Below, one piece after another: positions 1 through 48,740 of a stretch of DNA of 48,740 bases. The DNA comes from a virus: the IMG/VR virus record IMGVR_UViG_3300034025_000003. The stretch is one strand, 5' to 3'. The stretch's first letter is position 1. The number at the start of each line of letters is the position of its first letter. The notes under the pieces are model-generated. The model was given only the letters and a program-made list of their open reading frames with translations, was not told where the DNA came from and ran no database searches. The translations under genes were made by a program, and so were the position numbers.

Positions 1-127
1 AGCTTTACGATTGGTACGTATCTGGCTAACGGTACGGCAGACAACGCTACGGGTATCCGTACGGCAGCGGGCACTGACGGTGCTCAGGTAGGCACTCAGC
101 TTGCTGCCGCTCGTTTCGCGGGTGTTA
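1..127. repeat. 127-bp exact copy of 48614..48740 (assembly overlap of a circular or terminally redundant genome)
   Basis: Bases 1-127 (agctttacgattggtacg...cgcgggtgtta) read identically to the last 127 bases of the window. Confidence 0.95.
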
Positions 128-186
128 CTACGACTGGTGTTTACACAGCAGGTCGTATTCAGGTAGTTGTCTCTTACCTTTACTAA
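1..186 (+). CDS. C-terminal part of the wrap-around capsid-associated (decoration-like) protein; same gene as 48317..48740
   Basis: After removing the 127-bp overlap, the frame opened at ATG 48317 continues in phase to TAA at 184-186, giving about 160 aa. The gene lies immediately downstream of the major capsid gene. Confidence 0.6.
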   Translation, partial: SFTIGTYLANGTADNATGIRTAAGTDGAQVGTQLAAARFAGVTTTGVYTAGRIQVVVSYLY

Positions 187-208
187 CTTCCCCTGTTTGT
201 GGGATAGG

Positions 209-243
209 GCAGGGGGCTTCCGAAAAGGGAGTCCCCTGCTTTC
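209..243 (+). terminator. Intrinsic terminator after the capsid operon
   Basis: GCAGGGGGCT-loop-AGTCCCCTGC stem (one G-U pair) followed by TTTC, located just after the stop at 186. Confidence 0.6.
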
Positions 244-262
244 GTGATTAAGGAATAAGTAA

Positions 263-739
263 ATGGAGCACAGACTCCTTACCGGAAATAGTTTGCACGA
301 ACCGAAAGGCGTAGAGACCGCAACAAACGGGCAGGTCTACGTTGCAAACGGTGCAGGCAGTGGGACGTGGAGGGACATCGCAAGCGGCAACAACTACCTC
401 AACAAGTTCGTAATCGTTGATTCGCTTGCTGACGTAAGCGCTCCGTCGTCGATCTTTCAGGTTGTGCCAAACAAGGCGAACCTGACACGTATTTACACTG
501 TATTAGGCGGCTCGATAACGACCGCTAACTCTGTTTTGACTATATATAAGAATAACGTAGCGCAGACGCCAACCATCACAATCCCTTTTACAGGCAGCGG
601 GCCGGGCGTTAAGACTTCGACAGCTATTTCTCCTGTCATCGCTTTTGCTGAAGGAGACGTAATTGAGATTCGTTCTGATGGGGGTTCGTCTGGAACGCAA
701 ACTCTCGCAGTTACGCTAAGCTTTGTAGCGGTCAACTAA
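263..739 (+). CDS. Virion structural protein, fibre-like N-terminus
   Basis: 158-aa ORF with an AAGGA RBS. The LHEPKG...GQVYVANGAGSGTW motif resembles phage fibre or structural proteins, and the ORF sits in the structural module. Confidence 0.45.
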   Translation: MEHRLLTGNSLHEPKGVETATNGQVYVANGAGSGTWRDIASGNNYLNKFVIVDSLADVSAPSSIFQVVPNKANLTRIYTVLGGSITTANSVLTIYKNNVAQTPTITIPFTGSGPGVKTSTAISPVIAFAEGDVIEIRSDGGSSGTQTLAVTLSFVAVN

Positions 740-740
740 G

Positions 741-1073
741 ATGGAACCGTCAAAAGAGTTGAGTATGGACAATCAAATCCTCTACAAGCTAGGAGGTATT
801 GAATCCCAGGTGTCTTCAATCAGAGATGATATAACCAAAGTAGTTCGTCGACTTGAGGAACGTATCGACGATGACCGAGTAGAAGTTGCGAAGGAGCTGA
901 AAGCGATAGAAGATCGACTTAAAGCTACGGAACTGATGACAAGAATTCACGACGATTGGATTAAAGCTTGGGCTGTTCGATCTGCGATGATTCTCGGAAT
1001 CTTCTCTGTCTTCTGGCTTCTGTTCGGATCAGTCGTTATTAAAGTAATCGGGGGACTTCACATTGGCGGTTAA
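741..1073 (+). CDS. Hypothetical coiled-coil protein with a C-terminal transmembrane segment
   Basis: 110-aa ORF with a charged helical N-terminal half and a hydrophobic tail (AMILGIFSVFWLLFGSVVIKVIGG). Confidence 0.5.
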   Translation: MEPSKELSMDNQILYKLGGIESQVSSIRDDITKVVRRLEERIDDDRVEVAKELKAIEDRLKATELMTRIHDDWIKAWAVRSAMILGIFSVFWLLFGSVVIKVIGGLHIGG

Positions 1074-1824
1074 AACTTTGCTGTCTCTAACTCAAAATAT
1101 TTTGAGTGCTATGGACAGCGACGAAGTCAACAGCATTTACGATACTGTCGAAGCTTTGCAAGTCGCAACTATCGTCGTTGAGACCTTCGAGGCTGAATTC
1201 GGTAACGTTGAAATTCCCGCTTTCGATCGAATACTGAAGCTAGAGTCTGTTTCCGATCTTAACCGCCCTAACTATCTACGATACGGGGGTGACGTCTCCG
1301 CTATCAAGTGGCTTAGGTATCGTGACGCTCGTAACCACGGTCGATACGTCAACGTCCACTATCTTGAACCAACTTCGTTCTTCGATCGCTTGACACAGAG
1401 CACAGGGCGTGGTCGATACGACATGAAAGTAACCGATCCTTCGGGCGTCTCTTACTTCATCACGACTAACAGCGCCCCTCACTTTTATACGTCAGTCGAC
1501 AACAACTACCTCATTTTCGACGGATATGACAGCAAAGAAGAAGATACGCTAGAAGAACGCAACAGTTTTTGTATCGGTTCTACGTCAGTATCAGACGGTC
1601 TTCTAGAAGACGACTTCGTCTTTCCTATCCCCGGAAACTATTTTCCTCTGCTACTTGCAGAAGCCAAAGCTACGTGTTTTCTTACAATAAAGCAAATGCC
1701 CTCTCCTAAAAGCGAGCAAATCGCTAGGCGTCAGCGCTCGCGCGTACAGAACAACATGTACAAATCAGTGAAAGCTAATTATCCTTATGCCCGTTCTAAG
1801 TTCGATTTCAGTAGAAAAAGATGA
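1063..1824 (+). CDS. Tail tubular protein A-like (T7 gp11-like adaptor)
   Basis: 253 aa. The N-terminus (LTQNILSAMDSDEVNSIYDTVEALQVA) resembles the gp11 family, and its position before the nozzle-like genes matches the T7 gene order. Confidence 0.5.
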   Translation: MAVKTLLSLTQNILSAMDSDEVNSIYDTVEALQVATIVVETFEAEFGNVEIPAFDRILKLESVSDLNRPNYLRYGGDVSAIKWLRYRDARNHGRYVNVHYLEPTSFFDRLTQSTGRGRYDMKVTDPSGVSYFITTNSAPHFYTSVDNNYLIFDGYDSKEEDTLEERNSFCIGSTSVSDGLLEDDFVFPIPGNYFPLLLAEAKATCFLTIKQMPSPKSEQIARRQRSRVQNNMYKSVKANYPYARSKFDFSRKR

Positions 1825-2113
1825 ATACGGTTTCAAGCGCGTAGAAAAGTTTCGTACAGAACGAGGACTCGAGTTGTCGATACAGACTACAGCGGGCGGT
1901 CTATACGAAATCATTCCTCACGGAGCCGGTTCCAATCCTCCAAAGGTCTGCAACGAACGTTTTACGTCTCATCTAAAAGCTCGTAACGCTCTTGAAGATT
2001 ACATTAAGAGTACAGATCGGTTGGGGTTCGCAGAATATCCGTCGAAGCCTCCCGAAAAGTTTCATCCATCTAGGCAACAGAAGAAGGTAAAGACGGATGA
2101 GTCAAGCACGTAG
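1787..2113 (+). CDS. Hypothetical protein
   Basis: 108-aa ORF that overlaps its neighbours at both ends. No recognisable motif. Confidence 0.4.
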   Translation: MPVLSSISVEKDEYGFKRVEKFRTERGLELSIQTTAGGLYEIIPHGAGSNPPKVCNERFTSHLKARNALEDYIKSTDRLGFAEYPSKPPEKFHPSRQQKKVKTDESST

Positions 2114-2732
2114 TAACAAGCTTTACCGTACGTTCGTAAAAGGGCTAGTAACGGAGGCATCCCCTCTTACTTATCCTGAAGATACTTCGCTCGACGAGTG
2201 TAACACGATCCCTTCTCGTAAGGGTAACCGAACTCGTCGATACGGTATGAACTACAGTGCTGACAACATCGTTGATCGTGACTATAATCCGAGAGATGCA
2301 AAAAACGAGTTTATGTGGCGAGCAGTCGGAGCTAATCCCGGCCTATCGTTTCTCGTCGTTCAAAATGGCGGCAACATCAGTTTTTACGACAGAACGAAGA
2401 TGGCTTTCGCCTCAAGCAAGAAAAGCTTTGAAATTGATTTGACAATTTACACACGCCCGGGTGTGTCTACGATTACTTCTCAATTTTGTAAGTTTGCGAG
2501 TGGCAAAGGCTATCTGTTTATCGTCAATCCGGATATCGAACCTCTCGTCGTAACTTACGATAAAGATACAGACAACATTACAGTAACGAAGATTGCCATT
2601 CTAGCTCGCGACTTCGAAGGGTTGCGAGATGGACTGCAAAATGACGAAGAGCCTTCTGAACTCTCGAAGTCCCATTTCTACAACCTTTTGAATCAAGGTT
2701 GGGTGTCGACTAAAACAAGTGGTACAAATTAA
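2097..2732 (+). CDS. Tail tubular protein B / nozzle-like, N-terminal segment
   Basis: 211 aa. The N-terminus (LYRTFVKGLVTEASPLTYPEDTSLDECN...RKGNRTRR) resembles the T7 gp12-type N-terminus. The ORF ends with a TAATG overlap onto the next ORF. Confidence 0.5.
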   Translation: MSQARSNKLYRTFVKGLVTEASPLTYPEDTSLDECNTIPSRKGNRTRRYGMNYSADNIVDRDYNPRDAKNEFMWRAVGANPGLSFLVVQNGGNISFYDRTKMAFASSKKSFEIDLTIYTRPGVSTITSQFCKFASGKGYLFIVNPDIEPLVVTYDKDTDNITVTKIAILARDFEGLRDGLQNDEEPSELSKSHFYNLLNQGWVSTKTSGTN

Positions 2733-4366
2733 TGGTGATGGCTTATGACGAAACTTACGTCGGGGACAGCTATCCTAACGGCGAAGTAACAACTTACGAT
2801 CCCGTTACTTACGAACCTATCGTAGCTCAACAGTCTTTTGCTGGCAATCCCATATTCGTCTACAAAGATGCCATTGGTCGATTCCCGGGCAACAACAAGC
2901 AATGGTGGGCAGCTAGAGCTGAAGCTGATGATTCGGCCACTGGTCAAAAAGCTGGCGACTTTCTACCAGAAGTTCTTCAGACTTTCTACAGCGGCAACAA
3001 TCGTGCCCCTCGTGGTCACTTCATTCTTAACCAATTTCGAAAGGATCGAGCAGCCGTAAGCGGCGTTACCGATATCCCGGTAGAAGAGCTTGGCGAACGC
3101 CCGAACAGCGTAACCTTCTTCAGTGGTCGAGCTTGGTTCGCCTGTCAGTCAACCGTTTATTTCAGTCAAATTCTCGACAGCGCAGACGCTTCTAAGGCCG
3201 GTCTTTGTTATCAAGAGGCTGATCCTACAGCCGAAGACATCAGTGATCTTATTCAATCTGATGGCGGTGTTGTCCCAATTCCTGAAGCAGACCACATTGA
3301 GAACCTTTACCCTCTCGGCAACGGCGTAATGGTGTTTGCTCAGAACGGTGTTTGGTTTATCAGCGGTGGTAGCGACGCTTTCACAGCGACTAACATTAGC
3401 GTAAGCAAAGTAAGCCCTATCGGAACTAAGTGTTCTTCTTCGATTGTCGAAACAGACGGAACTATCTTTTGGTGGTCTGAGATTGGCATTCAAGCTATTC
3501 AACAGGCTTCCGGACAGTTCGGACCAATCCCTGGTCGATTCGGCAATTCCAACATCGCTGAACAGACGATCCAGACATTCTACAACGAGATTGGTTCGAC
3601 AGCTAAGTCACAAGCTAAAGGGATGCTTGATCCACGAAACAATCTTGTCTACTGGCTTTATAGTTCGACTAATTCACCGAACTTTGAATACGACAGCGTT
3701 CTTATTTACGACATAACGCTTCAGGCTTTTTACCCGTGGAAGTTCAGTTCGATCGAAGATGGACCTGTTCTGAACGGTGTATTTCTCGACAGCGGCTATC
3801 TCGAAAGCGGGGCGAGCTACGCAGTTACTGATAACGGCGCTAACGTAACTGACGGTGGTGAAACTGTCGTTTCCTTTATTTCTGATTCAGCTCTCAAACC
3901 CTCTGCTATTTACTATCTCGCACAAATCCCAGACGCAGGTTTGACAGTAGCTGCCCCTATCTCGTTTGACTACGTAGATTGGAACGAGTGGGACGGCGAA
4001 GGAGCGGCGTATGATTCGTTTATCCTAACTGGATACGAGCTAAACAACGACGCGATGCGCAACAAGCAAATCGTTTATCTGTTCGCGCACTTCCGACGTA
4101 CGGAAGATGACAGCGGTCAGAATCCATCTTCGTGCTTGATGACTGCTCGTTGGGATTGGGCAGGAAATCGTAACGTGAATAAATGGTCGAGAGAGACTGA
4201 AGTCTATCGTCCTCGATCAGTAAATCTTACTGACGTCGTCGTCAGTAAAAACAAGGTACGTGGTAGTGGAAAATCCGTTCAATGGCGCTTCGGAACAAAC
4301 GAGCGCGGTAAAACCTTCGATCTCCTTGGCTGGTCTGTTGGATTCAGCGGAGTTACCGAATCTTAA
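2732..4366 (+). CDS. Tail tubular protein B / nozzle-like, main segment
   Basis: 544-aa beta-rich ORF directly following 2097..2732. Together the two ORFs total about 755 aa, which matches the size of single-chain nozzle proteins. Confidence 0.5.
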   Translation: MVMAYDETYVGDSYPNGEVTTYDPVTYEPIVAQQSFAGNPIFVYKDAIGRFPGNNKQWWAARAEADDSATGQKAGDFLPEVLQTFYSGNNRAPRGHFILNQFRKDRAAVSGVTDIPVEELGERPNSVTFFSGRAWFACQSTVYFSQILDSADASKAGLCYQEADPTAEDISDLIQSDGGVVPIPEADHIENLYPLGNGVMVFAQNGVWFISGGSDAFTATNISVSKVSPIGTKCSSSIVETDGTIFWWSEIGIQAIQQASGQFGPIPGRFGNSNIAEQTIQTFYNEIGSTAKSQAKGMLDPRNNLVYWLYSSTNSPNFEYDSVLIYDITLQAFYPWKFSSIEDGPVLNGVFLDSGYLESGASYAVTDNGANVTDGGETVVSFISDSALKPSAIYYLAQIPDAGLTVAAPISFDYVDWNEWDGEGAAYDSFILTGYELNNDAMRNKQIVYLFAHFRRTEDDSGQNPSSCLMTARWDWAGNRNVNKWSRETEVYRPRSVNLTDVVVSKNKVRGSGKSVQWRFGTNERGKTFDLLGWSVGFSGVTES

Positions 4367-4664
4367 GGAGTTGTTTCGTGATAAAGATATCGGCTGTGCT
4401 GCTGTTCATTTGGTCGATGAAAAAATTATTGTTCATTCTGAACTCTACGGAAAAGTCGGAAAAGAAAAGATGGAGGTGGTTCGGTCTGTGAGTGAAGCTA
4501 TTGACGAAGCTTTTCGAGCGAAGGGTGTGAAAAAGCTCCACACTTGGGCAGGAACAGACGAACAATATCGGTACAATCTTTTTCTAGGTTATCGACCAAC
4601 CGGAGAAGAAGTAACGTTTGACGGAGTACCTTCAGGGTTCTTCGAGTTTGAGAAAGACCTCTAA
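4260..4664 (+). CDS. Hypothetical protein (start uncertain, probably downstream of 4366)
   Basis: The ORF-track frame overlaps the previous gene by 107 nt. An internal ATG (MEVVRSV...) preceded by a purine-rich stretch is an alternative start. Confidence 0.35.
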   Translation: MVVENPFNGASEQTSAVKPSISLAGLLDSAELPNLKELFRDKDIGCAAVHLVDEKIIVHSELYGKVGKEKMEVVRSVSEAIDEAFRAKGVKKLHTWAGTDEQYRYNLFLGYRPTGEEVTFDGVPSGFFEFEKDL

Positions 4665-5122
4665 TGCCTGCTATAGCTATTGCCGCTGCTGGACTAGCGA
4701 TTTCTGCTGTCGGAACAGTAGCTACCATTAGTTCTCAGAATAAGATGCAGAAGGCGCAAGCCAATCAGTACAAGTTTGAGCGACAAATACAAACTAACCG
4801 TTCAACTCGCGAGCGAAGAGATGCCATCAGAGCTGCTCGATTGACGCAAGGTGCGCTTGTTCAGACAGGTGAGAATCAAGGTGCGTCTGGTACTTCTTCT
4901 GCGCTTGGCGGCATGGGATCGATTACTTCACAGCTGAACAGTAATCTTTCGTTTCTTGACACAAACACTAAGCTTGCGGATCGTGCAGGAACTGCTGCTG
5001 GCGATGCTCGAAAAGCTGCGGCAGCGGCTTCTAACTGGAACGGTGTTACGCAGCTTGGGATGCAAATCTTCAACAACAGCGGCACTATCGCCTCTAAAAT
5101 TTCAAAGCCAAAGGCTCCTTAA
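4664..5122 (+). CDS. Internal virion protein (gp14-like position)
   Basis: 152 aa with a hydrophobic N-terminus (MPAIAIAAAGLAISAVGTVATI) and an Ala/Gly/Ser-rich body. It precedes the giant internal proteins. Confidence 0.5.
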   Translation: MPAIAIAAAGLAISAVGTVATISSQNKMQKAQANQYKFERQIQTNRSTRERRDAIRAARLTQGALVQTGENQGASGTSSALGGMGSITSQLNSNLSFLDTNTKLADRAGTAAGDARKAAAAASNWNGVTQLGMQIFNNSGTIASKISKPKAP

Positions 5123-8100
5123 TGGCCGAATCTGATTTCGATTTTGCAATAGACGAAGTTGCTTCGAGTGATTTCGACGGTACTGTTGTGCCGACGATCA
5201 GCAACAAGCAACCTTCAGACCTGACGACACAAATTGCTGCTCTCGCTACTTCGGAAGATGGCGGCGCTAGCGGACTACAAGCAGACGCCATCGAAACTAC
5301 GCGAGCGAGGCTTGCAGCTGGTGACGAATACAACATGCGTCTGCAGATTGCTGCTAAGAGGCAGACACGTCAAGCTCGCAACGTAAGCAACAATCTTGCT
5401 GCTGCGGTATCGAAGAGTCCTGTAACAACTCCTGAAACTCGTAAACTAGTCTCAGACACTTACAACGCAGTAATTAATCAGCGCATCGAAGACCAAGCAA
5501 ATTCTGCTCTTGAGCGCGAAGCAATTGATAACATCCAAGATAACTTAGCCGCTAATGATCCGGTAGAGGCGAAGCTTACGTACGAGCTGATGTTCGGACG
5601 TGGTAACGCGACTAAAGTTTGGTTCGACAGCGCGACAAAGAATCTTATTCTTGCGCAGAAGATCGAACAGCTGCAGAACGAGGCTAGTGACCAAAGTTGG
5701 ACGCGTGAAATTGTCAACGGTCTAATCGGTCTCATCCCGTTCAACAGCAACTTTGCTAACGTCGGTATCGTAAACGGCGAGCGAACAGGCGGTTTTATGA
5801 ACTGGCTGTTGAGTGGTTCAAGTCTTCAGACTCAATCTGAAGAAATGAAGGCTAAGTACGTTAGTCCCGAAGATTTCGCAGAAGCGATGAAGGACGGCGG
5901 AGAACTCGATCGGAATCTGCGAGAGAACTCGACTACGCTTGGTTCTTACGATCCACGTGTTGCTGCATCGATAATGCAGGGCCTCGACTACCAGACTGAA
6001 AGTGATCGTCTTACCGCCAACGCTTGGTCCCTAGTCGATCCCCTCACAGCCCCTATTCCGTGGATGGCCAAGGGTCTTAAGATTCCGGGAATGCTTCAGC
6101 GTTTGGGATCGAGGTCTGCTGCTCGCTCTGTTTTGACGGGATCGATTGAAGATATCATCGCTAACGGCGCGGAAGGTGCAGCTAAGAGAACAGGTATTTC
6201 TGAAGCTGACGCAATTGAGGGTCTCGAAGTCTCGGCTATGAAGCCGTCGACTCCTAACGATGTGCCATTGGCCGTCGACGTTCAGGCACAGCTTGAGACT
6301 GTTCAGCGCTTTCGTCAAGAAGCTGCAAATCTTAATCCACCATCAAGTCTGACAAATGCTGACGAACTAGCGGAAGCACTCACTGCTAGGGTCACAGCAA
6401 TTGAGAAGGAGACGGGACGTCCGGTTAAGGATGTCAAGTACTTCACTAAAGACATTGCAACAGGCGAACGTACGCAACGTGGACTGCTTGATCCGCTGCC
6501 TGAGAACGGTAACGTAGTGCATCAGGTCGAAGTGACGTGGGGCAAGAAGGACGGCGGCGGGTACGCGCGAGCGAAGACAGCTGTTTCCGAAATGTTGTCG
6601 AAGCTTGGTGTTCGTGCTGAAGCTGTGGGCGAAGAAGTAGTAACTGAAAAAGCAGTTAGCAACGAAGCTCTTGGTTTTCGAACAAAAGCTTTTCACGGCA
6701 CAGGTCGAGCATTTGATGAGTTCGACGAAAGTCTTGGCGGACTAACGACTGACGCAGACGTAGCTAAGCTCGGACTGTTCTTTACGGCTGAGCCCAGAAT
6801 GGCTAGTAGCTACGCAGTTCACGCGGCAGACGTTGCAAATCATAAAGAGTTCAACATCCTACGAGATAAGTTGTCGGCTGGTACGCTGACTGACGAAGAA
6901 GAAGCTCGATACGGAGAACTAATTGAAGGTATTCCTGACCACGCAGGAGCTAATATTAGACCTGTAGTCATCGATACTTCCAAGTTCGTTGAGTTTGACA
7001 TGACTGGCGATCTAGTCAGCGGCGCTCAAAAGATTCGTCAGGCAAAGCTTGACGGACACGAAGGAATAATTCTTCGCAACTACGCAGATGACGGACGAGG
7101 CGGAACAGTCGGAGATGTCTTCGCAGTTTTCGACAAGACAAAGGTTCGATCGCAGTTTGAAGTCGGTCTGACACGAGATGTCAGTGGTCAATGGTTCGGC
7201 AAGGCAACGTTCGACGTTCCGCTCGATGGCTTTCGTACAACCCCCCTTGACACTCAAAAGAACGGCTTACTTGCTCCGATTCGTTCAGATGCTCGTCGTG
7301 TTGACAAGTCTGCACAGTCAAAGGCGGTTGCTGCATCCTCGTCTGCTAACCGCTTGCGTGACGCTATTGGTAGGCGCGTAAAGGAGTCGCTCAAGGGTAT
7401 CAGCTCGATCGATCGAATTCGTCTTGATGAGATCATTCGTAAGGGTTCGAACGAAAGCAAGTGGCTGACTGATAACGAGTTCAATATTCTCTACGAACGT
7501 TTAGCTGGTGAAGGTAAGCTGCCGTCCGACAAGGTTTTAAACGCTTACCACGAGTACAGATTTGTCAATGATCTTGATTTTAGCTGGCGTCGTGAGCAGT
7601 TGTACAAAGCTGACGTCGAAGCTGGCTACGAAAACGTTAAGATGAGCGTTGCAGGTAACAACGTCGACGGAGCAGGTAAGATCAGCGTTGGCGGCAATAG
7701 GCCAACTGAACGTGTCTACAATCGAACTGATAACACACTTTACAACTCGGCCAATCCCCTAACACAAGATGAGTGGACACGTCTTACGGGAGAAGGATAT
7801 CTACTCGTTGATCTAAAGGAAGGTCTTGATGCAGGAGGAACCCATTTCCGAAAAGTGCTTGTTCACCGATCAGAACTTGAGCGGTCTCCCCTTAAACTTG
7901 AAAAGAGTCTCGGATATAAGGCCGGAGGTCATCGTGCGTACACGGGCCGATATTATCTTAAGCAGGCTTCGGGAGGTACTCAAGCTGATAGCGGATCAAA
8001 GTTCCTCAAAAACCCGAACGTCTTCCGAACCGGAAACAATCCTAATACGCTAGGAGCTTGGGCGAAGATTTTCAATCGCGCTATCGACGACGCAAAGAAA

Positions 8101-10284
8101 GGTCTTTTAGACGCCCAACATTTTGACGATAACGTTTTTGCCAATAGTAACGGACTGTCGTTTCCTACTGGTGAAGAATTTGTTCGTGGTGTCAGAGACG
8201 GTAGAATTGATCTCGATCACTACGTTGAAGTTGTCGGAGACCGTGAACTTCCGTCTGCGTACCGTCACGCATCAGCAGACGTGTCAAAATTCATTGATGA
8301 AGAAGTTGATAGTGTCGGAGGCTACTATCGAACAACGGGCCGAATGTACACATCTGCAAAGGGAGACGCTCTTCTCGACGAAGCTGGCGAATACGCCGAA
8401 ACTGTCGATCCCTGGGAGACTATCGATCGTTCGCTAGGCAACATTAGTCGGGTAACCAGTCTTAGCGGCTATCGTTCAAATATAATGGAACGCTTCGAAG
8501 CTACGTACGCCAAAGAGCTGGAAGACACTTCTTCACAGTACGCGATGCTTACGTCTAAATTGAAGGACGGAGTACCGGCCCCTCTTGCGAGAAAGATCAA
8601 AGCCGAACAAGCTGCTGCTGCTCGAATCATGGGATTCAAGACTAGCTGGGATCGCACAGTTGACGATGCTTACGAAAGCGTAGCTAACTGGGTTCTTGGC
8701 GAAGCAACAGGCGGGACACGTGAACGAGTAGCAGATGCTGTCTATTGGCTGAAGAAAAACAATCCTGTAAACTATTTGCGAGGTCTTGTTTTCGACGCTA
8801 AGCTGGGGATGTTTAATCCCGGTCAGTTCTTTCTTCAGTCTATGACGATGGCGGCTTCTATGTCTCTATCGCCAACGCACGGGTGGAAAGGTTTCAAGGG
8901 CGTACCTGTAATGCAAGCGCTGACTGGCGTCAAAGGACCGATGTTTGAAAGCACGTTGGACCTTTGGGCTAAGAGGGGCATGTGGAAATTGACTGACTTT
9001 GAAACCGAAACTGAGTTCAAAGAGTTTCATCGATTTGTTAACCGTTCAGGATTTATGGACGTTGACGGCACGATGACACAGATCAACAGTTTTGGTCCTG
9101 CTCGAATCTTTGGTTCTGGTTCCAGGTTTGAAGCGATTCGTGAAGCCGGTCGAGTCATGTTCTACAAAGCGGAAGTGAATAACCGTGCTGTCGCTTCGCG
9201 TATTGCTTGGCAGATTAGCAAAGAACGAGGACTTATTCCCGGTACTTCAGAATTCCGAGATGCTTTCATTTCACTGGCTGATGATTACAGTTTTAACATG
9301 GTAGACCAGTCGAAAGCCGCGTTCCAAACTGGATTGCTGTCTATTCCAACGCAGTTCTGGGCGTACAACATTCGTATGATGGATGCGATGCTGGGCAACG
9401 GTTTTACGACCGCTCAAAAAATTCGTCTCGTTGTTTCACAGCTTGGTTTGTACGGAATGGCAGGCGTTCCTCTTGGCGCAGCTGTTAGCGAGTACGTTAA
9501 GCGTAGCGGAGGCGAACCGATTGAGACAGGTTCAGCTGTATCTTACTTTGACCGTGGTTTGCTAGACAACGCGATTGCTGCTGTCTCTGGTGCTGACGTT
9601 CGATTTGGTGAACGTGTCGGCACTGGTTCGTTTATAAATGAGCTGACAAAAAGTCTTTTCAACACTTCAGAATACGGCGAGAAATCAACAGTCGACGTTC
9701 TAGGTGGTGCGACGTGGAGTATCGCAAAAGATACTTCAAAGACGTTGTACGACGTTACTCGTTACGCAGCAGCTGAAAGCGGGGGAGACCAAGGTTTTAC
9801 GATTACCGCTGACGCTGTGCTGAAGTTAGCAGCAAATATTTCTACAATCGGCAACGCACAGAAGGCGATGCTCGTTGCTAACTACGGTTATTTGAAGTCG
9901 AACAAGGGTTCGATTATGGCTAACGATCTGCCGCCTGAAGATGCGTTCTTTGTTGCGTTGGGTCTTGGTTCGCCACAGGAACTTGATAACTCGTCGTTGA
10001 TGAAAGCGTATAACGACAACGTTGAAGAACAGGTAACTGAAGCTTCGAAGGTCGTACGTTCGCTACGACAGGAAGCATTTCTCAATCCTGACAAATTCAA
10101 CGAGAACATGGAGCAAGTTAATCTCTTCATGAAACTTCAACCTGAATTTGTTCGTCGGCGAATCCTTAAGCAAGCAAATAAAATTACCGATAAGTCCTTT
10201 TACGAACATATCGAAACTAAGTACAACAAAGAACGAATGGAAGTAGAAAGCGCAAATGGCGAATCTGACAGCAACCCTGAGTGA
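5122..10284 (+). CDS. Giant internal virion / polyvalent protein with an ART-like domain
   Basis: 1720-aa ORF in the position of T7 gp15/16. It contains an H-G-T ... S-S-Y ... E signature (AFHGTGRAFDEFDE...LGLFFTAEPRMASSYA...GHEGIILRN...VFAVFDKTKVRSQFE) at about aa 515-680. Confidence 0.75.
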   Translation: MAESDFDFAIDEVASSDFDGTVVPTISNKQPSDLTTQIAALATSEDGGASGLQADAIETTRARLAAGDEYNMRLQIAAKRQTRQARNVSNNLAAAVSKSPVTTPETRKLVSDTYNAVINQRIEDQANSALEREAIDNIQDNLAANDPVEAKLTYELMFGRGNATKVWFDSATKNLILAQKIEQLQNEASDQSWTREIVNGLIGLIPFNSNFANVGIVNGERTGGFMNWLLSGSSLQTQSEEMKAKYVSPEDFAEAMKDGGELDRNLRENSTTLGSYDPRVAASIMQGLDYQTESDRLTANAWSLVDPLTAPIPWMAKGLKIPGMLQRLGSRSAARSVLTGSIEDIIANGAEGAAKRTGISEADAIEGLEVSAMKPSTPNDVPLAVDVQAQLETVQRFRQEAANLNPPSSLTNADELAEALTARVTAIEKETGRPVKDVKYFTKDIATGERTQRGLLDPLPENGNVVHQVEVTWGKKDGGGYARAKTAVSEMLSKLGVRAEAVGEEVVTEKAVSNEALGFRTKAFHGTGRAFDEFDESLGGLTTDADVAKLGLFFTAEPRMASSYAVHAADVANHKEFNILRDKLSAGTLTDEEEARYGELIEGIPDHAGANIRPVVIDTSKFVEFDMTGDLVSGAQKIRQAKLDGHEGIILRNYADDGRGGTVGDVFAVFDKTKVRSQFEVGLTRDVSGQWFGKATFDVPLDGFRTTPLDTQKNGLLAPIRSDARRVDKSAQSKAVAASSSANRLRDAIGRRVKESLKGISSIDRIRLDEIIRKGSNESKWLTDNEFNILYERLAGEGKLPSDKVLNAYHEYRFVNDLDFSWRREQLYKADVEAGYENVKMSVAGNNVDGAGKISVGGNRPTERVYNRTDNTLYNSANPLTQDEWTRLTGEGYLLVDLKEGLDAGGTHFRKVLVHRSELERSPLKLEKSLGYKAGGHRAYTGRYYLKQASGGTQADSGSKFLKNPNVFRTGNNPNTLGAWAKIFNRAIDDAKKGLLDAQHFDDNVFANSNGLSFPTGEEFVRGVRDGRIDLDHYVEVVGDRELPSAYRHASADVSKFIDEEVDSVGGYYRTTGRMYTSAKGDALLDEAGEYAETVDPWETIDRSLGNISRVTSLSGYRSNIMERFEATYAKELEDTSSQYAMLTSKLKDGVPAPLARKIKAEQAAAARIMGFKTSWDRTVDDAYESVANWVLGEATGGTRERVADAVYWLKKNNPVNYLRGLVFDAKLGMFNPGQFFLQSMTMAASMSLSPTHGWKGFKGVPVMQALTGVKGPMFESTLDLWAKRGMWKLTDFETETEFKEFHRFVNRSGFMDVDGTMTQINSFGPARIFGSGSRFEAIREAGRVMFYKAEVNNRAVASRIAWQISKERGLIPGTSEFRDAFISLADDYSFNMVDQSKAAFQTGLLSIPTQFWAYNIRMMDAMLGNGFTTAQKIRLVVSQLGLYGMAGVPLGAAVSEYVKRSGGEPIETGSAVSYFDRGLLDNAIAAVSGADVRFGERVGTGSFINELTKSLFNTSEYGEKSTVDVLGGATWSIAKDTSKTLYDVTRYAAAESGGDQGFTITADAVLKLAANISTIGNAQKAMLVANYGYLKSNKGSIMANDLPPEDAFFVALGLGSPQELDNSSLMKAYNDNVEEQVTEASKVVRSLRQEAFLNPDKFNENMEQVNLFMKLQPEFVRRRILKQANKITDKSFYEHIETKYNKERMEVESANGESDSNPE

Positions 10285-12754
10285 CGTAAACGACAACGCC
10301 CGCATTATCGAAGATGGTAGTGCGGGTGGAGGCGGAGGTGTGTCGACAGTGCTTTCCGGTCTTGCGAAAGGCTTGGGAGCGCTGACCGACCACTGGGATA
10401 ACCAAGTTAAGATGAAGCGCCAAGCAGCTGCTGACGCTCGCGAGAACTATCGGTTCAACCGAGAAGTTACGACTGACGCTGCAACTGACGATACTTTGGC
10501 CACAATGAATCGTGTCCAAAACAACACACTTATCGCCCCTCCTGTTGCGGCTCCTGCAGGGCCTGCTGCACCGCCCACTCAAGATGCTGCTCCTGTTCTT
10601 GACGGAGCGGACATTGCTTCTGTCGATAAAACAGTAAGTCGTCTTGAGACAATGCAAGCTGCCGTTGACCAAGGCAAGATGCCGAGCCTTAGTCGCAACG
10701 CTCAAATCGATTTAGCCCGTAATCAACTTTTTGATAAGTATTCGGGTCGTCCGGGTGCACTCGAAGAAGTCGCAAAGATTTTTAAAGACAAGGGCATCGA
10801 TCTTTTTCCGGATATTACAGCCGAGCAAAAGTTCCGTTCAGCTGAGCAAGAGTCTAGGACGAAGGAATACTTCGACACTATTGAAGTAGCTAAGAAGCTT
10901 AAGCCCTATGATCCGAACACGACAGATGAAGAGTACTACCGATCCGGTCGAGAATTTCAAGCTCGTGAAGCTGCTCGAATTGCTGCAAAAAACATAAGCG
11001 ACGAACGTCGAGCTGCTGCTGCTGAAGAACGTGCGGCTCGTGGTGAGGAAAGAGAGTCTATTGAGTTTGGTCGAAAAGAAGAAAGTCTTGATGCTTTCAG
11101 CGATGGTCAAACTCAAATGTTCAATACAATGGGACCTGTGCTACAAGACTTTCTCAAGCTAGCGCAAAGTGGTCCCGGTATTGGACAAAATGCTGAATAC
11201 GAAACAAAGATGGCAAATTTGACAGCACATCTTCACTCGACGTATAACGCCGTTCGATCAAGTATTGTCCGGAGTGCTAAAGACCCGGTGACTGCCTCGC
11301 AACTTGCGGCTCGTCTTGACGATGAATTCAAAACAGTTATTCTTGATCCAATCGTAACGCGTCGAGTAGAGTTTGGCAAAGCCGCCGAAGTTCTGGGAAC
11401 TGCGTTCAAGCTTCGTATGCAAGAAGCTGCTCCGCTCATTCGACAGCTAAATTCTATTGGCATTGATATGAAAGACATGCCAGACGTCGTTCAAAATCTA
11501 AGCCCCGAGCTTAAAGCTCAAGTAGCTAAAGAATTAGCGTTTAGCATGAACCCGAAGCTAAGTGCTGACGTCGGTAAGATTCATACGATGCACGCTCTTG
11601 AAATGCTGAAAGGAAACACAAGCCTACGAGATATGACGACTACTCAGGCTCGACAAGCACTAACTAGCGAAGCCAGTCGTCACGTAATGGGTCTTGCGCC
11701 TAAGATTGCTAGAGGCGAAGGCAACGGTGAAATGTGGCTTAACGCAGCTGCTCAGATGCCTACAGCAGCTGTTTCCGTTAATAGTGGTTCTGGTCCTGCT
11801 GTCCTCGGTCGAGCAATGGCGGTTCTCGCCAACAACAACTCTATTAACGCGTTGAACAAGTTGATGTCGAATCCTGATACGTCAGAAAAAGCAAAACTCG
11901 TTGCTCAATCTAGTCGAGCAGGTGTCGCGCACATTATGCAAGAAACTCGAACAGCGGCTGGCGCTACTGCTCGTAAGGAATATCAAGGTATCTATTACGA
12001 CCGAGGACAGGGCCAGTACGTTCTTCGTTTTTCAGACAGAGAGTGGAAGAAGGCTTATCCTAACGTATACACTCCTGGAAATATTCCTTCTTCGATGCTT
12101 CGGAATAAGCCGAGCGCTCCTTCAGCTGACTTGCAAAAGCTTGTCGGTAACATGAACGCTGGTTTGAAGTATCTTGTCGCTACCACTAAGTGGGACGCAG
12201 GTTCTGCGCCTACGGGTGGTTGGAAAGATGTTGCTGAGTTCTACGCAGTTGGTGATACAGCAGGCACTTCATACGACAGCAAATCTCCGCAGCGTAAGAA
12301 AGATGCTGACGTTATCAAGGCTATCGATGCTCTCGACAAAAGTCTTGGCGATCCGTCACGTTTTCTTGTCCCAGCTGATTCACCCAGCGACGGTACATCG
12401 AGAGGTGAGCGCAACAACAATCCCGGCAATCTTGAATACGGCGCGTACACAAAGGGTAAAGGTGCGACCGGCACTGACGGACGTTTTGCTGTCTTCCCGA
12501 CAATGGAAGCAGGCGTGAAAGCACAAGAAGAGCTTCTTGTTAACAACTACATTAACAAGGGTCGAAATACTGTAACTAAGGTCCTAGAAAAGTACGCCCC
12601 CCGTTCAGATAATCAAGGTTCATTTGAGAACTACGTATCGTACGTAGCTAAACGTTTGAATATTAATCCTAACGACACACTTACCCCAGCGATCGTCGGT
12701 CGACTAGCACAGGCTATGCGTGAATTTGAAACAGGAAACACTAGACGTGCGTAA
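10256..12754 (+). CDS. Internal virion protein with a C-terminal NNPGN-motif domain
   Basis: 832 aa with a coiled-coil, Ala-rich body. The C-terminus (ERNNNPGNLEYGAY...GRFAVFPTMEAGVKAQEELL...KYAP) is a motif block I recall from virion-associated phage proteins. Confidence 0.65.
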   Translation: MANLTATLSDVNDNARIIEDGSAGGGGGVSTVLSGLAKGLGALTDHWDNQVKMKRQAAADARENYRFNREVTTDAATDDTLATMNRVQNNTLIAPPVAAPAGPAAPPTQDAAPVLDGADIASVDKTVSRLETMQAAVDQGKMPSLSRNAQIDLARNQLFDKYSGRPGALEEVAKIFKDKGIDLFPDITAEQKFRSAEQESRTKEYFDTIEVAKKLKPYDPNTTDEEYYRSGREFQAREAARIAAKNISDERRAAAAEERAARGEERESIEFGRKEESLDAFSDGQTQMFNTMGPVLQDFLKLAQSGPGIGQNAEYETKMANLTAHLHSTYNAVRSSIVRSAKDPVTASQLAARLDDEFKTVILDPIVTRRVEFGKAAEVLGTAFKLRMQEAAPLIRQLNSIGIDMKDMPDVVQNLSPELKAQVAKELAFSMNPKLSADVGKIHTMHALEMLKGNTSLRDMTTTQARQALTSEASRHVMGLAPKIARGEGNGEMWLNAAAQMPTAAVSVNSGSGPAVLGRAMAVLANNNSINALNKLMSNPDTSEKAKLVAQSSRAGVAHIMQETRTAAGATARKEYQGIYYDRGQGQYVLRFSDREWKKAYPNVYTPGNIPSSMLRNKPSAPSADLQKLVGNMNAGLKYLVATTKWDAGSAPTGGWKDVAEFYAVGDTAGTSYDSKSPQRKKDADVIKAIDALDKSLGDPSRFLVPADSPSDGTSRGERNNNPGNLEYGAYTKGKGATGTDGRFAVFPTMEAGVKAQEELLVNNYINKGRNTVTKVLEKYAPRSDNQGSFENYVSYVAKRLNINPNDTLTPAIVGRLAQAMREFETGNTRRA

Positions 12755-12899
12755 TAGAATTCGCAACTTAATTAAGAACGGTGTCCACGATCAGAACGTA
12801 ATCTTTGATGTTCTGTATCCAGAATTTAAAGGACACTACAGCAGACTAAGAGACATAATCTCAATGGAGAAAAACGACGATGCCAATCGGTACGCATGA
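12747..12899 (+). CDS. Possible 50-aa ORF (GTG start)
   Basis: Open frame VRNRIRNLIKNGVHDQNVIFDVLYPEFKGHYSRLRDIIS... fills the gap between 12754 and 12880. It is below the ORF-track size cut-off. Confidence 0.25.
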   Translation: MRNRIRNLIKNGVHDQNVIFDVLYPEFKGHYSRLRDIISMEKNDDANRYA

Positions 12900-13425
12900 C
12901 TTAGCAGAAGCTCTCGACTATCTTCTTGACGAAGAAGGAGGGTGGTCAAATCATCCGGCAGATACTGGTGGAGCTACGTTCAACGGCGTAACTCAAGCCA
13001 CTTACAACGATTGGCGAAAGCGCGTTAAAAAGCTTCCGACACAAAGTGTTAAGATGGCGAAAGCCGAGGAAATTAAAGAACTTTACGACGTCATGTATTG
13101 GCGAGCGGCTAGGTGTGATAGATTGCCGTGGCCCATCAGCTACCTTGTGTTCGACGCTGCCGTTAACTCTGGGCCTAAACGAGGAATCCAATGGGCTCAG
13201 ACAGGTCTCGGACTTTCTTCAGACGGCCTAGTCGGTAATGCCACGATTGCCGCTGCCGAGAAGGTCGTGGTCGATGGGGATACCTCAAAAATTCTGGCAA
13301 TCGTCGATGCACGCGTCGTTTTCCTGGCGCGACTCGTTCAGTCAAAACCGTCTCAAGCTGCGTTTCTTCTCGGTTGGTGGCGTCGTACTCAGCGAGTTCT
13401 TGCTCGTGCCCTTCTTTCGGAGTAA
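12880..13425 (+). CDS. Endolysin, GH108 muramidase domain plus PG_binding_3 domain
   Basis: EEGGWSNHPADTGGATFNGVTQ matches the GH108 signature. YWRAARCDRLPWPISYLVFDAAVNSGP...SSDGLVGNATI matches PG_binding_3. Confidence 0.9.
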   Translation: MPIGTHDLAEALDYLLDEEGGWSNHPADTGGATFNGVTQATYNDWRKRVKKLPTQSVKMAKAEEIKELYDVMYWRAARCDRLPWPISYLVFDAAVNSGPKRGIQWAQTGLGLSSDGLVGNATIAAAEKVVVDGDTSKILAIVDARVVFLARLVQSKPSQAAFLLGWWRRTQRVLARALLSE

Positions 13426-13430
13426 AAACT

Positions 13431-13991
13431 GTGGGTATTCCTATCATTGGTGACTTGTTCAACAGCGTCAAAGACATCGTATCTGAAGTCGTTGTAGACA
13501 AAGATAAACGCGATCAAGTAAATCTAGAGCTGAAGAGGCTTGAGGATCAAGCGCAAGCTCGCCTAGATGCTCAGGTGACAGCGCAGATTGAAGTAAACAA
13601 AGTTGAAGCTGCATCCTCGTCAGTTTTTGTTGCTGGCTGGCGTCCGGCTGTAGGTTGGGTAGGAGCGGCGGGTCTTGCGTTCGCAACAATTCTTCAACCG
13701 CTGGGATCGTGGACGGCATCTGTGGTGTTTGGGTACACTGGTCCATTCCCTGTTCTCGATACGGAATTGCTTTGGGTAGCATTGAGTGGTATCCTTGGTA
13801 TTGGTGGTATGCGTTCTTTTGAGAAGTACAAGGGAGTAGCAACTAACGGCTACGAAGTACAGCCGACAGGTCCTGCCTCTTCGACGACAACTGTTAAGCC
13901 TTCTGGCGAAGTCACCGTACATAAAGAAGGGGCCACCGGCGTTCAGCCAGCAGCCCCTACGGGAGTTAAGAAGAAGTGGAAACCTTTCTAA
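13431..13991 (+). CDS. Holin, GTA-type 3-TM family
   Basis: KVEAASSSVFVAGWRPAVGWVGAAGLAF plus further TM segments resemble the 3-TM holin family of gene transfer agents. The GTG at 13431 follows the endolysin stop directly; the track start at 13374 would overlap the endolysin. Confidence 0.7.
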   Translation: MGIPIIGDLFNSVKDIVSEVVVDKDKRDQVNLELKRLEDQAQARLDAQVTAQIEVNKVEAASSSVFVAGWRPAVGWVGAAGLAFATILQPLGSWTASVVFGYTGPFPVLDTELLWVALSGILGIGGMRSFEKYKGVATNGYEVQPTGPASSTTTVKPSGEVTVHKEGATGVQPAAPTGVKKKWKPF

Positions 13992-13994
13992 GGT

Positions 13995-14243
13995 TTATTC
14001 CATCCAGAATGCTTCCTGAACCTCGTGATTCGGGAACGTAAGACGAAGCTTGAAGTGGGGGGCGTTGACAGCAGCGTCCCCTTTGTCATGTGACTCTACG
14101 TCAAGAACGACGTTCGACATTCGTCGATGATTAAACTTTGCAACTCGTTGTGCAAACTCTTCAACCTTGATGGCTGAAGTTTCAAACAATCCGACTTGCA
14201 TTACTTCTTCGTAAGGCATACCGTGCCGCTTTTCGTCATCCAT
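13995..14243 (-). CDS. Hypothetical protein
   Basis: 82-aa ORF, the last gene of the minus-strand module. It overlaps the RNR stop by 8 nt. Confidence 0.5.
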   Translation of the reverse strand: MDDEKRHGMPYEEVMQVGLFETSAIKVEEFAQRVAKFNHRRMSNVVLDVESHDKGDAAVNAPHFKLRLTFPNHEVQEAFWME

Positions 14244-16137
14244 CGTTCACATTTCCAACTGTTATGATTTCGCAGACTCCACCTGTACAGGCAAGCTCTT
14301 GCGCTCCTGTCGTACTGTCTTCAGTTTCGTAAGCAACAAGCCCAGACCAATCAATAGCGTCAGGCATCGCCGCTTTAGCGACTTCGTATTCGTCCTCACC
14401 AATCTCGGTGTAGGGCGCTTGCTTATAAGTACCGTTGTCATAGGGTAGAAACGATACTCCCGATAGTTCGTCAAAGTGTTCATAAACCCAAGCTCCAACT
14501 TTCATCCATTCATCGTCACGAACATACACTGTGCACGACGGTTTGTGTTCACACCAATAATCTTGCAAAAGCTTCCACAACTCAAGCTGATCGATAGCTG
14601 TCATCTGATCTCGCCTTACACTGCCTTCAGGCGTCTCGATAGGGAACGAGAAGATAGAGGTAGAGGTTGGACTCATTGCATCTGCTTCTATTGGGATGCC
14701 AGAGTCTTTTAGAAAAGCTGTAAGAGGATCATTATTGTCAGCACGAACGGTGCGAATATAATGCCTACTAAAACTAGGGTGCAAACCGCTTGCACTGCCA
14801 ACGAGTTGTGAAACAGTGCCGCTCGGCTTAACGCACGTAGTGGCGACAGACTGAGGAATGCCAAGACGTTCAGCCCACTCCTTGTTTGTTTCAACAACGA
14901 TGTCTCGCAAAGCCGACAAGTTTTCGGCTGTGAGGAGCTTAACATTGTCGCAGACTCCTGTGAGACTGACACCTAGCAGTCGCTCTTCGTTGCAGTTATC
15001 GGCCCAAATTTTCCGTAGATACTTGAAATCGGTGAAAGTAGACTGGATCGTCCCAAGTATTGAAGCAACTCGTGCTTTTCTTTTGAGGCTGTCCAAATCA
15101 TCTGTTGCTCGGACAACAATTTCGGTAAGGTTACAAAACTCGTATGGGCGCAGGATAATCTCGCTGCATGGATTTGTGCCGAATTCAAAAGACGAGTCAC
15201 GTCTTCCATTGCGGTTAGCAATTCGTTGACATGCGTAACGACTGAAAAGCCCGCGTTCCCCGGACTTGCTGTCATAAAGCGCCTTCCATTCTTTCATGAA
15301 GAGGTCCATATCGGGCTTACGCCGTTCATAGACCGCAGAGTTGTTAGCTAAGCGACGATGGCCATAGCCATTCCACCATTCACCTGTCTTAGCGACACGC
15401 ATTCGATCATCGGTGACGTCAGACAAGCTAATCATAGCTGAACGACGAACACCGCCTACAACAACGATGTCGCCAATCTTACACATGATATCGTGACATT
15501 CAAGTGACGTTAGACGACGCCCAGCCGCTCGCTTGAAAATGTCAATTGTGAACTTAAAGAGGTCTTCAAGTGGTCCGGGACCTGACGCACGTCCTCCAAA
15601 TATTTTGAGTCGAGCACCGGCAGGTCGAACCGCTGAAGTATCCCATCCGGGGATTTCGCCACTATATAGCAAACTGATAAGTTGTCGGAAAGATCGAGCC
15701 CAACCTTCTTTAGAATCTGCAACAACAATTCGTGTTGCGCTGGACTCAAGTGTGTCACCGATGGTTGGAAGCTTATGGACATACTTTTCCTCAACGCTGA
15801 ATCCGACGCCTGTTCCACACATCAAAATATACATTGCTTCGTCGAACGAACGTGGGCTATCGACAGTCAAATAAGCGCAGTTAAAAGCAGCAACGTTGCA
15901 ACGTTCAAGAGCTGGTCCTGCTGTCATAAGAGCGCGCATAGACGGCATTACTTCAAGGTTAAAAATAGCCTCACGTACTTCACTCAAATCATTTGAGCCA
16001 GATTTATTTTGGTAATACTCGATTAGACGATCAACAGTTTCGTCCCAATTTTCTCGACGCTTGTCTTCCTCTCGCCACTTAGCATAGCGACTCTTATAGA
16101 TGAATTCTTCGTAGTAGTTCTTAAACGGACCTGTCAA
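14236..16137 (-). CDS. nrdJ: Ribonucleotide reductase, class II (B12-dependent), compact phage type
   Basis: 633 aa with a catalytic loop (GTNPCSEIIL, FCNLTE), SMRALMTAGP, GTGVGFS and a C-terminal Cys pair (CTGGVCE). It uses a TTG start preceded by AAGGAAG. Confidence 0.8.
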   Translation of the reverse strand: MTGPFKNYYEEFIYKSRYAKWREEDKRRENWDETVDRLIEYYQNKSGSNDLSEVREAIFNLEVMPSMRALMTAGPALERCNVAAFNCAYLTVDSPRSFDEAMYILMCGTGVGFSVEEKYVHKLPTIGDTLESSATRIVVADSKEGWARSFRQLISLLYSGEIPGWDTSAVRPAGARLKIFGGRASGPGPLEDLFKFTIDIFKRAAGRRLTSLECHDIMCKIGDIVVVGGVRRSAMISLSDVTDDRMRVAKTGEWWNGYGHRRLANNSAVYERRKPDMDLFMKEWKALYDSKSGERGLFSRYACQRIANRNGRRDSSFEFGTNPCSEIILRPYEFCNLTEIVVRATDDLDSLKRKARVASILGTIQSTFTDFKYLRKIWADNCNEERLLGVSLTGVCDNVKLLTAENLSALRDIVVETNKEWAERLGIPQSVATTCVKPSGTVSQLVGSASGLHPSFSRHYIRTVRADNNDPLTAFLKDSGIPIEADAMSPTSTSIFSFPIETPEGSVRRDQMTAIDQLELWKLLQDYWCEHKPSCTVYVRDDEWMKVGAWVYEHFDELSGVSFLPYDNGTYKQAPYTEIGEDEYEVAKAAMPDAIDWSGLVAYETEDSTTGAQELACTGGVCEIITVGNVNDG

Positions 16138-16146
16138 TATTCTTCC

Positions 16147-16476
16147 TTATCGAGCGGCGGAGGAGTCGTACGCCTCTTTTTGATTAAACGTTGTCGGAAT
16201 GATCGATCCCGGAGCATAGCCGCTAACGGGTTTCGTTTGCGAATTTTCCTGTCTTTTCGCGCCATACTCCATCTCTTCCAGCATGTCTAGATAATGACGA
16301 GCTTTCGCGAGGTCTTCGAGGCCATTCTTCAGACGGAATCGACAGACGTACTTAACGATGTTAGCTTGACACCAACTCAACTTATTGCGTTCACAGAACT
16401 CAGCAGGCTGGATAACAAACGAACGATAAGGGGAGGCGTATTTATCCTCCCCTACTTGACGATTAAGAGCGCTCAC
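16147..16476 (-). CDS. DUF3310 (SaV-like) protein
   Basis: QANIVKYVCRFRLKNGLEDLAKARHYLDMLEE matches the DUF3310 core. Confidence 0.75.
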   Translation of the reverse strand: MSALNRQVGEDKYASPYRSFVIQPAEFCERNKLSWCQANIVKYVCRFRLKNGLEDLAKARHYLDMLEEMEYGAKRQENSQTKPVSGYAPGSIIPTTFNQKEAYDSSAAR

Positions 16477-16643
16477 GCTCGGCTCTTTCCAATTCGGCTT
16501 CCAATTCCTTCCGAGGCATCAACCAAATCGCTGGCCTCAAAGGGTTCTTCTTCGTACTGCCAGTCGAGCGGGAGAAGAGGTTGGCCATTGTCGTCCAGAA
16601 CGTAGAAAGTTTGCTCATTATTGATCTTTGATTTGGTAATCAT
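16473..16643 (-). CDS. Hypothetical small acidic protein
   Basis: ATG at 16643 (MITKSKINNEQ...). The track start at 16658 is a TTG further upstream. Confidence 0.45.
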   Translation of the reverse strand: MITKSKINNEQTFYVLDDNGQPLLPLDWQYEEEPFEASDLVDASEGIGSRIGKSRA

Positions 16644-16782
16644 TTGTACCCCCTTCAAGAATTACGCCTTCTTCCTGTTCATCATCACTTCCTAACCAAA
16701 AGTAAAAGCTCTGACCATTTGGTCCTTCTACTTCTCCGTCAGGAAATCGCTGAGGTTCATTCGGGTCTGGAATTCGAATCAT
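16618..16782 (-). CDS. Possible 54-aa ORF
   Basis: ATG-initiated frame MIRIPDPNEPQRFPDGEVEGPNGQSFYFWLGSDDEQEEG... fills a gap that is otherwise unannotated. Confidence 0.3.
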   Translation of the reverse strand: MIRIPDPNEPQRFPDGEVEGPNGQSFYFWLGSDDEQEEGVILEGGTNDYQIKDQ

Positions 16783-16924
16783 TGTTTATCTTTCTTTGAC
16801 TGAGGTATTCTTCGTACCCCTTATCAAAACACTTGTTACAAGAGCCCCAATTTACAACGTATTCTTCAGTTGGAATAAGGGTTTTACATTCTTCACAGAA
16901 GGCAACATCATACGCTGTCATCAT
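16757..16924 (-). CDS. Possible 55-aa zinc-ribbon protein
   Basis: MMTAYDVAFCEECKTL...WGSCNKCFDKGY carries two CxxC pairs and overlaps its neighbours as in an operon. Confidence 0.4.
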   Translation of the reverse strand: MMTAYDVAFCEECKTLIPTEEYVVNWGSCNKCFDKGYEEYLSQRKINNDSNSRPE

Positions 16925-17108
16925 CGAACGTGTCTTCTCCTGTTTCTTCGCGTAGTCCTACAAACTCGCAAAGATCGTTGTAGTTAACTTCAATTTCATC
17001 TTCAAACATTTCTACGAAATCTTCAATCGAAATTTGTAGGAAGTCCGCGAGTTCAGCAGACGTAAAACGATCTGCGAGTATGCCTTTAAACTCTTTAGAT
17101 AGAGTCAT
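16908..17108 (-). CDS. Hypothetical acidic protein
   Basis: 66-aa ORF whose stop overlaps the start of the downstream small ORF. Confidence 0.5.
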   Translation of the reverse strand: MTLSKEFKGILADRFTSAELADFLQISIEDFVEMFEDEIEVNYNDLCEFVGLREETGEDTFDDDSV

Positions 17109-17374
17109 ACTTTTTCAATCGAAAGAATACATGCGTTCTTATCCAACATTGCTGAACTAAGAGCGCAAGGTGTTTGTGTTGACGTCACATACGTAATTTT
17201 CACTTCTTGTTCTCGACCTGTGTACTTTCCTTCAAACGGATCGTATTCCTGAAGTGTAAGAGTATCTCCAACTGAATAAGGACGATCTCGAAGATCGCGC
17301 ATATCGTGTTTCTTATTGCCATTAAGAAACTGTTGAAAATATACAGGCCAGCTTTTTACTTTATAGTTCGCCAT
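17105..17374 (-). CDS. ASCH-like / DUF3850 protein
   Basis: KSWPVYFQQFLNGNKKHDMRDLRDRPYSVGDTLTLQEYDP..KYTGRE..KITYV matches the DUF3850 pattern. Confidence 0.75.
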   Translation of the reverse strand: MANYKVKSWPVYFQQFLNGNKKHDMRDLRDRPYSVGDTLTLQEYDPFEGKYTGREQEVKITYVTSTQTPCALSSAMLDKNACILSIEKV

Positions 17375-17495
17375 TCTTAATCTTTAACTTACACTTGCTG
17401 CAAAAACCAGCGTTGTGAAAATGAGTATCGGCTGATAGCTCCACGTTGCAAGACTTACACCAATGTCGAACGTCATCGACTACGTAAGAAGTCAT
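17361..17495 (-). CDS. Possible 44-aa zinc-ribbon protein
   Basis: MTSYVVDDVRHWCKSCNVELSADTHFHNAGFCSKCKLKIKNGEL. Its ATG overlaps the TGA of the phosphoesterase gene, and its stop overlaps the next start. Confidence 0.45.
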   Translation of the reverse strand: MTSYVVDDVRHWCKSCNVELSADTHFHNAGFCSKCKLKIKNGEL

Positions 17496-18235
17496 GCGTA
17501 TTCCTCTCGAATCTTGTTCAACGAGATCCATTGGAAATCATAGAGTCCATCTTCTACGTTATCGCAGATAGCAACACCACGAGACCACATATCATTAGCA
17601 CGGCCAGCATATCCAGCTTGATAATCAATATAGGAACCAACAACTAAGCCCATAAGGGATCGCCCCGGCGTACGGTCAATTTTGTAATCGGTGACGTGCG
17701 AGTGCCCACAGGTGCTGCTTTCGTTCGTCTTCTTTATGATCGTCCATGCGGGGTGTTGTCCGCCAATCGGTCGGCCCATAAGTCCAGACGTAAAGTAATG
17801 ACTGTAAGCAATACCGTCAATTCGGACAGTGTCCAAGAAAGGATATACTTCCCACGGGTAGTCACCGTATCCAATATCTTCATTCTTTATTTGACCTTCG
17901 AATACTGGGTTTTCGTCGACCCAACGCTGCGGACGAATATCATGATTACCTAGCGTCCACACCATACGTGGCAGCTTCTTCTTATGCTTGCGCAGTTCAT
18001 GAAAGATACGATCTTGAGCGTCTTTAGACGCATCGCAGTCAGCCTTGTACCGAGCTCCTTCAATTTCCTTAGGCTTACTGTGAAAGCACAAGCTAGCCAT
18101 GTCTGCCAAATCGCCGATGTTAACAACCACATCTGGGCGAACGTCGTGGATCAGTTTTCCAACCCACGTAAAACGTTCGTTGTTGTAATCAGGATGCGCG
18201 TGACTGTCCGGAATAATTAAATGTCTAGTACCCAT
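17492..18235 (-). CDS. Calcineurin-like metallophosphoesterase
   Basis: Motifs PDSHAHPD, NIGDLADM, GNHD and GHSH are present. RBS is GGAGG. Confidence 0.85.
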   Translation of the reverse strand: MGTRHLIIPDSHAHPDYNNERFTWVGKLIHDVRPDVVVNIGDLADMASLCFHSKPKEIEGARYKADCDASKDAQDRIFHELRKHKKKLPRMVWTLGNHDIRPQRWVDENPVFEGQIKNEDIGYGDYPWEVYPFLDTVRIDGIAYSHYFTSGLMGRPIGGQHPAWTIIKKTNESSTCGHSHVTDYKIDRTPGRSLMGLVVGSYIDYQAGYAGRANDMWSRGVAICDNVEDGLYDFQWISLNKIREEYA

Positions 18236-18383
18236 AATGACCTCCGTAATCTTTTAGCGGGTCTTTTTCACGGACAGGCCAAAATTCTTTGCCGCATACT
18301 TCACACTTCTTACCAAACTCCCACGCATATCGTATTTCTTTTAACTTAGGATGACTACAATTTTTATTAGTCTTATCCTCCAA
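18225..18383 (-). CDS. Possible 52-aa zinc-finger protein (TTG start)
   Basis: Frame MEDKTNKNCSHPKLKEIRYAWEFGKKCEVCGKEFW... fills the gap 18236-18372. Confidence 0.35.
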   Translation of the reverse strand: MEDKTNKNCSHPKLKEIRYAWEFGKKCEVCGKEFWPVREKDPLKDYGGHYGY

Positions 18384-18555
18384 CGACTACGCGCTCCCCA
18401 GGATTCTGAGTAAGCTCTTCAGCAATCTTATCAACAGTCTCGTCGTTGTCGTACTTATCCATCAGTTCACGATATCGATCGTTACGAACGTGGTCAAGCA
18501 AAAGCTCGACAAGCTCGATCAATTCGTTACGAGTGACTTCATTCTTCTTCGCCAT
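18373..18555 (-). CDS. Hypothetical helical protein
   Basis: ATG at 18555 (MAKKNEVTRNELIELVELLL...) overlaps the end of endonuclease I. The track start at 18597 lies inside the upstream gene. Confidence 0.5.
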   Translation of the reverse strand: MAKKNEVTRNELIELVELLLDHVRNDRYRELMDKYDNDETVDKIAEELTQNPGERVVVGG

Positions 18556-18958
18556 TACTCTCACTCCACCAATCAATTGGAATTGAACCTTCCGCAAACG
18601 GAAAGCCTTTTGACGTTGCCCATTCTCCGTACGTCTTGCCGTAGCGAGACAGTTTAGTCCGGGCGTTTTGAAAGACGAAACGAATATCGAGATCAGGTCG
18701 AGCAGCTTTTACTGCCACCATCTTGCGTCGATCATTTACGTCTAGCTGCCCTTTAGCTTCCACAAGTATTCCGTTGGGCAGACGAAAATCAGGTTGGTAA
18801 CGATAGTGAATGCTATAGGGTATTATAGCATCTTTGGGCTCAAAGTCAAGCTTTTTCTTTAGACCTTTGGCAATACCAAAAAGGGAGGCTTCAAACTTTG
18901 AACGAAAGTGATTGTCTTTGGTCTTTACGCGAACGCTGAATTTAGGTGGTGCTTTCAC
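18539..18958 (-). CDS. Endonuclease I (T7 gp3-like Holliday junction resolvase)
   Basis: YQPDFRLPNGILVEAKGQLDVNDRRKMVAVKAARPDLDIRFVFQN...TYGEWATSKGFPFA matches the T7 endonuclease I core. The GTG start overlaps the upstream stop (GTGA). Confidence 0.85.
   Translation of the reverse strand: MKAPPKFSVRVKTKDNHFRSKFEASLFGIAKGLKKKLDFEPKDAIIPYSIHYRYQPDFRLPNGILVEAKGQLDVNDRRKMVAVKAARPDLDIRFVFQNARTKLSRYGKTYGEWATSKGFPFAEGSIPIDWWSESNGEEE
18822..18849 (-). promoter_or_regulatory. Candidate sigma70-type promoter inside the endonuclease I gene
   Basis: The minus strand reads GCTTGACT-N16-TATAAT with TG at the extended -10 position (GATGCTATAAT). Confidence 0.4.
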
Positions 18959-19812
18959 GATGGAACCTCATGTACATCTGGCGTACGTCGGACTTCTGTG
19001 AGAAAGCGTGGACGACCGCTGTAGAGAAACGTCCGGAGACCCACTCCATCATTAGCATCTGACCAACAAGGCTTCTTGAAAGCGCAGTACGAACACTGGG
19101 TTCCAAGCTTTCGATTGCCGCTCTTTCCGTCTGACTCATCTTCGTAGCATCGATCGGGCTTGACATCAGATGCGATCACTTCCTTTAGATGAGTTATACG
19201 TTTAGGTACGTTGAAGCCGTTAGTAATGGACGGTCCTACGTTGAGGACGCAGATGTCTCCGGCAACCTTGTCGAATGCGAGGAAAGCACCTCCTCGATCC
19301 GGAGTAACGACGCTTGCGTATCCCGAAATCTGACCAATGTATCCAAAAGGATCGTCCTCAAACAGCGATCCTCGTTCGAATTTGGCGTAACTGAGAGGGC
19401 TTGCTGATTTAACATCGACAGTAACTCCGTCGATGACGGCATCGATGTGCCCGAGAACTCCGTCAACTTCAATCTCCTCTTGCTCGCGTTCTACTGTGTG
19501 TCCAGCTTCCTTGACAAGGAAGAGAAGCATCTGTTCAATCAGGTCTCCGTACATAAACTTTAGACCTGTCTTACCACTGATTACTTCTTGCTCATCAGCG
19601 TTTGCCATGTACCAAAGTTGTCGGTCTGGTCGACCAAGGCTAGAGAACCGAAGGGGAGTTTGCTGTTCAGGTCGTGCCATGAGACGTTGACGAACGATCG
19701 CTTTAACAGCTTCTCCGAAAGCTTCGACGTTTGCTTCATCGACTACGTGATCCTTGCTTTGATCGAAGAGTGCGTAAACGTCTTCGGGTATTGTCTTAAT
19801 TGTTTTAGACAT
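18955..19812 (-). CDS. PD-(D/E)XK nuclease, Cas4/RecB-like with a C-terminal Cys cluster
   Basis: GHIDAVIDGVTVDVKSAS supplies the D...D-x-K motif. The C-terminus carries C-x17-C-x2-C-x5-C (RCYEDE...CSYCAFKKPCW). Confidence 0.75.
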   Translation of the reverse strand: MSKTIKTIPEDVYALFDQSKDHVVDEANVEAFGEAVKAIVRQRLMARPEQQTPLRFSSLGRPDRQLWYMANADEQEVISGKTGLKFMYGDLIEQMLLFLVKEAGHTVEREQEEIEVDGVLGHIDAVIDGVTVDVKSASPLSYAKFERGSLFEDDPFGYIGQISGYASVVTPDRGGAFLAFDKVAGDICVLNVGPSITNGFNVPKRITHLKEVIASDVKPDRCYEDESDGKSGNRKLGTQCSYCAFKKPCWSDANDGVGLRTFLYSGRPRFLTEVRRTPDVHEVPS

Positions 19813-19960
19813 TGCTAGTGATCGCTATTGTTCCAACGTTAAGTTGTTCTTGATGGACGCGATTGTATCGTTCGATAGAAGGCCAATCAGGATCACCGTT
19901 TTCTGCGAAAAGAGCTGCTGCCTCTCGAGCTTCTTCGGGAGTATCGGCAGCCACGATCAT
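19805..19960 (-). CDS. Possible 51-aa ORF
   Basis: MIVAADTPEEAREAAALFAENGDPDWPSIERYNRVHQEQL... Its stop overlaps the start of the nuclease gene. Confidence 0.3.
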   Translation of the reverse strand: MIVAADTPEEAREAAALFAENGDPDWPSIERYNRVHQEQLNVGTIAITSNV

Positions 19961-20029
19961 ACTTAGTTCTTCGAGATACGTAACTGTTCGTGTAACCTTA
20001 AGTGGAAAACGTGCGATAATGAATTCCTT

Positions 20030-20056
20030 AAAAAGAGAGCAGGCTTTTCACCTGCT
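20030..20056 (-). terminator. Intrinsic terminator downstream of the SSB gene
   Basis: The minus strand reads AGCAGG-TGAAAAG-CCTGCT followed by CTCTTTTT. Confidence 0.5.
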
Positions 20057-20178
20057 GGGATCGTTTGCAACCAATCTCTTTAAGTTTCAGAGCAGACGAC
20101 TTTCACGCTGCACCCCGGTCTTATAAACTTACAACTTCAGACCGTTAGGGCAGTACTTGCTGCCGTGTTCAAGAAAAC

Positions 20179-20781
20179 TTAAACGGGAACATCATCAAAT
20201 TCATCTTCGTCAGATGCTGTGTGACCACCGTAAGAATCAAAAGGAGTTTCGCTATCCGAAGCCTTCTTGAAGAACTTATCATCTTCAGACAAAGGTGAGA
20301 AGTCCTGTTCAGCATAAGCTACGTGCTTAAGGACTCGAATTGCTCGAGGATAAATACCAGCGTACATTGTCTTGCCGTAGTCAACAACTTCAAACTTGAC
20401 GTCTGCGTCTGAACCGTTGCCAATCTTCGTGTTCTGATCCCAAGCAGTACCAGTTGCGTCAGCAACCTTAGGAGCAGTCGTAAACTTACCGTTCGGTAGC
20501 TCACGGTACTTCTGCTTGAACGTCACAAAGTCACCGCGATCGTCACCCTTATTCTTTATCGTCAGTGCAGGCTTACCGTTAACCTTGATACTCTTGACCT
20601 GCTTAACACCGTCAGCGTCTAGGGCTAGGTCGAAAACCCACTCCTTGCCATCCTTACCGTAGTTGTCGACAGGATCGCCGAGGACCTTAGTCCAATGAAG
20701 CTTGCCACGAAGATAATGAATTTCTTTAGTTGCCAATTTCTCGTCTTTCTTTCTCACTGTCAAAAATGGCGGGACTTTCAC
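20179..20781 (-). CDS. ssDNA-binding protein, T7 gp2.5-like (true start probably at 20736-20763)
   Basis: About 190 aa with an acidic C-terminal tail (SDEDEFDDVPV), located in the replisome block. The track GTG start lies in the loop of the upstream terminator hairpin, so an internal TTG or GTG is more likely. Confidence 0.6.
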   Translation of the reverse strand: MKVPPFLTVRKKDEKLATKEIHYLRGKLHWTKVLGDPVDNYGKDGKEWVFDLALDADGVKQVKSIKVNGKPALTIKNKGDDRGDFVTFKQKYRELPNGKFTTAPKVADATGTAWDQNTKIGNGSDADVKFEVVDYGKTMYAGIYPRAIRVLKHVAYAEQDFSPLSEDDKFFKKASDSETPFDSYGGHTASDEDEFDDVPV

Positions 20782-20786
20782 CCGCC
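20762..20786 (-). terminator. Intrinsic terminator after the 20843..21124 gene
   Basis: The minus strand reads GGCGGG-TGAAAGT-CCCGCC followed by ATTTTTG. Confidence 0.5.
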
Positions 20787-20842
20787 GTAAGAAGTATGTA
20801 GGTTTTCATCCTTCCACCTTCTTTCGCTGACACGTCTAGTTG

Positions 20843-21124
20843 TTACGCTGTCGGTGTTTCTGCCTGTGGAGTATTAGCAGTAACTGCTTCAGCAATTCGA
20901 GCCTGCTGTTCATCAAGATCATCTGCAAGTGCGATCAACGCATCATCATCTTCGTTGTCAACTGCTTCTCGAATCTGATCGGCAAGTCCCTGAACAAGAG
21001 TCAAAACGCTATCGGTAGCTGCTCGGCTCTGTTCAACTTCGTTCGTCAGTCGATCTAGTGCTTCACTCATCTTTTTTAGTTCCTTAAGGTTGATTGTTTG
21101 TCGTAGTACCACAAAGAAAGGCAT
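20843..21124 (-). CDS. Hypothetical acidic coiled-coil protein (possibly starting at the internal MSEAL)
   Basis: 93-aa ORF with its own consensus promoter upstream and a terminator downstream. Very acidic (DNEDDDALIALADDLDEQQ). Confidence 0.5.
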   Translation of the reverse strand: MPFFVVLRQTINLKELKKMSEALDRLTNEVEQSRAATDSVLTLVQGLADQIREAVDNEDDDALIALADDLDEQQARIAEAVTANTPQAETPTA

Positions 21125-21146
21125 GGTTCCTATCCTTTCTACAATA

Positions 21147-21175
21147 ATTATACCATGTTTAATTCACTTTGTCAA
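21147..21175 (-). promoter_or_regulatory. Consensus sigma70-type promoter
   Basis: The minus strand reads TCTTGACA-AAGTGAATTAAACATGG-TATAAT, a 17-nt spacer with both hexamers perfect. Confidence 0.7.
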
Positions 21176-21219
21176 GAATTATTTACCAACTCCAACCCCA
21201 ATCACCTGTTTCATCAACC

Positions 21220-23049
21220 TCAATGCGTTTCTGCCCACGTGAGTCCGACTTTGGAGTCGCATTCAATCGGGATAGAGTAACCGAAGCTACGTCCGGCTGC
21301 GATAAATGACTCAGAACACAAAACCTTAAATGCCTCGATGTGGTCGTTAAGGACATCTGTTTGCCATTCATCATGGATATCTCCAACTTTAATTGCGTCG
21401 ATGCGTCCACGTCTTTTTCCTTCGTCAACAAAGATCATTGCTTGCTTCATAATACGACTCTCGTCGCCTTGCAGAAGATACGGAATAACCATGTGATCTG
21501 ACGGAACAAGCACTCGTGATCCATCGCAAAGAGTTATTCTACCAGTTCGAGTTAGCTCTTCCTTAAGCCGATTGATAAGCTTAGGTAGTCCCGGAACCTG
21601 CTCAAAGAATAGCAACTTTGCAGCCTTAGCTTCCTTAAGTGACACCTTAGCTTCGTTAGAAATCTTAGCGTCACCAGCACCCATCAACGTTGCGTACGTG
21701 ATGGTCTTTGTCAACGCTCGTGTCGACAGACCCATGTTCTTTTGATTTGCAGAATGAGGGTCTTCAGAAAGAATAGCTTCTGTGAATTTGTCGTCTTTGA
21801 GATAATCAGCAAGAATTCTTAATTGAATACCTTTAGCGTCAACGCCAACGAGAGACCGGTTGCGAACATCCCGACAAGTCCAAACATCCCGAGCTTCGTA
21901 TGTGAAGGCTCCGCTCCTTCCGAGTAACGGCTTCGCATCCTTATCAACTCTAACGGCGGGTATATTAGCAGTGTTAGGCTTATCGTGACGATAACGAAGT
22001 GAGCCAGCAAGCCATAAGTTTCCATGAAGTCTTCCATCCTTATCAATCAAATCAAGCCAGTTACTAACCATGTTACCACGAGCGTTGATAGCAATCCACT
22101 CTGCAAGCTTTTTAACAGCTTCGTTTGGAACTTCTTCAATAAACTCTTTAAGGCTGGGACTTAAATCTCCCTTTTTAGTCGGCTTAGGACTTCCTTTTGG
22201 TGTGAACTCTCGAGGTTTCCAACCGAGTTCAAGCAGTTTTTCAACTCGTTGTTTTGGGCTTCCAAGGTTGAACTCAATCCAATCAAGTGCTTCATATCCT
22301 CCGTCGTCGGTGTGACGAAGCTCTGGGTACTCAGTAAGATGTCGTTCATAGTTCGCACAGTAATCGCCATTAGCCTTGCGTGCTTTCGCAAAGCGTTTGA
22401 CAACCTGTAGGACGGGAGGCCAGTGCTCATAGATTTCATCTTTTAACTTTCGTTCGAGTTCACGAATTTCTGTGTAAAGTTCGTAGGCTCGGGGTACGTC
22501 AATCTGGAAACCGTCGAGTCTTTGTCTGCGGATAATGGCCCACGCTCGGTGTTCAAGCTCACACGATCGATCACTGAAACCAACAGCTCGCATGCGATCA
22601 GAAAGGCGAAGCCATAGACGAACGTTAACCCGGCAATCGTTAAGACAGTAACGAACCATGTCATCAGACAAGCAACTCCAATCACTAAACTCGGTCTTTG
22701 GGAATCCTAGTCGACCTCCCCACGCTTCGAGACTATGGCCGCCAGCCAACCCGGGAGAATACAGCATAGAAAGAATAAAGGTGTCAATAACACGACTAAC
22801 AGGAATCCGAGTACCAACCAAACGGTTGAGAACAGGGACGTCGAATGAGAGTAAGTTATGTCCGACGAAGACACATTTTCTGGTGAGTTGGAGATCAATC
22901 CACTCCCTTATTGTTTTTGGATCGGTGAACGTTAGTTCTTGACCGGTAACGAGGTTGATCGCACACATGCACCAGATAACCTTGGGATCAAGGCCGTCTG
23001 TTTCTATGTCAATTAACCAATATTCTTCGGTGGGTTTATTTAGATAAAT
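21220..23049 (-). CDS. DNA polymerase, family A (T7 gp5-like) with a 3'-5' exonuclease domain; non-canonical start
   Basis: Exo I LIDIETDGL, Exo II GHNLLSFDVPVL, Exo III YCLNDCRV, pol motif A VDAKGIQLRILA, motif B RALTKTITYATLMGAG, motif C IHDEWQ. The first ATG (22968) lies downstream of Exo I. The frame is open up to 23052, and ATT at 23049 sits 9 nt after a GGAGG. Confidence 0.85.
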   Translation of the reverse strand: MYLNKPTEEYWLIDIETDGLDPKVIWCMCAINLVTGQELTFTDPKTIREWIDLQLTRKCVFVGHNLLSFDVPVLNRLVGTRIPVSRVIDTFILSMLYSPGLAGGHSLEAWGGRLGFPKTEFSDWSCLSDDMVRYCLNDCRVNVRLWLRLSDRMRAVGFSDRSCELEHRAWAIIRRQRLDGFQIDVPRAYELYTEIRELERKLKDEIYEHWPPVLQVVKRFAKARKANGDYCANYERHLTEYPELRHTDDGGYEALDWIEFNLGSPKQRVEKLLELGWKPREFTPKGSPKPTKKGDLSPSLKEFIEEVPNEAVKKLAEWIAINARGNMVSNWLDLIDKDGRLHGNLWLAGSLRYRHDKPNTANIPAVRVDKDAKPLLGRSGAFTYEARDVWTCRDVRNRSLVGVDAKGIQLRILADYLKDDKFTEAILSEDPHSANQKNMGLSTRALTKTITYATLMGAGDAKISNEAKVSLKEAKAAKLLFFEQVPGLPKLINRLKEELTRTGRITLCDGSRVLVPSDHMVIPYLLQGDESRIMKQAMIFVDEGKRRGRIDAIKVGDIHDEWQTDVLNDHIEAFKVLCSESFIAAGRSFGYSIPIECDSKVGLTWAETH

Positions 23050-23052
23050 GGT

Positions 23053-23223
23053 TCAAAGCCTCCAATTTTCGATCACAAGAAGCTCTGGCTTTGGGGCGCG
23101 CCTGCTACACATGTAAGTGCGTGTGATAGTGTTGTAGGAATCTACATGCCAGTCAAGATCAAGACTGGCGAACTTACCCCTATAAACTTCAATAGTTTCA
23201 AGTCCATCCGAATTGATCGTCAC
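23053..23223 (-). CDS. WRL-tail small protein A (…PELLVIENWRL)
   Basis: GTG at 23223 is preceded by AGGAG. The ORF ends in VIENWRL-TGA and overlaps the end of the primase-helicase gene by 26 nt. The track start is at 23274. Confidence 0.5.
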   Translation of the reverse strand: MTINSDGLETIEVYRGKFASLDLDWHVDSYNTITRTYMCSRRAPKPELLVIENWRL

Positions 23224-24835
23224 GTTTTGTTTCTCCTGCTTCGAAAGCGATAACTTCCTCGGGATCGAGTTCAACCATGCGTCCTGTCTTACCGTTGTAG
23301 TGCAAATACGAAGCTGGTCCTGTCATACCACTGAACCTATTCTTTTCGACGACGGTTTTGGTGACGTTGCGTCGATAAGGATCAGTTGCTGTCTTGTCAC
23401 GTTCCAGTCGAATAACGATGTTTGCTACTTGCTCAACACCGGCTGTGCCTCGCACGAGTCCTGCTCGATTTTGATGGATAACGCAGATAAGAGCAATGTT
23501 TAGCTCCATGCAAAGTGTTTTAAGCTTGGTACTAATCTCGTCTAGCTGTTTACGCTCATCACCGGATTGATCGGAAACAATGATAGAAAGATGATCCACA
23601 ACAACATACTTACATCCAAGAGCGTGCATGTGACGAACCTTATCAAGGACCGCGTCGACGGTGTTCGACCCAAAATGGTCCCAAATAACAACCCGATCGG
23701 TATTGATAACAGCGTCATAAGCTGCCCGGAGCTCGTCAGTCGTCCGCTCAGTGTCAGGTAGATGATAGGGCTTTGAGTTATGAACAGACATAAGTCCCAA
23801 GGCTGTATCGTGGTTCGGCTCTTCCAGATGAAGGAAGCCAACCCCGTAACCCTTCTCAATAAGCTCTTTGTTGACAAGCAAAGAGTGCTCGATTTCTTTG
23901 ATGTAAGAAGTCTTACCAACGCCTGTTGGTGCATGAACGAGGACAAATTCTGAAAGTCGAAGACCATACGTAAGCTTATTTGTTTCTTCAAACGGTAGCG
24001 GAACAGTGAAGTGGTTCGGACGATTAATGATCGTGTCCCACATTTGCGTACCGAGTATCAAGCCATCAGGCTGATAAGGAACAGCCTTCCACCACTCGTT
24101 TACGAACTGTTTTCCACGACCGTTTAGAAGATATTCATTCGCATCCTTAAACTCTCGAAGAGTTAGTATCTTAGCTTTTCCGGGTTTGAACAGTCCAGCA
24201 ACTTTGATGGCTGCTTCTTGTCCCGGAAAATGCTTTTCCCCTGTCAACGGATTAATCTTAGCTTCGTCACGATCAAAACAAACGATGATGGATTCAAAGC
24301 TATTCAGATACTCGTAGTTGCGTTTACAATCTTCGATCGCAGAGGACGCGCCATGAACGCTTACGGCAGGGAAGGGGGAGATTTGAAACGCTGCCATTGC
24401 ATCGTCCTGTCCTTCCAAGATAGTAATAGCTTTTGCGGAACCTGGGCTAAATGTGTGTTGTCCGAACAGATCAAGGTCTCGTCCTTGTCCCTCGTAGAGA
24501 AACTTTTTACCTGTTTTTCGTATCTTGTTTCCGACGTGAACGCCGTTAGCGAAGACAGGATAGCGAGCTTCAACATCAGACGATGATAGATCAACGCTAA
24601 CGCCGAACCGCGAGATTGTTTCTCGATCAATGCCTCGTTCCTTGAACGCATGGAAAACGTTTGTAAGCGGAGCAAACTCCGAAGATAGTTTCTTAACTGG
24701 AATCTCCTCCTCTTGTCGGCCATTCGATGGCGGAAACTTTTTATCACACGAAAAACATTTTCCCCAGCCTTTCTCATTGATGCTATAAGCATCACTAGAG
24801 ATACCACAGGGACAAGCTTGATGAGTTGTTTTCAA
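23198..24835 (-). CDS. Bifunctional primase-helicase (T7 gp4-like)
   Basis: N-terminal Zn finger (CPCG...CFSC), a TOPRIM region, a DnaB-like Walker A (HAPTGVGKTS) and Walker B (VVVDHLS). TTG start. Confidence 0.9.
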   Translation of the reverse strand: MKTTHQACPCGISSDAYSINEKGWGKCFSCDKKFPPSNGRQEEEIPVKKLSSEFAPLTNVFHAFKERGIDRETISRFGVSVDLSSSDVEARYPVFANGVHVGNKIRKTGKKFLYEGQGRDLDLFGQHTFSPGSAKAITILEGQDDAMAAFQISPFPAVSVHGASSAIEDCKRNYEYLNSFESIIVCFDRDEAKINPLTGEKHFPGQEAAIKVAGLFKPGKAKILTLREFKDANEYLLNGRGKQFVNEWWKAVPYQPDGLILGTQMWDTIINRPNHFTVPLPFEETNKLTYGLRLSEFVLVHAPTGVGKTSYIKEIEHSLLVNKELIEKGYGVGFLHLEEPNHDTALGLMSVHNSKPYHLPDTERTTDELRAAYDAVINTDRVVIWDHFGSNTVDAVLDKVRHMHALGCKYVVVDHLSIIVSDQSGDERKQLDEISTKLKTLCMELNIALICVIHQNRAGLVRGTAGVEQVANIVIRLERDKTATDPYRRNVTKTVVEKNRFSGMTGPASYLHYNGKTGRMVELDPEEVIAFEAGETKRDDQFGWT

Positions 24836-24893
24836 CTTCTACCTTTATCAGTCTACTGTTTAACGTTTAGCTTCTAACAAACTTCTTAAGATT

Positions 24894-24922
24894 ATTATAC
24901 ACAGTTTTGTAGAGGTTGTCAA
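24894..24922 (-). promoter_or_regulatory. Consensus sigma70-type promoter upstream of the primase-helicase gene
   Basis: The minus strand reads GCTTGACA-ACCTCTACAAAACTGTG-TATAAT, a 17-nt spacer with a TGn extended -10. Confidence 0.75.
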
Positions 24923-24930
24923 GCGCTATT

Positions 24931-25176
24931 TTACAGCCTCCAATCCTCGATAAGGGAAGACTCTTTCAACTTAATTCCATACAAAACAAAGTCACTGTCT
25001 CTCAATTCCCGACGTTCGTTCCTATCGGGCATATTGTTCCAATAAAGAACGTAAGGATATCGATCTTTTTGTATCGCCTTGTTTTGGAAAACAGTCAGTT
25101 CGGAACCAGGAGTCCCCCGGTGATGATAAAACCAAAGATAGTCTTCTAGAACAACAGTATCGCCGACTTTAATCAT
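24931..25176 (-). CDS. WRL-tail small protein B (…SSLIEDWRL), SH3-like N-terminus
   Basis: 81 aa, MIKVGDTVVL..., with a GGAGGA RBS. It ends in IEDWRL-TAA. No gene follows for about 90 nt; only the promoter lies there. Confidence 0.7.
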   Translation of the reverse strand: MIKVGDTVVLEDYLWFYHHRGTPGSELTVFQNKAIQKDRYPYVLYWNNMPDRNERRELRDSDFVLYGIKLKESSLIEDWRL

Positions 25177-25372
25177 ATCGTCCTCCGAAATCTTCAGTGT
25201 TTATTGACAGCAACTCTTCAGCTGTAGGTTCAGCTTCTTCGCTGCTTTCTTCAGGCTCTTCGCCAAAGACAGACGCAATTACTTCAAGACAAGTACCACA
25301 AGGGTCTATGTCTCCGTGATCGCTGTTGAAACTAAAGCTTGCCATTTCACGATCACAAATGTGACACTTCAT
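25169..25372 (-). CDS. Small zinc-ribbon / acidic protein
   Basis: MKCHICDREM...DPCGTCLEV followed by an acidic tail. Confidence 0.55.
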   Translation of the reverse strand: MKCHICDREMASFSFNSDHGDIDPCGTCLEVIASVFGEEPEESSEEAEPTAEELLSINTEDFGGRYD

Positions 25373-25511
25373 GCTCGTCGATCCAACTCAAGAAGAAGTT
25401 CAATAAAGCCATTAAAAATAGGGGCTATCAGATTTTTCCTGTGCTTTAAATAAAAGATTTGCTTGTCTTTTAGAAAGGTTCGTTGATTGTCTGTTAATCG
25501 CATTTGGGAGT

Positions 25512-25760
25512 TTATCCTTCTATTTCTGGTTCAGAGGAACATTCAATGACTAGACGTGCGCCACACGCTAGAAGAGAGGCATGAGGGGAATAGACAAGAG
25601 TAGCCCCATCAGGAAGCCTAACACGGTTCCCGTATATAGGCCGTCCGCTAAACCCTCGTTGTATGCGGATTGGAGGTTCGGGTCGTTCGGCACGAATGTT
25701 TCTCCGGATGATGTGTTGATTAACGTGGACGTACCACTTACGATTGTCCATTATAACCAT
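25512..25760 (-). CDS. Hypothetical protein (start uncertain)
   Basis: The ORF contains WYVHVNQHIIRRNIRAERPEPPIRIQRG...LLACGARLVIE. I could not assign a function. Confidence 0.5.
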   Translation of the reverse strand: MVIMDNRKWYVHVNQHIIRRNIRAERPEPPIRIQRGFSGRPIYGNRVRLPDGATLVYSPHASLLACGARLVIECSSEPEIEG

Positions 25761-25965
25761 TTCCGTAAGTTTCGTCAAGCCCTAACTCACGTTCGAGTGG
25801 ACGCAATTCACGAAGAGCTGCCTCACGGAATCCTTTTGGTCGCGAGAAGTCTTTAACATTTGCTCGCAGTGTACGAATCTTTTCACAGGCTGCGTGGTAA
25901 GACGTCTCCTGCGCCAATCGCTGAAATTCAGAAGGCGAGCGAGTAAAGAAACGGTCAGTCATCAT
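25738..25965 (-). CDS. Hypothetical protein
   Basis: ATG at 25965 overlaps the TGA of WRL protein C (CTATGATG). Confidence 0.5.
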   Translation of the reverse strand: MMTDRFFTRSPSEFQRLAQETSYHAACEKIRTLRANVKDFSRPKGFREAALRELRPLERELGLDETYGNGYNGQS

Positions 25966-26204
25966 AGTCTCCAATTTTCGATTGTTACTGGTGATACAAC
26001 TTCACAGAAGACATCCCACGCAGCAGGTTGTTTATTTCTGAAAAGACCAGAGTTAACTCCCTCAAGATAAATGATAGCGTTAGCTCTTGTCCCTCCTCTT
26101 AACACCATTTGTCTAGATTCATCAATGCTTACGATTACGCCCTCCTGACCAGCGTAGATACTAGGTGCAAGACATCGAACAGTTTGCCCAACAACAAAAT
26201 TCAT
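25962..26204 (-). CDS. WRL-tail small protein C (…SPVTIENWRL), SH3-like N-terminus
   Basis: ATG at 26204 overlaps the stop of D (ATGA). MNFVVGQTVRCL...; ends in IENWRL-TGA. Confidence 0.7.
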   Translation of the reverse strand: MNFVVGQTVRCLAPSIYAGQEGVIVSIDESRQMVLRGGTRANAIIYLEGVNSGLFRNKQPAAWDVFCEVVSPVTIENWRL

Positions 26205-26443
26205 AGTCTCCACTCTTCGATTGTAGACGGGCCTTTGTTAATGATGTTCCCGTATTTATGCGACCAATGAGGATGAGGGGTACCATCTATTTTTACGATC
26301 AGAAAATCATTAAACTCGTTAATGTCAACAACAACGCAAGGAATTCCATCGTAACTATTAAGAAAAATTTCCTGTGATCTCTTTATTGCTCTCGAAGGAT
26401 TATTTTCGAACTCTATCTCAGCGTCCCAATCAATTGATTTCAT
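26201..26443 (-). CDS. WRL-tail small protein D (…GPSTIEEWRL)
   Basis: ATG at 26443 overlaps the end of the ATP-grasp gene. MKSIDWDAEIEF...; ends in IEEWRL-TGA. Confidence 0.65.
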   Translation of the reverse strand: MKSIDWDAEIEFENNPSRAIKRSQEIFLNSYDGIPCVVVDINEFNDFLIVKIDGTPHPHWSHKYGNIINKGPSTIEEWRL

Positions 26444-27182
26444 TTGAGATAGCCTGAAACGCTTGGGCGTAATCTTGGACTGTCTGACCCTCGAGACCGC
26501 ACGCTGTGTTAACTTCGAGAACATAGGCCATCTGTCGACGATCATTCCAAATAACGTCCACCCCGCCAAAATCAAGGCCAAGCGAATCAACAGCGGCAAT
26601 TGAATGCTCAAGGACACAATTAGGAGCGTCAACGCCATCGCGAGCGAATACAAAACCGTTAGCGTGATTACGTATCTGCCAGTTTGGGTCATCTACATCA
26701 AGCCTTCTCGCCTTGCGCTGCACAGCCACAACTCGACCTCGGACAACGTGTACTCGGTATTCGTCTTGCTTCGGTACGTAGCGGACGTAGAGCGGCGCGT
26801 TAACAAGCTCTTGTGCGCTATTCGCAACAACGATGCCAACACCGCTATGGCCGTTAAGAACAGTACGACAGAATACAGGATACGCTTCAGCAGGAATTTC
26901 TTCTTGCAACTGCCAAAAATCAGGGACATTTACGCCAGCCTCCTGCATTCTGTTGAATGCCCAAAGTTTGTTTGCGGCAGTAGCTACCGCATCAGAAGTA
27001 TTGAGGACTATTCCGCCTCGACCGTAAGGTACAGACGAACCCCAATTGATAATCAGATCATCGCGACGAGGAATGAACGTCGAACCTTGCAGTCGCAAAA
27101 CGCGTCCACGTGGGAGAGCGCCCGCAAGGGCTCGTGCTGATCGTGAACCTTGCTTATACGGATAGACGCGAAAACGAGGCAC
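26430..27182 (-). CDS. ATP-grasp ligase (RimK-like, phage type)
   Basis: NKLWAFNRMQEAGVNVPDF, GHSGVGIVV, EYRVHVVRGRVVAVQRK, WQIRNHANGFVF and LGLDFGGVDVIW...YVLEVNTACGL are typical ATP-grasp blocks. The GTG start overlaps the TAG of E. Confidence 0.85.
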   Translation of the reverse strand: MPRFRVYPYKQGSRSARALAGALPRGRVLRLQGSTFIPRRDDLIINWGSSVPYGRGGIVLNTSDAVATAANKLWAFNRMQEAGVNVPDFWQLQEEIPAEAYPVFCRTVLNGHSGVGIVVANSAQELVNAPLYVRYVPKQDEYRVHVVRGRVVAVQRKARRLDVDDPNWQIRNHANGFVFARDGVDAPNCVLEHSIAAVDSLGLDFGGVDVIWNDRRQMAYVLEVNTACGLEGQTVQDYAQAFQAISNEIN

Positions 27183-27406
27183 TACAATCTCCAATATTCA
27201 ATGACGTGACTGATTCTCTCAACAGAGCCAGTATTCCATTCTCCTCCGTTACCACTGACGGAGGTGTCTCCGACACGAGTCCAAGGCGATCGATCCCAAA
27301 TTACTTGGAAGTATCCCTTACGTCTAGCAATTGCTTCGACAGTGCCGACACAACCGTGAAAGTCTGTTCCATTAGTGCATCGAATACGATCACCTACTTG
27401 AATCAC
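27182..27406 (-). CDS. WRL-tail small protein E (…SHVIEYWRL), SH3-like N-terminus
   Basis: GTG at 27406 overlaps the TGA of F. (M)IQVGDRIRC...; ends in IEYWRL-TAG. Confidence 0.65.
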   Translation of the reverse strand: MIQVGDRIRCTNGTDFHGCVGTVEAIARRKGYFQVIWDRSPWTRVGDTSVSGNGGEWNTGSVERISHVIEYWRL

Positions 27407-27669
27407 AAGCGCCAATCCTCTACAACAGTTGGACTAAACTTGTTTGAAATTCTTCCAAACTTAGCCTGACAAGTGTCCGTAACAATTATTCCGTCAGCTG
27501 AGCAAAAGAAATAACGAATTAGCGAGTCAGACTTACGGTAGTTTACATCTTCAAGAATCCAGTGGTTTTGGTTATACGGGCTTATAGAGCTTTCATGAGG
27601 ATGATGTAACTTCGACAGTTTAATCGGAAGCCCGGTTTCACTTTCTAGTGGCAACGAAAAGTCGATCAT
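27403..27669 (-). CDS. WRL-tail small protein F (…SPTVVEDWRL)
   Basis: ATG at 27669 overlaps the TGA of the amidoligase (ATGA). It ends in GAG GAT TGG CGC TTG TGA. Confidence 0.65.
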   Translation of the reverse strand: MIDFSLPLESETGLPIKLSKLHHPHESSISPYNQNHWILEDVNYRKSDSLIRYFFCSADGIIVTDTCQAKFGRISNKFSPTVVEDWRL

Positions 27670-28652
27670 CCGAAAGCATCCTCTGCTTCCCACGCCATCG
27701 GAGGAACATTATCTAAAAAGATTCTCTTGATCTTAGGCTTCAACGCTCCAAAAGGATTAGGAACGTAAACCTTTTCAATTTCCGGCAGAACCGAAGCCCA
27801 CGGAATGACGTAAAGGATGGGCTGAATACGACGATAACCATCTCGAACAAGCTGACCCGCGTTGTCAACAGCTAGCAACTCGTCAAGGATCGGAAGCCCT
27901 GCAAAAACAGTCTCGAGGAACCCGATACCACCAAGCGTAGAAAAGTCGACGCCGATGATAGATGGGTCGCTGTACGTTCCTGCGTGAGTTTTAATACGAT
28001 CGATAGCTTCGATCCACTTTTCAAACTCACCGACGTTCTCAACAGCTCGCATCAAACGAATTTCGAGCGTGCCAAGTGTGCGCAAGCAAGCAGGATTAAG
28101 GGCCAAATAACGCATGTCTCGACTGTACGAAAAATCACCAGTCTTGAAGCCACGAATCCATCCGTCAACAGCGTAGGAGCTGTCACTCATACGGAGGCTA
28201 AACAGATTGCCTGCTCGAGTCGGACCACACCACGCAGCAAGAACGTCTTCGAACATTCCCCACAACGCCACAAAAGCTGCCATCGTGTTAACTTTGACGG
28301 AACGCATGTTAACGTGAACATGCGTCGAAGTGCGGTAGCTGTTGTTAAGTCGGGTGCCGGTGAAAGTGAAAGTATCGAAGAGCGAGCTGACGTTAGCGAT
28401 AGCTTGAGCCTTTGACACAGCGCCGTCAGTAACGTATTCCGAACCGCCTCGTAGACTGTTGTCGTCGTGACGAACCCAATTCGGAATGTTACCCGGAAGG
28501 CCAGTACCCTCAACTTCTATTTCGATACCGTAGTCACCTACTTGAGTTGTGTAGTCGAAACCAACGCCGCGACACAACTCAATTCCGTACGCCTTCGGTT
28601 CGAAAGACGACTTGCCCTTTTTATTTTTGAAAACACTCAAAACATTTGACAT
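27666..28652 (-). CDS. Amidoligase (Amidoligase_2 / glutamine-synthetase-like COOH-NH2 ligase)
   Basis: YGIEIEVEG, HDDNSLRGGSEYVT, TSTHVHVNM and GTLEIRLM match the conserved blocks of the putative amidoligase family. Confidence 0.8.
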   Translation of the reverse strand: MSNVLSVFKNKKGKSSFEPKAYGIELCRGVGFDYTTQVGDYGIEIEVEGTGLPGNIPNWVRHDDNSLRGGSEYVTDGAVSKAQAIANVSSLFDTFTFTGTRLNNSYRTSTHVHVNMRSVKVNTMAAFVALWGMFEDVLAAWCGPTRAGNLFSLRMSDSSYAVDGWIRGFKTGDFSYSRDMRYLALNPACLRTLGTLEIRLMRAVENVGEFEKWIEAIDRIKTHAGTYSDPSIIGVDFSTLGGIGFLETVFAGLPILDELLAVDNAGQLVRDGYRRIQPILYVIPWASVLPEIEKVYVPNPFGALKPKIKRIFLDNVPPMAWEAEDAFG

Positions 28653-28653
28653 C

Positions 28654-28938
28654 TCACAACCTCCAATTCTCAATTACAGCTGGGCCAACGTTTACAATAC
28701 GTCGGTAATTTGGGTTACCTTCCGAATACCCAAACTGCCCGCCAATTTCGTTAAAAAACCCCAAGTCCATAGCTTTGTAATAAGGGTCTGATCGTCTGGC
28801 AATGTCGTACTGACTCCTTACAAAAATTCTGCGGCCGTACTTTTTTTTACGGTGAGGGCTCGTGGCCGCAAGAACTTTGTAGATTTCACAAGGAAGTCCG
28901 TCGTCGTACTCAATCGGACGATCTATATCGATGAGCAT
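28654..28938 (-). CDS. WRL-tail small protein G (…GPAVIENWRL)
   Basis: 94 aa. The ATG overlaps the upstream TAA (TAATG). It ends in IENWRL-TGA. Confidence 0.7.
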   Translation of the reverse strand: MLIDIDRPIEYDDGLPCEIYKVLAATSPHRKKKYGRRIFVRSQYDIARRSDPYYKAMDLGFFNEIGGQFGYSEGNPNYRRIVNVGPAVIENWRL

Positions 28939-29561
28939 TACATAATCTCCGGATTATCTGGCAAATTCGGACATTCGATAATAGATTCCATCAGATATTG
29001 CCGATCGTTGTTGAGATACAACTGATTACGGAAAATCACGCCAACTTCTTCGTGATTGTTGAACAGTGTAAGGCCGCCACTTTCAGACATCGCGATAGCA
29101 AAACTACGCGAAACTGCGATTGACGATCCGGGAACAATGTGTTCGAGTGTGTCAGACCAAGAAGGATAAACGTTAGCAACCATTTCTACGAACGCAGGAG
29201 ACTTAGTCACCACATCGAAAGGAATGCGAACGCTGCCCTTCAAGGTCGAACAATTGAAATTCTGATTACAGAGACCTTGGCGCTGCTGTCGAGCCGGGAG
29301 TCGTTGAGCAAAGCTAACGTTGAACCCGTATTCACGACTGAAATAGTTCACAAAACCCAGAGGAATCGTCTGGAATCTATTAAATCGTGGATCAAGAAGA
29401 TTAGCAGTTTGCTCTTGACCATCGAAAGGGTGGGGAACGAACCCCACCTCAATCGCATTCGGACCTCGACCACGCAGGGTTGTAACCGTAACTGGCAAAC
29501 CGTCGAAGCCAACTACTGTATCCAGCAACCGTCGTTCTGCTTCTTCACGTGTATCGTACAT
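28938..29561 (-). CDS. Hypothetical protein of the ligase island
   Basis: 207-aa ORF with a GAGGTG RBS. No motif recognised. Confidence 0.6.
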   Translation of the reverse strand: MYDTREEAERRLLDTVVGFDGLPVTVTTLRGRGPNAIEVGFVPHPFDGQEQTANLLDPRFNRFQTIPLGFVNYFSREYGFNVSFAQRLPARQQRQGLCNQNFNCSTLKGSVRIPFDVVTKSPAFVEMVANVYPSWSDTLEHIVPGSSIAVSRSFAIAMSESGGLTLFNNHEEVGVIFRNQLYLNNDRQYLMESIIECPNLPDNPEIM

Positions 29562-29625
29562 TTACTGGCACCTCATTAGATTCTCAAGAAGACAACGAAT
29601 ATAGTTTATCTCTCCTCGAGTCACG

Positions 29626-30549
29626 TTACGCCTTCTTCTTAGTCTTCGACGCGGTGGCCTTAACTTCTTCCTTTTCAGCCTTAATTCGTTCGGCTTCTTC
29701 AGGGCTCACTTCTTCGATCTTCGGCAACGTAATCCCGAGGGTCGAAAGGTAAGTCTTTGCGTAAGACACATCACCCGAATTGATGATAGATTGAATGTCT
29801 ACGCCCTCCCTTTCAGCTTTAAGATACTGCGGAGTAGTCGACTGCATATCCTTGACAGCACGACTTACGAGGCCATGAATAAAACGCCGGAGAGGCGTGT
29901 TCAAAATCCAAGCGTTTGAAGGTGTGCGATATTCGACACCGTAGCTCTTCGGCCGATAAGCACCCGCCTTGCCGTACAGCTTACGACGTTCTGTGTCGCT
30001 ATCGATGCACGTCATGCCGAGACCGACGAATACGTCAAGATTACGAATGAACGCGCGGCAAACTTCGACGTGATCCGGGTGATCGACCGGAATGTCAGCG
30101 CCCCAGCCTACGTGAATGTGACCAGCTGCCGACCGCTGTCCGCTGTCTCCGTCAGGGCGAGGATTGGGCTCCGAAGGATCGATGCTGTACGCGCAGTAAT
30201 CAGGGTCACAGCCGAGTTCCTTAGCCTCTTCAGGAAGGCTCTCGTAGTAGTCCTTGTCGAAGAACACAGTCGGAGAAGGTTCGATCTGAAGATTAGACGG
30301 AATAATCGAACGCAGCTCCGACAGCACGCCAACAATGTTGTTGTTGAAGGCCGAGAAATCATCGATCGGAACAGGGTTCGTGTTGAATTCAGCGGCCAAT
30401 CCATCCGGCTGAACAGCGCCTGCGCTAACCTTATGCGGCGCTTTCTTCGAGCCCGGAACAAGGTCGTGTGCACTGACGGGCTTGCCAGTCGCGCGATCCT
30501 TGACGAAGATTTCTGGATCGCAACCAATCGTGAATTTGAAAGTAGACAT
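29626..30549 (-). CDS. COOH-NH2 ligase (phiEco32-like type 2 family)
   Basis: FTIGCDPEIFV...VSAHDLVPGSKKAPHKV..GAVQPDGLAAEFNTNPV and AAGHIHVGW resemble the phage COOH-NH2 ligase family of the GCS/GS superfamily. Confidence 0.7.
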   Translation of the reverse strand: MSTFKFTIGCDPEIFVKDRATGKPVSAHDLVPGSKKAPHKVSAGAVQPDGLAAEFNTNPVPIDDFSAFNNNIVGVLSELRSIIPSNLQIEPSPTVFFDKDYYESLPEEAKELGCDPDYCAYSIDPSEPNPRPDGDSGQRSAAGHIHVGWGADIPVDHPDHVEVCRAFIRNLDVFVGLGMTCIDSDTERRKLYGKAGAYRPKSYGVEYRTPSNAWILNTPLRRFIHGLVSRAVKDMQSTTPQYLKAEREGVDIQSIINSGDVSYAKTYLSTLGITLPKIEEVSPEEAERIKAEKEEVKATASKTKKKA

Positions 30550-31814
30550 TACGCTGCAAGCTCCTTATTAGCGTTGTTAGTAAAACAAGTTGAACAGAGA
30601 AGGGCTGAAGTCGACAACCATTTGCCGATACTTCCAGTCAATGCGTCGTTGTAGTCGACGTCTTTTTGGCAGAACGAACAACATTGGTCCGTCTTTGCGT
30701 ACTCTCCGGCGTCGATTACGTCGCCTCGAAAGTCGAGTAGCTCATTATCAAACTTTTGCGGCAATGCGCGCGAGACTTCCGAGCCATTTCTTTTGCTGTC
30801 GTGCGCCAAGCTGAGCAAAGGCTTCTTCGCTCGGATAACCGCTTGGGAGACTATCTTGTCCTTTTCGGACTCGCCAGCTAAGGGCGATTGTGCTGTAGAC
30901 TTCGACTCGACCGCTGTGGGCGTGATAACCTGCGGGTTTTGCGGGAGTGCCTTCACGGCGTTCCCTACGTCTCCCTTTTCCCCAGGAATGTTCGGATCGT
31001 CGTCCAGATTGTCCTCCCACCCCCACGGTGACCGGTACGGGTTGTGAAAATTTACGGCAGACTTAATTGCCACCCCTCCTTCGAGCTTTTCGTTTCGAAC
31101 GAACGTGAAAACGTTTTTCTTGTCGAGAGGATCGATAGTTACAGACCACCAACTATCCGTCTCAAGGGGCGCAACGAAAAACTCTGGTTCGTCTTTGCCT
31201 GCTTGATTCGCGAGCTTTTGACCGTGCTTTCCGCAAGCCACGGTAATCATCCACGTTTCAGACGCCCAAAAGACTTTACGATAGTCTTCGCTGAAGGCGT
31301 AGAACAACGTGCGTTGATCGTTGCGAAGGAAGTTCAGCGTGTCGTCAGCAGTATCGTGCCAGACAAGAGCGTAAGCTCCTTCGACCTGTTCGATAGTGTC
31401 ACGAACGCCGATTTCAGCGAAAGATGAGTACAGTCGTTGACTGTCGATTGCGCCAGTTTCGCCTCCCGGCAACTTGTAGTAGTTACGAAGTGTTCCGTTA
31501 TGAACACCTGAAAACGTTCCGTAGTTAAACGGATGCGCTGTTTGCTTTGTGATGTTGCCGACAGTTGCTTTACGAGTATGGCCAATCATGGCCTTCGTCG
31601 TACCAGCAGTGATTATGTCGTAAGACTTTCGATCGTACAAGTCGAAAGGATTTCCAATATCCTTTACGATGCGAACATCGCCTGTCGGCAATCGTGGAAT
31701 AAACGCGACACCTGTAGAATCTCGACCACGAACAGTCGAGAAGACAAGCATCATTTCAAGAATATCTTTATCGCGGTAGCTGAGGTCCCCAGCGCAACCC
31801 ACTAAACCACACAA
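30549..31814 (-). CDS. Class II (Ntn) glutamine amidotransferase with a C-terminal Cys-rich region
   Basis: A TTG start is followed by Cys (M)CGLVGC. RGRDSTGVA, GHTRKATVG and HPF..GVHNGTL are also present. The C-terminus carries CCSFC...CSTC. Confidence 0.8.
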   Translation of the reverse strand: MCGLVGCAGDLSYRDKDILEMMLVFSTVRGRDSTGVAFIPRLPTGDVRIVKDIGNPFDLYDRKSYDIITAGTTKAMIGHTRKATVGNITKQTAHPFNYGTFSGVHNGTLRNYYKLPGGETGAIDSQRLYSSFAEIGVRDTIEQVEGAYALVWHDTADDTLNFLRNDQRTLFYAFSEDYRKVFWASETWMITVACGKHGQKLANQAGKDEPEFFVAPLETDSWWSVTIDPLDKKNVFTFVRNEKLEGGVAIKSAVNFHNPYRSPWGWEDNLDDDPNIPGEKGDVGNAVKALPQNPQVITPTAVESKSTAQSPLAGESEKDKIVSQAVIRAKKPLLSLAHDSKRNGSEVSRALPQKFDNELLDFRGDVIDAGEYAKTDQCCSFCQKDVDYNDALTGSIGKWLSTSALLCSTCFTNNANKELAA

Positions 31815-31967
31815 TTGAGGTCTCCTAGAAAATTAAACATTGACAACTTAAGCCAAACGAAGGATACACGAAGAATAATGTTGCCGTTATTTGTTATGAA
31901 TGCAACACGATTAAATCATACGGAACAGCTCAACGTCATCGTCAAATTGCTGATTGGATGGATTCTT

Positions 31968-32051
31968 TTACACGGACACCGCAAGAACAAGAAGAGCGAT
32001 AGAACTGACGATGCCGATACCTGCGCCGACGCTACAACTAAAATTCTTCAT
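31968..32051 (-). CDS. Possible 27-aa hydrophobic peptide
   Basis: ATG overlaps the TAA of the class I GATase (TAATG). MKNFSCSVGAGIGIVSSIALLVLAVSV. Confidence 0.25.
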   Translation of the reverse strand: MKNFSCSVGAGIGIVSSIALLVLAVSV

Positions 32052-32845
32052 TACTTGATTTCCTTCTTGATGAATTCGACTTCACTGATAGGCTTCAGAT
32101 TGTCAGCAAAGAATCCGTTCTCGACAAAGTTCTTGACTTCGTTGAGACACCACATCGTGTATTCTGGATATCCGCCGACTTCCGGATGACCCTGCACAGC
32201 AATCGCACGAATGTTCGGATAAACTGCTGCTTCGAGATCGCGATGAGCGTTGCTTTCGAGCGTCTTATTCTGATTGCTGTAGCGAGCGCCAAGGCCAGCT
32301 TGAGCGGCAAACGCCAGCGGAAACGTTGCTTCGTTCGGAATACACATTTGGTGATGCATCGAAGAGACCCACCAATCAGGTTTTGAACCGTCAGACAACT
32401 CAATCTTGTGTCGCCAACCGTGGTTGTGAACGTCTTGCCAGAGCTTACCACCGTTCATGACGTGCAGGAACTGCATGCCACGACAGATGCCAAACATAGG
32501 CTTGTCGAGCTCAATAGCTTTCGCAAACACGTCAGCTTCGCGAGCGTCGCGAGCTACGTTGAAGTACGTACCCTTAAGCGGCTTTTCACCGTACAACGAC
32601 GGATCGACGTCTTCGCCACCAGAGAAACAAAGAAGATCAGCTTCTTCGATCGACTTAGCTTTCGTGCAGTTAGCCTTAGCAAACATCTCGACGATGCCTG
32701 AAAGAAAGCAGCTACCGACGATAAACACTTTGTATCCGAGCTTCGGATAGACGTCGTCGATGCTATGTTCGCGGTTAGTCTTCGAGTTTTCGTCAGGAAG
32801 AAGACCTAGCTCTCGAAGACGTTCGGCTGTGACAGGAGTGTTCAT
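32051..32845 (-). CDS. Class I glutamine amidotransferase-like / peptidase C26 (gamma-glutamyl hydrolase type)
   Basis: PMFGICRGMQFLHV supplies the nucleophile elbow and AVQGHPE supplies the His-Glu of the triad. Confidence 0.8.
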   Translation of the reverse strand: MNTPVTAERLRELGLLPDENSKTNREHSIDDVYPKLGYKVFIVGSCFLSGIVEMFAKANCTKAKSIEEADLLCFSGGEDVDPSLYGEKPLKGTYFNVARDAREADVFAKAIELDKPMFGICRGMQFLHVMNGGKLWQDVHNHGWRHKIELSDGSKPDWWVSSMHHQMCIPNEATFPLAFAAQAGLGARYSNQNKTLESNAHRDLEAAVYPNIRAIAVQGHPEVGGYPEYTMWCLNEVKNFVENGFFADNLKPISEVEFIKKEIK

Positions 32846-33321
32846 GCTTTTACCTCGATGTGTACGTAGTTAAATTCGATTCCGCCGTCAGGCTTGAAAG
32901 GGTTCGGCAGCTTGCCGGGGTCCTTAGGCATACGCGCCATCGGTTTTGGATGTTCAAACTGCGTAAGAGTCGACGTGCCGGGATACTCAAACGGAGGCTT
33001 GACGTACTTAACGCCGCGCATTTCACAGCGAACGAAAAGATTTACCCAGCTATTGTGCTGACCGTTGTTTGTGCGACCAGCAAGAACAAAGCCCAATCCC
33101 GCGAGAATTTCGAGCATCTTCGGATTAGTCTTGCATTGAGAATCGTTCAGCGTGCAGACGACCATCTGATTGCCTGTCGGGCGACTCTTGCCGCTGTCGT
33201 CGATGCCCTGAATCTTTTGCACCATCTCTCGAAACGTCGAGTCGGTGGCAGTTGTGCCGAGTGGGAAATTGTAGATGATCGAAGCGCCGCAACAATTCGG
33301 CATAGCGGTCATTGTAACCAT
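32842..33321 (-). CDS. CCG-motif protein, paralogue 3
   Basis: MVTMTAMPNCCGASIIYNF...ILAGLGFVLAGRTNNGQHNSWVNLFV. It shares both motif blocks with 34186..34737 and 34744..35226. Confidence 0.7.
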   Translation of the reverse strand: MVTMTAMPNCCGASIIYNFPLGTTATDSTFREMVQKIQGIDDSGKSRPTGNQMVVCTLNDSQCKTNPKMLEILAGLGFVLAGRTNNGQHNSWVNLFVRCEMRGVKYVKPPFEYPGTSTLTQFEHPKPMARMPKDPGKLPNPFKPDGGIEFNYVHIEVKA

Positions 33322-33331
33322 GTTGAAATCC

Positions 33332-33469
33332 TCATAGGTTTGAGGGGTTGATGATAGATTGCTGTTTCAGCAGCGTTTCAGCTAGTTGACCTACTGTCAG
33401 TCCTTTGCGTTCGTTGGGTGAAAGACCGAAGTAAGCAGAACGAGCACGGCGATAAGTTGCGATATTCAT
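33332..33469 (-). CDS. Possible 45-aa ORF
   Basis: ATG overlaps the TGA of H (ATGA). MNIATYRRARSAYFGLSPNERKGLTVGQLAETLLKQ... Confidence 0.35.
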   Translation of the reverse strand: MNIATYRRARSAYFGLSPNERKGLTVGQLAETLLKQQSIINPSNL

Positions 33470-33702
33470 AGCCTCCAATCCTCTATGATTGTCTCTCTAG
33501 AAACTAAAACTGGTGTCCAAGAACCCTTATCAGGGGCGTCCAAGTCGAACATAGCTATTTCGTTTAGCCCTCTAAATACAGGAGCATCACCAGTCGCGTA
33601 AACAATTTTATTGATTGGAAGGATTCTAGTTATCGTCCATTCGCCGTACTCTCTCTTAGCTGCTCCGCTAGCAAAAGTACAGACGTCTCCTACTTGAAAC
33701 AT
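33466..33702 (-). CDS. WRL-tail small protein H (…RETIIEDWRL), SH3-like N-terminus
   Basis: ATG at 33702 overlaps the TGA of I (TGATG). MFQVGDVCTF...; ends in IEDWRL-TGA. Confidence 0.7.
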   Translation of the reverse strand: MFQVGDVCTFASGAAKREYGEWTITRILPINKIVYATGDAPVFRGLNEIAMFDLDAPDKGSWTPVLVSRETIIEDWRL

Positions 33703-33926
33703 CAAAGTCTCCAATCTTCTATTTCAATTTCGATCGGGAAGATAAGAGTCCTGCAACCATCCTGTGATTTGCCTGATTTGTTCACAGTGATGAAGCACGG
33801 CTGTGCGCTAGTCTTAGCTCGACCCTCGTAAACTGCCGGGAAACGATGATCGAGACTGCCGAGTCCGACTAGCTTCCAAGTTCTGTTTGATTGGTCAAGA
33901 GCTTCGAGTGGATACCGTTGGCTCAC
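33702..33926 (-). CDS. WRL-tail small protein I (…IEIEDWRL)
   Basis: GTG at 33926 overlaps the TGA of J, the same junction geometry as F/E. It ends in GAA GAT TGG AGA CTT TGA. Confidence 0.6.
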   Translation of the reverse strand: MSQRYPLEALDQSNRTWKLVGLGSLDHRFPAVYEGRAKTSAQPCFITVNKSGKSQDGCRTLIFPIEIEIEDWRL

Positions 33927-34186
33927 AACCGCCAATCCTCTATAACTCTTAGCCCTATGCGTCGGATAGGAAGCTTAAGAGGATAGATGGTGTCCCAGAC
34001 AGAGCCATCACTAGCGTTCCAAACTCCTTTACCGACACCGACGGTTACGAAAGAAGTATCTGGTTTTGTACACCCAACAATTAAAGACAGACCGTCTATT
34101 TCAAAGTCTTCGCAGTAGTCGGAGCAAACGTAAATTAGCCTGCCGTCTTCTAGATCAAACGGGCCTTCGTTCCAATGCAGGTTCAT
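33923..34186 (-). CDS. WRL-tail small protein J (…LRVIEDWRL)
   Basis: ATG at 34186 overlaps the TGA of CCG paralogue 2 (TGATG). It ends in GAG GAT TGG CGG TTG TGA. Confidence 0.65.
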   Translation of the reverse strand: MNLHWNEGPFDLEDGRLIYVCSDYCEDFEIDGLSLIVGCTKPDTSFVTVGVGKGVWNASDGSVWDTIYPLKLPIRRIGLRVIEDWRL

Positions 34187-34737
34187 CAGACATTCTCCGT
34201 CCACCGTGTTGTGCCGTCACTGTAGACGCTGAGACAATCAATTCGTTGGGCACGCGGAGCAGCAGTTTCTGCCTGTTCGCGAGAAGGCCAGCCAGCAGCC
34301 GAACGCCCACTTGTACGATAAACGTTGTAGAACGCTGAATGAACGATGGTTCGTATGTCGTACGTGATGAACTCTTGTCGTAGAACAGTCCGGCGGCCAA
34401 CCCAATCCGGATGTTCAACAGACATTGAGTTAGTTACGCCGTTACGATGGAAAACGTAGCATACGCGACCGCTGTTTGCGTTCAGAAATCGATTTACGAG
34501 GACAAAACCCAACTCGTTAAGAAGAGTTAGCCAACCACCTTCTGGCGACAGGATGAAGCCATCCATCTGACGTTGCGAGAGAACCGCTTCAAGAAGACGA
34601 TTTTGTGTAGGTGTGACGTTCGGCTGTCTGTCGTGTTGGGCGACGAGTTGTCGGACTTCGTCGTGGGTTGAGTGATCGAACCCCCAAAGGGTGTATATTC
34701 CACAACAACCGCCGCCATGCGCTGTAATTTGAACCAC
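34186..34737 (-). CDS. CCG-motif protein, paralogue 2
   Basis: MVQITAHGGGCCGIYTLWGF...LLNELGFVLVNRFLNANSGRVCYVFH. Confidence 0.7.
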   Translation of the reverse strand: MVQITAHGGGCCGIYTLWGFDHSTHDEVRQLVAQHDRQPNVTPTQNRLLEAVLSQRQMDGFILSPEGGWLTLLNELGFVLVNRFLNANSGRVCYVFHRNGVTNSMSVEHPDWVGRRTVLRQEFITYDIRTIVHSAFYNVYRTSGRSAAGWPSREQAETAAPRAQRIDCLSVYSDGTTRWTENV

Positions 34738-34743
34738 GATAGA

Positions 34744-35226
34744 TTATCCTTCAGGTTGTTCGACACCATCAATGAATTCAACGACACGGACAACATTTGG
34801 ACTGGCCGCGTAAGAAGCTGCATCACGACTGTCGAAAGTACCGCGACCAAAACCGTTGCGGTAGAGGTTGCGATAAGTCCGTACAGGTTCCGGCACTGGT
34901 GCCAAGACAGGCGCTTCTTGTTCACGCAGTGTTGCTGCGTCGAAGAAACCGGGTGCGATCAGCTCACGATGGCTGACGAACATGTTGCATCGATTGCCGC
35001 TGTTGACGTTGATCCACGAACAGACGTTGACGTAGAAGAATTCGCGTAGACTTGCTGCTAATTCTTCTACCTGCCAGTCGACGAGAATGAGCACCGTCGC
35101 TTGACCGTGACCTGCGTGCTGGCGGAGAGCGGCTATTTCATCGTCGATGTCGATATCTTCGTCCATAAGAAAGTCGGTCAAGATGTTCGCGCCGCAGCAC
35201 GAAGGAAACTCGTTGAGATCAGCCAT
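34744..35226 (-). CDS. CCG-motif protein, paralogue 1
   Basis: MADLNEFPSCCGANILTDF...LREFFYVNVCSWINVNSGNRCNMFV. Confidence 0.7.
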   Translation of the reverse strand: MADLNEFPSCCGANILTDFLMDEDIDIDDEIAALRQHAGHGQATVLILVDWQVEELAASLREFFYVNVCSWINVNSGNRCNMFVSHRELIAPGFFDAATLREQEAPVLAPVPEPVRTYRNLYRNGFGRGTFDSRDAASYAASPNVVRVVEFIDGVEQPEG

Positions 35227-35232
35227 GATAGA

Positions 35233-35325
35233 TTACCCTTCAAATACGTTGATACCCGAGGCCCAAAGAGCGCCGAGAAGACACGTTGCGCGGTAAAGCT
35301 TACCGTTGATGAAGAACGTCTTCAT
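35233..35325 (-). CDS. Possible 30-aa hydrophobic peptide
   Basis: MKTFFINGKLYRATCLLGALWASGINVFEG. Its ATG overlaps the upstream TGA. Confidence 0.25.
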   Translation of the reverse strand: MKTFFINGKLYRATCLLGALWASGINVFEG

Positions 35326-35492
35326 GCGTCGAGTCCCGTCACAACTTCACGGATACCGTTGGCGTAAACCTTAGTCACCTTCGGTTCACGACGAAACACT
35401 ACCGGACGATGACTGAATCCTGCGTGACCGAGAGCTACCGACATTGTCGTCGGAGCGAAGTGAAAATCAGACGAACGAAACGATTTAGTCAT
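35322..35492 (-). CDS. Possible 56-aa ORF
   Basis: ATG is preceded by ATTGGAGA plus 8 nt. MTKSFRSSDFHFAPTTMSVALGHAGFSHRPVVFRREPK... Confidence 0.35.
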   Translation of the reverse strand: MTKSFRSSDFHFAPTTMSVALGHAGFSHRPVVFRREPKVTKVYANGIREVVTGLDA

Positions 35493-35529
35493 GATGAATC
35501 TCCAATGATTACAGGTGGTTGATGTTGTC

Positions 35530-35670
35530 TTACTTCTTAATTACGTAGTCTCTCACTCGCAAGTGAGGTGCGAAAGAAATAGCGGTGAACGCACGGCTTA
35601 GATGCTCCCGTATTTCTTCTTCGTTTGTGACGCCAGCTTTGACGAGCTTATCGCGAAGACTGAATTGCAT
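35530..35670 (-). CDS. Possible 46-aa ORF
   Basis: ATG is preceded by GGAG plus 7 nt. MQFSLRDKLVKAGVTNEEEIREHLSRAF... Confidence 0.35.
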   Translation of the reverse strand: MQFSLRDKLVKAGVTNEEEIREHLSRAFTAISFAPHLRVRDYVIKK

Positions 35671-35870
35671 GGTATTACTCCGTCGTCTCTTCAATCTTCA
35701 GACGAGATGCTATCCATTTGACAGCATTTTCTTGACGGGCGCTATCCCATTACAGGATAAACGTTAGGGATGTTCCACAGCAGGCTAAACATGCAAGGTG
35801 AGTTGCATAGAATATCAATTGCGATTAACAATCGTCTTACTATCTACTGACCGCCTAGACTATACGGATT

Positions 35871-35924
35871 GAGAGACTACGTTCACCATCGGCTAGCGCA
35901 CGGGCATAGTGAACGTAGTCTCTC
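35871..35924. repeat. Perfect 16-bp inverted repeat (GAGAGACTACGTTCAC / GTGAACGTAGTCTCTC) with a 22-nt spacer
   Basis: Arms at 35871-35886 and 35909-35924, directly 3' of the stop of ORF 35931..36515. A third copy of ACGTAGTCTCTCA lies at 35543-35555. Confidence 0.85.
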
Positions 35925-35930
35925 AAAGGG

Positions 35931-36515
35931 TTACGCCGCCGCTGCGATAGCTGGGACCGGCGACTGCACGACGTCGCTTGGGAACAACTCAACGTTGTTG
36001 GCGTCGTTAGCAGGTGTGACACGCTTGAAGTTGAGGCCCTTGAGAGTGTGTGCCACCAGCAAGATGCTGTCGCGGTCCTTCTCTTCGACCTTGCCTTCTT
36101 CGACGCTCTTTTCGGCGCGCTTCACTTGAGCCTGAATGAGGGCGAGTAGCTTGTCGAACGTGAGATTACCCTTTTCAGGGTTTTCTTCTGCAAGCTCATA
36201 GAAAGGTTTGGCTTCGCCGTTGACGACATCCCACGGCGTGTAAGTCTTAGCGTCCGGCTTGAGCATGCCGACCTTGATAGCTAGCCCGTCCTTCATTTGG
36301 AAACGGATGGGCGTAAAGGTTTCGAACCAAAGCTTGAGCATCGTCCGACGCATCGAAGCAGGCATAGCGTTAATCAAATCCTTCGCCGTCGAACAGTCGT
36401 TGTACTCGATTGTGTGAGCGCAGATGAGCAGCGCAGTTTCGTGGATGACGCCGTTGACCTTGGCAGTTGTGCTACCAATCCAACGAATTTTCTTTTGAAT
36501 GATCTTGAGTGACAT
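35931..36515 (-). CDS. Hypothetical protein, first protein-coding gene of the minus-strand unit
   Basis: ATG at 36515 (MSLKIIQKKIRW...) is preceded by GGAG plus 7 nt. 194 aa, with no function recognised. The track start is at 36548. Confidence 0.6.
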   Translation of the reverse strand: MSLKIIQKKIRWIGSTTAKVNGVIHETALLICAHTIEYNDCSTAKDLINAMPASMRRTMLKLWFETFTPIRFQMKDGLAIKVGMLKPDAKTYTPWDVVNGEAKPFYELAEENPEKGNLTFDKLLALIQAQVKRAEKSVEEGKVEEKDRDSILLVAHTLKGLNFKRVTPANDANNVELFPSDVVQSPVPAIAAAA

Positions 36516-36557
36516 GGAGGTTCTCCGAGTGTCGGTTGTCCAGCCCATTGCTGGTGT

Positions 36558-36613
36558 GAGGCATGATTGAAATCAGGCAAGGCGTCCCTATTTGTAAACC
36601 TGCATCATGCCTC
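36558..36613 (-). promoter_or_regulatory. Strong stem-loop in the 5' leader of ORF 36515
   Basis: GAGGCATGAT (36558-67) is perfectly complementary to ATCATGCCTC (36604-13), extended by CAGG/CCTG. Confidence 0.4.
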
Positions 36614-36635
36614 GCATCAACGATGGGAAAAGGGT

Positions 36636-36688
36636 AAAGAAAAAGGCACGGCGCATGATAGATTAAACAACCTACCGTACACCGTGCC
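36636..36688 (-). terminator. Candidate terminator or attenuator at the end of the ORF-free transcript
   Basis: The minus strand reads GGCACGG-30 nt-CCGTGCC followed by TTTTTCTTT. The loop is long for an intrinsic terminator. Confidence 0.35.
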
Positions 36689-37522
36689 CTTATCTTGAAC
36701 AAGGTTAATCTTTAAACACGTACCTAACACGTGTGTTCTTTCTAGTCCGTGCTACTCTTTGGAGGCGTTGCACTCTCAACACAGACCCGGGGGCTCCGTC
36801 CATTACGAACGGTTCAGTGCTCAAGAATTACTTGAGGACTTAGCGTTTTCCCCGCGCCCCGTCGCTACTCTTTGGCGAGTAGTCGCAGGCATACTCGGAA
36901 TGTTTTCCAGTTAACGCTATCCTGCTACGGATAACGCTTCACATCGTCTAGCCTCACGCCCCGCACCTATTTCAAGGTACGTGAAAAGATCGTGCAACGG
37001 ACAGCTTCTAACTGTACGTCCTTTGACTAGCATCCGCCTTGTTGTCAGTCGTCCGACGCTCCGCATCCGGTTGCTAATCCAGATCGTTCAGGCTTTGCCG
37101 ACGCATCATTTACCCTAGAGCAAGCGGCCGGACCTAAGAGCGCCACCGTTGGACGGTGACTGTTAGTGTGATAACTAGCGACTGATCGATTGGTTCCGCA
37201 AACTTTCTTTCGTCCGCTGGAACCGGTCAGTAGCTGGAAGCCACGAATACATAACGGACGTTGAGACGAGGGGTTCCGTCCACCGAACAAATTTATTTCG
37301 GGATGTGTGTTAGTCAAGTAAGACACCTATCCCGCGAGCTAAAGGGAACCCACGCGCACGTGATTGCAAGGTCTGTGCCAAGATTGCAGACGTAGACGTC
37401 GGTGATAATGTCTTGCAATATCAATGAGATGATGTATTGTCACTTGCTACTGCGGATAACTCGCATAAACAGAAGGCAAGAAGGAATGTCAGAAAACATC
37501 GAGGAAACATCACGAAGACCCC

Positions 37523-37544
37523 GGGGGAGGGGGTTGGGGGTGGG
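37523..37544 (+). other. G-quadruplex-type tract G5-A-G5-TT-G5-T-G3
   Basis: gggggagggggttgggggtggg read directly from the sequence. Complementary C-runs lie at 37561-67, 37604-09 and 37757-71. Confidence 0.6.
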
Positions 37545-37837
37545 CTCTTTCTTGCAATAACCCCCCCTAAAAATATCTCGAAGAAATTCAAGCCAATCTT
37601 CAGCCCCCCTTACGAAGACACGAAAAAAGGCCTCCCACGAAAACCGCGAGAAGCCGGGCATTTGCGAAGCAAATCTTTTCGGGAACGAAAAGGCCCCGAA
37701 CGTAGTGAGTTTAAAAAGATTAACTACTTAAGAAATTAAACTGTAAGAAGGGACATCCCCCCAAACCCCCCTTTTAAACCGCCGAAGCAGGAGGAAGGCC
37801 AACGTCCAATCAACGGGTCTCCCCATCTCATACGTAC

Positions 37838-37866
37838 ATTATACACGAAATAGAAACATTTGTCAA
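37838..37866 (-). promoter_or_regulatory. Consensus sigma70-type promoter (leftward, early)
   Basis: The minus strand reads GCTTGACA-AATGTTTCTATTTCGTG-TATAAT, a 17-nt spacer with a TGn extended -10. Confidence 0.75.
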
Positions 37867-37901
37867 GCTCTTTCTTAAAGAGCGGCTTCTAAAAATAAAG
37901 C

Positions 37902-37930
37902 TTGACAACTCTTCCTAAATCTGATATAAT
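37902..37930 (+). promoter_or_regulatory. Consensus sigma70-type promoter (rightward)
   Basis: GCTTGACA-ACTCTTCCTAAATCTGA-TATAAT. The ATG of the first gene begins 7 nt after the -10 hexamer. Confidence 0.8.
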
Positions 37931-37936
37931 ACACAT

Positions 37937-38473
37937 ATGAGCCGAATCTCAAACAAATTCCGAACAGCCTCTGGTTCCCGCATGACTCGCATGCTTTTCT
38001 GGGAGGAGCAGTCGAAGATGGCTGTTCACGAGCGAGCGTGCGATCCGATGTTCACGCTCCACCACGATCGACCGGGTTTGATTAACCTTCGTCGCGTCTA
38101 CGTTGAACTCGGTGATCCGACAGGTTATCAGCTTGCTACTCGCTACCTCGAAGACTACAGTCACTGGTTGATGCTTAACAAGTGCAGCTGGTTCGCAGAA
38201 GCGAAGGAACAGTGGGACATCGAACTCGACGCTAAGCTGTCGTCCGAAGGTCTAGCAGCTATTCGCATGTACAGCGACGGCGTTGAGGACGTAAGTCCAG
38301 CCGTTCAGCTTCAAGCTGCGAAGTACCTTGCTGACAAGAACTATCGTAAGATGAGCAAAGCTCCTTCTCGCGGTCGTCCGTCGAAAGAAGAAGTAGCAGG
38401 AAATCTGAAAGTTGAGACCGTTCACGCAGCACAGCTTGCTGACGATCTTTCTCGAATTCGATTGGTTAAGTAA
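37937..38473 (+). CDS. Hypothetical DNA-binding-like protein (possible small terminase); apparently leaderless
   Basis: 178 aa with an RGRPSK AT-hook-like motif and AAKYLADKNY. There is no SD, and the ATG falls at the predicted TSS. Confidence 0.6.
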   Translation: MSRISNKFRTASGSRMTRMLFWEEQSKMAVHERACDPMFTLHHDRPGLINLRRVYVELGDPTGYQLATRYLEDYSHWLMLNKCSWFAEAKEQWDIELDAKLSSEGLAAIRMYSDGVEDVSPAVQLQAAKYLADKNYRKMSKAPSRGRPSKEEVAGNLKVETVHAAQLADDLSRIRLVK

Positions 38474-38745
38474 TGGCAACAGGACCAAACTCTCAAAAGA
38501 ACACGGCTGCTCGTCAAGCTGCTCAGGCTAAATATAATCGAAAGCCCGAGCAAAAGAAGAGACGAGCGCAGCGTAACGCAGCTCGCGCAAAGATGATTAA
38601 AGCTGGGCGCGTTCGAAAAGGCGACGGCAAAGACGTAGCCCACAAAAACAACAATACAGCAAACAACAGCAGCTCTAATTTGGCTGTTCAGTCTAAAGCC
38701 AAGAACCGATCTTTTAAACGAAATAAGAAAGCAGGAAGAGCTTAA
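38473..38745 (+). CDS. Small basic protein with a degenerate HNH-like signature
   Basis: 90 aa, Lys/Arg-rich. GDGKDVAHKNNNTANNSSSNLAVQSKAKNRS fits D-x-x-H ... N-L ... N of beta-beta-alpha-Me nucleases but lacks the Cys ligands. Confidence 0.5.
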   Translation: MATGPNSQKNTAARQAAQAKYNRKPEQKKRRAQRNAARAKMIKAGRVRKGDGKDVAHKNNNTANNSSSNLAVQSKAKNRSFKRNKKAGRA

Positions 38746-39273
38746 ATGGCAACCAGTGCAACACCCGTTCAGCTCATCGATCCAGATACTGGCTTAGCTT
38801 ATCGTGCTTCAGGCGGCACAGGAGGTGGTGGCGGAGATGCTTCAGCTGCTAACCAGACGACTGAGATTGCCCGTCTGACGACCATACGAGACGTTACAGG
38901 GGCTGTTGCAGACCCAGCCTACACTTCAGGTACTGGCACTCTCGTTTCGATTCTGAAGGGCCTCTACACGCTTCTGTCAGGTACTCTGACTTTCGCTAAC
39001 TCTTCGTTGACTGCAACTACCGATCGATCTGGAAGCGCGACTACTACAAGCGGCGCATTATCGGTTGCTGCTAACGCTAACCGTAAGTTCCTTGTCGGAC
39101 AGAATATTAGCGCTGTTAACATCGGATTTAACGAGCAGGCAGGTACGGCAGCTATTGGAACGGCAGGAACTTACACTGTTCCGGCAGGATCGTCTTTCAG
39201 CGTGTCTACTAACAAAGCCGTTAACTTCGTAGCTGCTTCAGGTTCGGCTGCGATCACGATTACCGAAGGCTAA
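38746..39273 (+). CDS. Tail-fibre-module structural protein
   Basis: 175 aa with a Gly-run, Thr/Ser/Ala-rich and beta-rich. It is the first ORF of the fibre cluster. Confidence 0.5.
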   Translation: MATSATPVQLIDPDTGLAYRASGGTGGGGGDASAANQTTEIARLTTIRDVTGAVADPAYTSGTGTLVSILKGLYTLLSGTLTFANSSLTATTDRSGSATTTSGALSVAANANRKFLVGQNISAVNIGFNEQAGTAAIGTAGTYTVPAGSSFSVSTNKAVNFVAASGSAAITITEG

Positions 39274-39989
39274 TGGGCGTCGTCGGAGACTTTTCAAGTC
39301 GAGTCAATAAAAAAAGACTTCCGGTTTTCGGGACAGCATTCCTTTCCCCCGCAGCTTCAACTTCGTTCAGCGATAATTTTGACGGTGGTAGCGGCCTACT
39401 GGCCGATAGACCGGGCTGGGCGCTGCTATCTGGATCGTCCACAGCATATGCTTTGAACGGTCAAAGAGTTGTTGCGCAAAATACCGCTACAGAAATGGTG
39501 GCCCCAACTACGATCTTCGCGACGAACCACTTTGCGCAGGCTGTGCTTGAGGCGAGACACTCGCTGGGTGAGGACGAGAACGGCTTCAGCTATTTCATGA
39601 CTACAATTCTGCTCATCGACTACATCAACGCCAATAATTATACTTATGTACGCGCCTTCGAATCCCATGCTGCGGGTTCTCAATTCTCAATTGTCAATGT
39701 TGTGAACGGCGCAGCGGCCGCCACTTTCAATTCCGCTACCCCGAACGGCCAAACAACCGGAACGTATCGGGCAGAGGCAAGCAATGATATCAAACTGTAC
39801 TTCAACGGCCAGTTAAGGCTGACCGCACCACGTAGCAATCCTTCAACTAGGGTGGGACTGATAGCCATAGATAACCAAGATGCGCAGATCGATGATTTCA
39901 GCGCTGGGAATATCGGTCAGGTGGCATCGCCATTCTTCGGATCAACCGCCCCGTCGTGGGGTTCAACACAAGCACAGTTCGGGAGTTAA
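39273..39989 (+). CDS. Tail-fibre-associated protein with a LamG/concanavalin-like domain
   Basis: FSDNFDGGSGLLADRPGW...NGQRVVAQN... follows the pattern typical of the jelly-roll lectin domains of fibres. Confidence 0.5.
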   Translation: MGVVGDFSSRVNKKRLPVFGTAFLSPAASTSFSDNFDGGSGLLADRPGWALLSGSSTAYALNGQRVVAQNTATEMVAPTTIFATNHFAQAVLEARHSLGEDENGFSYFMTTILLIDYINANNYTYVRAFESHAAGSQFSIVNVVNGAAAATFNSATPNGQTTGTYRAEASNDIKLYFNGQLRLTAPRSNPSTRVGLIAIDNQDAQIDDFSAGNIGQVASPFFGSTAPSWGSTQAQFGS

Positions 39990-39992
39990 CAA

Positions 39993-40523
39993 ATGGCACG
40001 TCAAATTATCGATACCACTACAGGTGCCGGAGATACCGGGCAGTCAGGTGGTAATAAAATCAATCTCAACTTCGTTGAGTTGTACCCCCTGCTCGCTCGG
40101 CCGCGTTTGGTCGCGATGCGCTTTGGCAACACAGCGTTCCAAAACAACGGCGCAGGCTTCATAACCTTGCAGATCAACGCGACCGTCATCGATACGGCGA
40201 ATGCGTTTAACACGGCAACGTGGATATACACAGTGCCTGAGACAGGAGTTTACGAGGTTAACGCGAAAGTGCGACTGGCAGACGCTACCCCGGCAGGCAT
40301 CTCTTACGGCCTTGGCATCGACACCTCCAACGTGGACAGCGCGGGCTTCTTCTGGGGCGTAACCAACGCGAACAATCTAGGCACTGGCAACCGGCAGGGC
40401 TTGTTCAACAGCCGCATCATGGCGTTGAACGCAGGAGATCCTCTGCGTGCGTTCACCTACGTGGATAATCCCAGTGCTGTCGGTGTGATTGCCGCCGAAC
40501 TTAGCTGCTATCGGCTCGGTTGA
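39993..40523 (+). CDS. Tail fibre protein (C1q/TNF-like distal domain)
   Basis: N-terminus TGAGDTGQSGGNKINLNFVELY and C-terminus YTVPETGVYEVNAKVRL... are typical of short phage fibres. Confidence 0.55.
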   Translation: MARQIIDTTTGAGDTGQSGGNKINLNFVELYPLLARPRLVAMRFGNTAFQNNGAGFITLQINATVIDTANAFNTATWIYTVPETGVYEVNAKVRLADATPAGISYGLGIDTSNVDSAGFFWGVTNANNLGTGNRQGLFNSRIMALNAGDPLRAFTYVDNPSAVGVIAAELSCYRLG

Positions 40524-40978
40524 TGGCTGAAATTGGAGCATCAATCCCACAAGCGCTTCTTGACGCGATAGCAGCTATGCCTCAGCCTGCGACAGGCGCT
40601 CCACCGGCTGTTCAGGTCGACAGCAGCAAAGGCACAATGCCTCGATTTGCTTTGGAAGATCACACACACGAAAGTCGTCTGCAAGCACGCCGTATTCAGG
40701 TCACGCCCGACGCGAACGGGCGATATGTCTACACGTTCCCGCGCACCTACGTCGGCATTATTCCCATCGTCAATGTCACAGCAGAAACTCCGACTGGCGT
40801 AACTTATCGCAACGATTCTTCGATTTTGGAGGGAGCAACTACAGCTTCACAAACTACCATCATTGTGAACCGTGTTGCACAATCGCAAACAGTGAGTGTT
40901 CTTGGCGCAACTCTTACGCTATTTCAACCGGTGACGACACCAGTGTGGATCAATATAATGTCTCGCGCTCCTTCGTGA
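40520..40978 (+). CDS. Tail-fibre-related protein
   Basis: SSKGTMPRFALEDHTHE resembles the G-x-S-x-x-(F/Y)-AR-x-DH-x-H fibre motif. Confidence 0.5.
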   Translation: MMAEIGASIPQALLDAIAAMPQPATGAPPAVQVDSSKGTMPRFALEDHTHESRLQARRIQVTPDANGRYVYTFPRTYVGIIPIVNVTAETPTGVTYRNDSSILEGATTASQTTIIVNRVAQSQTVSVLGATLTLFQPVTTPVWINIMSRAPS

Positions 40979-41010
40979 TTAATCGACGTACTCTTAGGAA
41001 TTAACCAAAC

Positions 41011-42729
41011 ATGGCTCTTACTTTTTCTTCAATCGCAAACTTTTTTCTTGGTTCGGCTGCTGGTGCCGTTAACAACAACTTCCAGAAAGTTAAAGATGAA
41101 TTCATGAAGGTTCTGTACCGAGATGGCACTTTGCCCATGCTCGGTAACCTCGACATGAATTCTAACAAGCTTATTAACGTCGGCGAAGCAACAAGCAACA
41201 CTCAGGCCCCGAATCTCGGACAGGTGAAAAATTTGATCTCTGGCGGAGTCGTTGGTGGTGGCACTGGCGCAGCGTCAAATCTAACTGTAAAGCAAAACGG
41301 AACAACTGTCGTGTCCTCGACAGACACGTTGAATTTTGTCGGAGCTACAGTGACTGGCAATGCCGGAACTGCAACAGTGACTGTAACTGGTGGCGCAACT
41401 ACCACGTTTAACGACAGTCGAGACTACGGCGCTAAGTTCGATGGCGTTACTGATGATTCAGCTGCTCTTCTCGCGCAGTACGCAGCTAATACTCAGCTAG
41501 AAAACCAGAAGGGCGGCATTAGCGTTATTCCGGCTGGGACTACTCGAACAAGTCAGCCCATGCGTCTTGGCACCTATTCGATCATAGAAGGTAAGGGGCC
41601 AAGAGTAAGCGTTTACGAAAAGGCAGCTGGTGCTCCGGCCATTGCCTGTTTTCAGAGGGCAGACGGAGCCCAATGGGGTCGATCAAAACTAAAGGGTATC
41701 GGCATCCGAGGATACTCTACCGGCATTGCAGTAACTGACGACACAGACGGCAATGATTTTGAAGACTTAGATATCTCCGGTTGCGGCATTGGCATTGGTG
41801 TTAGCGGAATGTGGCAGACGTCTCATCTTGATCGAGTCGTCGTCCGTAACGGAGAAAAGGGTTTTGTCTGCACAAATCTCATTGCAAATGCGATGCGATT
41901 CACTAAGACTGAAACTCTCGATTTGTCAGACACGCATATTCAGCTTGGAGGCGCAGAAGACTTTGTCCTCGCCAGTCACCGTTTCGAAGCTGGCGGCATC
42001 ATCGGTAAGTACACGACAGATTTGAGTGCTTGTCGTAATCTTGCTTTCGATGGCGGCTACATGGAAGGAACTCACGAGTTCGCGGCCAAGATTCGGCAAT
42101 CTCGATCCATCCAGTTCTCAAAGTTCCACTTTACAGGTACTGGCGCAGCCGCAGGCGGCGGAGTTCAGCCTTACAAGTGGGATACAGACGGAGCAGGAAC
42201 GCTAGAGTTTCATCGCTGTCATGCATTCGTTCCAATGCGAGTTCCGGCTTACTCGACAATTTCAGGCGGAAACAACTGGAACATTATTCCTTGCGTCTTT
42301 AGTGGAGTGATTCCAATCATTCCTCGACAACCTCCGGCTGACAATTCGATTCTTCTCCGGCTTACGCGCCCCAACACAACCTCCCCTACTACAAACACTA
42401 CTGAATTCTGGGGAGAGATGAATCTTAACGTTCTTCGTATTTACACAGACGGAACGGTAGAGCCTGTAAAGCGGACTTTCCGGGTTAACGCAGAAGCTGT
42501 CGGCGGAAATATCGGCGGCACAGTTACTGTCGTTGAAACGAATGGTGTCGCACCCGGTGTGACTATTGCTTGTCAAGCTATCGACGCAGCAATTCTTGCT
42601 ATCCGATTGGTCCTTCCTGCTGGATACCTTGCCGGTAGTTCTAAGGTTGTCGCAGGAGGTTCGATGACTTGGAATCAGGTGTCTTCGATTGACCAGAATC
42701 TATTCGGTCTTGCTCTTGAGTACGGTTAA
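41011..42729 (+). CDS. Tailspike with a pectate-lyase-like beta-helix (putative depolymerase)
   Basis: Fibre-type N-terminus (LGNLDMNSNKLINVGEATSNTQAPNLGQV) followed by FNDSRDYGAKFDGVTDDSAALLAQ, which is characteristic of Pectate_lyase_3 spikes. Confidence 0.7.
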   Translation: MALTFSSIANFFLGSAAGAVNNNFQKVKDEFMKVLYRDGTLPMLGNLDMNSNKLINVGEATSNTQAPNLGQVKNLISGGVVGGGTGAASNLTVKQNGTTVVSSTDTLNFVGATVTGNAGTATVTVTGGATTTFNDSRDYGAKFDGVTDDSAALLAQYAANTQLENQKGGISVIPAGTTRTSQPMRLGTYSIIEGKGPRVSVYEKAAGAPAIACFQRADGAQWGRSKLKGIGIRGYSTGIAVTDDTDGNDFEDLDISGCGIGIGVSGMWQTSHLDRVVVRNGEKGFVCTNLIANAMRFTKTETLDLSDTHIQLGGAEDFVLASHRFEAGGIIGKYTTDLSACRNLAFDGGYMEGTHEFAAKIRQSRSIQFSKFHFTGTGAAAGGGVQPYKWDTDGAGTLEFHRCHAFVPMRVPAYSTISGGNNWNIIPCVFSGVIPIIPRQPPADNSILLRLTRPNTTSPTTNTTEFWGEMNLNVLRIYTDGTVEPVKRTFRVNAEAVGGNIGGTVTVVETNGVAPGVTIACQAIDAAILAIRLVLPAGYLAGSSKVVAGGSMTWNQVSSIDQNLFGLALEYG

Positions 42730-42732
42730 TAG

Positions 42733-44277
42733 ATGACTATTGAAGAAATCAGGGCAGCAGCGGAGGCGGACCTCGAAACTTTTATCCGTCTCGTTGCCCC
42801 TTACCAAGTTATTGGGGGTGTGCATTCAGATTGGTGTCGTTGGACTACTTCAAAGAAGTCAGGCGATCACCAACTGACACTTCTCCCTCGAGATCACGGT
42901 AAAAGCAGATACATCGCTTTTAAAGTTGCTTGGTACATCGTTAAGCGACCCGACATTCGAATTCTTTACATTAGTTCGACTTCAGGTCTTGCTGAAAAAC
43001 AGCTAGGTTTCATTAAACAAATTATCACGTCCAACATCGTTCGTCGATATTGGCCTGAACTTCTTCACGTAGATGAAGGTAAGAGAGAGAAGTGGACGAA
43101 CACTGAAATCTCTGTCGATCATCCGATAAGAAAGCTCGAGGGTATTCGTGATCCAACCGTGTTTACAGGTGGGTTAACAACGAACCTTGTCGGCATGCAC
43201 TGTGACGTAGCAGTCTTGGACGACGTTGTAACAGGAGACAATGCCTATACGCAAGAAGGAAGAGATCGCGTACGTACCCAATACAGTCTCTTGTCTTCTA
43301 TCGAAGGTGGCGAAGCTGAAGAATGGGTCGTAGGAACTCGTTATCATCCGAAGGATTTGTACAGTGAAATGCTCTCTATGCAAGAGGACGTTTACGACGA
43401 CCGAGGGGAGGTGATCGATTCTACCGAGATTTATCAAACGTTTGAACGTGCGGTTGAAGACTCGGGAGACGGGAACGGAGAATTTCTCTGGCCTCGTCAG
43501 CAACGCAACGATGGCAAGTGGTTCGGTTTCGACGCTCAGATTCTAGCCCGAAAGCGTGGCAAGTATCTCGATCGAACTGCTTTCTACGCTCAGTACTACA
43601 ACAATCCTAATTCATCAGAGAACGGTGGAATAGACCGCTCGAAGTTTCAGTACTACGAACCGATGCATCTTCGTCGGGAAGGTGAAACTTGGTACATGAA
43701 AGATCGAAAGCTAAATGTTTACGCTTCTGTCGACTTCGCCTACAGTATCGGAAAGAGAAGCGATTATACGGCAATTGCTGTTATCGGAGTTGACAGAGAA
43801 CGAAATATCTACGTTCTCGAGATTGACCGATTTCGAACAGATAGGATTAGTGACTACTTTGAACACATTCGGAATCTCTACGTAAAGTGGGGCTTCCGAA
43901 AGCTTGGCGCAGAAGTTACGGCAGCTCAGAAAGCTATCGTTAAAGAACTTAAAGAAGGCTACTTCAAACCCCACGGCCTCTACCTATCAGTTGAAGAATT
44001 AGCGCCGACTAGCAAGTCTGGTTCTAAGCAAGAGCGGATGGCGGCAGTTCTTGAACCTCGTTACGACAACATGGCTGTCTGGCACTACAGAGGCGGCAAC
44101 TGTCAAACGTTAGAGGACGAACTTTCTTTAGCGCATCCACCGCACGACGATTGCATGGATAGTCTTTCGTGCGCTATCAGCATCAGCGTCCCGCCTGTCG
44201 GTATGATGGGAAAAGATAGTGGACGTCATCTTCGACTTATACCGAATTCCCGATTTGGAGGACTAGGCTCTGCCTAA
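42733..44277 (+). CDS. terL: Terminase large subunit
   Basis: Walker A-like LLPRDHGKS, Walker B VAVLDDVV, and nuclease acidic residues (VDFAYS, DYTAIAV, HDDCMDS). Confidence 0.9.
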   Translation: MTIEEIRAAAEADLETFIRLVAPYQVIGGVHSDWCRWTTSKKSGDHQLTLLPRDHGKSRYIAFKVAWYIVKRPDIRILYISSTSGLAEKQLGFIKQIITSNIVRRYWPELLHVDEGKREKWTNTEISVDHPIRKLEGIRDPTVFTGGLTTNLVGMHCDVAVLDDVVTGDNAYTQEGRDRVRTQYSLLSSIEGGEAEEWVVGTRYHPKDLYSEMLSMQEDVYDDRGEVIDSTEIYQTFERAVEDSGDGNGEFLWPRQQRNDGKWFGFDAQILARKRGKYLDRTAFYAQYYNNPNSSENGGIDRSKFQYYEPMHLRREGETWYMKDRKLNVYASVDFAYSIGKRSDYTAIAVIGVDRERNIYVLEIDRFRTDRISDYFEHIRNLYVKWGFRKLGAEVTAAQKAIVKELKEGYFKPHGLYLSVEELAPTSKSGSKQERMAAVLEPRYDNMAVWHYRGGNCQTLEDELSLAHPPHDDCMDSLSCAISISVPPVGMMGKDSGRHLRLIPNSRFGGLGSA

Positions 44278-44293
44278 AGTAACTTACAGAACG

Positions 44294-44506
44294 ATGGCAA
44301 TCAATCGTCCGCTTGTGCTAAGGCGTGGCATTGAAGGCGAAATCGAAAGCAATCAAATGAACGCTTATCTAAACGAGTGGGTAGTTTTTAAGCTTCCGCT
44401 GTCTGAAGGATCGTTCGGTGAACTACGAATGCCGATAGAAGATGCTTTGGAGCAAGGTCTAGTGATCGCTGCCGATAAGCTCGAATCTTATGAGGACGAT
44501 CAATAG
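44294..44506 (+). CDS. Hypothetical protein
   Basis: 70-aa ORF between the terminase and portal genes. Confidence 0.5.
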   Translation: MAINRPLVLRRGIEGEIESNQMNAYLNEWVVFKLPLSEGSFGELRMPIEDALEQGLVIAADKLESYEDDQ

Positions 44507-46323
44507 TGGCTGGCGACATTACGCTTGAAAATTTCATTGACGCAGATTTGACTGCATCTGAAATCGCGAATAAATATCAGACGTGGGAAAATCTTCGGTC
44601 TACGTGGCTAGACGAAAAGAAAGAGATTCAAGAGTACATCTTTGCGACCGATACTTCTACGACTACAAACGCTGTTCTACCGTGGAAGAATCGAACTCAC
44701 ATCCCTAAGCTTTGTCAGATTCGAGACAATCTTCACGCAAACTACATGGCTACGCTGTTCCCGAACGATGAAAGCTTTGTTTGGGAAGGAGATGACACTA
44801 ACTCTGAGACTCGTGAAAAGCGTAAAGTCATTCAGAGTTACATGTCGAACAAGTTGAAGCAAAGCGGATTTATGACAGAAGTCAGCCGTCTTGTTCTCGA
44901 CTACATCGATTACGGCAACGTCTTTGCAATGCCAGTGTTCGAAGCTTCTTACAAGAAAGACCCGGTGACAGGGGAGAACGTTCCGACTTACATCGGACCT
45001 CGGATTAAACGCGTTGCTCCTGAAGATATCGTATTTGATCCGACAGCTAACACGTTTGATGAAGCTCCTAAGATCGTGCGAGAACTGCGTACTTTAGGTG
45101 GTCTAAAGAAAGATATTCTAACTAAGCCTGAACTCGCATACGAAGAAGAGATTTTTAAGAAGGTCACTGACTTAAGGGCGCGATTTGCGGCTCACAGTGC
45201 TGGCGACTTTGCAAAAAACTCGACTTTCCAAATGGCCGGTTTCACAGGATTCTGGGAATACTTCAACAGTGACTACGTAGAGATTCTAAACTTCTACGGA
45301 GATTTCTACGATCGAGAGACAAACGAACTTTACGAGAATTACCTCATAAGCGTCGTCGATCGATCGTTCATTATTCGTAAGCAGCCTCTTTCGAACTGGA
45401 CAGGTTCGCCTGCGATACGTCACAGTGGATGGAGAATTCGACAGAACAATCTTTACGCAATGGGACCGCTAGATAATCTCATTGGTCTACAGTATCGTAT
45501 CGATCACCTTGAGAACGCCAAGGCTGATGCCTTTGATTTGATCGTTCATCCAGTAATGAAGATCACTGGCTCGGTGGAAGATTTCGAATACGGACCGGGT
45601 GAACGTATCTACGTCTCACAAGATGACGGTGACGTATCTTTTATGGCACCTGACACAACCTTCCTTAACGCGGACACGCAGATTGCGATGTACGAAAACA
45701 AGATGGAGGAAATGGCAGGCGCACCTAAGCAGGCTGTGGGATTCCGAACTCCGGGTGAGAAGACAGCGTACGAAGTTCAAGTTCTAGAGAATGGCGCTAA
45801 CCGAGTCTTTATCAACAAGATCAGTTATTTCGAAGAGATTTTTCTCGAGCCTCTTTTGAACGACATGCTTGAACTAGCTCGCCGTAATCTCGATGAAAGT
45901 GACGTTATTCGTGTTCTTGATGATGAAACACAAGCCGTTACGTTTCAGACAATCACTCGGCAAGATATCGTAGCTCGCGGAAAGATTCGTCCTATCGGAG
46001 CTCGTCATTTTGCCCAGAACGCTACAATCGTTCAGAATTTGACACAGTTCAGCAACAGCAACTTGGCTAAGGACCCGCTAATCATGAACCACGTAAGTGG
46101 TGAGCGATTGGCTATGGCCCTTGAAACTTTGTTGGGTCTCGACAAGTACAAGCTTATTCAGAAGAACATTCGTTTGTACGAACAGGCTGATATGCAGAAC
46201 ACAGTTTCGTCTTTGCAGCAAGCAGTCATGGAACAACAGACGGCAGGAATGCCACCTGAACAAGCGGCTCAAGTTGCAGGAGCAGCTGCGCAACAACAAG
46301 TTGAAGGACAACAGCCAGCATGA
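44506..46323 (+). CDS. Portal protein
   Basis: 605 aa, located between TerL and scaffold/capsid. GTG start 9 nt after GAGGA. Gln/Ala-rich C-terminal tail. Confidence 0.75.
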   Translation: MAGDITLENFIDADLTASEIANKYQTWENLRSTWLDEKKEIQEYIFATDTSTTTNAVLPWKNRTHIPKLCQIRDNLHANYMATLFPNDESFVWEGDDTNSETREKRKVIQSYMSNKLKQSGFMTEVSRLVLDYIDYGNVFAMPVFEASYKKDPVTGENVPTYIGPRIKRVAPEDIVFDPTANTFDEAPKIVRELRTLGGLKKDILTKPELAYEEEIFKKVTDLRARFAAHSAGDFAKNSTFQMAGFTGFWEYFNSDYVEILNFYGDFYDRETNELYENYLISVVDRSFIIRKQPLSNWTGSPAIRHSGWRIRQNNLYAMGPLDNLIGLQYRIDHLENAKADAFDLIVHPVMKITGSVEDFEYGPGERIYVSQDDGDVSFMAPDTTFLNADTQIAMYENKMEEMAGAPKQAVGFRTPGEKTAYEVQVLENGANRVFINKISYFEEIFLEPLLNDMLELARRNLDESDVIRVLDDETQAVTFQTITRQDIVARGKIRPIGARHFAQNATIVQNLTQFSNSNLAKDPLIMNHVSGERLAMALETLLGLDKYKLIQKNIRLYEQADMQNTVSSLQQAVMEQQTAGMPPEQAAQVAGAAAQQQVEGQQPA

Positions 46324-46574
46324 AAGCTGAGTGGCTAGGTAATCTTAAGGGAGAGGATAGAGAGAATTTTAAGAATTCTATCCTCTCATCGAAAATAGTT
46401 CTTGACAAACTAAATGAAATAGTGTATAATATGTATAAGAAGGAAGAATCTGTGTCTACTGCAGATTACGATTCACCTTCGTGGTCTCATAAGCAAGCCC
46501 ATACAAACGGCAGGCGTGAGGCTTTAAAGCAAATTCTTGATCTTATAACATTAGAAAGCCCAAACCTTGGCTGA
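46320..46574 (+). CDS. Hypothetical protein (contains an embedded promoter)
   Basis: 84-aa ORF with an ATGA overlap onto the portal stop. Confidence 0.5.
   Translation: MKAEWLGNLKGEDRENFKNSILSSKIVLDKLNEIVYNMYKKEESVSTADYDSPSWSHKQAHTNGRREALKQILDLITLESPNLG
46402..46430 (+). promoter_or_regulatory. Consensus sigma70-type promoter embedded in a CDS, upstream of scaffold and capsid
   Basis: TCTTGACA-AACTAAATGAAATAGTG-TATAAT, a 17-nt spacer with a TGn extended -10. Confidence 0.65.
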
Positions 46575-47283
46575 TATTTTTGGCTCCGAACAAATTGAGC
46601 CCACCCCTGACGAATCGACCATCACCCTCGCTACCCTTGTGGGAGAAGGTCAAAAGTACAAGAGTCCTGATGAACTGGCAAAGGCGTACGCTAACGCAGA
46701 CGCTTACATCGCAACTTTGAAGGCAAAGGAAGCCGAACGAGAAGCGGAACTAAAGGTTCTTCGAGACTTGGCCGAGGCACGGCAGAAGCAGACGACTCCC
46801 CCCGAACAGATTCAGCAGCCTACGCACGAACAGCGTGAGCCTGCTATTCCTAAGGCTGAAGTTGATATCTCTGAGCTTGTGCGACAGGAACTATCGAATG
46901 CTTCGGAGACGAAGCGTCGGAACGACAACATTAGTGCAGCAGCAGAAACGATGAACAAGTTCTTCGGCTCTCCTTCTAAAGCACAAGAAGCAATTCGAAA
47001 CAAGGCGTCCGAGCTTGGTGTTTCCTTCGATTGGTTGAAGGATGCCGCCGCCCAGAGTCCTTCCGCGTTTTATGCCACAATGGGCATTAGCGGAGAGCCT
47101 CGAAGCAACTCAACGCCGGGATACCAGCCTGAAGTTCGTCCAACTAGTAACAACAACGGTCAAAAGAACTTCAAGTATTTCGAAGAAATTCGTAAGTCTA
47201 GTCCGAAGCTTTATCATTCCTCCGAGGTTCAGAAGCAACTGTTCGCCGCTCGACGAGAGCTTGGCGACAAGTTTTACAGCTAA
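46567..47283 (+). CDS. Scaffolding protein
   Basis: 238 aa, helical and charged (LVGEGQKYKSPDELAKAYANADAYIATLKAKEAE...), located immediately before the capsid gene. TTG start. Confidence 0.7.
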   Translation: MADIFGSEQIEPTPDESTITLATLVGEGQKYKSPDELAKAYANADAYIATLKAKEAEREAELKVLRDLAEARQKQTTPPEQIQQPTHEQREPAIPKAEVDISELVRQELSNASETKRRNDNISAAAETMNKFFGSPSKAQEAIRNKASELGVSFDWLKDAAAQSPSAFYATMGISGEPRSNSTPGYQPEVRPTSNNNGQKNFKYFEEIRKSSPKLYHSSEVQKQLFAARRELGDKFYS

Positions 47284-47300
47284 CCTAAGGAATAACGCAA

Positions 47301-48290
47301 ATGCCTGGTATGGCAACTATTAACTCTGACGTTCTGATTCGTTCGGAAGTTTGGTCGGAGCAGCTCAAGAACACTCTTGAGGAAAATCTCGAGTCCATGA
47401 AGTACGTCAACTGGATTGACTTCAAGGACGGCACAATTCTAACTATCCCGTCTATCGGTGATCTGGATGCCTACGACTACGTCGAAGACACCGCCATCGA
47501 GTACACGCCTATGGCGCTCGGTGAGTTCCAGTTCAGCGTTAATCAGTACAAGGCATCGGCCACCTACATTACGATGAAGGCTCGGCAGGACTTGCACTAC
47601 GCTGCCCAGCTTGAAGCTGCGTTCTTGCCGAAGGAAGAGCGAGCAATCATGGTTGGCGTCGAGAATCACATTCTCAAGCAGGGTCAGCCCGGTACGCCTA
47701 ACGGTCAAACGGCAGGTAACGCTAACCGAATTAACGGCGCAGATCACCGCTGGGTAGGTCTCGATACGACCAACAACAGTGCCGGTACTCCGGTTCGTGC
47801 GCTTGGTATGCGAGACTTCGCAAAGGCTCGGTTCGCTCTGAAGAAGGCTAACGTTCCGGATAACAACCTGATTGCGATGGTTGATCCTTCGTTTGAGTAC
47901 TACTTTAATACTCAGGCAGGCTTCCTGAATGTTAACTTCAATCCGCAGTATGAAGGCATCGTCTCTAAGGGCGTTGCGTCGGGAATGCGTTTCCTAGCGA
48001 ACATCTACGGCTTCGACGTTTATATGTCGAACTATCTGCCGACACTCGCAGCCTCGGAAACCATCAACACTGTGGCTTCTGGTCCTAACAGTGTAGCCAA
48101 CCTGTTCTTCAGCGCAGACGCGACTGTTAAACCTTGGGTTGGCGCATGGCGTCAGATGCCTAAGGTCGACGGCGAGTTCAATAAGGACTTCCAGCGTGAA
48201 GAGTACGTAACGACTGCTCGTTACGACGCAGCTCTTTACCGTCCTGAGAACTTCATCAGCGTTCTGAGCCAGACCGACATCGTCGTCTAA
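47301..48290 (+). CDS. Major capsid protein
   Basis: 329 aa with an AAGGA RBS. Its position after portal and scaffold, and its size and composition, are typical of T7-like HK97-fold capsid proteins. Confidence 0.8.
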   Translation: MPGMATINSDVLIRSEVWSEQLKNTLEENLESMKYVNWIDFKDGTILTIPSIGDLDAYDYVEDTAIEYTPMALGEFQFSVNQYKASATYITMKARQDLHYAAQLEAAFLPKEERAIMVGVENHILKQGQPGTPNGQTAGNANRINGADHRWVGLDTTNNSAGTPVRALGMRDFAKARFALKKANVPDNNLIAMVDPSFEYYFNTQAGFLNVNFNPQYEGIVSKGVASGMRFLANIYGFDVYMSNYLPTLAASETINTVASGPNSVANLFFSADATVKPWVGAWRQMPKVDGEFNKDFQREEYVTTARYDAALYRPENFISVLSQTDIVV

Positions 48291-48316
48291 GACCTAATCG
48301 AAAAGGAAACAATAAT

Positions 48317-48740
48317 ATGGCAGCAGTAGATTGGGTGAATAGCGACGGTCTAATCGTACGCTTCGGCCCTAATCAGGGCATTCGTGGTGCACGCGCAGGC
48401 GTCACTATGGGTGCAGGCAAGCATCGTGAACTAGTACTCACGGTTGATCTTGCAGGTCCGGCAGGTACTCGTTACACGGCAGACCTTAACAACGACGGCG
48501 TAAACGAAGCTTTTGCTCCGGCTAACGGTTCGGGCCTCGATACGCCCATTCCTGCGGGCGCTGTAATTACCAGCCAGCGAGTTCGTACTCTCGTTGCTCC
48601 GGCAGGTGGTACGAGCTTTACGATTGGTACGTATCTGGCTAACGGTACGGCAGACAACGCTACGGGTATCCGTACGGCAGCGGGCACTGACGGTGCTCAG
48701 GTAGGCACTCAGCTTGCTGCCGCTCGTTTCGCGGGTGTTA
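48317..48740 (+). CDS. N-terminal part of the wrap-around capsid-associated (decoration-like) protein; continues at 128..186
   Basis: ATG is preceded by AAAGGAAAC. The frame is still open at the window end and is in phase with the TAA at 184-186 once the 127-bp duplication is collapsed. Confidence 0.6.
   Translation, partial: MAAVDWVNSDGLIVRFGPNQGIRGARAGVTMGAGKHRELVLTVDLAGPAGTRYTADLNNDGVNEAFAPANGSGLDTPIPAGAVITSQRVRTLVAPAGGTSFTIGTYLANGTADNATGIRTAAGTDGAQVGTQLAAARFAGV
48614..48740. repeat. 127-bp exact copy of 1..127
   Basis: Direct comparison of the two window ends. Confidence 0.95.

Follow-up and report, generated by a model that had tools for sequence, protein, structure and literature searches.

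An AUU start codon proposed for a phage DNA polymerase in a clade with weak replisome starts

Escherichia coli infC, which encodes IF3, and pcnB, which encodes poly(A) polymerase I, are initiated at AUU (PMC5499595; 10.1101/063800), and AUU, AUC, AUA, and CUG initiate at 1-2% of AUG in this bacterium (10.1101/063800). A non-AUG start does not always imply low output, and the output from AUU changes with temperature and growth phase (PMC5499595). Deinococcus dnaA has an ATC start, as shown by N-terminal proteomics (PMC2830850), which has been proposed to link replication with translation. The repA gene of IncFIB plasmids starts at CTG behind a GGAGG ribosome binding site, and the replicon is unharmed when this CTG is changed to ATG (PMC11983097). 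In a literature search of incomplete coverage we came across no phage DNA polymerase, primase, or pair of them described with such a start. Among phage genes, T4 gene 26 may be an AUU case, and T7 genes 4 and 5 have AUG starts.

The window analysed here (the whole stretch of DNA, 48,740 nucleotides) comes from biocrust metagenomes and represents a podophage-like genome of 48.7 kb, with a terminase, a major head protein, a holin, an endolysin, and a minus-strand replication block. It has no close cultured relative (polymerase identity reaches 36% at best and there is no match at the DNA level), and scanning viral contigs with a single sequence gave nothing. Within the replication block, the frame at 21220–23049 (minus strand) is predicted from profiles and fold to encode a 609-aa family-A DNA polymerase with a 3'-5' exonuclease. 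The polymerase domain matches PF00476 at 93.6 bits (cut-off 34.3), the protein matches phrog_17 (E 1e-99), and the best structural matches of its model are to T7 gp5 (E 5e-31, TM about 0.7); by these sequence and model comparisons it is a T7 gp5-like family-A enzyme with a proofreading domain. The likeness to T7 gp5/gp4 extends to an N-terminal Exo I D-x-E motif and to an adjacent T7 gp4-like primase-helicase (Toprim and DnaB_C domains, phrog_239) at 23198–24835 on the minus strand. The polymerase is only about 22% identical to T7 gp5 and has an additional M-Y-L-x-x-P N-terminal arm, and its replication unit, unlike that of T7, is headed by a host-type consensus promoter; no ORF of T7-RNA-polymerase size was seen on the early strand of the window.

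The reading that we consider probable is an AUU start for this polymerase, in a clade where selection keeps the replisome starts weak and where a strong promoter is combined with throttled translation. By analogy, the mechanism would be of a kind already known from infC, pcnB, Deinococcus dnaA, and FIB repA. As in infC and pcnB, a near-cognate AUU/AUC start would lower translation and the codon class is kept across relatives; those are host genes, however, whereas the window genes encode a phage replicative polymerase and helicase, and unlike infC and pcnB the phage clade exchanges TTG and ACG with ATT and ATC. The infC codon serves an IF3 autoregulatory loop. Deinococcus dnaA is likewise a core replication gene with a conserved near-cognate start that is mis-annotated in databases, but it encodes a chromosomal initiator for which ATC is the sole codon and has been proved by experiment, whereas here several codons serve phage enzymes and the evidence is comparative. 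IncFIB repA resembles the polymerase gene as a replication protein of a mobile element with a weak start, a strong Shine-Dalgarno (SD) sequence, and annotations that use a downstream canonical codon; it is a plasmid initiator whose one start codon, CTG, is conserved, unlike the varied codons here. Near-cognate initiation has so far been described for a few genes of bacteria and plasmids, and the comparison would add the core replisome of a phage clade to them.

The Exo I motif and the ATT codon at 23049

The first ATG, GTG, or TTG in the polymerase frame is at 22968, codon 28 counting from the ATT, and public gene calls give only the 582-aa product that begins there. The earlier note had placed the Exo I motif upstream of this codon in the same open frame, and re-inspection of the coordinates agrees: EEYWLIDIETDGL is encoded at 23028-22990, where D14 falls at 23010 and E16 at 23004. 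From 23052 the frame runs without interruption to a TAA stop at 21220 (609 codons from the ATT). As the note also described, it is closed upstream only by the TGA at 23055–23053, which ends the small ORF WRL-A and is in phase with the polymerase in the window. The minus-strand order is GGAGG (23063–23059), TGA, ACC, and ATT (23049–23047), so that the ATT sits 9 nt after the GGAGG, and both near-cognate codons listed previously, ATT 23049 and ATT 23013, are present.

The polymerase contains the D-x-E motif only when it is initiated ahead of 22968. The predicted Exo I strand W-L-I-D14-I-E16-T-D-G-L (22990–23028, minus strand) contains the equivalents of T7 gp5 D5/E7; its W-L-I-D-I-E segment aligns with T7 gp5 residues 2-7 when a profile of close homologues is aligned to T7 gp5, the alignment starting at residue 2, and conservation of D14 and E16 is at least 90%. 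In T7 gp5, D5A/E7A substitutions lower exonuclease activity 10^6-fold (PMC8867116). Residues 10-17 and 25-32 of the modelled polymerase are confident β-strands (pLDDT about 90), and a start at Met28 (22968) would delete strand 1 with D14/E16 plus half of strand 2. Among the 120 best homologues, most have M-Y-L as their first residues and carry the Exo I Asp at residue 13-14; codons 1-27 are conserved among homologues, and ATT 23049 occupies the initiator-Met column of the alignment. By alignment and model, the codons upstream of 22968 are real protein.

The GGAGG at 23059–23063 is predicted to form an anti-SD duplex of -9.3 kcal/mol, versus -3.3 at Met 22968. Of the 520 near-cognate codons inside the large genes of the window, only 6 have an SD as strong as that of ATT 23049, and the strong SD at the ATT is therefore not attributed to chance. 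ATT 23013 was rejected as the start: it is without an SD (-1.0 kcal/mol), and its use would lose the conserved Y-L-x-x-P arm. From the alignment and the SD we assign the polymerase start codon to ATT 23049 with high confidence, and we infer that initiation occurs there, with the strong GGAGG positioning the AUU for fMet-tRNA and a full-length 609-aa polymerase (fMet-Tyr-Leu...) as the product.

Several of the closest database homologues are truncated like the window's gene call and are without Exo I, and several primase homologues are without the zinc finger. Because gene callers truncate polymerases and primases in this way, surveys of phage PolA would wrongly score such enzymes as proofreading-deficient. 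Expressing the annotated polymerase would likewise be expected to give a crippled enzyme.

Start codons of the polymerase, the primase-helicase, and control genes

The start-codon tally rests on DNA from about 100 distinct homologous polymerase loci, a part of the full-length homologues. The window lies in a 16-member polymerase clade (support 100/100, 64-75% identity), and the comparison of the junction with related phages that the earlier note had called for found ATT, ATC, ACG, TTG, or ATG at the same codon. The polymerases of the clade start at ATT (four), ATC (five, two of them one position further up, in M-x-Y-L), ACG (two), TTG (four), and ATG (one), so that 15 of 16 are non-ATG and 11 are near-cognate. 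The ATG user, L186, fell outside the clade in a quick tree and in a polytomy in a careful tree, and was counted inside. At the start position Thr is always encoded by ACG and Leu always by TTG, against background shares inside genes of 22% of Thr and 8% of Leu codons, respectively; this invariance argues that the constraint is on likeness of the DNA to ATG and not on the residue. On the tree, which is partly unresolved, the start codon must have changed at least 10 times among 15 tips, and a single clade for the TTG users is rejected by the AU test (p 7e-7). Judged from these alignments, codon class is conserved in the clade and codon identity is not. In the wider family ATG is used by 48 of 99 polymerases, with CTG, ATC, and ATA starts scattered over more distant branches. 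ATG serves L186 and roughly half of the wider family, so that related phages can evidently live with a strong start.

The near-cognate starts are accompanied by stronger SD sequences, with a mean duplex of -8.6 kcal/mol (n=13) versus -5.2 for ATG starts (n=48); the Mann-Whitney p of about 3e-6 is overstated because the tips are related and thus not independent. The best explanation of this difference is that a stronger SD partly compensates for the weak start codon.

The primase-helicase shows the same avoidance of ATG. It starts in the window at a TTG with a weak SD (-3.9 kcal/mol), and among the 13 clade members compared the predicted starts are TTG (five), ATA (three), ATC (three), CTG (one), and GTG (one). 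None of the 13 has an SD-supported ATG start, seven have a near-cognate one, and in six there is no canonical codon ahead of the primase zinc finger. Six control genes were scored in the same clade, with starts called by hand: the exonuclease, endonuclease I, metallophosphoesterase, amidoligase, SSB, and a conserved gene of the amidoligase island (26430-27194). Their 64 starts include about 43 ATG and no near-cognate codon (Fisher p about 4e-10 when L186 is excluded, with tips that are not independent). In these genomes about two thirds of the control starts are ATG, whereas the two replisome genes together have one ATG in 29 starts. These hand-called comparisons demonstrate that the weak starts are specific to the replisome genes, with RNR intermediate at one ATT and one CTG among 10 starts. 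The clade therefore holds an internal control, in which two genes avoid ATG beside neighbours that use it, and the purpose of the weak starts can be tested by a one-base change.

Other annotations in the relatives and the window are affected by similar codons. The primase-helicases of L006 (2260-3904), L008 (4038), L010 (1358), and L184 (2654) are cut to 280-463 aa versus about 545 in public calls because of their CTG, ATA, or ATC starts, and the L006 annotation places a spurious gene on the opposite strand across the primase-helicase. Further probable near-cognate starts were seen in the RNR genes of L184 and L096 and, as ATT, in the L186 amidotransferase. A possible second near-cognate start in the window lies in the plus-strand ORF at 44267-44506, where a CTG with a GGAGG SD (-9.3) stands 8 codons before the called ATG 44294, which is without an SD.

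Dosage and its alternatives

Three readings of the junction had been proposed in the earlier note: rare AUU initiation that limits polymerase dosage, termination-reinitiation coupling, and TGA read-through. The first is strongly supported by the homologue alignment and by the clade-wide use of ATT, ATC, ACG, and TTG at the same codon. The unit of primase-helicase, WRL-A, and polymerase is headed by a predicted promoter that matches the sigma-70 consensus perfectly (TTGACA-17-TATAAT, 24894–24922, minus strand); in eight clade members, the window among them, a 12/12 match stands 70-250 nt ahead of the primase zinc finger. Given the perfect host-type consensus, the host RNA polymerase probably transcribes the unit strongly, and the two replisome enzymes would be throttled at the level of translation, with their start codons held weak by selection. 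Helicase and polymerase would then be scarce or in a set ratio to neighbouring proteins; if E. coli values hold in the host, AUU efficiency would be roughly 1-2% of that of AUG. We consider it likely that the weak starts were selected for dosage, and the comparison suggests that they probably keep both enzymes scarce. Because FIB repA was unharmed by the change to ATG, conservation of a weak start does not by itself imply that excess protein is toxic.

Further consensus promoters flank the replisome unit on the minus strand at 21147-21175 (12/12) and 25750-25778 (11/12), and a terminator-like hairpin is present at 20786-20768.

WRL-A (23053–23223, minus strand) is a 56-aa ORF with a GTG start at 23223 (SD -7.4), and its last codons carry the polymerase SD. 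Searches for a Pfam family, a PHROG family, or a significant phage match to WRL-A found none. The slot that it occupies between primase and polymerase is hypervariable: across all clade loci, every relative has its own small ORF there (45-85 aa), and these ORFs are unrelated to one another. This suggests frequent cassette exchange, which may also swap the polymerase SD and start codon.

It is possible, though we think it the less probable account, that ATT is the start but that output comes mainly from ribosomes that end the upstream ORF and re-initiate at the weak codon, so that polymerase output would follow that ORF. In most relatives the start is preceded at 3-15 nt by the upstream stop, whichever ORF is upstream, which makes re-initiation plausible. 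The same spacing is predicted by dense gene packing, which is general in the window genome. A modest hairpin predicted inside WRL-A hides the SD, and translation through WRL-A would open it, but the hairpin is unexceptional (z -0.64) and not conserved; single-sequence folds of 10 junctions gave no shared or exceptional RNA structure at the start. In the ATG user L186 there is no intervening ORF and the polymerase start overlaps the primase stop directly, an arrangement that fits limitation by coupling to a weakly started primase (n=1). The strong, well-spaced SD would nevertheless permit independent initiation, and ribosomes finishing the small upstream ORF may simply help by re-initiating.

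A nearly neutral origin of the weak starts, in which permissive host ribosomes or IF3, or a small need for the enzyme, let the codon drift among near-cognates, appears doubtful. It would accommodate the many different start codons in use, the sporadic near-cognate starts in the RNR (ATT, CTG) and amidotransferase (ATT) genes of relatives, and the tolerance of ATG by FIB repA (PMC11983097). ATG is one step from every codon seen, however, and a drifting start should often rest there, which is at odds with its rarity in the replisome genes beside its prevalence in the controls.

The weak starts may also act as a sensor of IF3 or host state and not only as a throttle, a role that we regard as unlikely but for which there is room because FIB repA tolerates ATG and AUU output varies with conditions. 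If so, both replisome enzymes would be under IF3-discriminated codons and the onset of replication would be tied to the translation-initiation state of the host (growth versus dormancy in a drying soil crust), or a phage factor might loosen start-codon selection during infection. The use of TTG by four relatives implies that sensing through IF3 is not obligatory.

Read-through of the TGA, which would yield a 667-aa fusion of WRL-A and polymerase as the main product, is hardly credible. The window TGA is in phase, and phase 0 stops occur in six relatives too. Against this, the upstream ORFs are not homologous, their stops fall in phase 0, 1, or 2 and are TGA or TAA (phase 1 or 2 in L009, L010, L006, L008, L015, and L185; TAA in four of those in phase), and among the 120 best homologues (lengths 335-1068 searched) there is no long polymerase fusion, the longest being 629 aa. 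Because upstream ORF, stop phase, and stop type all vary and no long fused homologue is found, we conclude that read-through is not the mechanism; it would also leave the conserved SD and the near-cognate codon in the Met column unexplained. Reading of TGA as Trp was rejected since relatives' stops vary in phase and type, and several TGAs of WRL ORFs overlap the start of the next gene in another frame. On these comparisons the WRL tail and the phase of its TGA are incidental features of the window genome, and the tail supplies the SD.

The remaining alternatives, namely an exonuclease-dead 582-aa enzyme started at Met 22968 as public gene callers report, an assembly error, or a frameshift from a TTG at 23056 that overlaps the TGA out of frame, are together very improbable given the conservation of codons 1-27 and the weak SDs of Met 22968 and TTG 23056 (-3.3 and -2.4). 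The earlier note had raised a base-call error at the junction; at the contig level, three biocrust runs yield Logan contigs (depth 19, 21, and 9; two may be the window's own source) that span it base for base with 0 differences and 0 gaps, which makes an error very unlikely, and an identical downstream polymerase protein is carried by eight contigs. TTG 23056, which the note did not mention, opens a probably incidental 6-codon mini-ORF (23036–23056, minus strand), and one base fewer after it would give the polymerase in frame. This frameshift was rejected because the TTG is without a usable SD and is not conserved; a comparable TTGA mini-ORF occurs in the sister L011 only, and most relatives have none.

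Small ORFs with recurrent C-terminal tails

Ten small minus-strand ORFs of the window end in [IV]-E-[DNEY]-W-R-L-stop, with stops at 33923, 33702, 33466, 28654, 27403, 27182, 26201, 25962, 24931, and 23053. Their Arg and Leu codons vary, which indicates that the tail is maintained at the protein level, and the tail often gives the next gene its SD and an xTGA overlap. In the portions of L005, L009, and L096 that were retrieved, no comparable tail family occurs. Other relatives possess, by sequence, genome-specific tail families of their own: six ORFs in L008 (3-2555) end in P-E-x-Y-E-E-W-F-[KR], two in L006 (146-633) end in V-x-E-E-D-W-S, and two in the sister L011 (496-1207) end in I-E-D-W-R-L.

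Follow-up and report, generated by a model that had tools for sequence, protein, structure and literature searches.

Why should ten small phage genes, with bodies of more than one kind, all end in the same few residues? The question is raised by a 48,740-nt stretch of viral DNA (IMG/VR record IMGVR_UViG_3300034025_000003; hereafter the window), in which an earlier sequence-only reading had listed ten minus-strand ORFs of 56-94 aa, each terminating in [IV]-E-[DNEY]-W-R-L-stop. We verified all ten at the positions collected in Table 1, and the accompanying counts proved exact: Arg is AGG x4, AGA x4, CGC and CGG; Leu is CTT x2, CTG, CTA x3 and TTG x4; and the stops are TGA x8, TAA and TAG. An (S/G)-P-x-x prefix, also reported earlier, precedes the tail in C, D, F and G.

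The ORFs and their bodies

Six-frame translation of the window yielded exactly 10 W-R-L-stop matches, every one of them as E-x-W-R-L-stop on the minus strand and none in other frames; shuffled sequence yielded 0.6 on average and never more than 3. In public contigs identical to the window, an independent gene caller predicted 9 of these 10 ORFs, with unchanged boundaries. Its sole miss was I, which has a GTG start and, being uncalled, is the least certain of the set. The ten ORFs are genuine small early/middle genes of a Zobellviridae-like podophage of ~49 kb. A consensus promoter lies right behind the stop of B, which thus closes a translational unit, and a TTGACA follows the homolog of B in the related contig L117 as well.

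Table 1. Positions of the tailed ORFs, a promoter and the neighbouring enzyme genes in the window
Feature	Position	Strand	Length (aa)	Class	Tail	Details
A	23053..23223	-	56		LLVIENWRL	Independently called as 56 aa; terminal copy (no start codon adjoins stop; DNA polymerase start 85 nt downstream); 5' end overlaps primase 3' end by 26 nt
Sigma-70-type promoter	24894..24922	-				TTGACA, 17 nt, TATAAT; 12/12 matches; directly after B stop
B	24931..25176	-	81	KxGDxV	SSLIEDWRL	TAA stop; terminal copy; L117 homolog l8 has identical tail despite 4 synonymous nucleotide changes, AGG to CGT among them
C	25962..26204	-	80	KxGDxV (V-G-Q variant)	SPVTIENWRL	Stop shares ATGA with ATG of next gene (25738-25965)
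D	26201..26443	-	80		GPSTIEEWRL	Stop shares ATGA with C start; start overlaps ATP-grasp 3' end by 14 nt
phiEco32-type amidoligase island	26430..32845	-				Interleaved with D-G; context only
RimK-like ATP-grasp	26430-27182	-
E	27182..27406	-	74	KxGDxV	SHVIEYWRL	TAG stop overlaps GTG start of ATP-grasp gene (TAGTG); L117 homolog P0006 ends IIEDWRL
F	27403..27669	-	88	PxExxG/DG	SPTVVEDWRL	Arg is CGC; Shine-Dalgarno GAGGAT in E-D codons; stop overlaps GTG start of E (GTGA)
Amidoligase	27666-28652	-
G	28654..28938	-	94	PxExxDG	GPAVIENWRL	ORFan; TGGAGG 7 nt before amidoligase ATG (TGAgATG)
phrog_11055 protein	28938-29561	-
COOH-NH2 ligase	29626-30549	-
Class-II GATase	30549-31814	-
Peptidase C26/class-I GATase	32051-32845	-
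H	33466..33702	-	78	KxGDxV	ETIIEDWRL	ORFan; stop shares ATGA with ATG of 45-aa gene
I	33702..33926	-	74		IEIEDWRL	GTG start; stop overlaps H ATG (TGATG)
J	33923..34186	-	87	PxxxEDG	LRVIEDWRL	Arg is CGG; Shine-Dalgarno GAGGAT; stop overlaps GTG start of I (GTGA)

Two N-terminal classes had been suggested for the bodies, and both are genuine: M-x-x-V-G-[DQ]-x-V in B, C, E and H, and P-[ILF]-[ED]-x-x-D-G in F, G and J, with a weaker form in I. The KxGDxV-class bodies are probably KOW/SH3-like barrels; the KOW/SH3 similarities are weak and confined to the N-terminal 40-50 residues, and an AF2 model of H had a pLDDT of 40, too low to place the tail. At least two of the body classes that bear the hexapeptide have no detectable mutual similarity. 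The suggestion that one tail is attached to different domains was therefore right in that there is more than one kind of body, but the bodies are really two or three recurrent small-protein classes, which travel together in many phages.

One hexapeptide, two layers of selection

A diverged relative, contig L117, contributes eight further genes with the same tail, and its identity to the window is 57-71% in the core enzymes and 20-45% in the bodies of the small genes. In the 18 tails of the two genomes, five of the six positions are fixed (as I/V, E, W, R and L), while the codons vary: all six Arg codons are used (AGG 6, AGA 6, CGG 2, CGA 2, CGC 1, CGT 1), as are all three Ile codons (ATC 7, ATT 6, ATA 4), with Leu as CTG 6, CTA 4, TTG 4, CTT 3 and CTC 1, and Glu divided between GAA (9) and GAG (9). 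When tail copies from six genomes were picked by nucleotide similarity only, mismatched bases were synonymous in 77 cases vs 34 non-synonymous (65:9 once the noisy CW02 set is dropped), whereas neutral change would leave 17% synonymous (binomial p ~1e-33). Mismatches at the three codon positions numbered 37/11/76 in stop-ended copies, a 3-periodic pattern, vs 171/156/168 in chance matches without a stop, which had no periodicity.

The peptide is also retained in terminal copies, which lack a downstream start: A and B in the window, the L117 homolog of B, and copies in VR7901 (TTA GAA AAT AAA), Pecta (CTC GAA AAC GAT) and L004 (GAT GAC GTT TTC CTC). At the DNA level the similarity amounts to a ~22-nt degenerate direct repeat of 72-86% identity that covers only the six tail codons and the stop, and the other stop-start overlaps of the window have no tail. 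The second genome and the mismatch statistics thus bear out the earlier claim of selection on the peptide rather than on a DNA repeat; conservation was neither of nucleotides only nor limited to copies followed by a start, which favours a function at the peptide level. We conclude that purifying selection acts strongly on I-E-[D/N]-W-R-L-COOH for its own sake.

The same reading overlooked, however, that the tail DNA also serves as a ribosome binding site (RBS) and sometimes as part of the next start. The stop of 8 of the 10 window tails overlaps or abuts the next start codon (ATGA, GTGA, TGATG, TAGTG, TGAgATG), and 8 of the 10 contain the GGAG/GAGGA Shine-Dalgarno (SD) element of the next gene, in the form TGGAGR or GAGGAT; whichever codons are chosen, one SD-like element is always kept. 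A GGAG/GAGG core is found in 61/61 copies with an adjacent start vs 8/11 without one (Fisher p = 0.003), and within the 18 tails GAGGA accompanies CGN Arg codons in 5/6 cases vs 3/12 otherwise (p = 0.04). These junctions have some of the strongest SDs of a genome in which many genes have none. The tail is thus dual-coded, its six codons specifying a peptide and usually also the RBS of the following gene, which constrains codon choice and accounts for the motif stopping exactly at the stop codon.

Tails of related phages and what the peptide may do

Related phages have lineage-specific equivalents of the tail (LENE, LENK, LEND, LEENV, LDEVF and ...EAMLYKLENA). The bodies are again of the two or three fast-evolving classes, and these bear whatever tail is in use in their genome. 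Homologous bodies differ in their last residue according to genome (LENK, LENE, LEND). In a jumbo phage 18 tailed genes form an array, and in Citrovirus tailed genes run through the replication module, including between primase and polymerase and beyond. The LEN-type lineages show scant synonymous variation in the last codons (GAG AAC GCA TGA is nearly invariant), and three terminal copies have Ile in place of Glu; there, the RBS may dictate some of the "tail".

Because each genome places its own tail on the same body classes, with a genome-dependent last residue and a G/S-P turn before the motif, we regard a shared C-terminal docking handle as the likeliest role of the tail, though with a probability somewhat below one half. 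Against it, phyletic profiling that started from the window and from CVT22 turned up no gene confined to tail-bearing genomes, and no partner was found. Uniformity of the last residue within a genome could alternatively reflect homogenisation of the junctions by recombination. In line with the sequence-only reading, the tail corresponds to none of the known degron, clamp-binding, SSB or sorting motifs that were testable, and we came across no account of it in the literature.

The tail might instead complete a common miniprotein fold as its final strand or helix, or be a strand or helix exchanged between the miniproteins, with no external reader. Its presence tracks the miniprotein classes, the KxGDxV class being essentially absent from tail-less genomes; the prefix S/G-P resembles a helix cap; the conserved C-terminus of the jumbo-phage proteins (~11 residues, EEAMLYKLENA) resembles an amphipathic helix and could belong to the fold instead of being a free motif; profiling revealed no reader gene; and, for self-association, a need for mutual compatibility would account for uniformity within a genome. 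We nevertheless consider this unlikely, since the same hexapeptide occurs on bodies of dissimilar classes, the weak KOW/SH3 likeness is only N-terminal, a purely intramolecular role leaves the uniform K/E/D difference in last residue between close relatives unexplained, and six residues are short for an oligomerisation interface.

The neighbouring enzymes suggest another role, in which the tail is a recognition or reaction site at which the peptide-bond enzymes of the island extend, amidate or conjugate the C-terminus or Glu/Asp side chains, in the manner of RimK with ribosomal protein S6 or PafA with Pup. Protein C-termini are indeed the targets of RimK and tubulin-tyrosine-ligase-type ATP-grasp enzymes, and the tails have acidic residues close to the free carboxylate. 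Moreover, in seven genomes a single operon intersperses tailed genes with two amidoligases, two GATases/gamma-glutamyl hydrolases and a RimK-like ATP-grasp (PF08443, with an E of 2.8e-4 that lies right on the Pfam cut-off), to which CW02 adds a gamma-glutamyl cyclotransferase. However, seven genomes with the complete island (PA11, HHBS10_2, T4S1, T5S1, Slicky01, L005 and L006) have the island genes back-to-back and no tailed genes; conversely, no island enzyme was present within 10 kb of the jumbo-phage array (20 kb of the 360-kb contig inspected) or in the 7.6 kb of L112, and some Citrovirus tailed genes lie between primase and polymerase and beyond. This distribution does not support the ligase-linked roles put forward earlier (a docking peptide for the ligases, or Pup- or ubiquitin-like conjugation). 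The tail also lacks a Gly-Gly or Gly-Gly-Gln end: Pup terminates in Gly-Gly-Gln/Glu and S6 in Glu-Glu, whereas the phage tails end in L, K, E, D, V or A, and the ten bodies are diverse, divergent ORFans rather than one conserved modifier. A ligase substrate is thus quite unlikely.

Decidedly improbable, too, is a C-terminal stability determinant for host proteolysis, whether a degron (ClpXP, ClpAP, Lon or an adaptor) timing the removal of early proteins or a polar cap shielding small, marginally stable proteins from degradation that depends on the C-terminus. Parsell, Silber and Sauer reportedly found in 1990 that protein half-life in E. coli depends strongly on the last ~5 residues. ClpX and SspB recognise the C-terminal ssrA tag ...DENYALAA, whose E-N-Y-A-L part bears a loose, short likeness to the E-N-W-R-L, E-N-A and E-E-N-V tails. 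A host reader would fit both the absence of a phage-encoded one and the host-lineage-specific variants, and all carriers are small early proteins. Any likeness to ssrA or Lon degrons is nonetheless short and putative, and charged ends (ENE, ENK, END) would be expected to affect stability in the opposite direction to hydrophobic ones (WRL, VFL).

Least probable is that the tail is only an RBS/translational-coupling junction or a recombination linker between gene cassettes, with the peptide as a by-product. In its favour are the starts and SD elements at the junctions, the Glu-to-Ile copies, a string (TGGAGAAYNNNTRATG) almost invariant in jumbo phage and Citrovirus junctions, and a copy of CTGGAGAATAAATAAATG that precedes the ATP-grasp gene of VR7901 and lies in no ORF of 35 aa or more. 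It is largely refuted by the excess of synonymous mismatches and by the codon usage of the 18 tails, in which all degenerate positions vary around a fixed peptide and the invariant Glu is encoded in 9/18 copies by GAA, no part of an SD. In addition, mismatches are 3-periodic only in ORF-ending copies, terminal copies lose the SD and keep the peptide, and the Ile codon, which lies 15-17 nt ahead of the start and plays no part in an RBS, is nonetheless fixed at positions 1-2. Other coupled junctions of the window genome have no tail, and a repeat of 22 nt with 72-86% identity offers little for homologous recombination to act on.

A proposed layered explanation of the tail

We return to the docking handle as the last part of an explanation that begins with the peptide and mRNA layers. 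The ten ORFs belong to two or three classes of fast-evolving miniproteins, with a KxGDxV N-terminus or a P-x-E-x-x-D-G start, that have expanded as arrays in several phage groups. Selection conserves the I-E-[D/N]-W-R-L-COOH peptide, usually behind G/S-P-x-x, and the same bases supply the SD of the next gene, whose start codon is framed by ATGA/GTGA-type overlaps; SD and overlap together fix the frame of the motif and its place at the stop and bias synonymous codon choice. We hold these two layers alone with high confidence, and on balance we favour the proposal as a whole, with the handle added. The tail would then be a lineage-specific C-terminal short linear motif, giving the miniproteins a common hold on one shared partner; as no phage gene co-varies with the tail, a dedicated phage enzyme would be a less likely partner than either a host factor or the miniproteins, binding one another. 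Relatives would have equivalent handles, built on a hydrophobic-[E/D]-[N/D/E] core followed by 1-3 lineage-specific residues.

Small genes of the window and their shared ends

The window is an essentially complete podophage genome of ~48.7 kb, to which public contigs of 48.1-48.8 kb from several samples are identical; its replication genes and five-enzyme island place the phage near Zobellviridae. The ten ORFs A to J (56-94 aa, minus strand, 23053-34186), which end in the tail [IV]-E-[DNEY]-W-R-L-stop, are real small genes. ORFs and codons are exactly as the sequence-only reading had listed them, nine of the ten have matching boundaries in an independent gene calling of the public contigs (the exception is I), and six-frame translation of the window yielded W-R-L-stop ten times, always in the tail context, as against 0.6 times in shuffled sequence. 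At the DNA level the similarity between copies (72-86% identity) takes the form of a degenerate 22-nt repeat that spans the six codons and the stop only. A and D overlap the 3' ends of larger genes (Table); an extended version of D (163 aa, from 26692), which overlaps the ATP-grasp gene, is probably spurious.

A megablast search with the region found no match among 50,697 phage records, and Pfam and PHROGs searches with the tailed proteins of the window, of phage CVT22 and of a jumbo phage gave none above threshold. Because G and H matched only themselves in large-database homology searches (5.8e9 proteins), both are ORFans. The public contigs carrying G (L028-L033) are identical to the window, so population variation is absent from them. 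Several Zobellviridae have a sigma factor between primase and DNA polymerase, where the window has only the 56-aa ORF A; comparison of window 21220-24835 with CVT22, PA11 and HHBS10_2 detected no phage sigma factor homolog. The region also encodes three paralogous proteins of 159-183 aa with an N-terminal ...C-C-G... (Table), none with Pfam or PHROG matches; two have homologs, detected in the closest relative (L004) alone, and the middle one ends W-T-E-N-V at a TGATG junction, a tail of the type seen in phage CW02.

Peptide conservation and the ribosome-binding site

Eight of the ten tail stops overlap or abut the next start (Table). Those of A and B do not: the polymerase start is 85 nt from A, and a perfect TTGACA-17-TATAAT promoter directly follows the stop of B (its TTGACA hexamer is also present 3' of the B homolog in L117, a diverged related contig carrying the same tail). 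In the eight junction copies the Shine-Dalgarno (SD) sequence of the next gene (TGGAGR and/or GAGGAT) lies inside the tail DNA, with an SD-like core, GGAG(G) or AGGA, at a spacing of 3-9 in all eight (criterion: 3-11 nt upstream). Coupled junctions with the SD in the 3' end of the upstream gene (ATGA or TAATG) are common in phage operons, and eight of the ten tails resemble them in carrying the GGAG/GAGGA of the next gene at the stop-start overlap. Given these overlaps, the obvious rival explanation is a conserved ribosome-binding site (RBS) junction from which the peptide follows as a by-product, an explanation that we consider highly improbable. A six-residue peptide is not conserved at ordinary coupled junctions, whereas the tail is conserved in 18 genes of two diverged genomes and is kept where no start follows. 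The sequence-only reading had itself raised the scenario of nucleotide conservation alone, and only before starts; the data are otherwise, and three independent lines of evidence favor the peptide.

Searched exhaustively with a profile, 1.84 billion representative proteins yielded a single non-self homolog, P0006, a counterpart of ORF E ending ...IIEDWRL. Its 5.3-kb contig, L117, is syntenic with window 24-29 kb (71% identity in ATP-grasp and primase, 57% in the amidoligase) and carries eight small genes, every one ending [IT]-I-E-[DE]-W-R-L, with bodies 20-45% identical to their best window partners. Over the 18 tails of window and L117, five of the six residues are invariant, and the codons include all six for Arg, five for Leu, three for Ile and both for Glu (9:9). 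B and its L117 homolog, both ending IEDWRL, differ at four nucleotides, among them an AGG to CGT change.

The sequence-only reading had proposed comparing synonymous with non-synonymous change across related phages, and the variation proved to be mainly synonymous. Copies in six genomes were chosen as stop-terminated sequences similar in nucleotides to the consensus of their own genome; of their mismatched bases, 77 were synonymous and 34 were not (65:9 without the noisy CW02 set), as compared to a neutral expectation of 17% synonymous (p ~1e-33 for 77:34). Mismatches at the three codon positions were distributed 37/11/76 in true copies and evenly (171/156/168) in chance matches without a following stop. 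Terminal copies, i.e., tails without an adjacent downstream start, retain the peptide and may lose the SD (window, L117, VR7901, Pecta and L004), and the tail is found at none of the other coupled junctions of the window (...PEIM TAATG, ...KELAA TAATG and others). The invariant residues include some without an RBS role, namely Ile at -6, Leu at -1 and, when GAA-encoded, Glu. An RNA signal as the sole explanation of the conservation is contradicted by the synonymous variation and the peptide kept in terminal copies.

Other nucleic acid signals were likewise rejected. A dispersed DNA repeat or recombination linker (e.g., T4 PeSL-type) does not fit a 22-nt element that is always in frame at an ORF end and whose copies, at 72-86% identity, differ synonymously. 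A promoter for a phage sigma factor does not fit the high frequency and the peptide-level conservation, nor a RegA/RegB-type RNA operator the 3-periodic variation and the existence of terminal copies. A frameshift or read-through signal was dismissed as no extended ORF lies downstream.

The RBS nevertheless leaves its own mark on the tail. Wherever a start is adjacent, the copy contains a GGAG/GAGG core (61 of 61), vs 8 of 11 copies that have no adjacent start (six genomes, p = 0.003). CGN Arg codons destroy the TGGAG element in the WRL lineage, and there GAGGA occurs in the Glu-Asp codons of 5 of 6 copies with CGN Arg vs 3 of 12 with AGR (p = 0.04). Just one of the 18 copies lacks both SD elements in its six tail codons; the next start falls inside that tail and a GGAG just upstream is used. 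Synonymous codon choice in the tail is thus constrained to retain one SD-like element. In lineages with LEN-type tails the junction string GAG AAY NNN TRA TG is near-invariant, and its GAG Glu has become Ile in three independent terminal copies (CVT22 gp63, ...SLINE, and gp35, ...KIINE, and the last gene of the jumbo-phage array, ...KLIN), which suggests that the Glu is partly imposed by the SD requirement. Since both constraints are seen, the tail sequence is dual-coded with a visible trade-off, and it is very probable that the hexapeptide is under strong purifying selection while the same bases provide the RBS and start context of the next gene.

Tails and body classes in other phages

Related phages carry tails of their own (Table), and a ligase-independent scan of IMG/VR added further arrays. 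In a 360-kb jumbo myophage, an 18-gene array ends ...[ED]-E-A-M-L-[YW]-x-L-E-N-A; smaller tailed arrays were found on one 27-kb and one 85-kb contig. The jumbo array consists of ~18 consecutive genes (58-84 aa, 4-nt ATGA overlaps, bodies of KxGDxV and LP[DE]G classes), and its neighbors encode a helicase, glycosyltransferases, a T4 gp13-like protein and a sheath protein. Three body classes recur across phages (KxGDxV, LP[DE]G / PxExxDG and PEWATH), each with the tail of its own genome; homologous bodies end LENK, LENE or LEND by genome. CVT22 has a lone LENK tail among 17 LENE tails, on a body homologous to another phage's LENK gene; this may be a recently exchanged cassette. A 301-aa protein from the profile search (P0010) comprises three fused KVGD domains with linkers in which ...LELMEEEKD runs into MKFKVGD...; from its sequence it looks like a tailed array that lost its stops, the former SD region now being a Glu/Lys-rich linker.

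The KxGDxV class has weak KOW/SH3-like similarity, as of a possible small beta-barrel, and gave sub-threshold matches only: KOW (PF00467) in Pfam, with E = 0.0047 for C, and uL24, NusG-KOW, KIN17 and PsaE among PDB profiles, with E = 0.03-1. PDB profile searches with the second body class gave zero matches. An AF2 model of H from a four-paralog alignment was all-beta at a pLDDT of only 40, too low to interpret. A tandem-WRL DNA pattern had 21 matches in IMG/VR, all of them chance or an unrelated DNA repeat in contig L009; among the matches listed, the same pattern in JGI metagenomes gave only chance and repeats, and a tandem LEN-junction pattern in 185,579 bacterial and archaeal genomes only chance, CRISPR-like or other repeats. 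L009, L333 and L358 carry tandem DNA repeat or CRISPR-like arrays that fit such degenerate patterns and are unrelated to the tails.

Tails, junctions and associated features of the window and other phages
Feature	Genome or record	Coordinates (nt)	Strand	Details
Tail	UViG_3300035156 (closest relative retaining whole island)			[LM]-D-[ED]-V-F-x, 6 copies
Tail	CVT22 (L002)			L-E-N-E, 17 copies
Tail	VR7901 and two UViGs			L-E-N-K, 9-12 copies
Tail	Pecta			(Q)-L-E-N-D, 15-16 copies
Tail	Oyster phage T2S1			[ML]-E-N-E, 8 copies
Tail	CW02			L-E-[ED]-N-V, 5 copies
Jumbo array	L238 (ENA ERZ27256707 k141_1274529, about 360 kb)	9538-13151		same phage as IMGVR_UViG_3300024331_000007
ATGA junction	Window			C, D, H
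GTGA junction	Window			F, J
TGATG junction	Window			I
TAGTG junction	Window			E
TGAgATG junction	Window			G
ORF A/primase 3' end overlap	Window	23198-23223		26 nt, different frames
ORF D/ATP-grasp 3' end overlap	Window	26430-26443		14 nt, different frames
Sigma-70 consensus promoter	Window	24894-24922	minus	12/12, directly after ORF B
Sigma-70 consensus promoter	Window	25750-25778	minus	11/12, early/middle region
RimK-like ATP-grasp	Window	26430-27194		PF08443, E = 2.8e-4, 21 bits (equal to cut-off)
C-C-G paralogs	Window	32842-33321; 34186-34737 (middle); 34744-35226	minus
Lone LENK gene	CVT22 (L002)	6573-6794
Glu to Ile (ATC/ATA) terminal copies	CVT22 (L002)	7657-7869; 21448-21636		LEN-type
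Glu to Ile (ATC/ATA) terminal copy	L238	13148-13597		LEN-type
Terminal-copy codons	VR7901			TTA GAA AAT AAA; CTA GAA AAT AAA
Terminal-copy codons	Pecta			CTC GAA AAC GAT
Terminal-copy codons	L004			GAT GAC GTT TTC CTC

Candidate roles and significance

Tentatively, and with less than even confidence, we infer that the tail is a C-terminal docking handle for the miniproteins. The hexapeptide would act as a short linear motif following a G/S-P turn, one common handle for a diversifying set of proteins. Tails that are uniform inside each genome yet differ from one close relative to another suggest that the handle has co-evolved with a single reader, or that its bearers must stay mutually compatible. 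When phyletic profiles were built from the window and from CVT22, no gene proved specific to tail-bearing genomes, hence no reader candidate, and tail presence tracked that of the miniprotein classes; with no phage gene co-varying with the tail, a host factor or the miniproteins themselves are the likelier partner. A structural or self-association element is, in our view, unlikely.

The tail as a substrate of, or docking peptide for, the neighboring ligases is quite unlikely. The one point in its favor is adjacency: in seven genomes tailed genes are interleaved with the island (window 26430-32845), which comprises a RimK-like ATP-grasp (annotated in relatives as an S6-modification protein), two amidoligases, a class-II GATase, a C26/class-I GATase and a phrog_11055 protein. 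Iyer et al., cited in PMC10580990, are said to have predicted, in 2009, peptide-modifying roles for this phiEco32-type island. However, seven other genomes (PA11, HHBS10_2, T4S1, T5S1, Slicky01 and two UViGs) have the complete island back-to-back with zero tailed genes, the jumbo array has zero island enzymes within 10 kb (20 kb of the 360-kb contig inspected), and Citrovirus tailed genes run on through the replication module. The docking role for these ligases suggested earlier is thus weakened by islands without tails and tails without a nearby island. As in RimK/S6 and Pup-PafA, a RimK-like ATP-grasp and GS-like amidoligases adjoin proteins with a conserved acidic C-terminus, but the tail has no Glu-Glu or Gly-Gly-Gln, and island and tails each occur without the other nearby. 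The suggested Pup- or ubiquitin-like conjugatable end fails on the missing Gly-Gly or Gly-Gly-Gln/Glu (all window copies end W-R-L, and those of relatives EN[EKDAV] or DEVF[LEQR]), on the ten divergent bodies per genome in place of a single conserved modifier, and on island/tail co-occurrence. A RimK-type glutamylation substrate was rejected despite the ATP-grasp encoded alongside, as the end is Arg-Leu rather than Glu-Glu and co-occurrence fails, and so was a graspetide/RiPP precursor, which combines a conserved recognition sequence with a short Thr/Ser/Lys- and Asp/Glu-rich core for ATP-grasp macrocyclization, as the conserved part is six C-terminal residues without a Thr/Ser/Lys pattern on bodies of 50-90 aa whose N-termini are weakly KOW/SH3-like. 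That the tail determines stability toward a host protease, a special case of the docking handle, is also quite unlikely.

Shared C-terminal tags with one dedicated reader machine are known from LPXTG/sortase, PEP-CTERM/exosortase and T9SS CTD. As in those systems, many proteins with no other relationship share a short C-terminal motif, which is the same throughout a genome and changes from lineage to lineage. Unlike sorted proteins, the tailed phage proteins have no signal peptide and no transmembrane segment after the motif, the tail is the extreme C-terminus, and its carriers are cytoplasmic-looking miniproteins; no sortase- or exosortase-type enzyme was found among the window genes scanned. 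E. coli SSB ends ...DDDIPF, and the acidic tails of T7 gp2.5 and gp4 end in Phe. The tail shares with these tips the acidic residues before a hydrophobic/aromatic end with a free carboxylate, as well as the setting of a T7-like replication module, but it differs from SSB in its sequence (I-E-D-W-R-L, with no Pro-Phe and no long disordered linker) and in having ten carriers rather than one, and Citrovirus tails end charged (ENE, ENK, END). An SSB-type tip was rejected on this sequence and on the absence of OB-fold/SSB family matches. Poxvirus ankyrin/PRANC (F-box-like) proteins combine a variable target-binding body with a conserved C-terminal handle for docking to a single host machine. They are likewise early viral genes forming a paralogous, fast-diversifying repertoire with an invariant short C-terminal element, although the phage handle is 6-11 residues rather than a folded F-box and the analogy is one of design only.

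SD elements within upstream genes and shared C-terminal tags are each of a known kind. What appears to be new is their combination, a lineage-specific tag that is under selection as a peptide, is shared by many fast-evolving phage miniproteins and overlies the next RBS; in the full-text literature, Iyer et al. 2009 aside, no account of shared C-terminal tails in these phages came to light. Unrecognized functions in host takeover and anti-defense reside mainly in small early phage proteins, whose fast evolution makes them almost impossible to classify. A tag on 8-18 proteins per genome offers a sequence feature by which ORFans can be found and grouped across phages and an experimental hook, a 6-10-residue peptide usable in pull-downs for a common partner. 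It is also a clean natural case of dual coding, with codon choice visibly balanced between a functional peptide and an RBS. Should the tag recruit a common host machine, this would represent a new general strategy of phage-host interference. More speculatively, and in our view rather unlikely as a whole, the handle may be an "address code" that plugs a host-targeting miniprotein repertoire into one shared effector (a host protease, chaperone, replisome hub or island ligase), with the handles (WRL, VFL, ENE, ENK, END, ENV, ENA) co-evolving with their reader. If true, this would be the bacterial-virus counterpart of poxvirus PRANC/F-box adaptors, with the handle written in the RBS bases of the next gene.

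Follow-up and report, generated by a model that had tools for sequence, protein, structure and literature searches.

The phage amidoligase cassette has been described before, under the name of "peptidoglycan modification cassette" (PMC5498523), and its function has been attributed to modification of the cell wall or of peptidoglycan (PMC5498523, PMC10580990). According to PMC5498523, which refers to Iyer et al. 2009 and Hardies et al. 2013, it has been reported in phages phiEco32, 7-11, PaP3 and tf. In LUZ24-like phages, a gene resembling gamma-glutamyl cyclotransferase (GGCT) is found instead of the gene for a C26 enzyme (PMC3890496).

In this work, we analyzed a 48,740-nucleotide stretch of viral DNA, the IMG/VR record IMGVR_UViG_3300034025_000003, here called the window, which, as judged by sequence comparison, carries a further member of this cassette, already known from many podophages. 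The window resembles the known systems in the enzyme families involved, in the position of the phrog_11055 gene and in the location upstream of the primase/helicase gene. It differs from them in featuring a C26 class I glutamine amidotransferase (GATase I) rather than GGCT, in having most gene junctions filled by ORFs sharing a C-terminal tail, and in the presence of three CCG paralogues upstream.

Identification and spread of the cassette

Six co-oriented genes lie directly upstream of primase/helicase, within the middle (replication) transcription block (Table 1). An earlier note on this DNA had listed five amide-bond enzymes: all were found in the ORF listing at the positions given, on the minus strand, and their family assignments proved correct by Pfam, PHROG and PDB matches, for the amidoligase by transitivity, while a sixth conserved gene, encoding the phrog_11055 protein, had been left out. 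The note was also right that such clusters had been seen earlier without an assigned substrate, cell-wall or peptidoglycan modification being the guess found in the literature.

The gene order is repeated in at least 33 independent loci, so that clustering of these enzymes is not due to chance. Content and order match in Klyazma, CVT22, PA11, CW02, LUZ24, RIO-1 and about 25 metagenomic loci, and synteny is conserved across Zobellviridae and LUZ24-like phages. In the four cassettes directly compared with the window (PA11, LUZ24, RIO-1 and CW02), protein identity is only about 40-45%; the C26 position is occupied by GGCT in LUZ24 and RIO-1, and CW02 contains both GGCT-like and C26 genes.

The translational coupling described in the earlier note was confirmed for the flanking WRL-tail and CCG ORFs, through ATGA, TAATG and GTGA overlaps, but two inner junctions are uncoupled, GATase I and GATase II being 236 nt apart, and the COOH-NH2 ligase and phrog_11055 genes 64 nt apart. 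The GATase I start overlaps the CCG1 stop (ATGA), and the COOH-NH2 ligase start overlaps the GATase II stop (TAATG).

Table 1. Features of the window in and around the amidoligase cassette
Feature	Coordinates	Strand	Remarks
WRL-tail ORF	23053-23274	-	...VIENWRL; between primase/helicase and DNA polymerase; no coupled downstream gene
WRL-tail ORF	24931-25176	-	...LIEDWRL; downstream gene uncoupled; predicted consensus sigma-70 promoter next
WRL-tail ORF, KOW-like	25962-26204	-	...TIENWRL; weak Pfam KOW match, E=5e-3
WRL-tail ORF	26201-26443	-	...TIEEWRL; downstream of ATP-grasp; likely start 26443
Six-gene cassette, primase/helicase-proximal	26430-32845	-	Order: GATase I/C26, GATase II, COOH-NH2 ligase, phrog_11055 protein, Amidoligase_2, RimK-like ATP-grasp
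RimK-like ATP-grasp ligase	26430-27182	-	Pfam RimK, phrog_2599
WRL-tail ORF, KOW-like "VGD" N-terminus	27182-27406	-	...VIEYWRL; upstream of ATP-grasp
WRL-tail ORF, "MID" family	27403-27669	-	...VVEDWRL; downstream of amidoligase
Amidoligase, Amidoligase_2-type	27666-28652	-	Glutamine-synthetase-like per family annotation; phrog_7469
WRL-tail ORF, "MID" family	28654-28938	-	...VIENWRL; between phrog_11055 gene and amidoligase
Conserved cassette protein, phrog_11055	28938-29561	-	phrog_11055 E=5.7e-17
phiEco32-type COOH-NH2 ligase (type 2)	29626-30549	-	PF14395, phrog_3815
Class II (Ntn) glutamine amidotransferase (GATase II)	30549-31814	-	GATase_6; C-terminal CxxC...CxxC
Possible 27-aa hydrophobic mini-ORF MKNFSCSVGAGIGIVSSIALLVLAVSV, uncertain	31968-32051	-	Within GATase I/GATase II gap
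Class I GATase/Peptidase C26, gamma-glutamyl hydrolase-like	32051-32845	-	Pfam, phrog_7218
CCG-family protein 1 (CCG1)	32842-33321	-	Directly upstream of GATase I; invariant CCG, Q, N, F (alignment)
Three successive WRL-tail ORFs upstream of cassette	33923-34186, 33702-33935, 33466-33702	-
CCG1 paralogues	34186-34737, 34744-35226

The cassette proteins

The ATP-grasp gene has a GTG start, with a TTG at 27194 as alternative. Its product matches phrog_2599 (E=2e-78) and Pfam RimK exactly at the 21-bit cut-off (21.0 bits, E=2.8e-4); in a PDB sequence comparison, RimK and alpha-L-glutamate ligases come out on top (E~5e-3), and a GVD...EVN..GLEG motif aligns with RimK, retaining the D/E/N metal site. 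The amidoligase matches phrog_7469, "amidoligase enzyme" (E=7.7e-43), and gave no match in a Pfam search even at E<=5. However, tblastn connects it with the same-position genes of relatives, which do match PF12224 (PA11 1.8e-7, CVT22 1.6e-12, L005 6e-5), and the assignment thus holds by transitivity. The COOH-NH2 ligase (PF14395 E=2.4e-10; phrog_3815 E=1e-70) has homologues in 319 phage records.

GATase II (GATase_6 E=2.2e-14) begins with MCGLVG, containing the MCG nucleophile, and can be aligned to PurF and GlmS over its N-terminal ~115 residues; the Cys-rich extension pointed out in the earlier note is a zinc-ribbon-like CxxC...CxxC, whose four-Cys motif is kept in 11 lineages. GATase I matches Peptidase_C26 (E=9.4e-23), Pfam GATase (E=3.8e-10) and phrog_7218, and contains the catalytic Cys of GICRGMQ and His-Glu of GHPE; its nearest solved relatives are Lin1909 (E=2.3e-12) and a PuuD-type gamma-glutamyl hydrolase (E=1.7e-3).

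In every examined cassette, the phrog_11055 gene lies between COOH-NH2 ligase and amidoligase (PA11 gp006, CVT22 gp57 and LUZ24 gp17 are its positional equivalents). The protein has invariant residues R11, R87, R91, Q95, G96 and E192 in the alignment, and its AlphaFold2 model (pLDDT 91.4) found no match among PDB folds (best E=0.02, TM about 0.2).

The WRL-tail ORFs and other small ORFs

Exactly ten ORFs end in WRL followed by the stop codon, and they are confined to 23053-34204 and to the minus strand; the runner-up C-terminal tripeptide occurs twice among the 591 ORFs of the window. Three of the ten lie within the cassette, and the remainder flank primase/helicase or sit upstream. The "MID" protein at 27403-27669 is homologous to LDEVFx-tailed proteins of locus L005 and EDWS-tailed proteins of locus L088, and the one at 28654-28938 has a homologue in L093 (55% identity, tail VIEDWRL) at the equivalent position. 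For the ORF at 26201-26443 a start at 26692 is considered less likely, since a protein of 163 aa would result whose gene would run 263 nt into that of the ATP-grasp.

Synonymous sites of the tail are saturated, with pN/pS of 0.04-0.09, compared with 0.93 in the four upstream codons: the shared C-terminus recognized in the earlier note is a genuine peptide motif, selected at the amino-acid level. The tail doubles as the SD site of the next gene, which provides a separate reason for its location at gene junctions: where starts overlap, GAGGA precedes them by 9 nt, and for starts located after the stop the tail provides GGAG at a distance of 6-7 nt. Among 100 tails of the LEN[EDK] type, 83 of the 85 coupled ones retain GGAG, whereas 13 of the 15 uncoupled ones have lost it yet retain the peptide (Fisher p=1.5e-12 for GGAG versus coupling).

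Besides the window, only L005, L008, L013, L102 and L103 were found to contain members of the CCG family; the AlphaFold2 model of CCG1 is unreliable (pLDDT 47). The possible mini-ORF shares a TAATG overlap, at its start, with the stop of GATase I.

Tail arrays in related phages

A survey of homologous cassettes, as proposed in the earlier note, revealed analogous tail ORFs in six other lineages, forming comparable arrays whose tails are specific to each lineage (LENE/K/D, LLEENV, EDWS, DWL, LDEVFx). The terminal residue may be L, S, E, K, D or V according to the lineage, or variable, as in L005, while all variants keep an acidic residue close to the C-terminus, at a distance of 3-5 positions.

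In a sample of 71 loci, each of at least 9 kb, cassette and array are both present in 13, the cassette without array in 20, neither in 38, and an array without cassette in none; arrays are found in 13/33 cassette loci versus 0/38 cassette-less ones (Fisher p=1e-5, without correction for phylogeny). The array-free cassettes include PA11, LUZ24 and RIO-1, as well as relatives whose primase identity places them closer to the window than Citrovirus (L006, 60%; L008, 58%; L009, 56%), indicating that the cassette works independently of tail proteins. Array and cassette are interleaved in the window, L088, L106, Citrovirus and CW02 (four of the six sampled array-bearing lineages). Arrays also reach into replication genes: in CVT22 tails continue beyond the sigma factor and DNA polymerase genes. 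In L005, the closest sampled relative, the array lies outside the cassette.

Discussion

We consider it somewhat probable, largely by analogy, that the cassette both forms and trims amide bonds, of gamma-glutamyl or peptide type, on a substrate shared by many hosts, and that the tail ORFs represent plug-in genes independent of it. The three ATP-dependent carboxylate-amine ligases would build one or more such bonds on something available across many different hosts, while the two amidohydrolase-type enzymes would either supply ammonia for amidation or remove gamma-glutamyl groups. Again by analogy, the most likely substrate would be either a small molecule or a precursor of the peptidoglycan stem peptide, a protein coming next. 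Pathways that gamma-glutamylate amines, such as PuuA/PuuD and the Pau/Spu system of Pseudomonas, have as their hallmark a GS-like ATP-dependent ligase accompanied by a C26 gamma-glutamyl hydrolase, and this pairing supports a small-molecule substrate; unlike PuuA/PuuD, however, the cassette is devoid of oxidase/dehydrogenase steps, contains three ligases instead of one, and is made of phage-restricted subfamilies. The COOH-NH2 ligase subfamily, in particular, is found only on phage-sized contigs, so that bacterial pathway context lends no support to a small-molecule role. It is also an argument against such a role that the solved protein closest to the ATP-grasp, RimK, acts on the C-terminus of a protein. 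The association of a carboxylate-activating ligase with a glutamine amidotransferase follows the logic of MurT/GatD and, more generally, of peptidoglycan amidation (AsnB/LtsA), and supports a peptidoglycan precursor; this likeness is an analogy only, and Pfam detected no Mur-ligase or asparagine-synthetase domain in the window.

The WRL ORFs would represent a family of their own, made up of small KOW-like and "MID" proteins and varying between lineages; the bases encoding their tail also form the SD site of the next gene and its overlapping start. Such an ORF could be inserted at any operon junction leaving coupling intact, and this would explain the interleaving without any enzyme-substrate relationship; HNH endonuclease genes, also inserted at cassette junctions of relatives, indicate that insertions are tolerated there. 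One might go further, and regard the tail as a mere in-frame ribosome-binding site, the common C-terminus being a by-product, given that GGAG, GAGG or GAGGTG is present in every variant at SD distance from the next start. We disfavour this reading as highly improbable: amino acids are invariant despite synonymous saturation, Arg is encoded by CGG or CGC in two WRL tails, thereby destroying GGAG, the Ser of EDWS is written with both AGY and TCN codons, five out of six EDWS tails are 28-75 nt away from the next start, and most uncoupled LEN[EDK] tails keep the peptide in the absence of GGAG.

The earlier note had proposed the tail proteins as substrates or tags of the ligases. Support for this link is mixed. 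In its favour are selection on the tail amino acids, the analogous tail ORFs that accompany homologous cassettes of six other lineages, and the restriction of arrays to cassette-bearing loci, although the last statistic is uncorrected for phylogeny. The acidic residue near the C-terminus of all variants, the interleaving and the kinship of the ATP-grasp with RimK, a protein C-terminal ligase, point the same way. The pattern of co-occurrence and interleaving is also what an accessory client relationship would yield, and in this respect counts against our reading of the tail ORFs. Against the link, 20/33 cassettes, some in close relatives, have no array, the L005 array lies elsewhere, most WRL ORFs are outside the cassette, CVT22 tails extend to the sigma factor/DNA polymerase region, and the variable terminal residues are at odds with a ligase specific for a C-terminal carboxylate. 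Nor do described systems fit closely. RimK, which glutamylates ribosomal protein S6, shares type and metal-binding motif with the ATP-grasp, but the similarity is marginal, the other five cassette genes have no counterparts in that system, and Glu is the last residue in only a minority of tail variants. Pup-PafA/Dop tagging also combines a GS-fold ligase with small proteins sharing a C-terminus, and graspetide (microviridin-type) clusters an ATP-grasp with several small ORFs sharing an acidic C-terminal motif; yet Pfam and PDB searches found neither Pup-ligase-type nor graspetide-type features. There is no Pup_ligase match, and the tail proteins are folded-domain-like (KOW-like), with no GGQ/GGE terminus. 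In the tails, no Thr, Ser or Lys is conserved as a partner residue, the MdnB match to the ATP-grasp is not significant (E=0.15), and leader and protease/exporter genes are absent. Since most related cassettes have no tail ORFs, WRL tails are unlikely to be the primary substrate, and a role of these proteins as substrates or tags, through the invariant Glu side chain or the C-terminal carboxylate, or of the tail as an adaptor docking motif, appears improbable. In single lineages they may nonetheless have an accessory role.

Hypermodification of phage DNA or nucleotides seems very unlikely. Replication genes adjoin the cassette, and amidoligase and glutaminotransferase genes, with no assigned role, have been reported beside 5-HMUDK and aGPT-Pplase genes in thymidine-hypermodification clusters (Lee et al. 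2021, PMC8989533), but dUMP hydroxymethylase, 5-hmdU kinase, aGPT-Pplase and TET/JBP are absent among the scanned window ORFs, and a literature search retrieved no report of hypermodified bases for well-studied cassette phages. Modification of other host or phage proteins, for instance of a ribosomal, transcription or replication protein that would be glutamylated or amidated, is less remote, albeit still rather unlikely. C26 and GGCT enzymes usually target small gamma-glutamyl compounds, which argues against it, and no conserved C-terminal acidic tail was found in the phrog_11055 alignment. On the other hand, protein modification has been suggested by the Aravind group for phage ATP-grasp ligases (PMC4431377), and the cassette includes a RimK-like one; phrog_11055, a partner that is conserved, does not look like an enzyme and has an unmatched fold, might act as substrate or scaffold, the conserved zinc ribbon of GATase II might be a protein-docking module, and genes for replication and transcription surround the whole cassette.

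Results

Exactly ten ORFs of the window, all on the minus strand, end with the tripeptide WRL, the next most common C-terminal tripeptide being found twice. Throughout the motif [IV]-E-x-W-R-L synonymous sites are saturated (Ile is encoded by ATA, ATT and ATC, Glu by GAG and GAA, Arg by AGG, AGA, CGG and CGC, Leu by TTG, CTT, CTA and CTG), while the amino acids are unchanged, with a pN/pS of 0.04-0.09 against 0.93 in the four codons upstream. Pfam and PHROG scans of the ten ORFs returned no family except a weak KOW match, and a scan of IMG/VR for the WRL DNA motif gave zero matches; a HMMER search of 1.84 billion representatives with one of the ORFs found a single homologue, 55% identical, lying in the same position and ending in VIEDWRL. 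Another WRL ORF, when read as 163 aa, shares 263 nt with the ATP-grasp gene, in a different frame: its start is likely the internal ATG at 26443 (80 aa, 14-nt overlap), not 26692.

Arrays of small ORFs sharing a C-terminal peptide were also found in related loci, denoted by L-numbers, with tails differing among lineages, as reported in the table. ORFs of the MID family, with the N-terminus MID..PLE..DG.P, end in WRL, EDWS or LDEVFx depending on the genome (window, L088 and L005, respectively), and other tail ORFs feature a KOW-like M..VGD.V start; the type of tail follows the genome, not the protein family. Tail ORFs define an expanding, hitherto undescribed family of small middle-operon phage proteins.

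The bases encoding the WRL tail also contain the following gene's Shine-Dalgarno site, either as GAGGA, 9 nt ahead of starts that overlap the stop (ATGA or GTGA), or as GGAG, 6-7 nt ahead of starts lying after the stop; for the two tails ending at 24931 and 23053, no gene is coupled downstream. An explanation of the tails by ribosome binding only is rejected, given the codon evidence from WRL, EDWS and LEN[EDK] tails. In a set of 100 terminal LEN[EDK] tails from eight Citrovirus-like loci, GGAG is present in 83 of the 85 coupled to a start, while 13 of the 15 uncoupled ones lose GGAG and keep the peptide (Fisher p=1.5e-12), having drifted to TTA, CTA or CTT plus GAA. Six ORFs of L088 end in [CP]EDWS; their Ser codons belong to both the AGY and the TCN type, and for five of these ORFs the next start is 28-75 nt away. 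Because the constraints on peptide and ribosome binding site are separable in relatives, the tail is a real peptide motif dual-coded with the binding site, and represents a clear case of dual coding, independent of the cassette described below. Such dual coding was noted over the whole WRL region of the window and in L001, L003, L090, L091 and L094-L099.

Coordinates and characteristics of tail arrays and other features in the window and in related loci
Feature	Genome or locus	Coordinates	Strand	Characteristics
Tail array (WRL ORFs)	window	23053-34204	-	IE[DN]WRL
Tail	L093			IE[DN]WRL
Tail array	L088	3104-7342		[CP]EDWS
Tail array	L106	1767-12922		[ESGA]DW[LM]
Tail array	L005	3163-4780		LDEVFx
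Tail array	CVT22, L094, L096, L097			LENE
Tail array	Klyazma, L090, L091			LENK
Tail array	Pecta, L095			LEND
Tail array	CW02			P..LLEENV
Tail array	L098	2-8049		P..LLEENV type, cassette-bearing phage
WRL ORF used in HMMER search	window	28654-28938	-	
WRL ORF, 163-aa reading	window	26201-26692	-	
RimK-like ATP-grasp	window	26430-27194	-	
phrog_11055 protein	window	28938-29561	-	
GATase II C-terminus	window	30549-30700	-	CxxC...(17-27 aa)...CxxC, zinc-ribbon-like
Candidate hydrophobic ORF	window	31968-32051	-	27 aa
CCG paralogues	window	32842-33321, 34186-34737, 34744-35226	-	N-terminal HGGxCCG, then vLn.rQ, LGF, N.NSG
Predicted sigma-70 promoter	window	24894-24922	-	TTGACA-17-TATAAT
Second sigma-70 match	window	25750-25778		11/12
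GCTTGACA	L005	after 12541		
GCTTGACA	L007	after 14980		

Part of the WRL ORFs are interleaved with a cassette of co-oriented genes, coding for a class I glutamine amidotransferase (GATase I), a class II one (GATase II), a COOH-NH2 ligase, a phrog_11055 protein, an amidoligase and a RimK-like ATP-grasp. The five amide-bond enzymes recognized in the earlier note all lie on the minus strand where it had placed them, in families backed by Pfam or PHROG, but a sixth conserved gene, that of the phrog_11055 protein, had been missed. Similarly, the overlaps with neighboring small ORFs, on which the proposal of translational coupling was based, are real (ATGA, GTGA and TAATG), but two gaps within the island, 236 and 64 nt long, are uncoupled and had been passed over. 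The 236-nt gap, between GATase I and GATase II, would be entirely non-coding but for a candidate ORF, strongly hydrophobic, whose start shares TAATG with the GATase I stop.

Pfam analysis, suggested in the same note, matched four enzymes directly: the COOH-NH2 ligase, of type 2 (PF14395, E=2.4e-10; phrog_3815, E=1e-70), GATase I (Peptidase_C26, E=9.4e-23, with GICRGMQ and GHPE present), GATase II (GATase_6, E=2.2e-14, starting with MCG) and the ATP-grasp, whose RimK match (E=2.8e-4) equals the gathering cut-off at 21.0 bits and is complemented by an alignment to RimK in the PDB (E~5e-3) including the metal-site motif GVD...EVN..GLEG. The amidoligase has no direct Pfam match and is assigned through the same-position genes of PA11, CVT22 and L005, which match Amidoligase_2 (PF12224), and through phrog_7469 (E=7.7e-43); PHROGs back the other four enzymes as well. 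The predicted catalytic features of GATase I and GATase II are intact, as are probably those of the ATP-grasp. The C-terminal half of GATase II is non-catalytic: the Cys-rich extension reported for it corresponds to the zinc-ribbon-like motif, kept in 11 lineages and conserved from PA11 to Citrovirus (11 homologues), and the about 200 residues between the Ntn domain and this motif match no family.

The phrog_11055 protein, of about 190-220 aa, is encoded between the COOH-NH2 ligase and the amidoligase, and alignments identify it also in PA11, CVT22, Klyazma and LUZ24. Arg, Arg, Gln and Glu are invariant in it and may mark an active or binding site. The AlphaFold2 model is confident (pLDDT 91.4), and a Foldseek search with it against the PDB found no significant structural relative.

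The island of the window is a further member of an already described cassette. Directly ahead of primase/helicase, the same genes recur in unchanged order in Klyazma, CVT22, PA11, CW02, RIO-1 and LUZ24, and in about 25 metagenomic loci; in all aspects of gene content tested, as well as in its replication-block position upstream of primase/helicase, the window agrees with the phiEco32 / PA11 / LUZ24 / RIO-1 type. The partner cleaving gamma-glutamyl bonds is C26 in the window, a gamma-glutamyl cyclotransferase (GGCT) instead in LUZ24-like phages and RIO-1, and both in CW02. The cassette appears to have been first noted in 2009. Duhaime et al. 2017 describe a "peptidoglycan modification cassette" in RIO-1, phiEco32, 7-11, PA11, tf, MR299-2, LUZ24, PaP3 and CW02 (PMC5498523), citing for it, in the passage concerned, Hardies 2013 and Iyer; a passage of PMC10580990 cites Iyer et al. 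2009 for a cell-wall modification that blocks superinfection. No experimental function or test for the cassette was found in the literature that could be searched.

The COOH-NH2 ligase occurs in 319 phage records, and a GTDB scan found it in 20 contigs (L102-L121), about half of which, including all the longest ones, measure 46-52 kb, as a complete phage genome would, the rest being fragments of at most 31 kb; the subfamily was thus found on contigs of phage size only. The corresponding MAGs bear the labels Patescibacteria, Saccharibacteria, Pseudanabaena, Crocinitomix and others; contigs of phages were probably binned into them, and no bacterial chromosomal context for this subfamily was gained among the 20 matches.

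Co-occurrence of cassette and tail array was evaluated in 71 distinct loci, each 9 kb or longer: 13 contain both, 20 only the cassette, 38 neither and none an array alone, an association with a Fisher p=1e-5 that ignores kinship among the loci. L088, shorter and outside this count, adds one more locus with both. Tail proteins are clearly dispensable for the cassette, which is array-free in PA11, LUZ24, RIO-1, L006-L009 and L013. Within genomes having both, tail ORFs are located inside the island in 3 of 10 cases in the window, the others flanking primase/helicase or lying upstream, in 9 of 18 cases in CVT22, where others adjoin sigma factor and DNA polymerase genes, and in no case in L005. New here are the tails themselves and their association with the cassette, which runs in one direction.

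Discussion

The cassette is probably a pathway that handles amide bonds in several steps, on a substrate common to diverse hosts. By analogy with known systems, this substrate is, on balance, probably a small molecule (an amine or a carboxylate) or a peptidoglycan precursor: the GS-like ligase accompanied by C26 or GGCT would mirror gamma-glutamylation pathways, e.g. PuuA/PuuD, and the pairing of ligase and amidotransferase would mirror MurT/GatD. A protein target other than the tail proteins is rather unlikely, and modification of DNA or nucleotides highly improbable, as no dUMP hydroxymethylase, TET/JBP, 5-HMUDK or aGPT-Pplase was detected among the window ORFs scanned.

The earlier note had proposed that the WRL-tail proteins themselves are the substrate, or provide a tag. 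In that case each genome would have at least ten small proteins, KOW-like and MID, that are modified by the cassette or recruit targets to it as adaptors, the lineage-specific tails (IEDWRL, EDWS, DWL, LENx, LLEENV, LDEVFx) working as recognition tags. The survey of homologous islands, which the note had called for, did identify arrays with the latter five tails in cassette-bearing relatives, and the confinement of arrays to loci with a cassette (0 of 38 cassette-less loci) speaks for this proposal; the tail proteins are however not required, as 20 of 33 cassettes are array-free, and the arrays extend beyond the island, so that we hold such a role to be decidedly doubtful. Nor is there a resemblance to two known systems: no Pup_ligase Pfam match was found in the window and tail ORFs have no Pup-like terminus, in contrast to Pup-PafA/Dop with its disordered tag ending in GGQ or GGE; unlike graspetides, with their Thr/Ser/Lys and Asp/Glu partners and MdnB/C-type ATP-grasp, the window tails have one invariant acidic residue and no conserved hydroxyl or amine partner, and the ATP-grasp matches AMdnB with E=0.15. 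RimK adds Glu to a C-terminal Glu of its substrate; the last residue is Leu in WRL tails, and Glu only in the LENE variant. If true, the tag or adaptor role would represent a phage-encoded protein-tagging or adaptor system without a described counterpart, with a tag dual-coded with the next ribosome binding site, and tail proteins as clients would provide the first concrete substrate hypothesis for the cassette. This is directly testable, because the cultured phages CVT22, Klyazma, Pecta and CW02 carry both cassette and arrays.

An ORF whose last codons supply the Shine-Dalgarno and start of the next gene could be inserted at a junction leaving coupling unbroken. In several Citrovirus-like genomes (L001, L090, L091, L097) HNH homing-endonuclease genes are found between cassette genes; since they sit at island junctions, these junctions accept insertions, and are apparent insertion hot spots.

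Upstream of GATase I, the window encodes three paralogues, the CCG proteins. This family was found only in the window, L005, L008, L013, L102 and L103, always near the cassette; a word-index homologue search with CCG2 returned only CCG2 itself, and the AlphaFold2 model obtained from the three paralogues is poor (pLDDT 47).

The window, organised like Zobellviridae, represents a phage genome and measures about 48.7 kb; a minus-strand block (~14.2-36.5 kb) includes RNR, metallophosphoesterase, Cas4-like exonuclease, gp2.5-like SSB, DNA polymerase, primase/helicase and the island. Compared with phage genomes by megablast, the island gave no match, near-identical DNA being absent from sequenced phages, and the COOH-NH2 ligase is 41-45% identical to the homologues of Klebsiella phage Klyazma, Citrobacter phage CVT22, Erwinia phage Pecta, Salinivibrio phage CW02 and Pseudomonas phage PA11. 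A perfect sigma-70 consensus, a predicted promoter, immediately follows the WRL ORF that ends at 24931, upstream of primase/helicase, and a second match was also detected. In L005 and L007, GCTTGACA is found shortly upstream of primase/helicase.

Follow-up and report, generated by a model that had tools for sequence, protein, structure and literature searches.

The stretch of viral DNA analysed here (IMG/VR record IMGVR_UViG_3300034025_000003, 48,740 nucleotides, hereafter the window) raises the question of what occupies about 1.2 kb that lie downstream of a perfect leftward promoter and contain no apparent gene. A first-pass annotation had proposed for this interval (36636-37831, minus strand) a single large structured RNA extending from the promoter to a hairpin and U-run or, alternatively, a put-like antitermination leader or an origin of replication or packaging. 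The results described below indicate that the interval is probably the joined ends of a linear, terminally redundant podovirus genome and holds a mosaic of separate cis elements. Thus, the assembler would have closed a linear genome into a circle, and the interval would therefore be a mosaic rather than one RNA gene.

The gene-free interval and the predicted genome ends

Several features of the first-pass annotation were readily recovered. No ORF of more than 100 amino acids was present on either strand of 36549-37936, and none of the short ORFs of 73-100 amino acids found on both strands of the interval was conserved in eight relatives checked. The leftward promoter, designated P_L, matched TTGACA-N17-TATAAT at 12 of 12 positions (37866..37838), and all of the hairpins listed previously were found to within a few bases on the minus strand, i.e., CTGC-TTCG-GCGG at 37790-37779, CTTTTCG-TTCC-CGAAAAG at 37692-37675, ATTTGC-TTC-GCAAAT at 37673-37659, CACCGT-CCA-ACGGTG at 37158-37144 and the pairing arms ATTGCAAG and CTTGCAAT at 37419-37412 and 37370-37363, the second of which constitutes the -12 element in a sigma-54-type motif. 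The two internal direct repeats (families D5 and D6) also exist, but their two-copy number was near chance level and the second copies were not conserved in one relative (L001); one GCTACTCTTTGG copy makes up the loop, together with the 3' arm, of a hairpin that covaries. The reported richness in local structure was evident from the whole interval being more stable than shuffled sequences (MFE z = -4.4), with most of the excess arising from the 530-nt 3' part (37165-36636, z = -4.9, compared with -2.8 and +0.7 for two coding controls). In agreement with the earlier failure to match a known RNA, Rfam covariance models (GOLLD, ROOL, OLE, group I and II introns, tmRNA, RNase P, riboswitches, 6S and others) yielded nothing at gathering score, either in the window or across 12 relatives, and the lowest E-values obtained for the region, from unrelated miRNA models, were no better than 0.5. 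The window contained neither a tRNA nor a tmRNA, and a DNA similarity search of the region gave 0 matches in 50,697 phage records.

The window is most likely a circularised assembly of a Zobellviridae-like podovirus. Its ends overlap by 127 nt, marking an assembler circle, and its large terminase was 59-62% identical to Zobellviridae homologues (Siovirus, Cobavirinae phages). Genes for a family A DNA polymerase, a primase-helicase and endonuclease I were found, the domain scan comprising 20 phage proteins and leaving out the 1720-aa ORF at 5122-10284 and most other right-arm ORFs. The genome has T7-like replication genes and is laid out in two convergent arms, between which the ORF-free region lies in the circular form. 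Such a two-arm organisation has been described for cobaviruses (PMC6775973), among which Lentibacter phages ICBM1 and ICBM2 have termini that were mapped from PacBio reads (Bischoff et al. 2019, PMC6775973). The same authors noted in SIO1 an ORF-free inter-arm region matching the repeat, and described the 5' end of the repeat as conserved and G+C-rich (PMC6775973). According to GenBank record boundaries, the terminal repeats of ICBM1 and ICBM2 are 172 bp and 159 bp, respectively, and in both phages a homologue of a 178-aa gene of the window is the first gene inside the right end. Searches for the locus with single proteins found nothing in IMG/VR or in GTDB genomes.

A motif homologous to that at the mapped repeat start of ICBM1 and ICBM2 was found at 37588-37523 of the window, in which it is unique. 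It begins with a junction box, AATTTCT-N3-AGATATT (37572..37588, minus strand), that lies just outside the predicted repeat and was conserved in all relatives as well as in ICBM1, ICBM2, P12053L and SIO1. The predicted start of the direct terminal repeat, i.e., the left physical end, follows as G/TTATTGCAAG-N7-CCCACCCCCAACCCCCTCCCCC (37523..37561, minus strand), which aligned column for column with the PacBio-mapped starts and carries four G-runs of the G-quadruplex type on the plus strand. The consensus is thus the box AATTTCT-N3-AGAWAAT, then TTATWTGCAA, 7-8 nt and four C-runs. The junction aligned across ICBM1, ICBM2, P12053L, SIO1 and 10 clade members, with a spacing from GAATTTCT to CCACCCCC of 45 versus 46 nt, and the four-G-run block was conserved from the marine isolates through to the present clade. 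The left genome end is predicted to lie at about 37561 on the minus strand, by reference to phages in which the neighbouring protein is only about 36% identical, and the far end of the repeat would, by analogy, be near 37400, about 150-200 bp beyond its start. Packaged DNA would then begin at about 37561, and concatemers would be cut at this point. The occurrence of one repeat-start motif in both marine roseophages and a soil- and plant-associated clade suggests that the ends are processed at a recognition site that has been conserved. The earlier suggestion of a replication or packaging origin is borne out in so far as the interval appears to hold a terminal-repeat start, which is an element of both packaging and replication.

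Contig ends of relatives were considered as proof of the physical end and rejected, since they are spread across about 90 nt around the G/C-run box instead of falling on one base and are located at G-runs that are hard to sequence; the pattern fits G-run sequencing trouble as well as it fits a true end. A scan of IMG/VR for TATGCAA-N6-9-CCACCCCC gave more than 120 matches, none of them new with the junction architecture.

At the opposite side of the junction, P_L (37838..37866, minus strand) lies at the right end of the predicted linear genome and faces outward. It is divergent from a second perfect sigma-70 promoter, P_R (TTGACA-N17-TATAAT with TG; 37902..37930, plus strand), that reads into the right (structural) arm and has its -10 element ending 7 nt before the ATG at 37937, so that the mRNA is probably leaderless. 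P_L was perfect in 20 of 20 relatives and P_R in 18 of the 20 scanned. The RNA from P_L is predicted to be short, about 205 nt (37623..37831, minus strand, with the 5' end placed 7 nt past the -10), and to end at an intrinsic terminator, overlooked in the first-pass annotation, with a 12-bp stem containing 7 GC pairs followed by T6 (37655-37623). A terminator hairpin and U-run were present 150-260 nt past P_L in 16 of 16 relatives tested. The terminator of the window lies about 60 nt ahead of the predicted terminal repeat, and ICBM2, which has an equivalent perfect outward promoter, shows the same order of promoter, terminator and repeat; ICBM1 has no outward promoter. Because the terminator is conserved in all of these relatives and the layout recurs in ICBM2, P_L is taken not to reach the early genes. 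Rather, it would fire outward at the right genome end, its RNA stopping at the terminator. If the DNA circularises or concatemerises early, read-through of this terminator could let P_L feed the early arm.

Within the short RNA (MFE z = -2.35), two modules stood out when relatives were compared. The first, GGGGGG-TTT-GGGGGG-A (37756..37771, minus strand), could pair with the C-runs at the repeat start, to which it is complementary (inverted repeats I2 and I7). Most relatives have, in place of the TTT, a hairpin containing a tandem G.A/A.G internal loop, and its stems covary (8 distinct sequences). The second is a 17-nt box, CTCACTACGTTCGGGGC (consensus CTCGCTNCGCTCGGGGC; 37693..37709, minus strand), that was nearly invariant within a background of 42% identity. 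When the phage was searched for sequence that could pair with the box, only the box itself was matched, and of 46 matches to CTCGCTNCGCTCGGGGC in IMG/VR, one (the L001 contig) had the architecture, the others being at about chance level. RNAalifold applied to an automatic alignment of the P_L RNA returned only a 4-bp invariant hairpin, a small yield attributable to the poor alignment, and the modules were therefore compared one by one.

Candidate early promoters beyond the repeat start

A conserved block at 37403..37466 (minus strand) contains copies of a ~14-bp repeat (TATTGAGAATCATT-like) that occur in both orientations in relatives and are likely protein-binding sites. Repeats lie upstream of sigma-54-type site 2. 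The sigma-54-type motif of the window reads TGGCACAGACCTTGCA (37365..37380, minus strand) and is the sole match to the sigma-54 consensus on either strand of the 48.7 kb, where 0.12 matches were expected; a decayed upstream copy is present at 37491-37476 (minus strand). Sigma-54-type sites of relatives lie about 69 nt from the predicted terminus and retain the -24 and -12 elements and the spacing between them while the spacer sequence varies. Further along the minus strand, an ECF-type motif, GGAAC-N16-CGTT (37253..37277), was found that takes the form GGAACC-N15-16-CGTCTTA in relatives, with GGAACC and CGT invariant and the spacer variable in alignment A6, and that precedes a small ORF by 80-190 nt in four of them. 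Both types of motif in left-end regions always faced the early direction. There were 16 matches to the sigma-54 consensus in the left-end regions of 13 relatives as opposed to 1 in 228 kb of background, and 13 matches to the ECF-type motif as opposed to 1 in background, although the corresponding p-values overstate independence because the relatives are homologous. A second GGAACC (37197) was dropped as a candidate ECF promoter since its flanks form covarying RNA helices.

These motifs are proposed to be early promoters. Thus, left-arm early transcription would start from the sigma-54-type and ECF-type sites rather than from P_L. Neither an enhancer-binding protein (Sigma54_activat domain) nor a sigma factor was found among the 20 phage proteins scanned, and both assignments are accordingly drawn from the form of the motifs and their conservation alone. 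A literature search of limited scope turned up no account of phages with early promoters of the sigma-54 kind.

The same elements would have a different meaning if the interval were a transcription-activated replication origin, in which DNA at the genome end is opened or primed by P_L transcription together with the ~14-bp repeats and a repeat start able to form a G-quadruplex, and the sigma-54- and ECF-like motifs are sites for replication or packaging proteins. T7 offers a precedent, since promoters near its ends serve as secondary origins, and the ~14-bp motifs repeated in both orientations, the conserved four-G-run block and the match of the P_L RNA G-runs to the repeat C-runs are consistent with such a role. 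However, the sigma-54-type sites, which conserve just the -24 and -12 bases and their spacing and are always directed toward the early genes, speak against this, as does the recurrence of the ECF-type motif at its distance upstream of a small ORF, and no initiator protein was identified. An origin as the explanation of the whole interval is thus unlikely, although it is the likeliest of the alternatives.

The structured leader and the reach of transcription from P_L

Returning to the interpretation of the interval as joined genome ends, the part between the candidate early promoters and the first early gene is predicted to be transcribed as a structured leader of about 600 nt (36636..37246, minus strand), its 5' end being placed by reference to the ECF-type site; if the sigma-54-type site is used, transcription may instead begin at about 37353. 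A domain within it, designated R1 (37025..37192, minus strand, 167 positions, 5 helices), was found in L001, L083, L104 and L084, and the R1 model matched independent L092 with E = 5e-7, while no match was obtained in L157 or in the isolates. With the helices as modelled, 92% of cells were paired and compensatory changes occurred at 15 pairs, as opposed to 30-46% and 0-4 pairs when partners were slid, and the observed values were reached by 0 of 500 shuffles; this covariation comes from 5-6 sequences, with one alignment fitted to the model. Additional covarying leader hairpins were seen in the window, L001 and L083. Codon periodicity was absent from the mismatches between the window and L001, which numbered 35, 30 and 44 of 122 each, and their alignment has gaps of 1-2 nt, such that indels break the frame. 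Judged from covariation, the L092 match, the pattern of substitution and the lack of an Rfam family, the leader is a conserved folded, non-coding RNA. The first-pass idea of a large non-coding RNA therefore holds in that a structured RNA with compensatory changes among aligned homologues exists, but its place is the 3' half of the interval and its start would be at promoters other than P_L.

The leader ends in the long hairpin and T-run already recognised in the first-pass annotation (I1; 36688-36636, minus strand), a terminator or attenuator situated 120 nt upstream of the first early gene. In L001, L104 and L157 this hairpin was conserved in position with a changed stem sequence. It is followed by a 5' UTR (36513..36619, minus strand) with a further hairpin (I4; 36619-36604 with 36567-36552), a GGAG at 36526-36523 and the ATG at 36515. 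This start of the first early gene (194 aa, phrog_1448) was confirmed both by the GGAG and by homologues, which begin MSLKI. Read-through of the hairpin and U-run would be needed to reach the early genes, and the leader may accordingly act in attenuation or antitermination.

Given two terminators ahead of the genes, the short P_L RNA might itself be a put-like cis-acting antitermination RNA, with P_L driving the early genes past both terminators in circular or concatemeric DNA. A strong constitutive promoter that leads directly into a structured RNA, itself conserved and furnished with the invariant 17-nt box and a tandem-GA hairpin that covaries, together with the lack of an N- or Q-like protein gene upstream of the terminators, would suit this mechanism. 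It is nevertheless improbable, because P_L is predicted to point off the end of packaged linear DNA, ICBM2 has the outward promoter and terminator but lacks the RNA motifs, and ICBM1 lacks the outward promoter. The likeness to put is one of position (promoter-proximal and upstream of terminators), and no put match was obtained in Rfam scans.

The originally proposed single RNA of about 1.2 kb, from P_L (start near 37831) to the hairpin and U-run at 36636, is more doubtful still. Such an RNA would agree with the ORF-free sequence, the perfect promoter, the existence of both boundary elements and the overall folding energy. It is very unlikely because transcription would have to pass the strong terminator at +205, seen in the window and 16 of 16 relatives, and cross a predicted end of packaged DNA within the interval; conservation is also modular, promoter-like motifs lie mid-interval and no large RNA of Rfam was matched. 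The possibility that the interval is decayed or mis-sequenced coding DNA, to which the short ORFs on both strands might be ascribed, can practically be dismissed, since none of these ORFs is conserved in the eight relatives, the comparison with L001 shows gaps of 1-2 nt and no codon periodicity, and the compensatory base-pair changes point to selection at the level of RNA.

Of the elements in the interval, the terminal region is of an already known kind, and novelty seems to lie in the leader RNA and the alternative-sigma motifs. A joint reading in which early transcription starts from host sigma-54 and ECF promoters, R1 represents a new class of cis-regulatory RNA and the G-runs of the outward RNA pair with the C-runs of the repeat is offered tentatively, as a possibility less likely than not. 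If it were true, stress-type (sigma-54 and ECF) promoters at the very end of the injected DNA would let the stress or nutrient state of the host gate infection, the leader would control read-through into the early genes in a riboswitch-like or antitermination manner, and the outward terminal RNA would bind the C-run box through its G-runs while the ends are replicated or packaged. A lytic phage that ties its first transcription to alternative host sigma factors would be unusual, provided that the motifs are real promoters. With covariation behind it, and amenable to modelling, searching and testing, the leader domain may represent a new RNA family. More generally, when a circular phage contig has a large ORF-free gap beside a perfect promoter, the gap may consist of linear ends that were collapsed, and reading such ends as one transcript is a trap.

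Comparison with known systems

The ECF-type motif of the window resembles ECF sigma promoters of the -35 AAC/-10 CGT class, e.g., EcfG-type GGAAC-N16-17-CGTT, in its two conserved blocks and in its form GGAAC-N16-CGTT. Similarly, bacterial sigma-54 (RpoN) promoters have the consensus TGGCAC-N5-TTGCW, to which the window site is exact at -24 (GG), -12 (GC) and the spacing, with conservation on those elements only; the sigma-54-type sites differ from RpoN promoters in lying at the end of a lytic phage genome, with no activator identified. The layout of P_L, a structured RNA of about 200 nt and a terminator is like that of lambda PR'-6S RNA-tR' and of HK022 put RNA, in which a strong promoter and a short structured RNA of about 200 nt precede an intrinsic terminator before a gene block. 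The likeness is one of layout, and the window differs from lambda and HK022 in having no Q or N gene and in a promoter that is predicted to face a DNA end.

T7 has about 0.9 kb of non-coding DNA with host promoters A1-A3 at its left end and, at its right end, promoter phiOR and a concatemer-junction pause site. Like T7, the window would represent a linear genome that carries short direct repeats at its termini, starts on the left with a long early control region, non-coding and read by host RNA polymerase, and has a right-end promoter that is directed toward the concatemer junction and stopped near the repeat. T7 differs in its single direction of transcription, its own RNA polymerase and its sigma-70 early promoters, as opposed to the convergent arms and alternative-sigma-type early motifs of the window, in which the scan of 20 proteins detected neither a phage RNA polymerase nor a sigma factor.

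The window also resembles the cobaviruses, i.e., ICBM1, ICBM2, Roseophage SIO1 and Celeribacter phage P12053L, which share with the window the two arms, an ORF-free inter-arm region when drawn as a circle and a homologous junction composed of the GAATTTCT box, a TTRTAYATRCA-like terminus and C-runs. The same first gene lies inside the right end with a perfect sigma-70 promoter, and ICBM2 in addition places an outward promoter and terminator before the repeat. The sequences of these isolates yielded no sigma-54-type or ECF-type motif, none of the motifs of the P_L RNA and no R1 domain. Cobaviruses differ from the window in that the termini of ICBM1 and ICBM2 were mapped whereas those of the window are placed by homology, and in host and habitat, since the clade of the window comes from soil and plant metagenomes while cobaviruses infect marine Rhodobacteraceae.

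Gene-free interval between the divergent gene blocks

The interval 36549-37936 is bordered by two divergent gene blocks, early and replication genes on the minus strand (36548 to 14236) and structural genes on the plus strand (37937 to the window end, continuing through 1-13991). In agreement with the first-pass annotation, which had described a single structured transcript of about 1.2 kb between a leftward consensus promoter and a hairpin with U-run, no ORF of more than 100 aa was found within the interval, no tRNA or tmRNA, and no Rfam family at gathering score; best E-values in a permissive Rfam search were 0.5 or worse, for unrelated miRNA models. The promoter, P_L, matched consensus at 12 of 12 positions (37866..37838, minus strand), and the hairpins and both direct repeats were all located in the sequence. 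These observations are real, but the single-transcript reading is unsupported, since a strong terminator that had been overlooked (37655-37623, minus strand; 12-bp stem with 7 GC pairs, then T6) lies approximately 205 nt past P_L. The interval is instead quite likely a mosaic at the site where the two ends of a linear genome have been collapsed.

The large terminase shared 59-62% identity with the enzymes of Zobellviridae phages of Lentibacter, Roseobacter and Celeribacter, and the replication genes were T7-like (family A DNA polymerase, primase-helicase, endonuclease I). The window ends are identical over 127 nt (1-127 = 48614-48740), which is the k-mer overlap of a circular assembly and excluded as a biological repeat. 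No DNA match to the interval was found in phage records, and the 178-aa protein that adjoins it (ATG 37937, plus strand) had 79 homologues in metagenomes; loci fetched around these homologues are the relatives considered here. A non-coding gap of 0.85-2 kb was present in every relative that reached far enough. Other genes noted in the window were ribonucleotide reductase (14236-16137), endonuclease I (18539-18958) and, at 29626-32845 and 26430-27194, a glutamine amidotransferase-like gene cluster, a phiEco32-type COOH-NH2 ligase and an ATP-grasp gene.

Predicted genome end and outward transcription

In ICBM1 and ICBM2, isolated Lentibacter phages with termini mapped from PacBio reads (PMC6775973), the gene nearest the right physical end is the homologue of the 178-aa gene, and direct terminal repeats of 172 bp and 159 bp are annotated in the records of these phages. 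The sequence of ICBM1 just before the repeat start is GAATTTCT-GTT-AGTAAAT-N10, followed at the start by GTTGTACATACAGCAGG-CCACCCCCTAACCCCCC; the window and relatives carry GAATTTCT-CCG-AGATAAT-N11 followed by TATATGCAA-N7-CCCCACCCCCTACCCCC, and this alignment with equal spacing holds for four isolates and 10 clade members. Because the junction aligns with the ICBM1 repeat start, the window phage is predicted to have its left end at approximately 37561 (minus strand), from which the repeat would extend toward lower coordinates, with its far end, by analogy, near 37400. Contigs of relatives (15-51 kb) often break at or up to about 90 nt from the G/C-run box, at positions that vary by base, and six independent contigs of up to 51 kb (L100, L102, L107, L081, L086 and L156) end at this box or no more than about 90 nt away from it, so that the relevant part is the first 1-90 nt of each. 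Such ends may be due to lower coverage at G-runs or to some property of the repeat boundary; they were not counted as proof of a physical end because the break points are scattered and G-runs are hard to sequence.

In packaged DNA, P_L is predicted to point off the right end and could reach the early arm only in concatemers, with the terminator in between. P_L was perfect in 20 of 20 relatives, and a stable hairpin with U-run, of unrelated stem sequence, occurred 150-260 nt past it in all 16 tested. Whole-RNA z-scores were modest (-0.5 to -2.6, with one of -7.7). A 5' hairpin of differing sequence was seen in most relatives. A nearly invariant 17-nt box, CTCGCTNCGCTCGGGGC, was also conserved. 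Two G5-6 runs surround TTT in the window, L101 and L107, and in other relatives enclose a hairpin whose internal loop is of the tandem G.A/A.G type (8 distinct sequences, one shape). The G-runs of the window are complementary to the repeat-start C-runs (28 nt at 71%). No complement of the 17-nt box was found in phage sequence. Copies of CTCGCTNCGCTCGGGGC with nearby CTCGCTTCGCTCG-like copies were also noted in non-coding DNA of five unrelated IMG/VR viral contigs (L128, L130, L135, L140 and L147); total matches in IMG/VR were near chance, but in those contigs the copies are locally repeated.

A second perfect promoter, rightward (37902-37930, plus strand), has a -10 hexamer that ends 7 nt upstream of the start codon of the 178-aa gene (37925-37939), a spacing shared by 8 of 20 relatives, and the mRNA of this gene is therefore probably leaderless. 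Further perfect sigma-70 promoters (TTGACA-N17-TATAAT) were present deeper in the arms: two between genes of the replication arm (24894-24922 and 21147-21175, minus strand) and one in the structural arm (46402-46430, plus strand), where it falls within a small ORF (46320-46574) and precedes the next genes. Exact consensus promoters appear to be a standard signal of this phage, and none was found between the predicted terminus and a point 11 kb into the early genes.

Putative early control region and folded leader RNA

The motif TGGCAY-N5-TTGCW had a single match in the whole window, both strands scanned (0.12 expected), at 37380-37365 in the early-gene direction. Within 800 nt past the predicted terminus, 13 relatives contained 16 exact matches, all in the same direction, compared with 1 match in 228 kb of background; the -24 and -12 blocks were kept and the five spacer bases varied. 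In five phages, one such site had a constant position, +68 to +71 relative to the predicted terminus, and the corresponding copy in the window (37491-37476) is decayed. A repeat of about 14 bp recurs in both orientations between the two sites, and CACGTGCGCGTG, directly downstream of the intact site (37350-37361, minus strand), is kept in most relatives (consensus CGTGCGCGTG). A second motif, GGAAC-N16-CGTT, was matched at 37277-37253 (minus strand), and the same block pattern, GGAACC-N15-16-CGTCTTA, occurred at 13 sites in relatives versus 1 in background; p-values for motif enrichment overstate independence because the relatives are homologous. The two motif shapes fit the established consensus sequences of sigma-54 and ECF promoters, respectively. 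A scan of 20 phage proteins detected neither an activator nor a sigma factor. A further GGAAC-N16-CGTC (26226-26250, minus strand) lies in the intergenic gap 26214-26429, oriented to the downstream gene. In four relatives, a small basic ORF, MTR(H/N)QRRK..., of 88-98 aa (ATG at L087 789, L154 707, L105 632 and L101 2378) follows an ECF-type motif at the position of the window's leader RNA.

Folding of 37165-36636 gave z = -4.9, compared with -3.2 for the opposite strand and -2.8 and +0.7 for two coding controls. RNAalifold applied to the window and two relatives (L001 and L083) predicted 113 pairs, 41 with compensatory changes. The 5' domain, compared in four sequences, comprised 25 pairs in 5 helices, with 92% of cells paired versus 30-45% for slid partners and 12 pairs changed on both sides versus 0-3; none of 500 shuffles attained the observed values. 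R1, a covariance model of this domain (37192-37025, minus strand), matched the syntenic site (E = 5e-7) in L092, a more distant phage left out when the model was built, and also detected truncated L084. With sequences found by R1 added, pairing was 100% in helices 2 and 4, each with covariation at 5 of 6 pairs, in an alignment that was fitted to the model and so favours the structure. A second GGAACC (37197) was rejected as a promoter, being part of a helix.

In L001, L083, L084 and L104, the CACCGT-CCA-ACGGTG hairpin has the same shape but is built from other sequences. Alignment of the window with L001 indicated no codon periodicity and gaps of 1-2 nt. A long hairpin and T-run (36688-36636) closes the leader, 120 nt before ATG 36515; in L001, L104 and L157 the position of this hairpin was kept and its stems changed. 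The leader is supported by covariation as a conserved folded RNA, for which a stand-alone RNA, an attenuator and a processing site are all candidate roles.

Comparison with known phages

Two features, promoter-like motifs of alternative-sigma type at a genome end and a leader RNA supported by covariation but outside any Rfam family, were not found described. ICBM2 resembles the window in having a perfect outward promoter, terminator and repeat in the same layout but differs from the window clade in carrying none of the P_L RNA motifs. The outward promoter is absent from ICBM1. Terminal regions of this kind are already known from cobaviruses.
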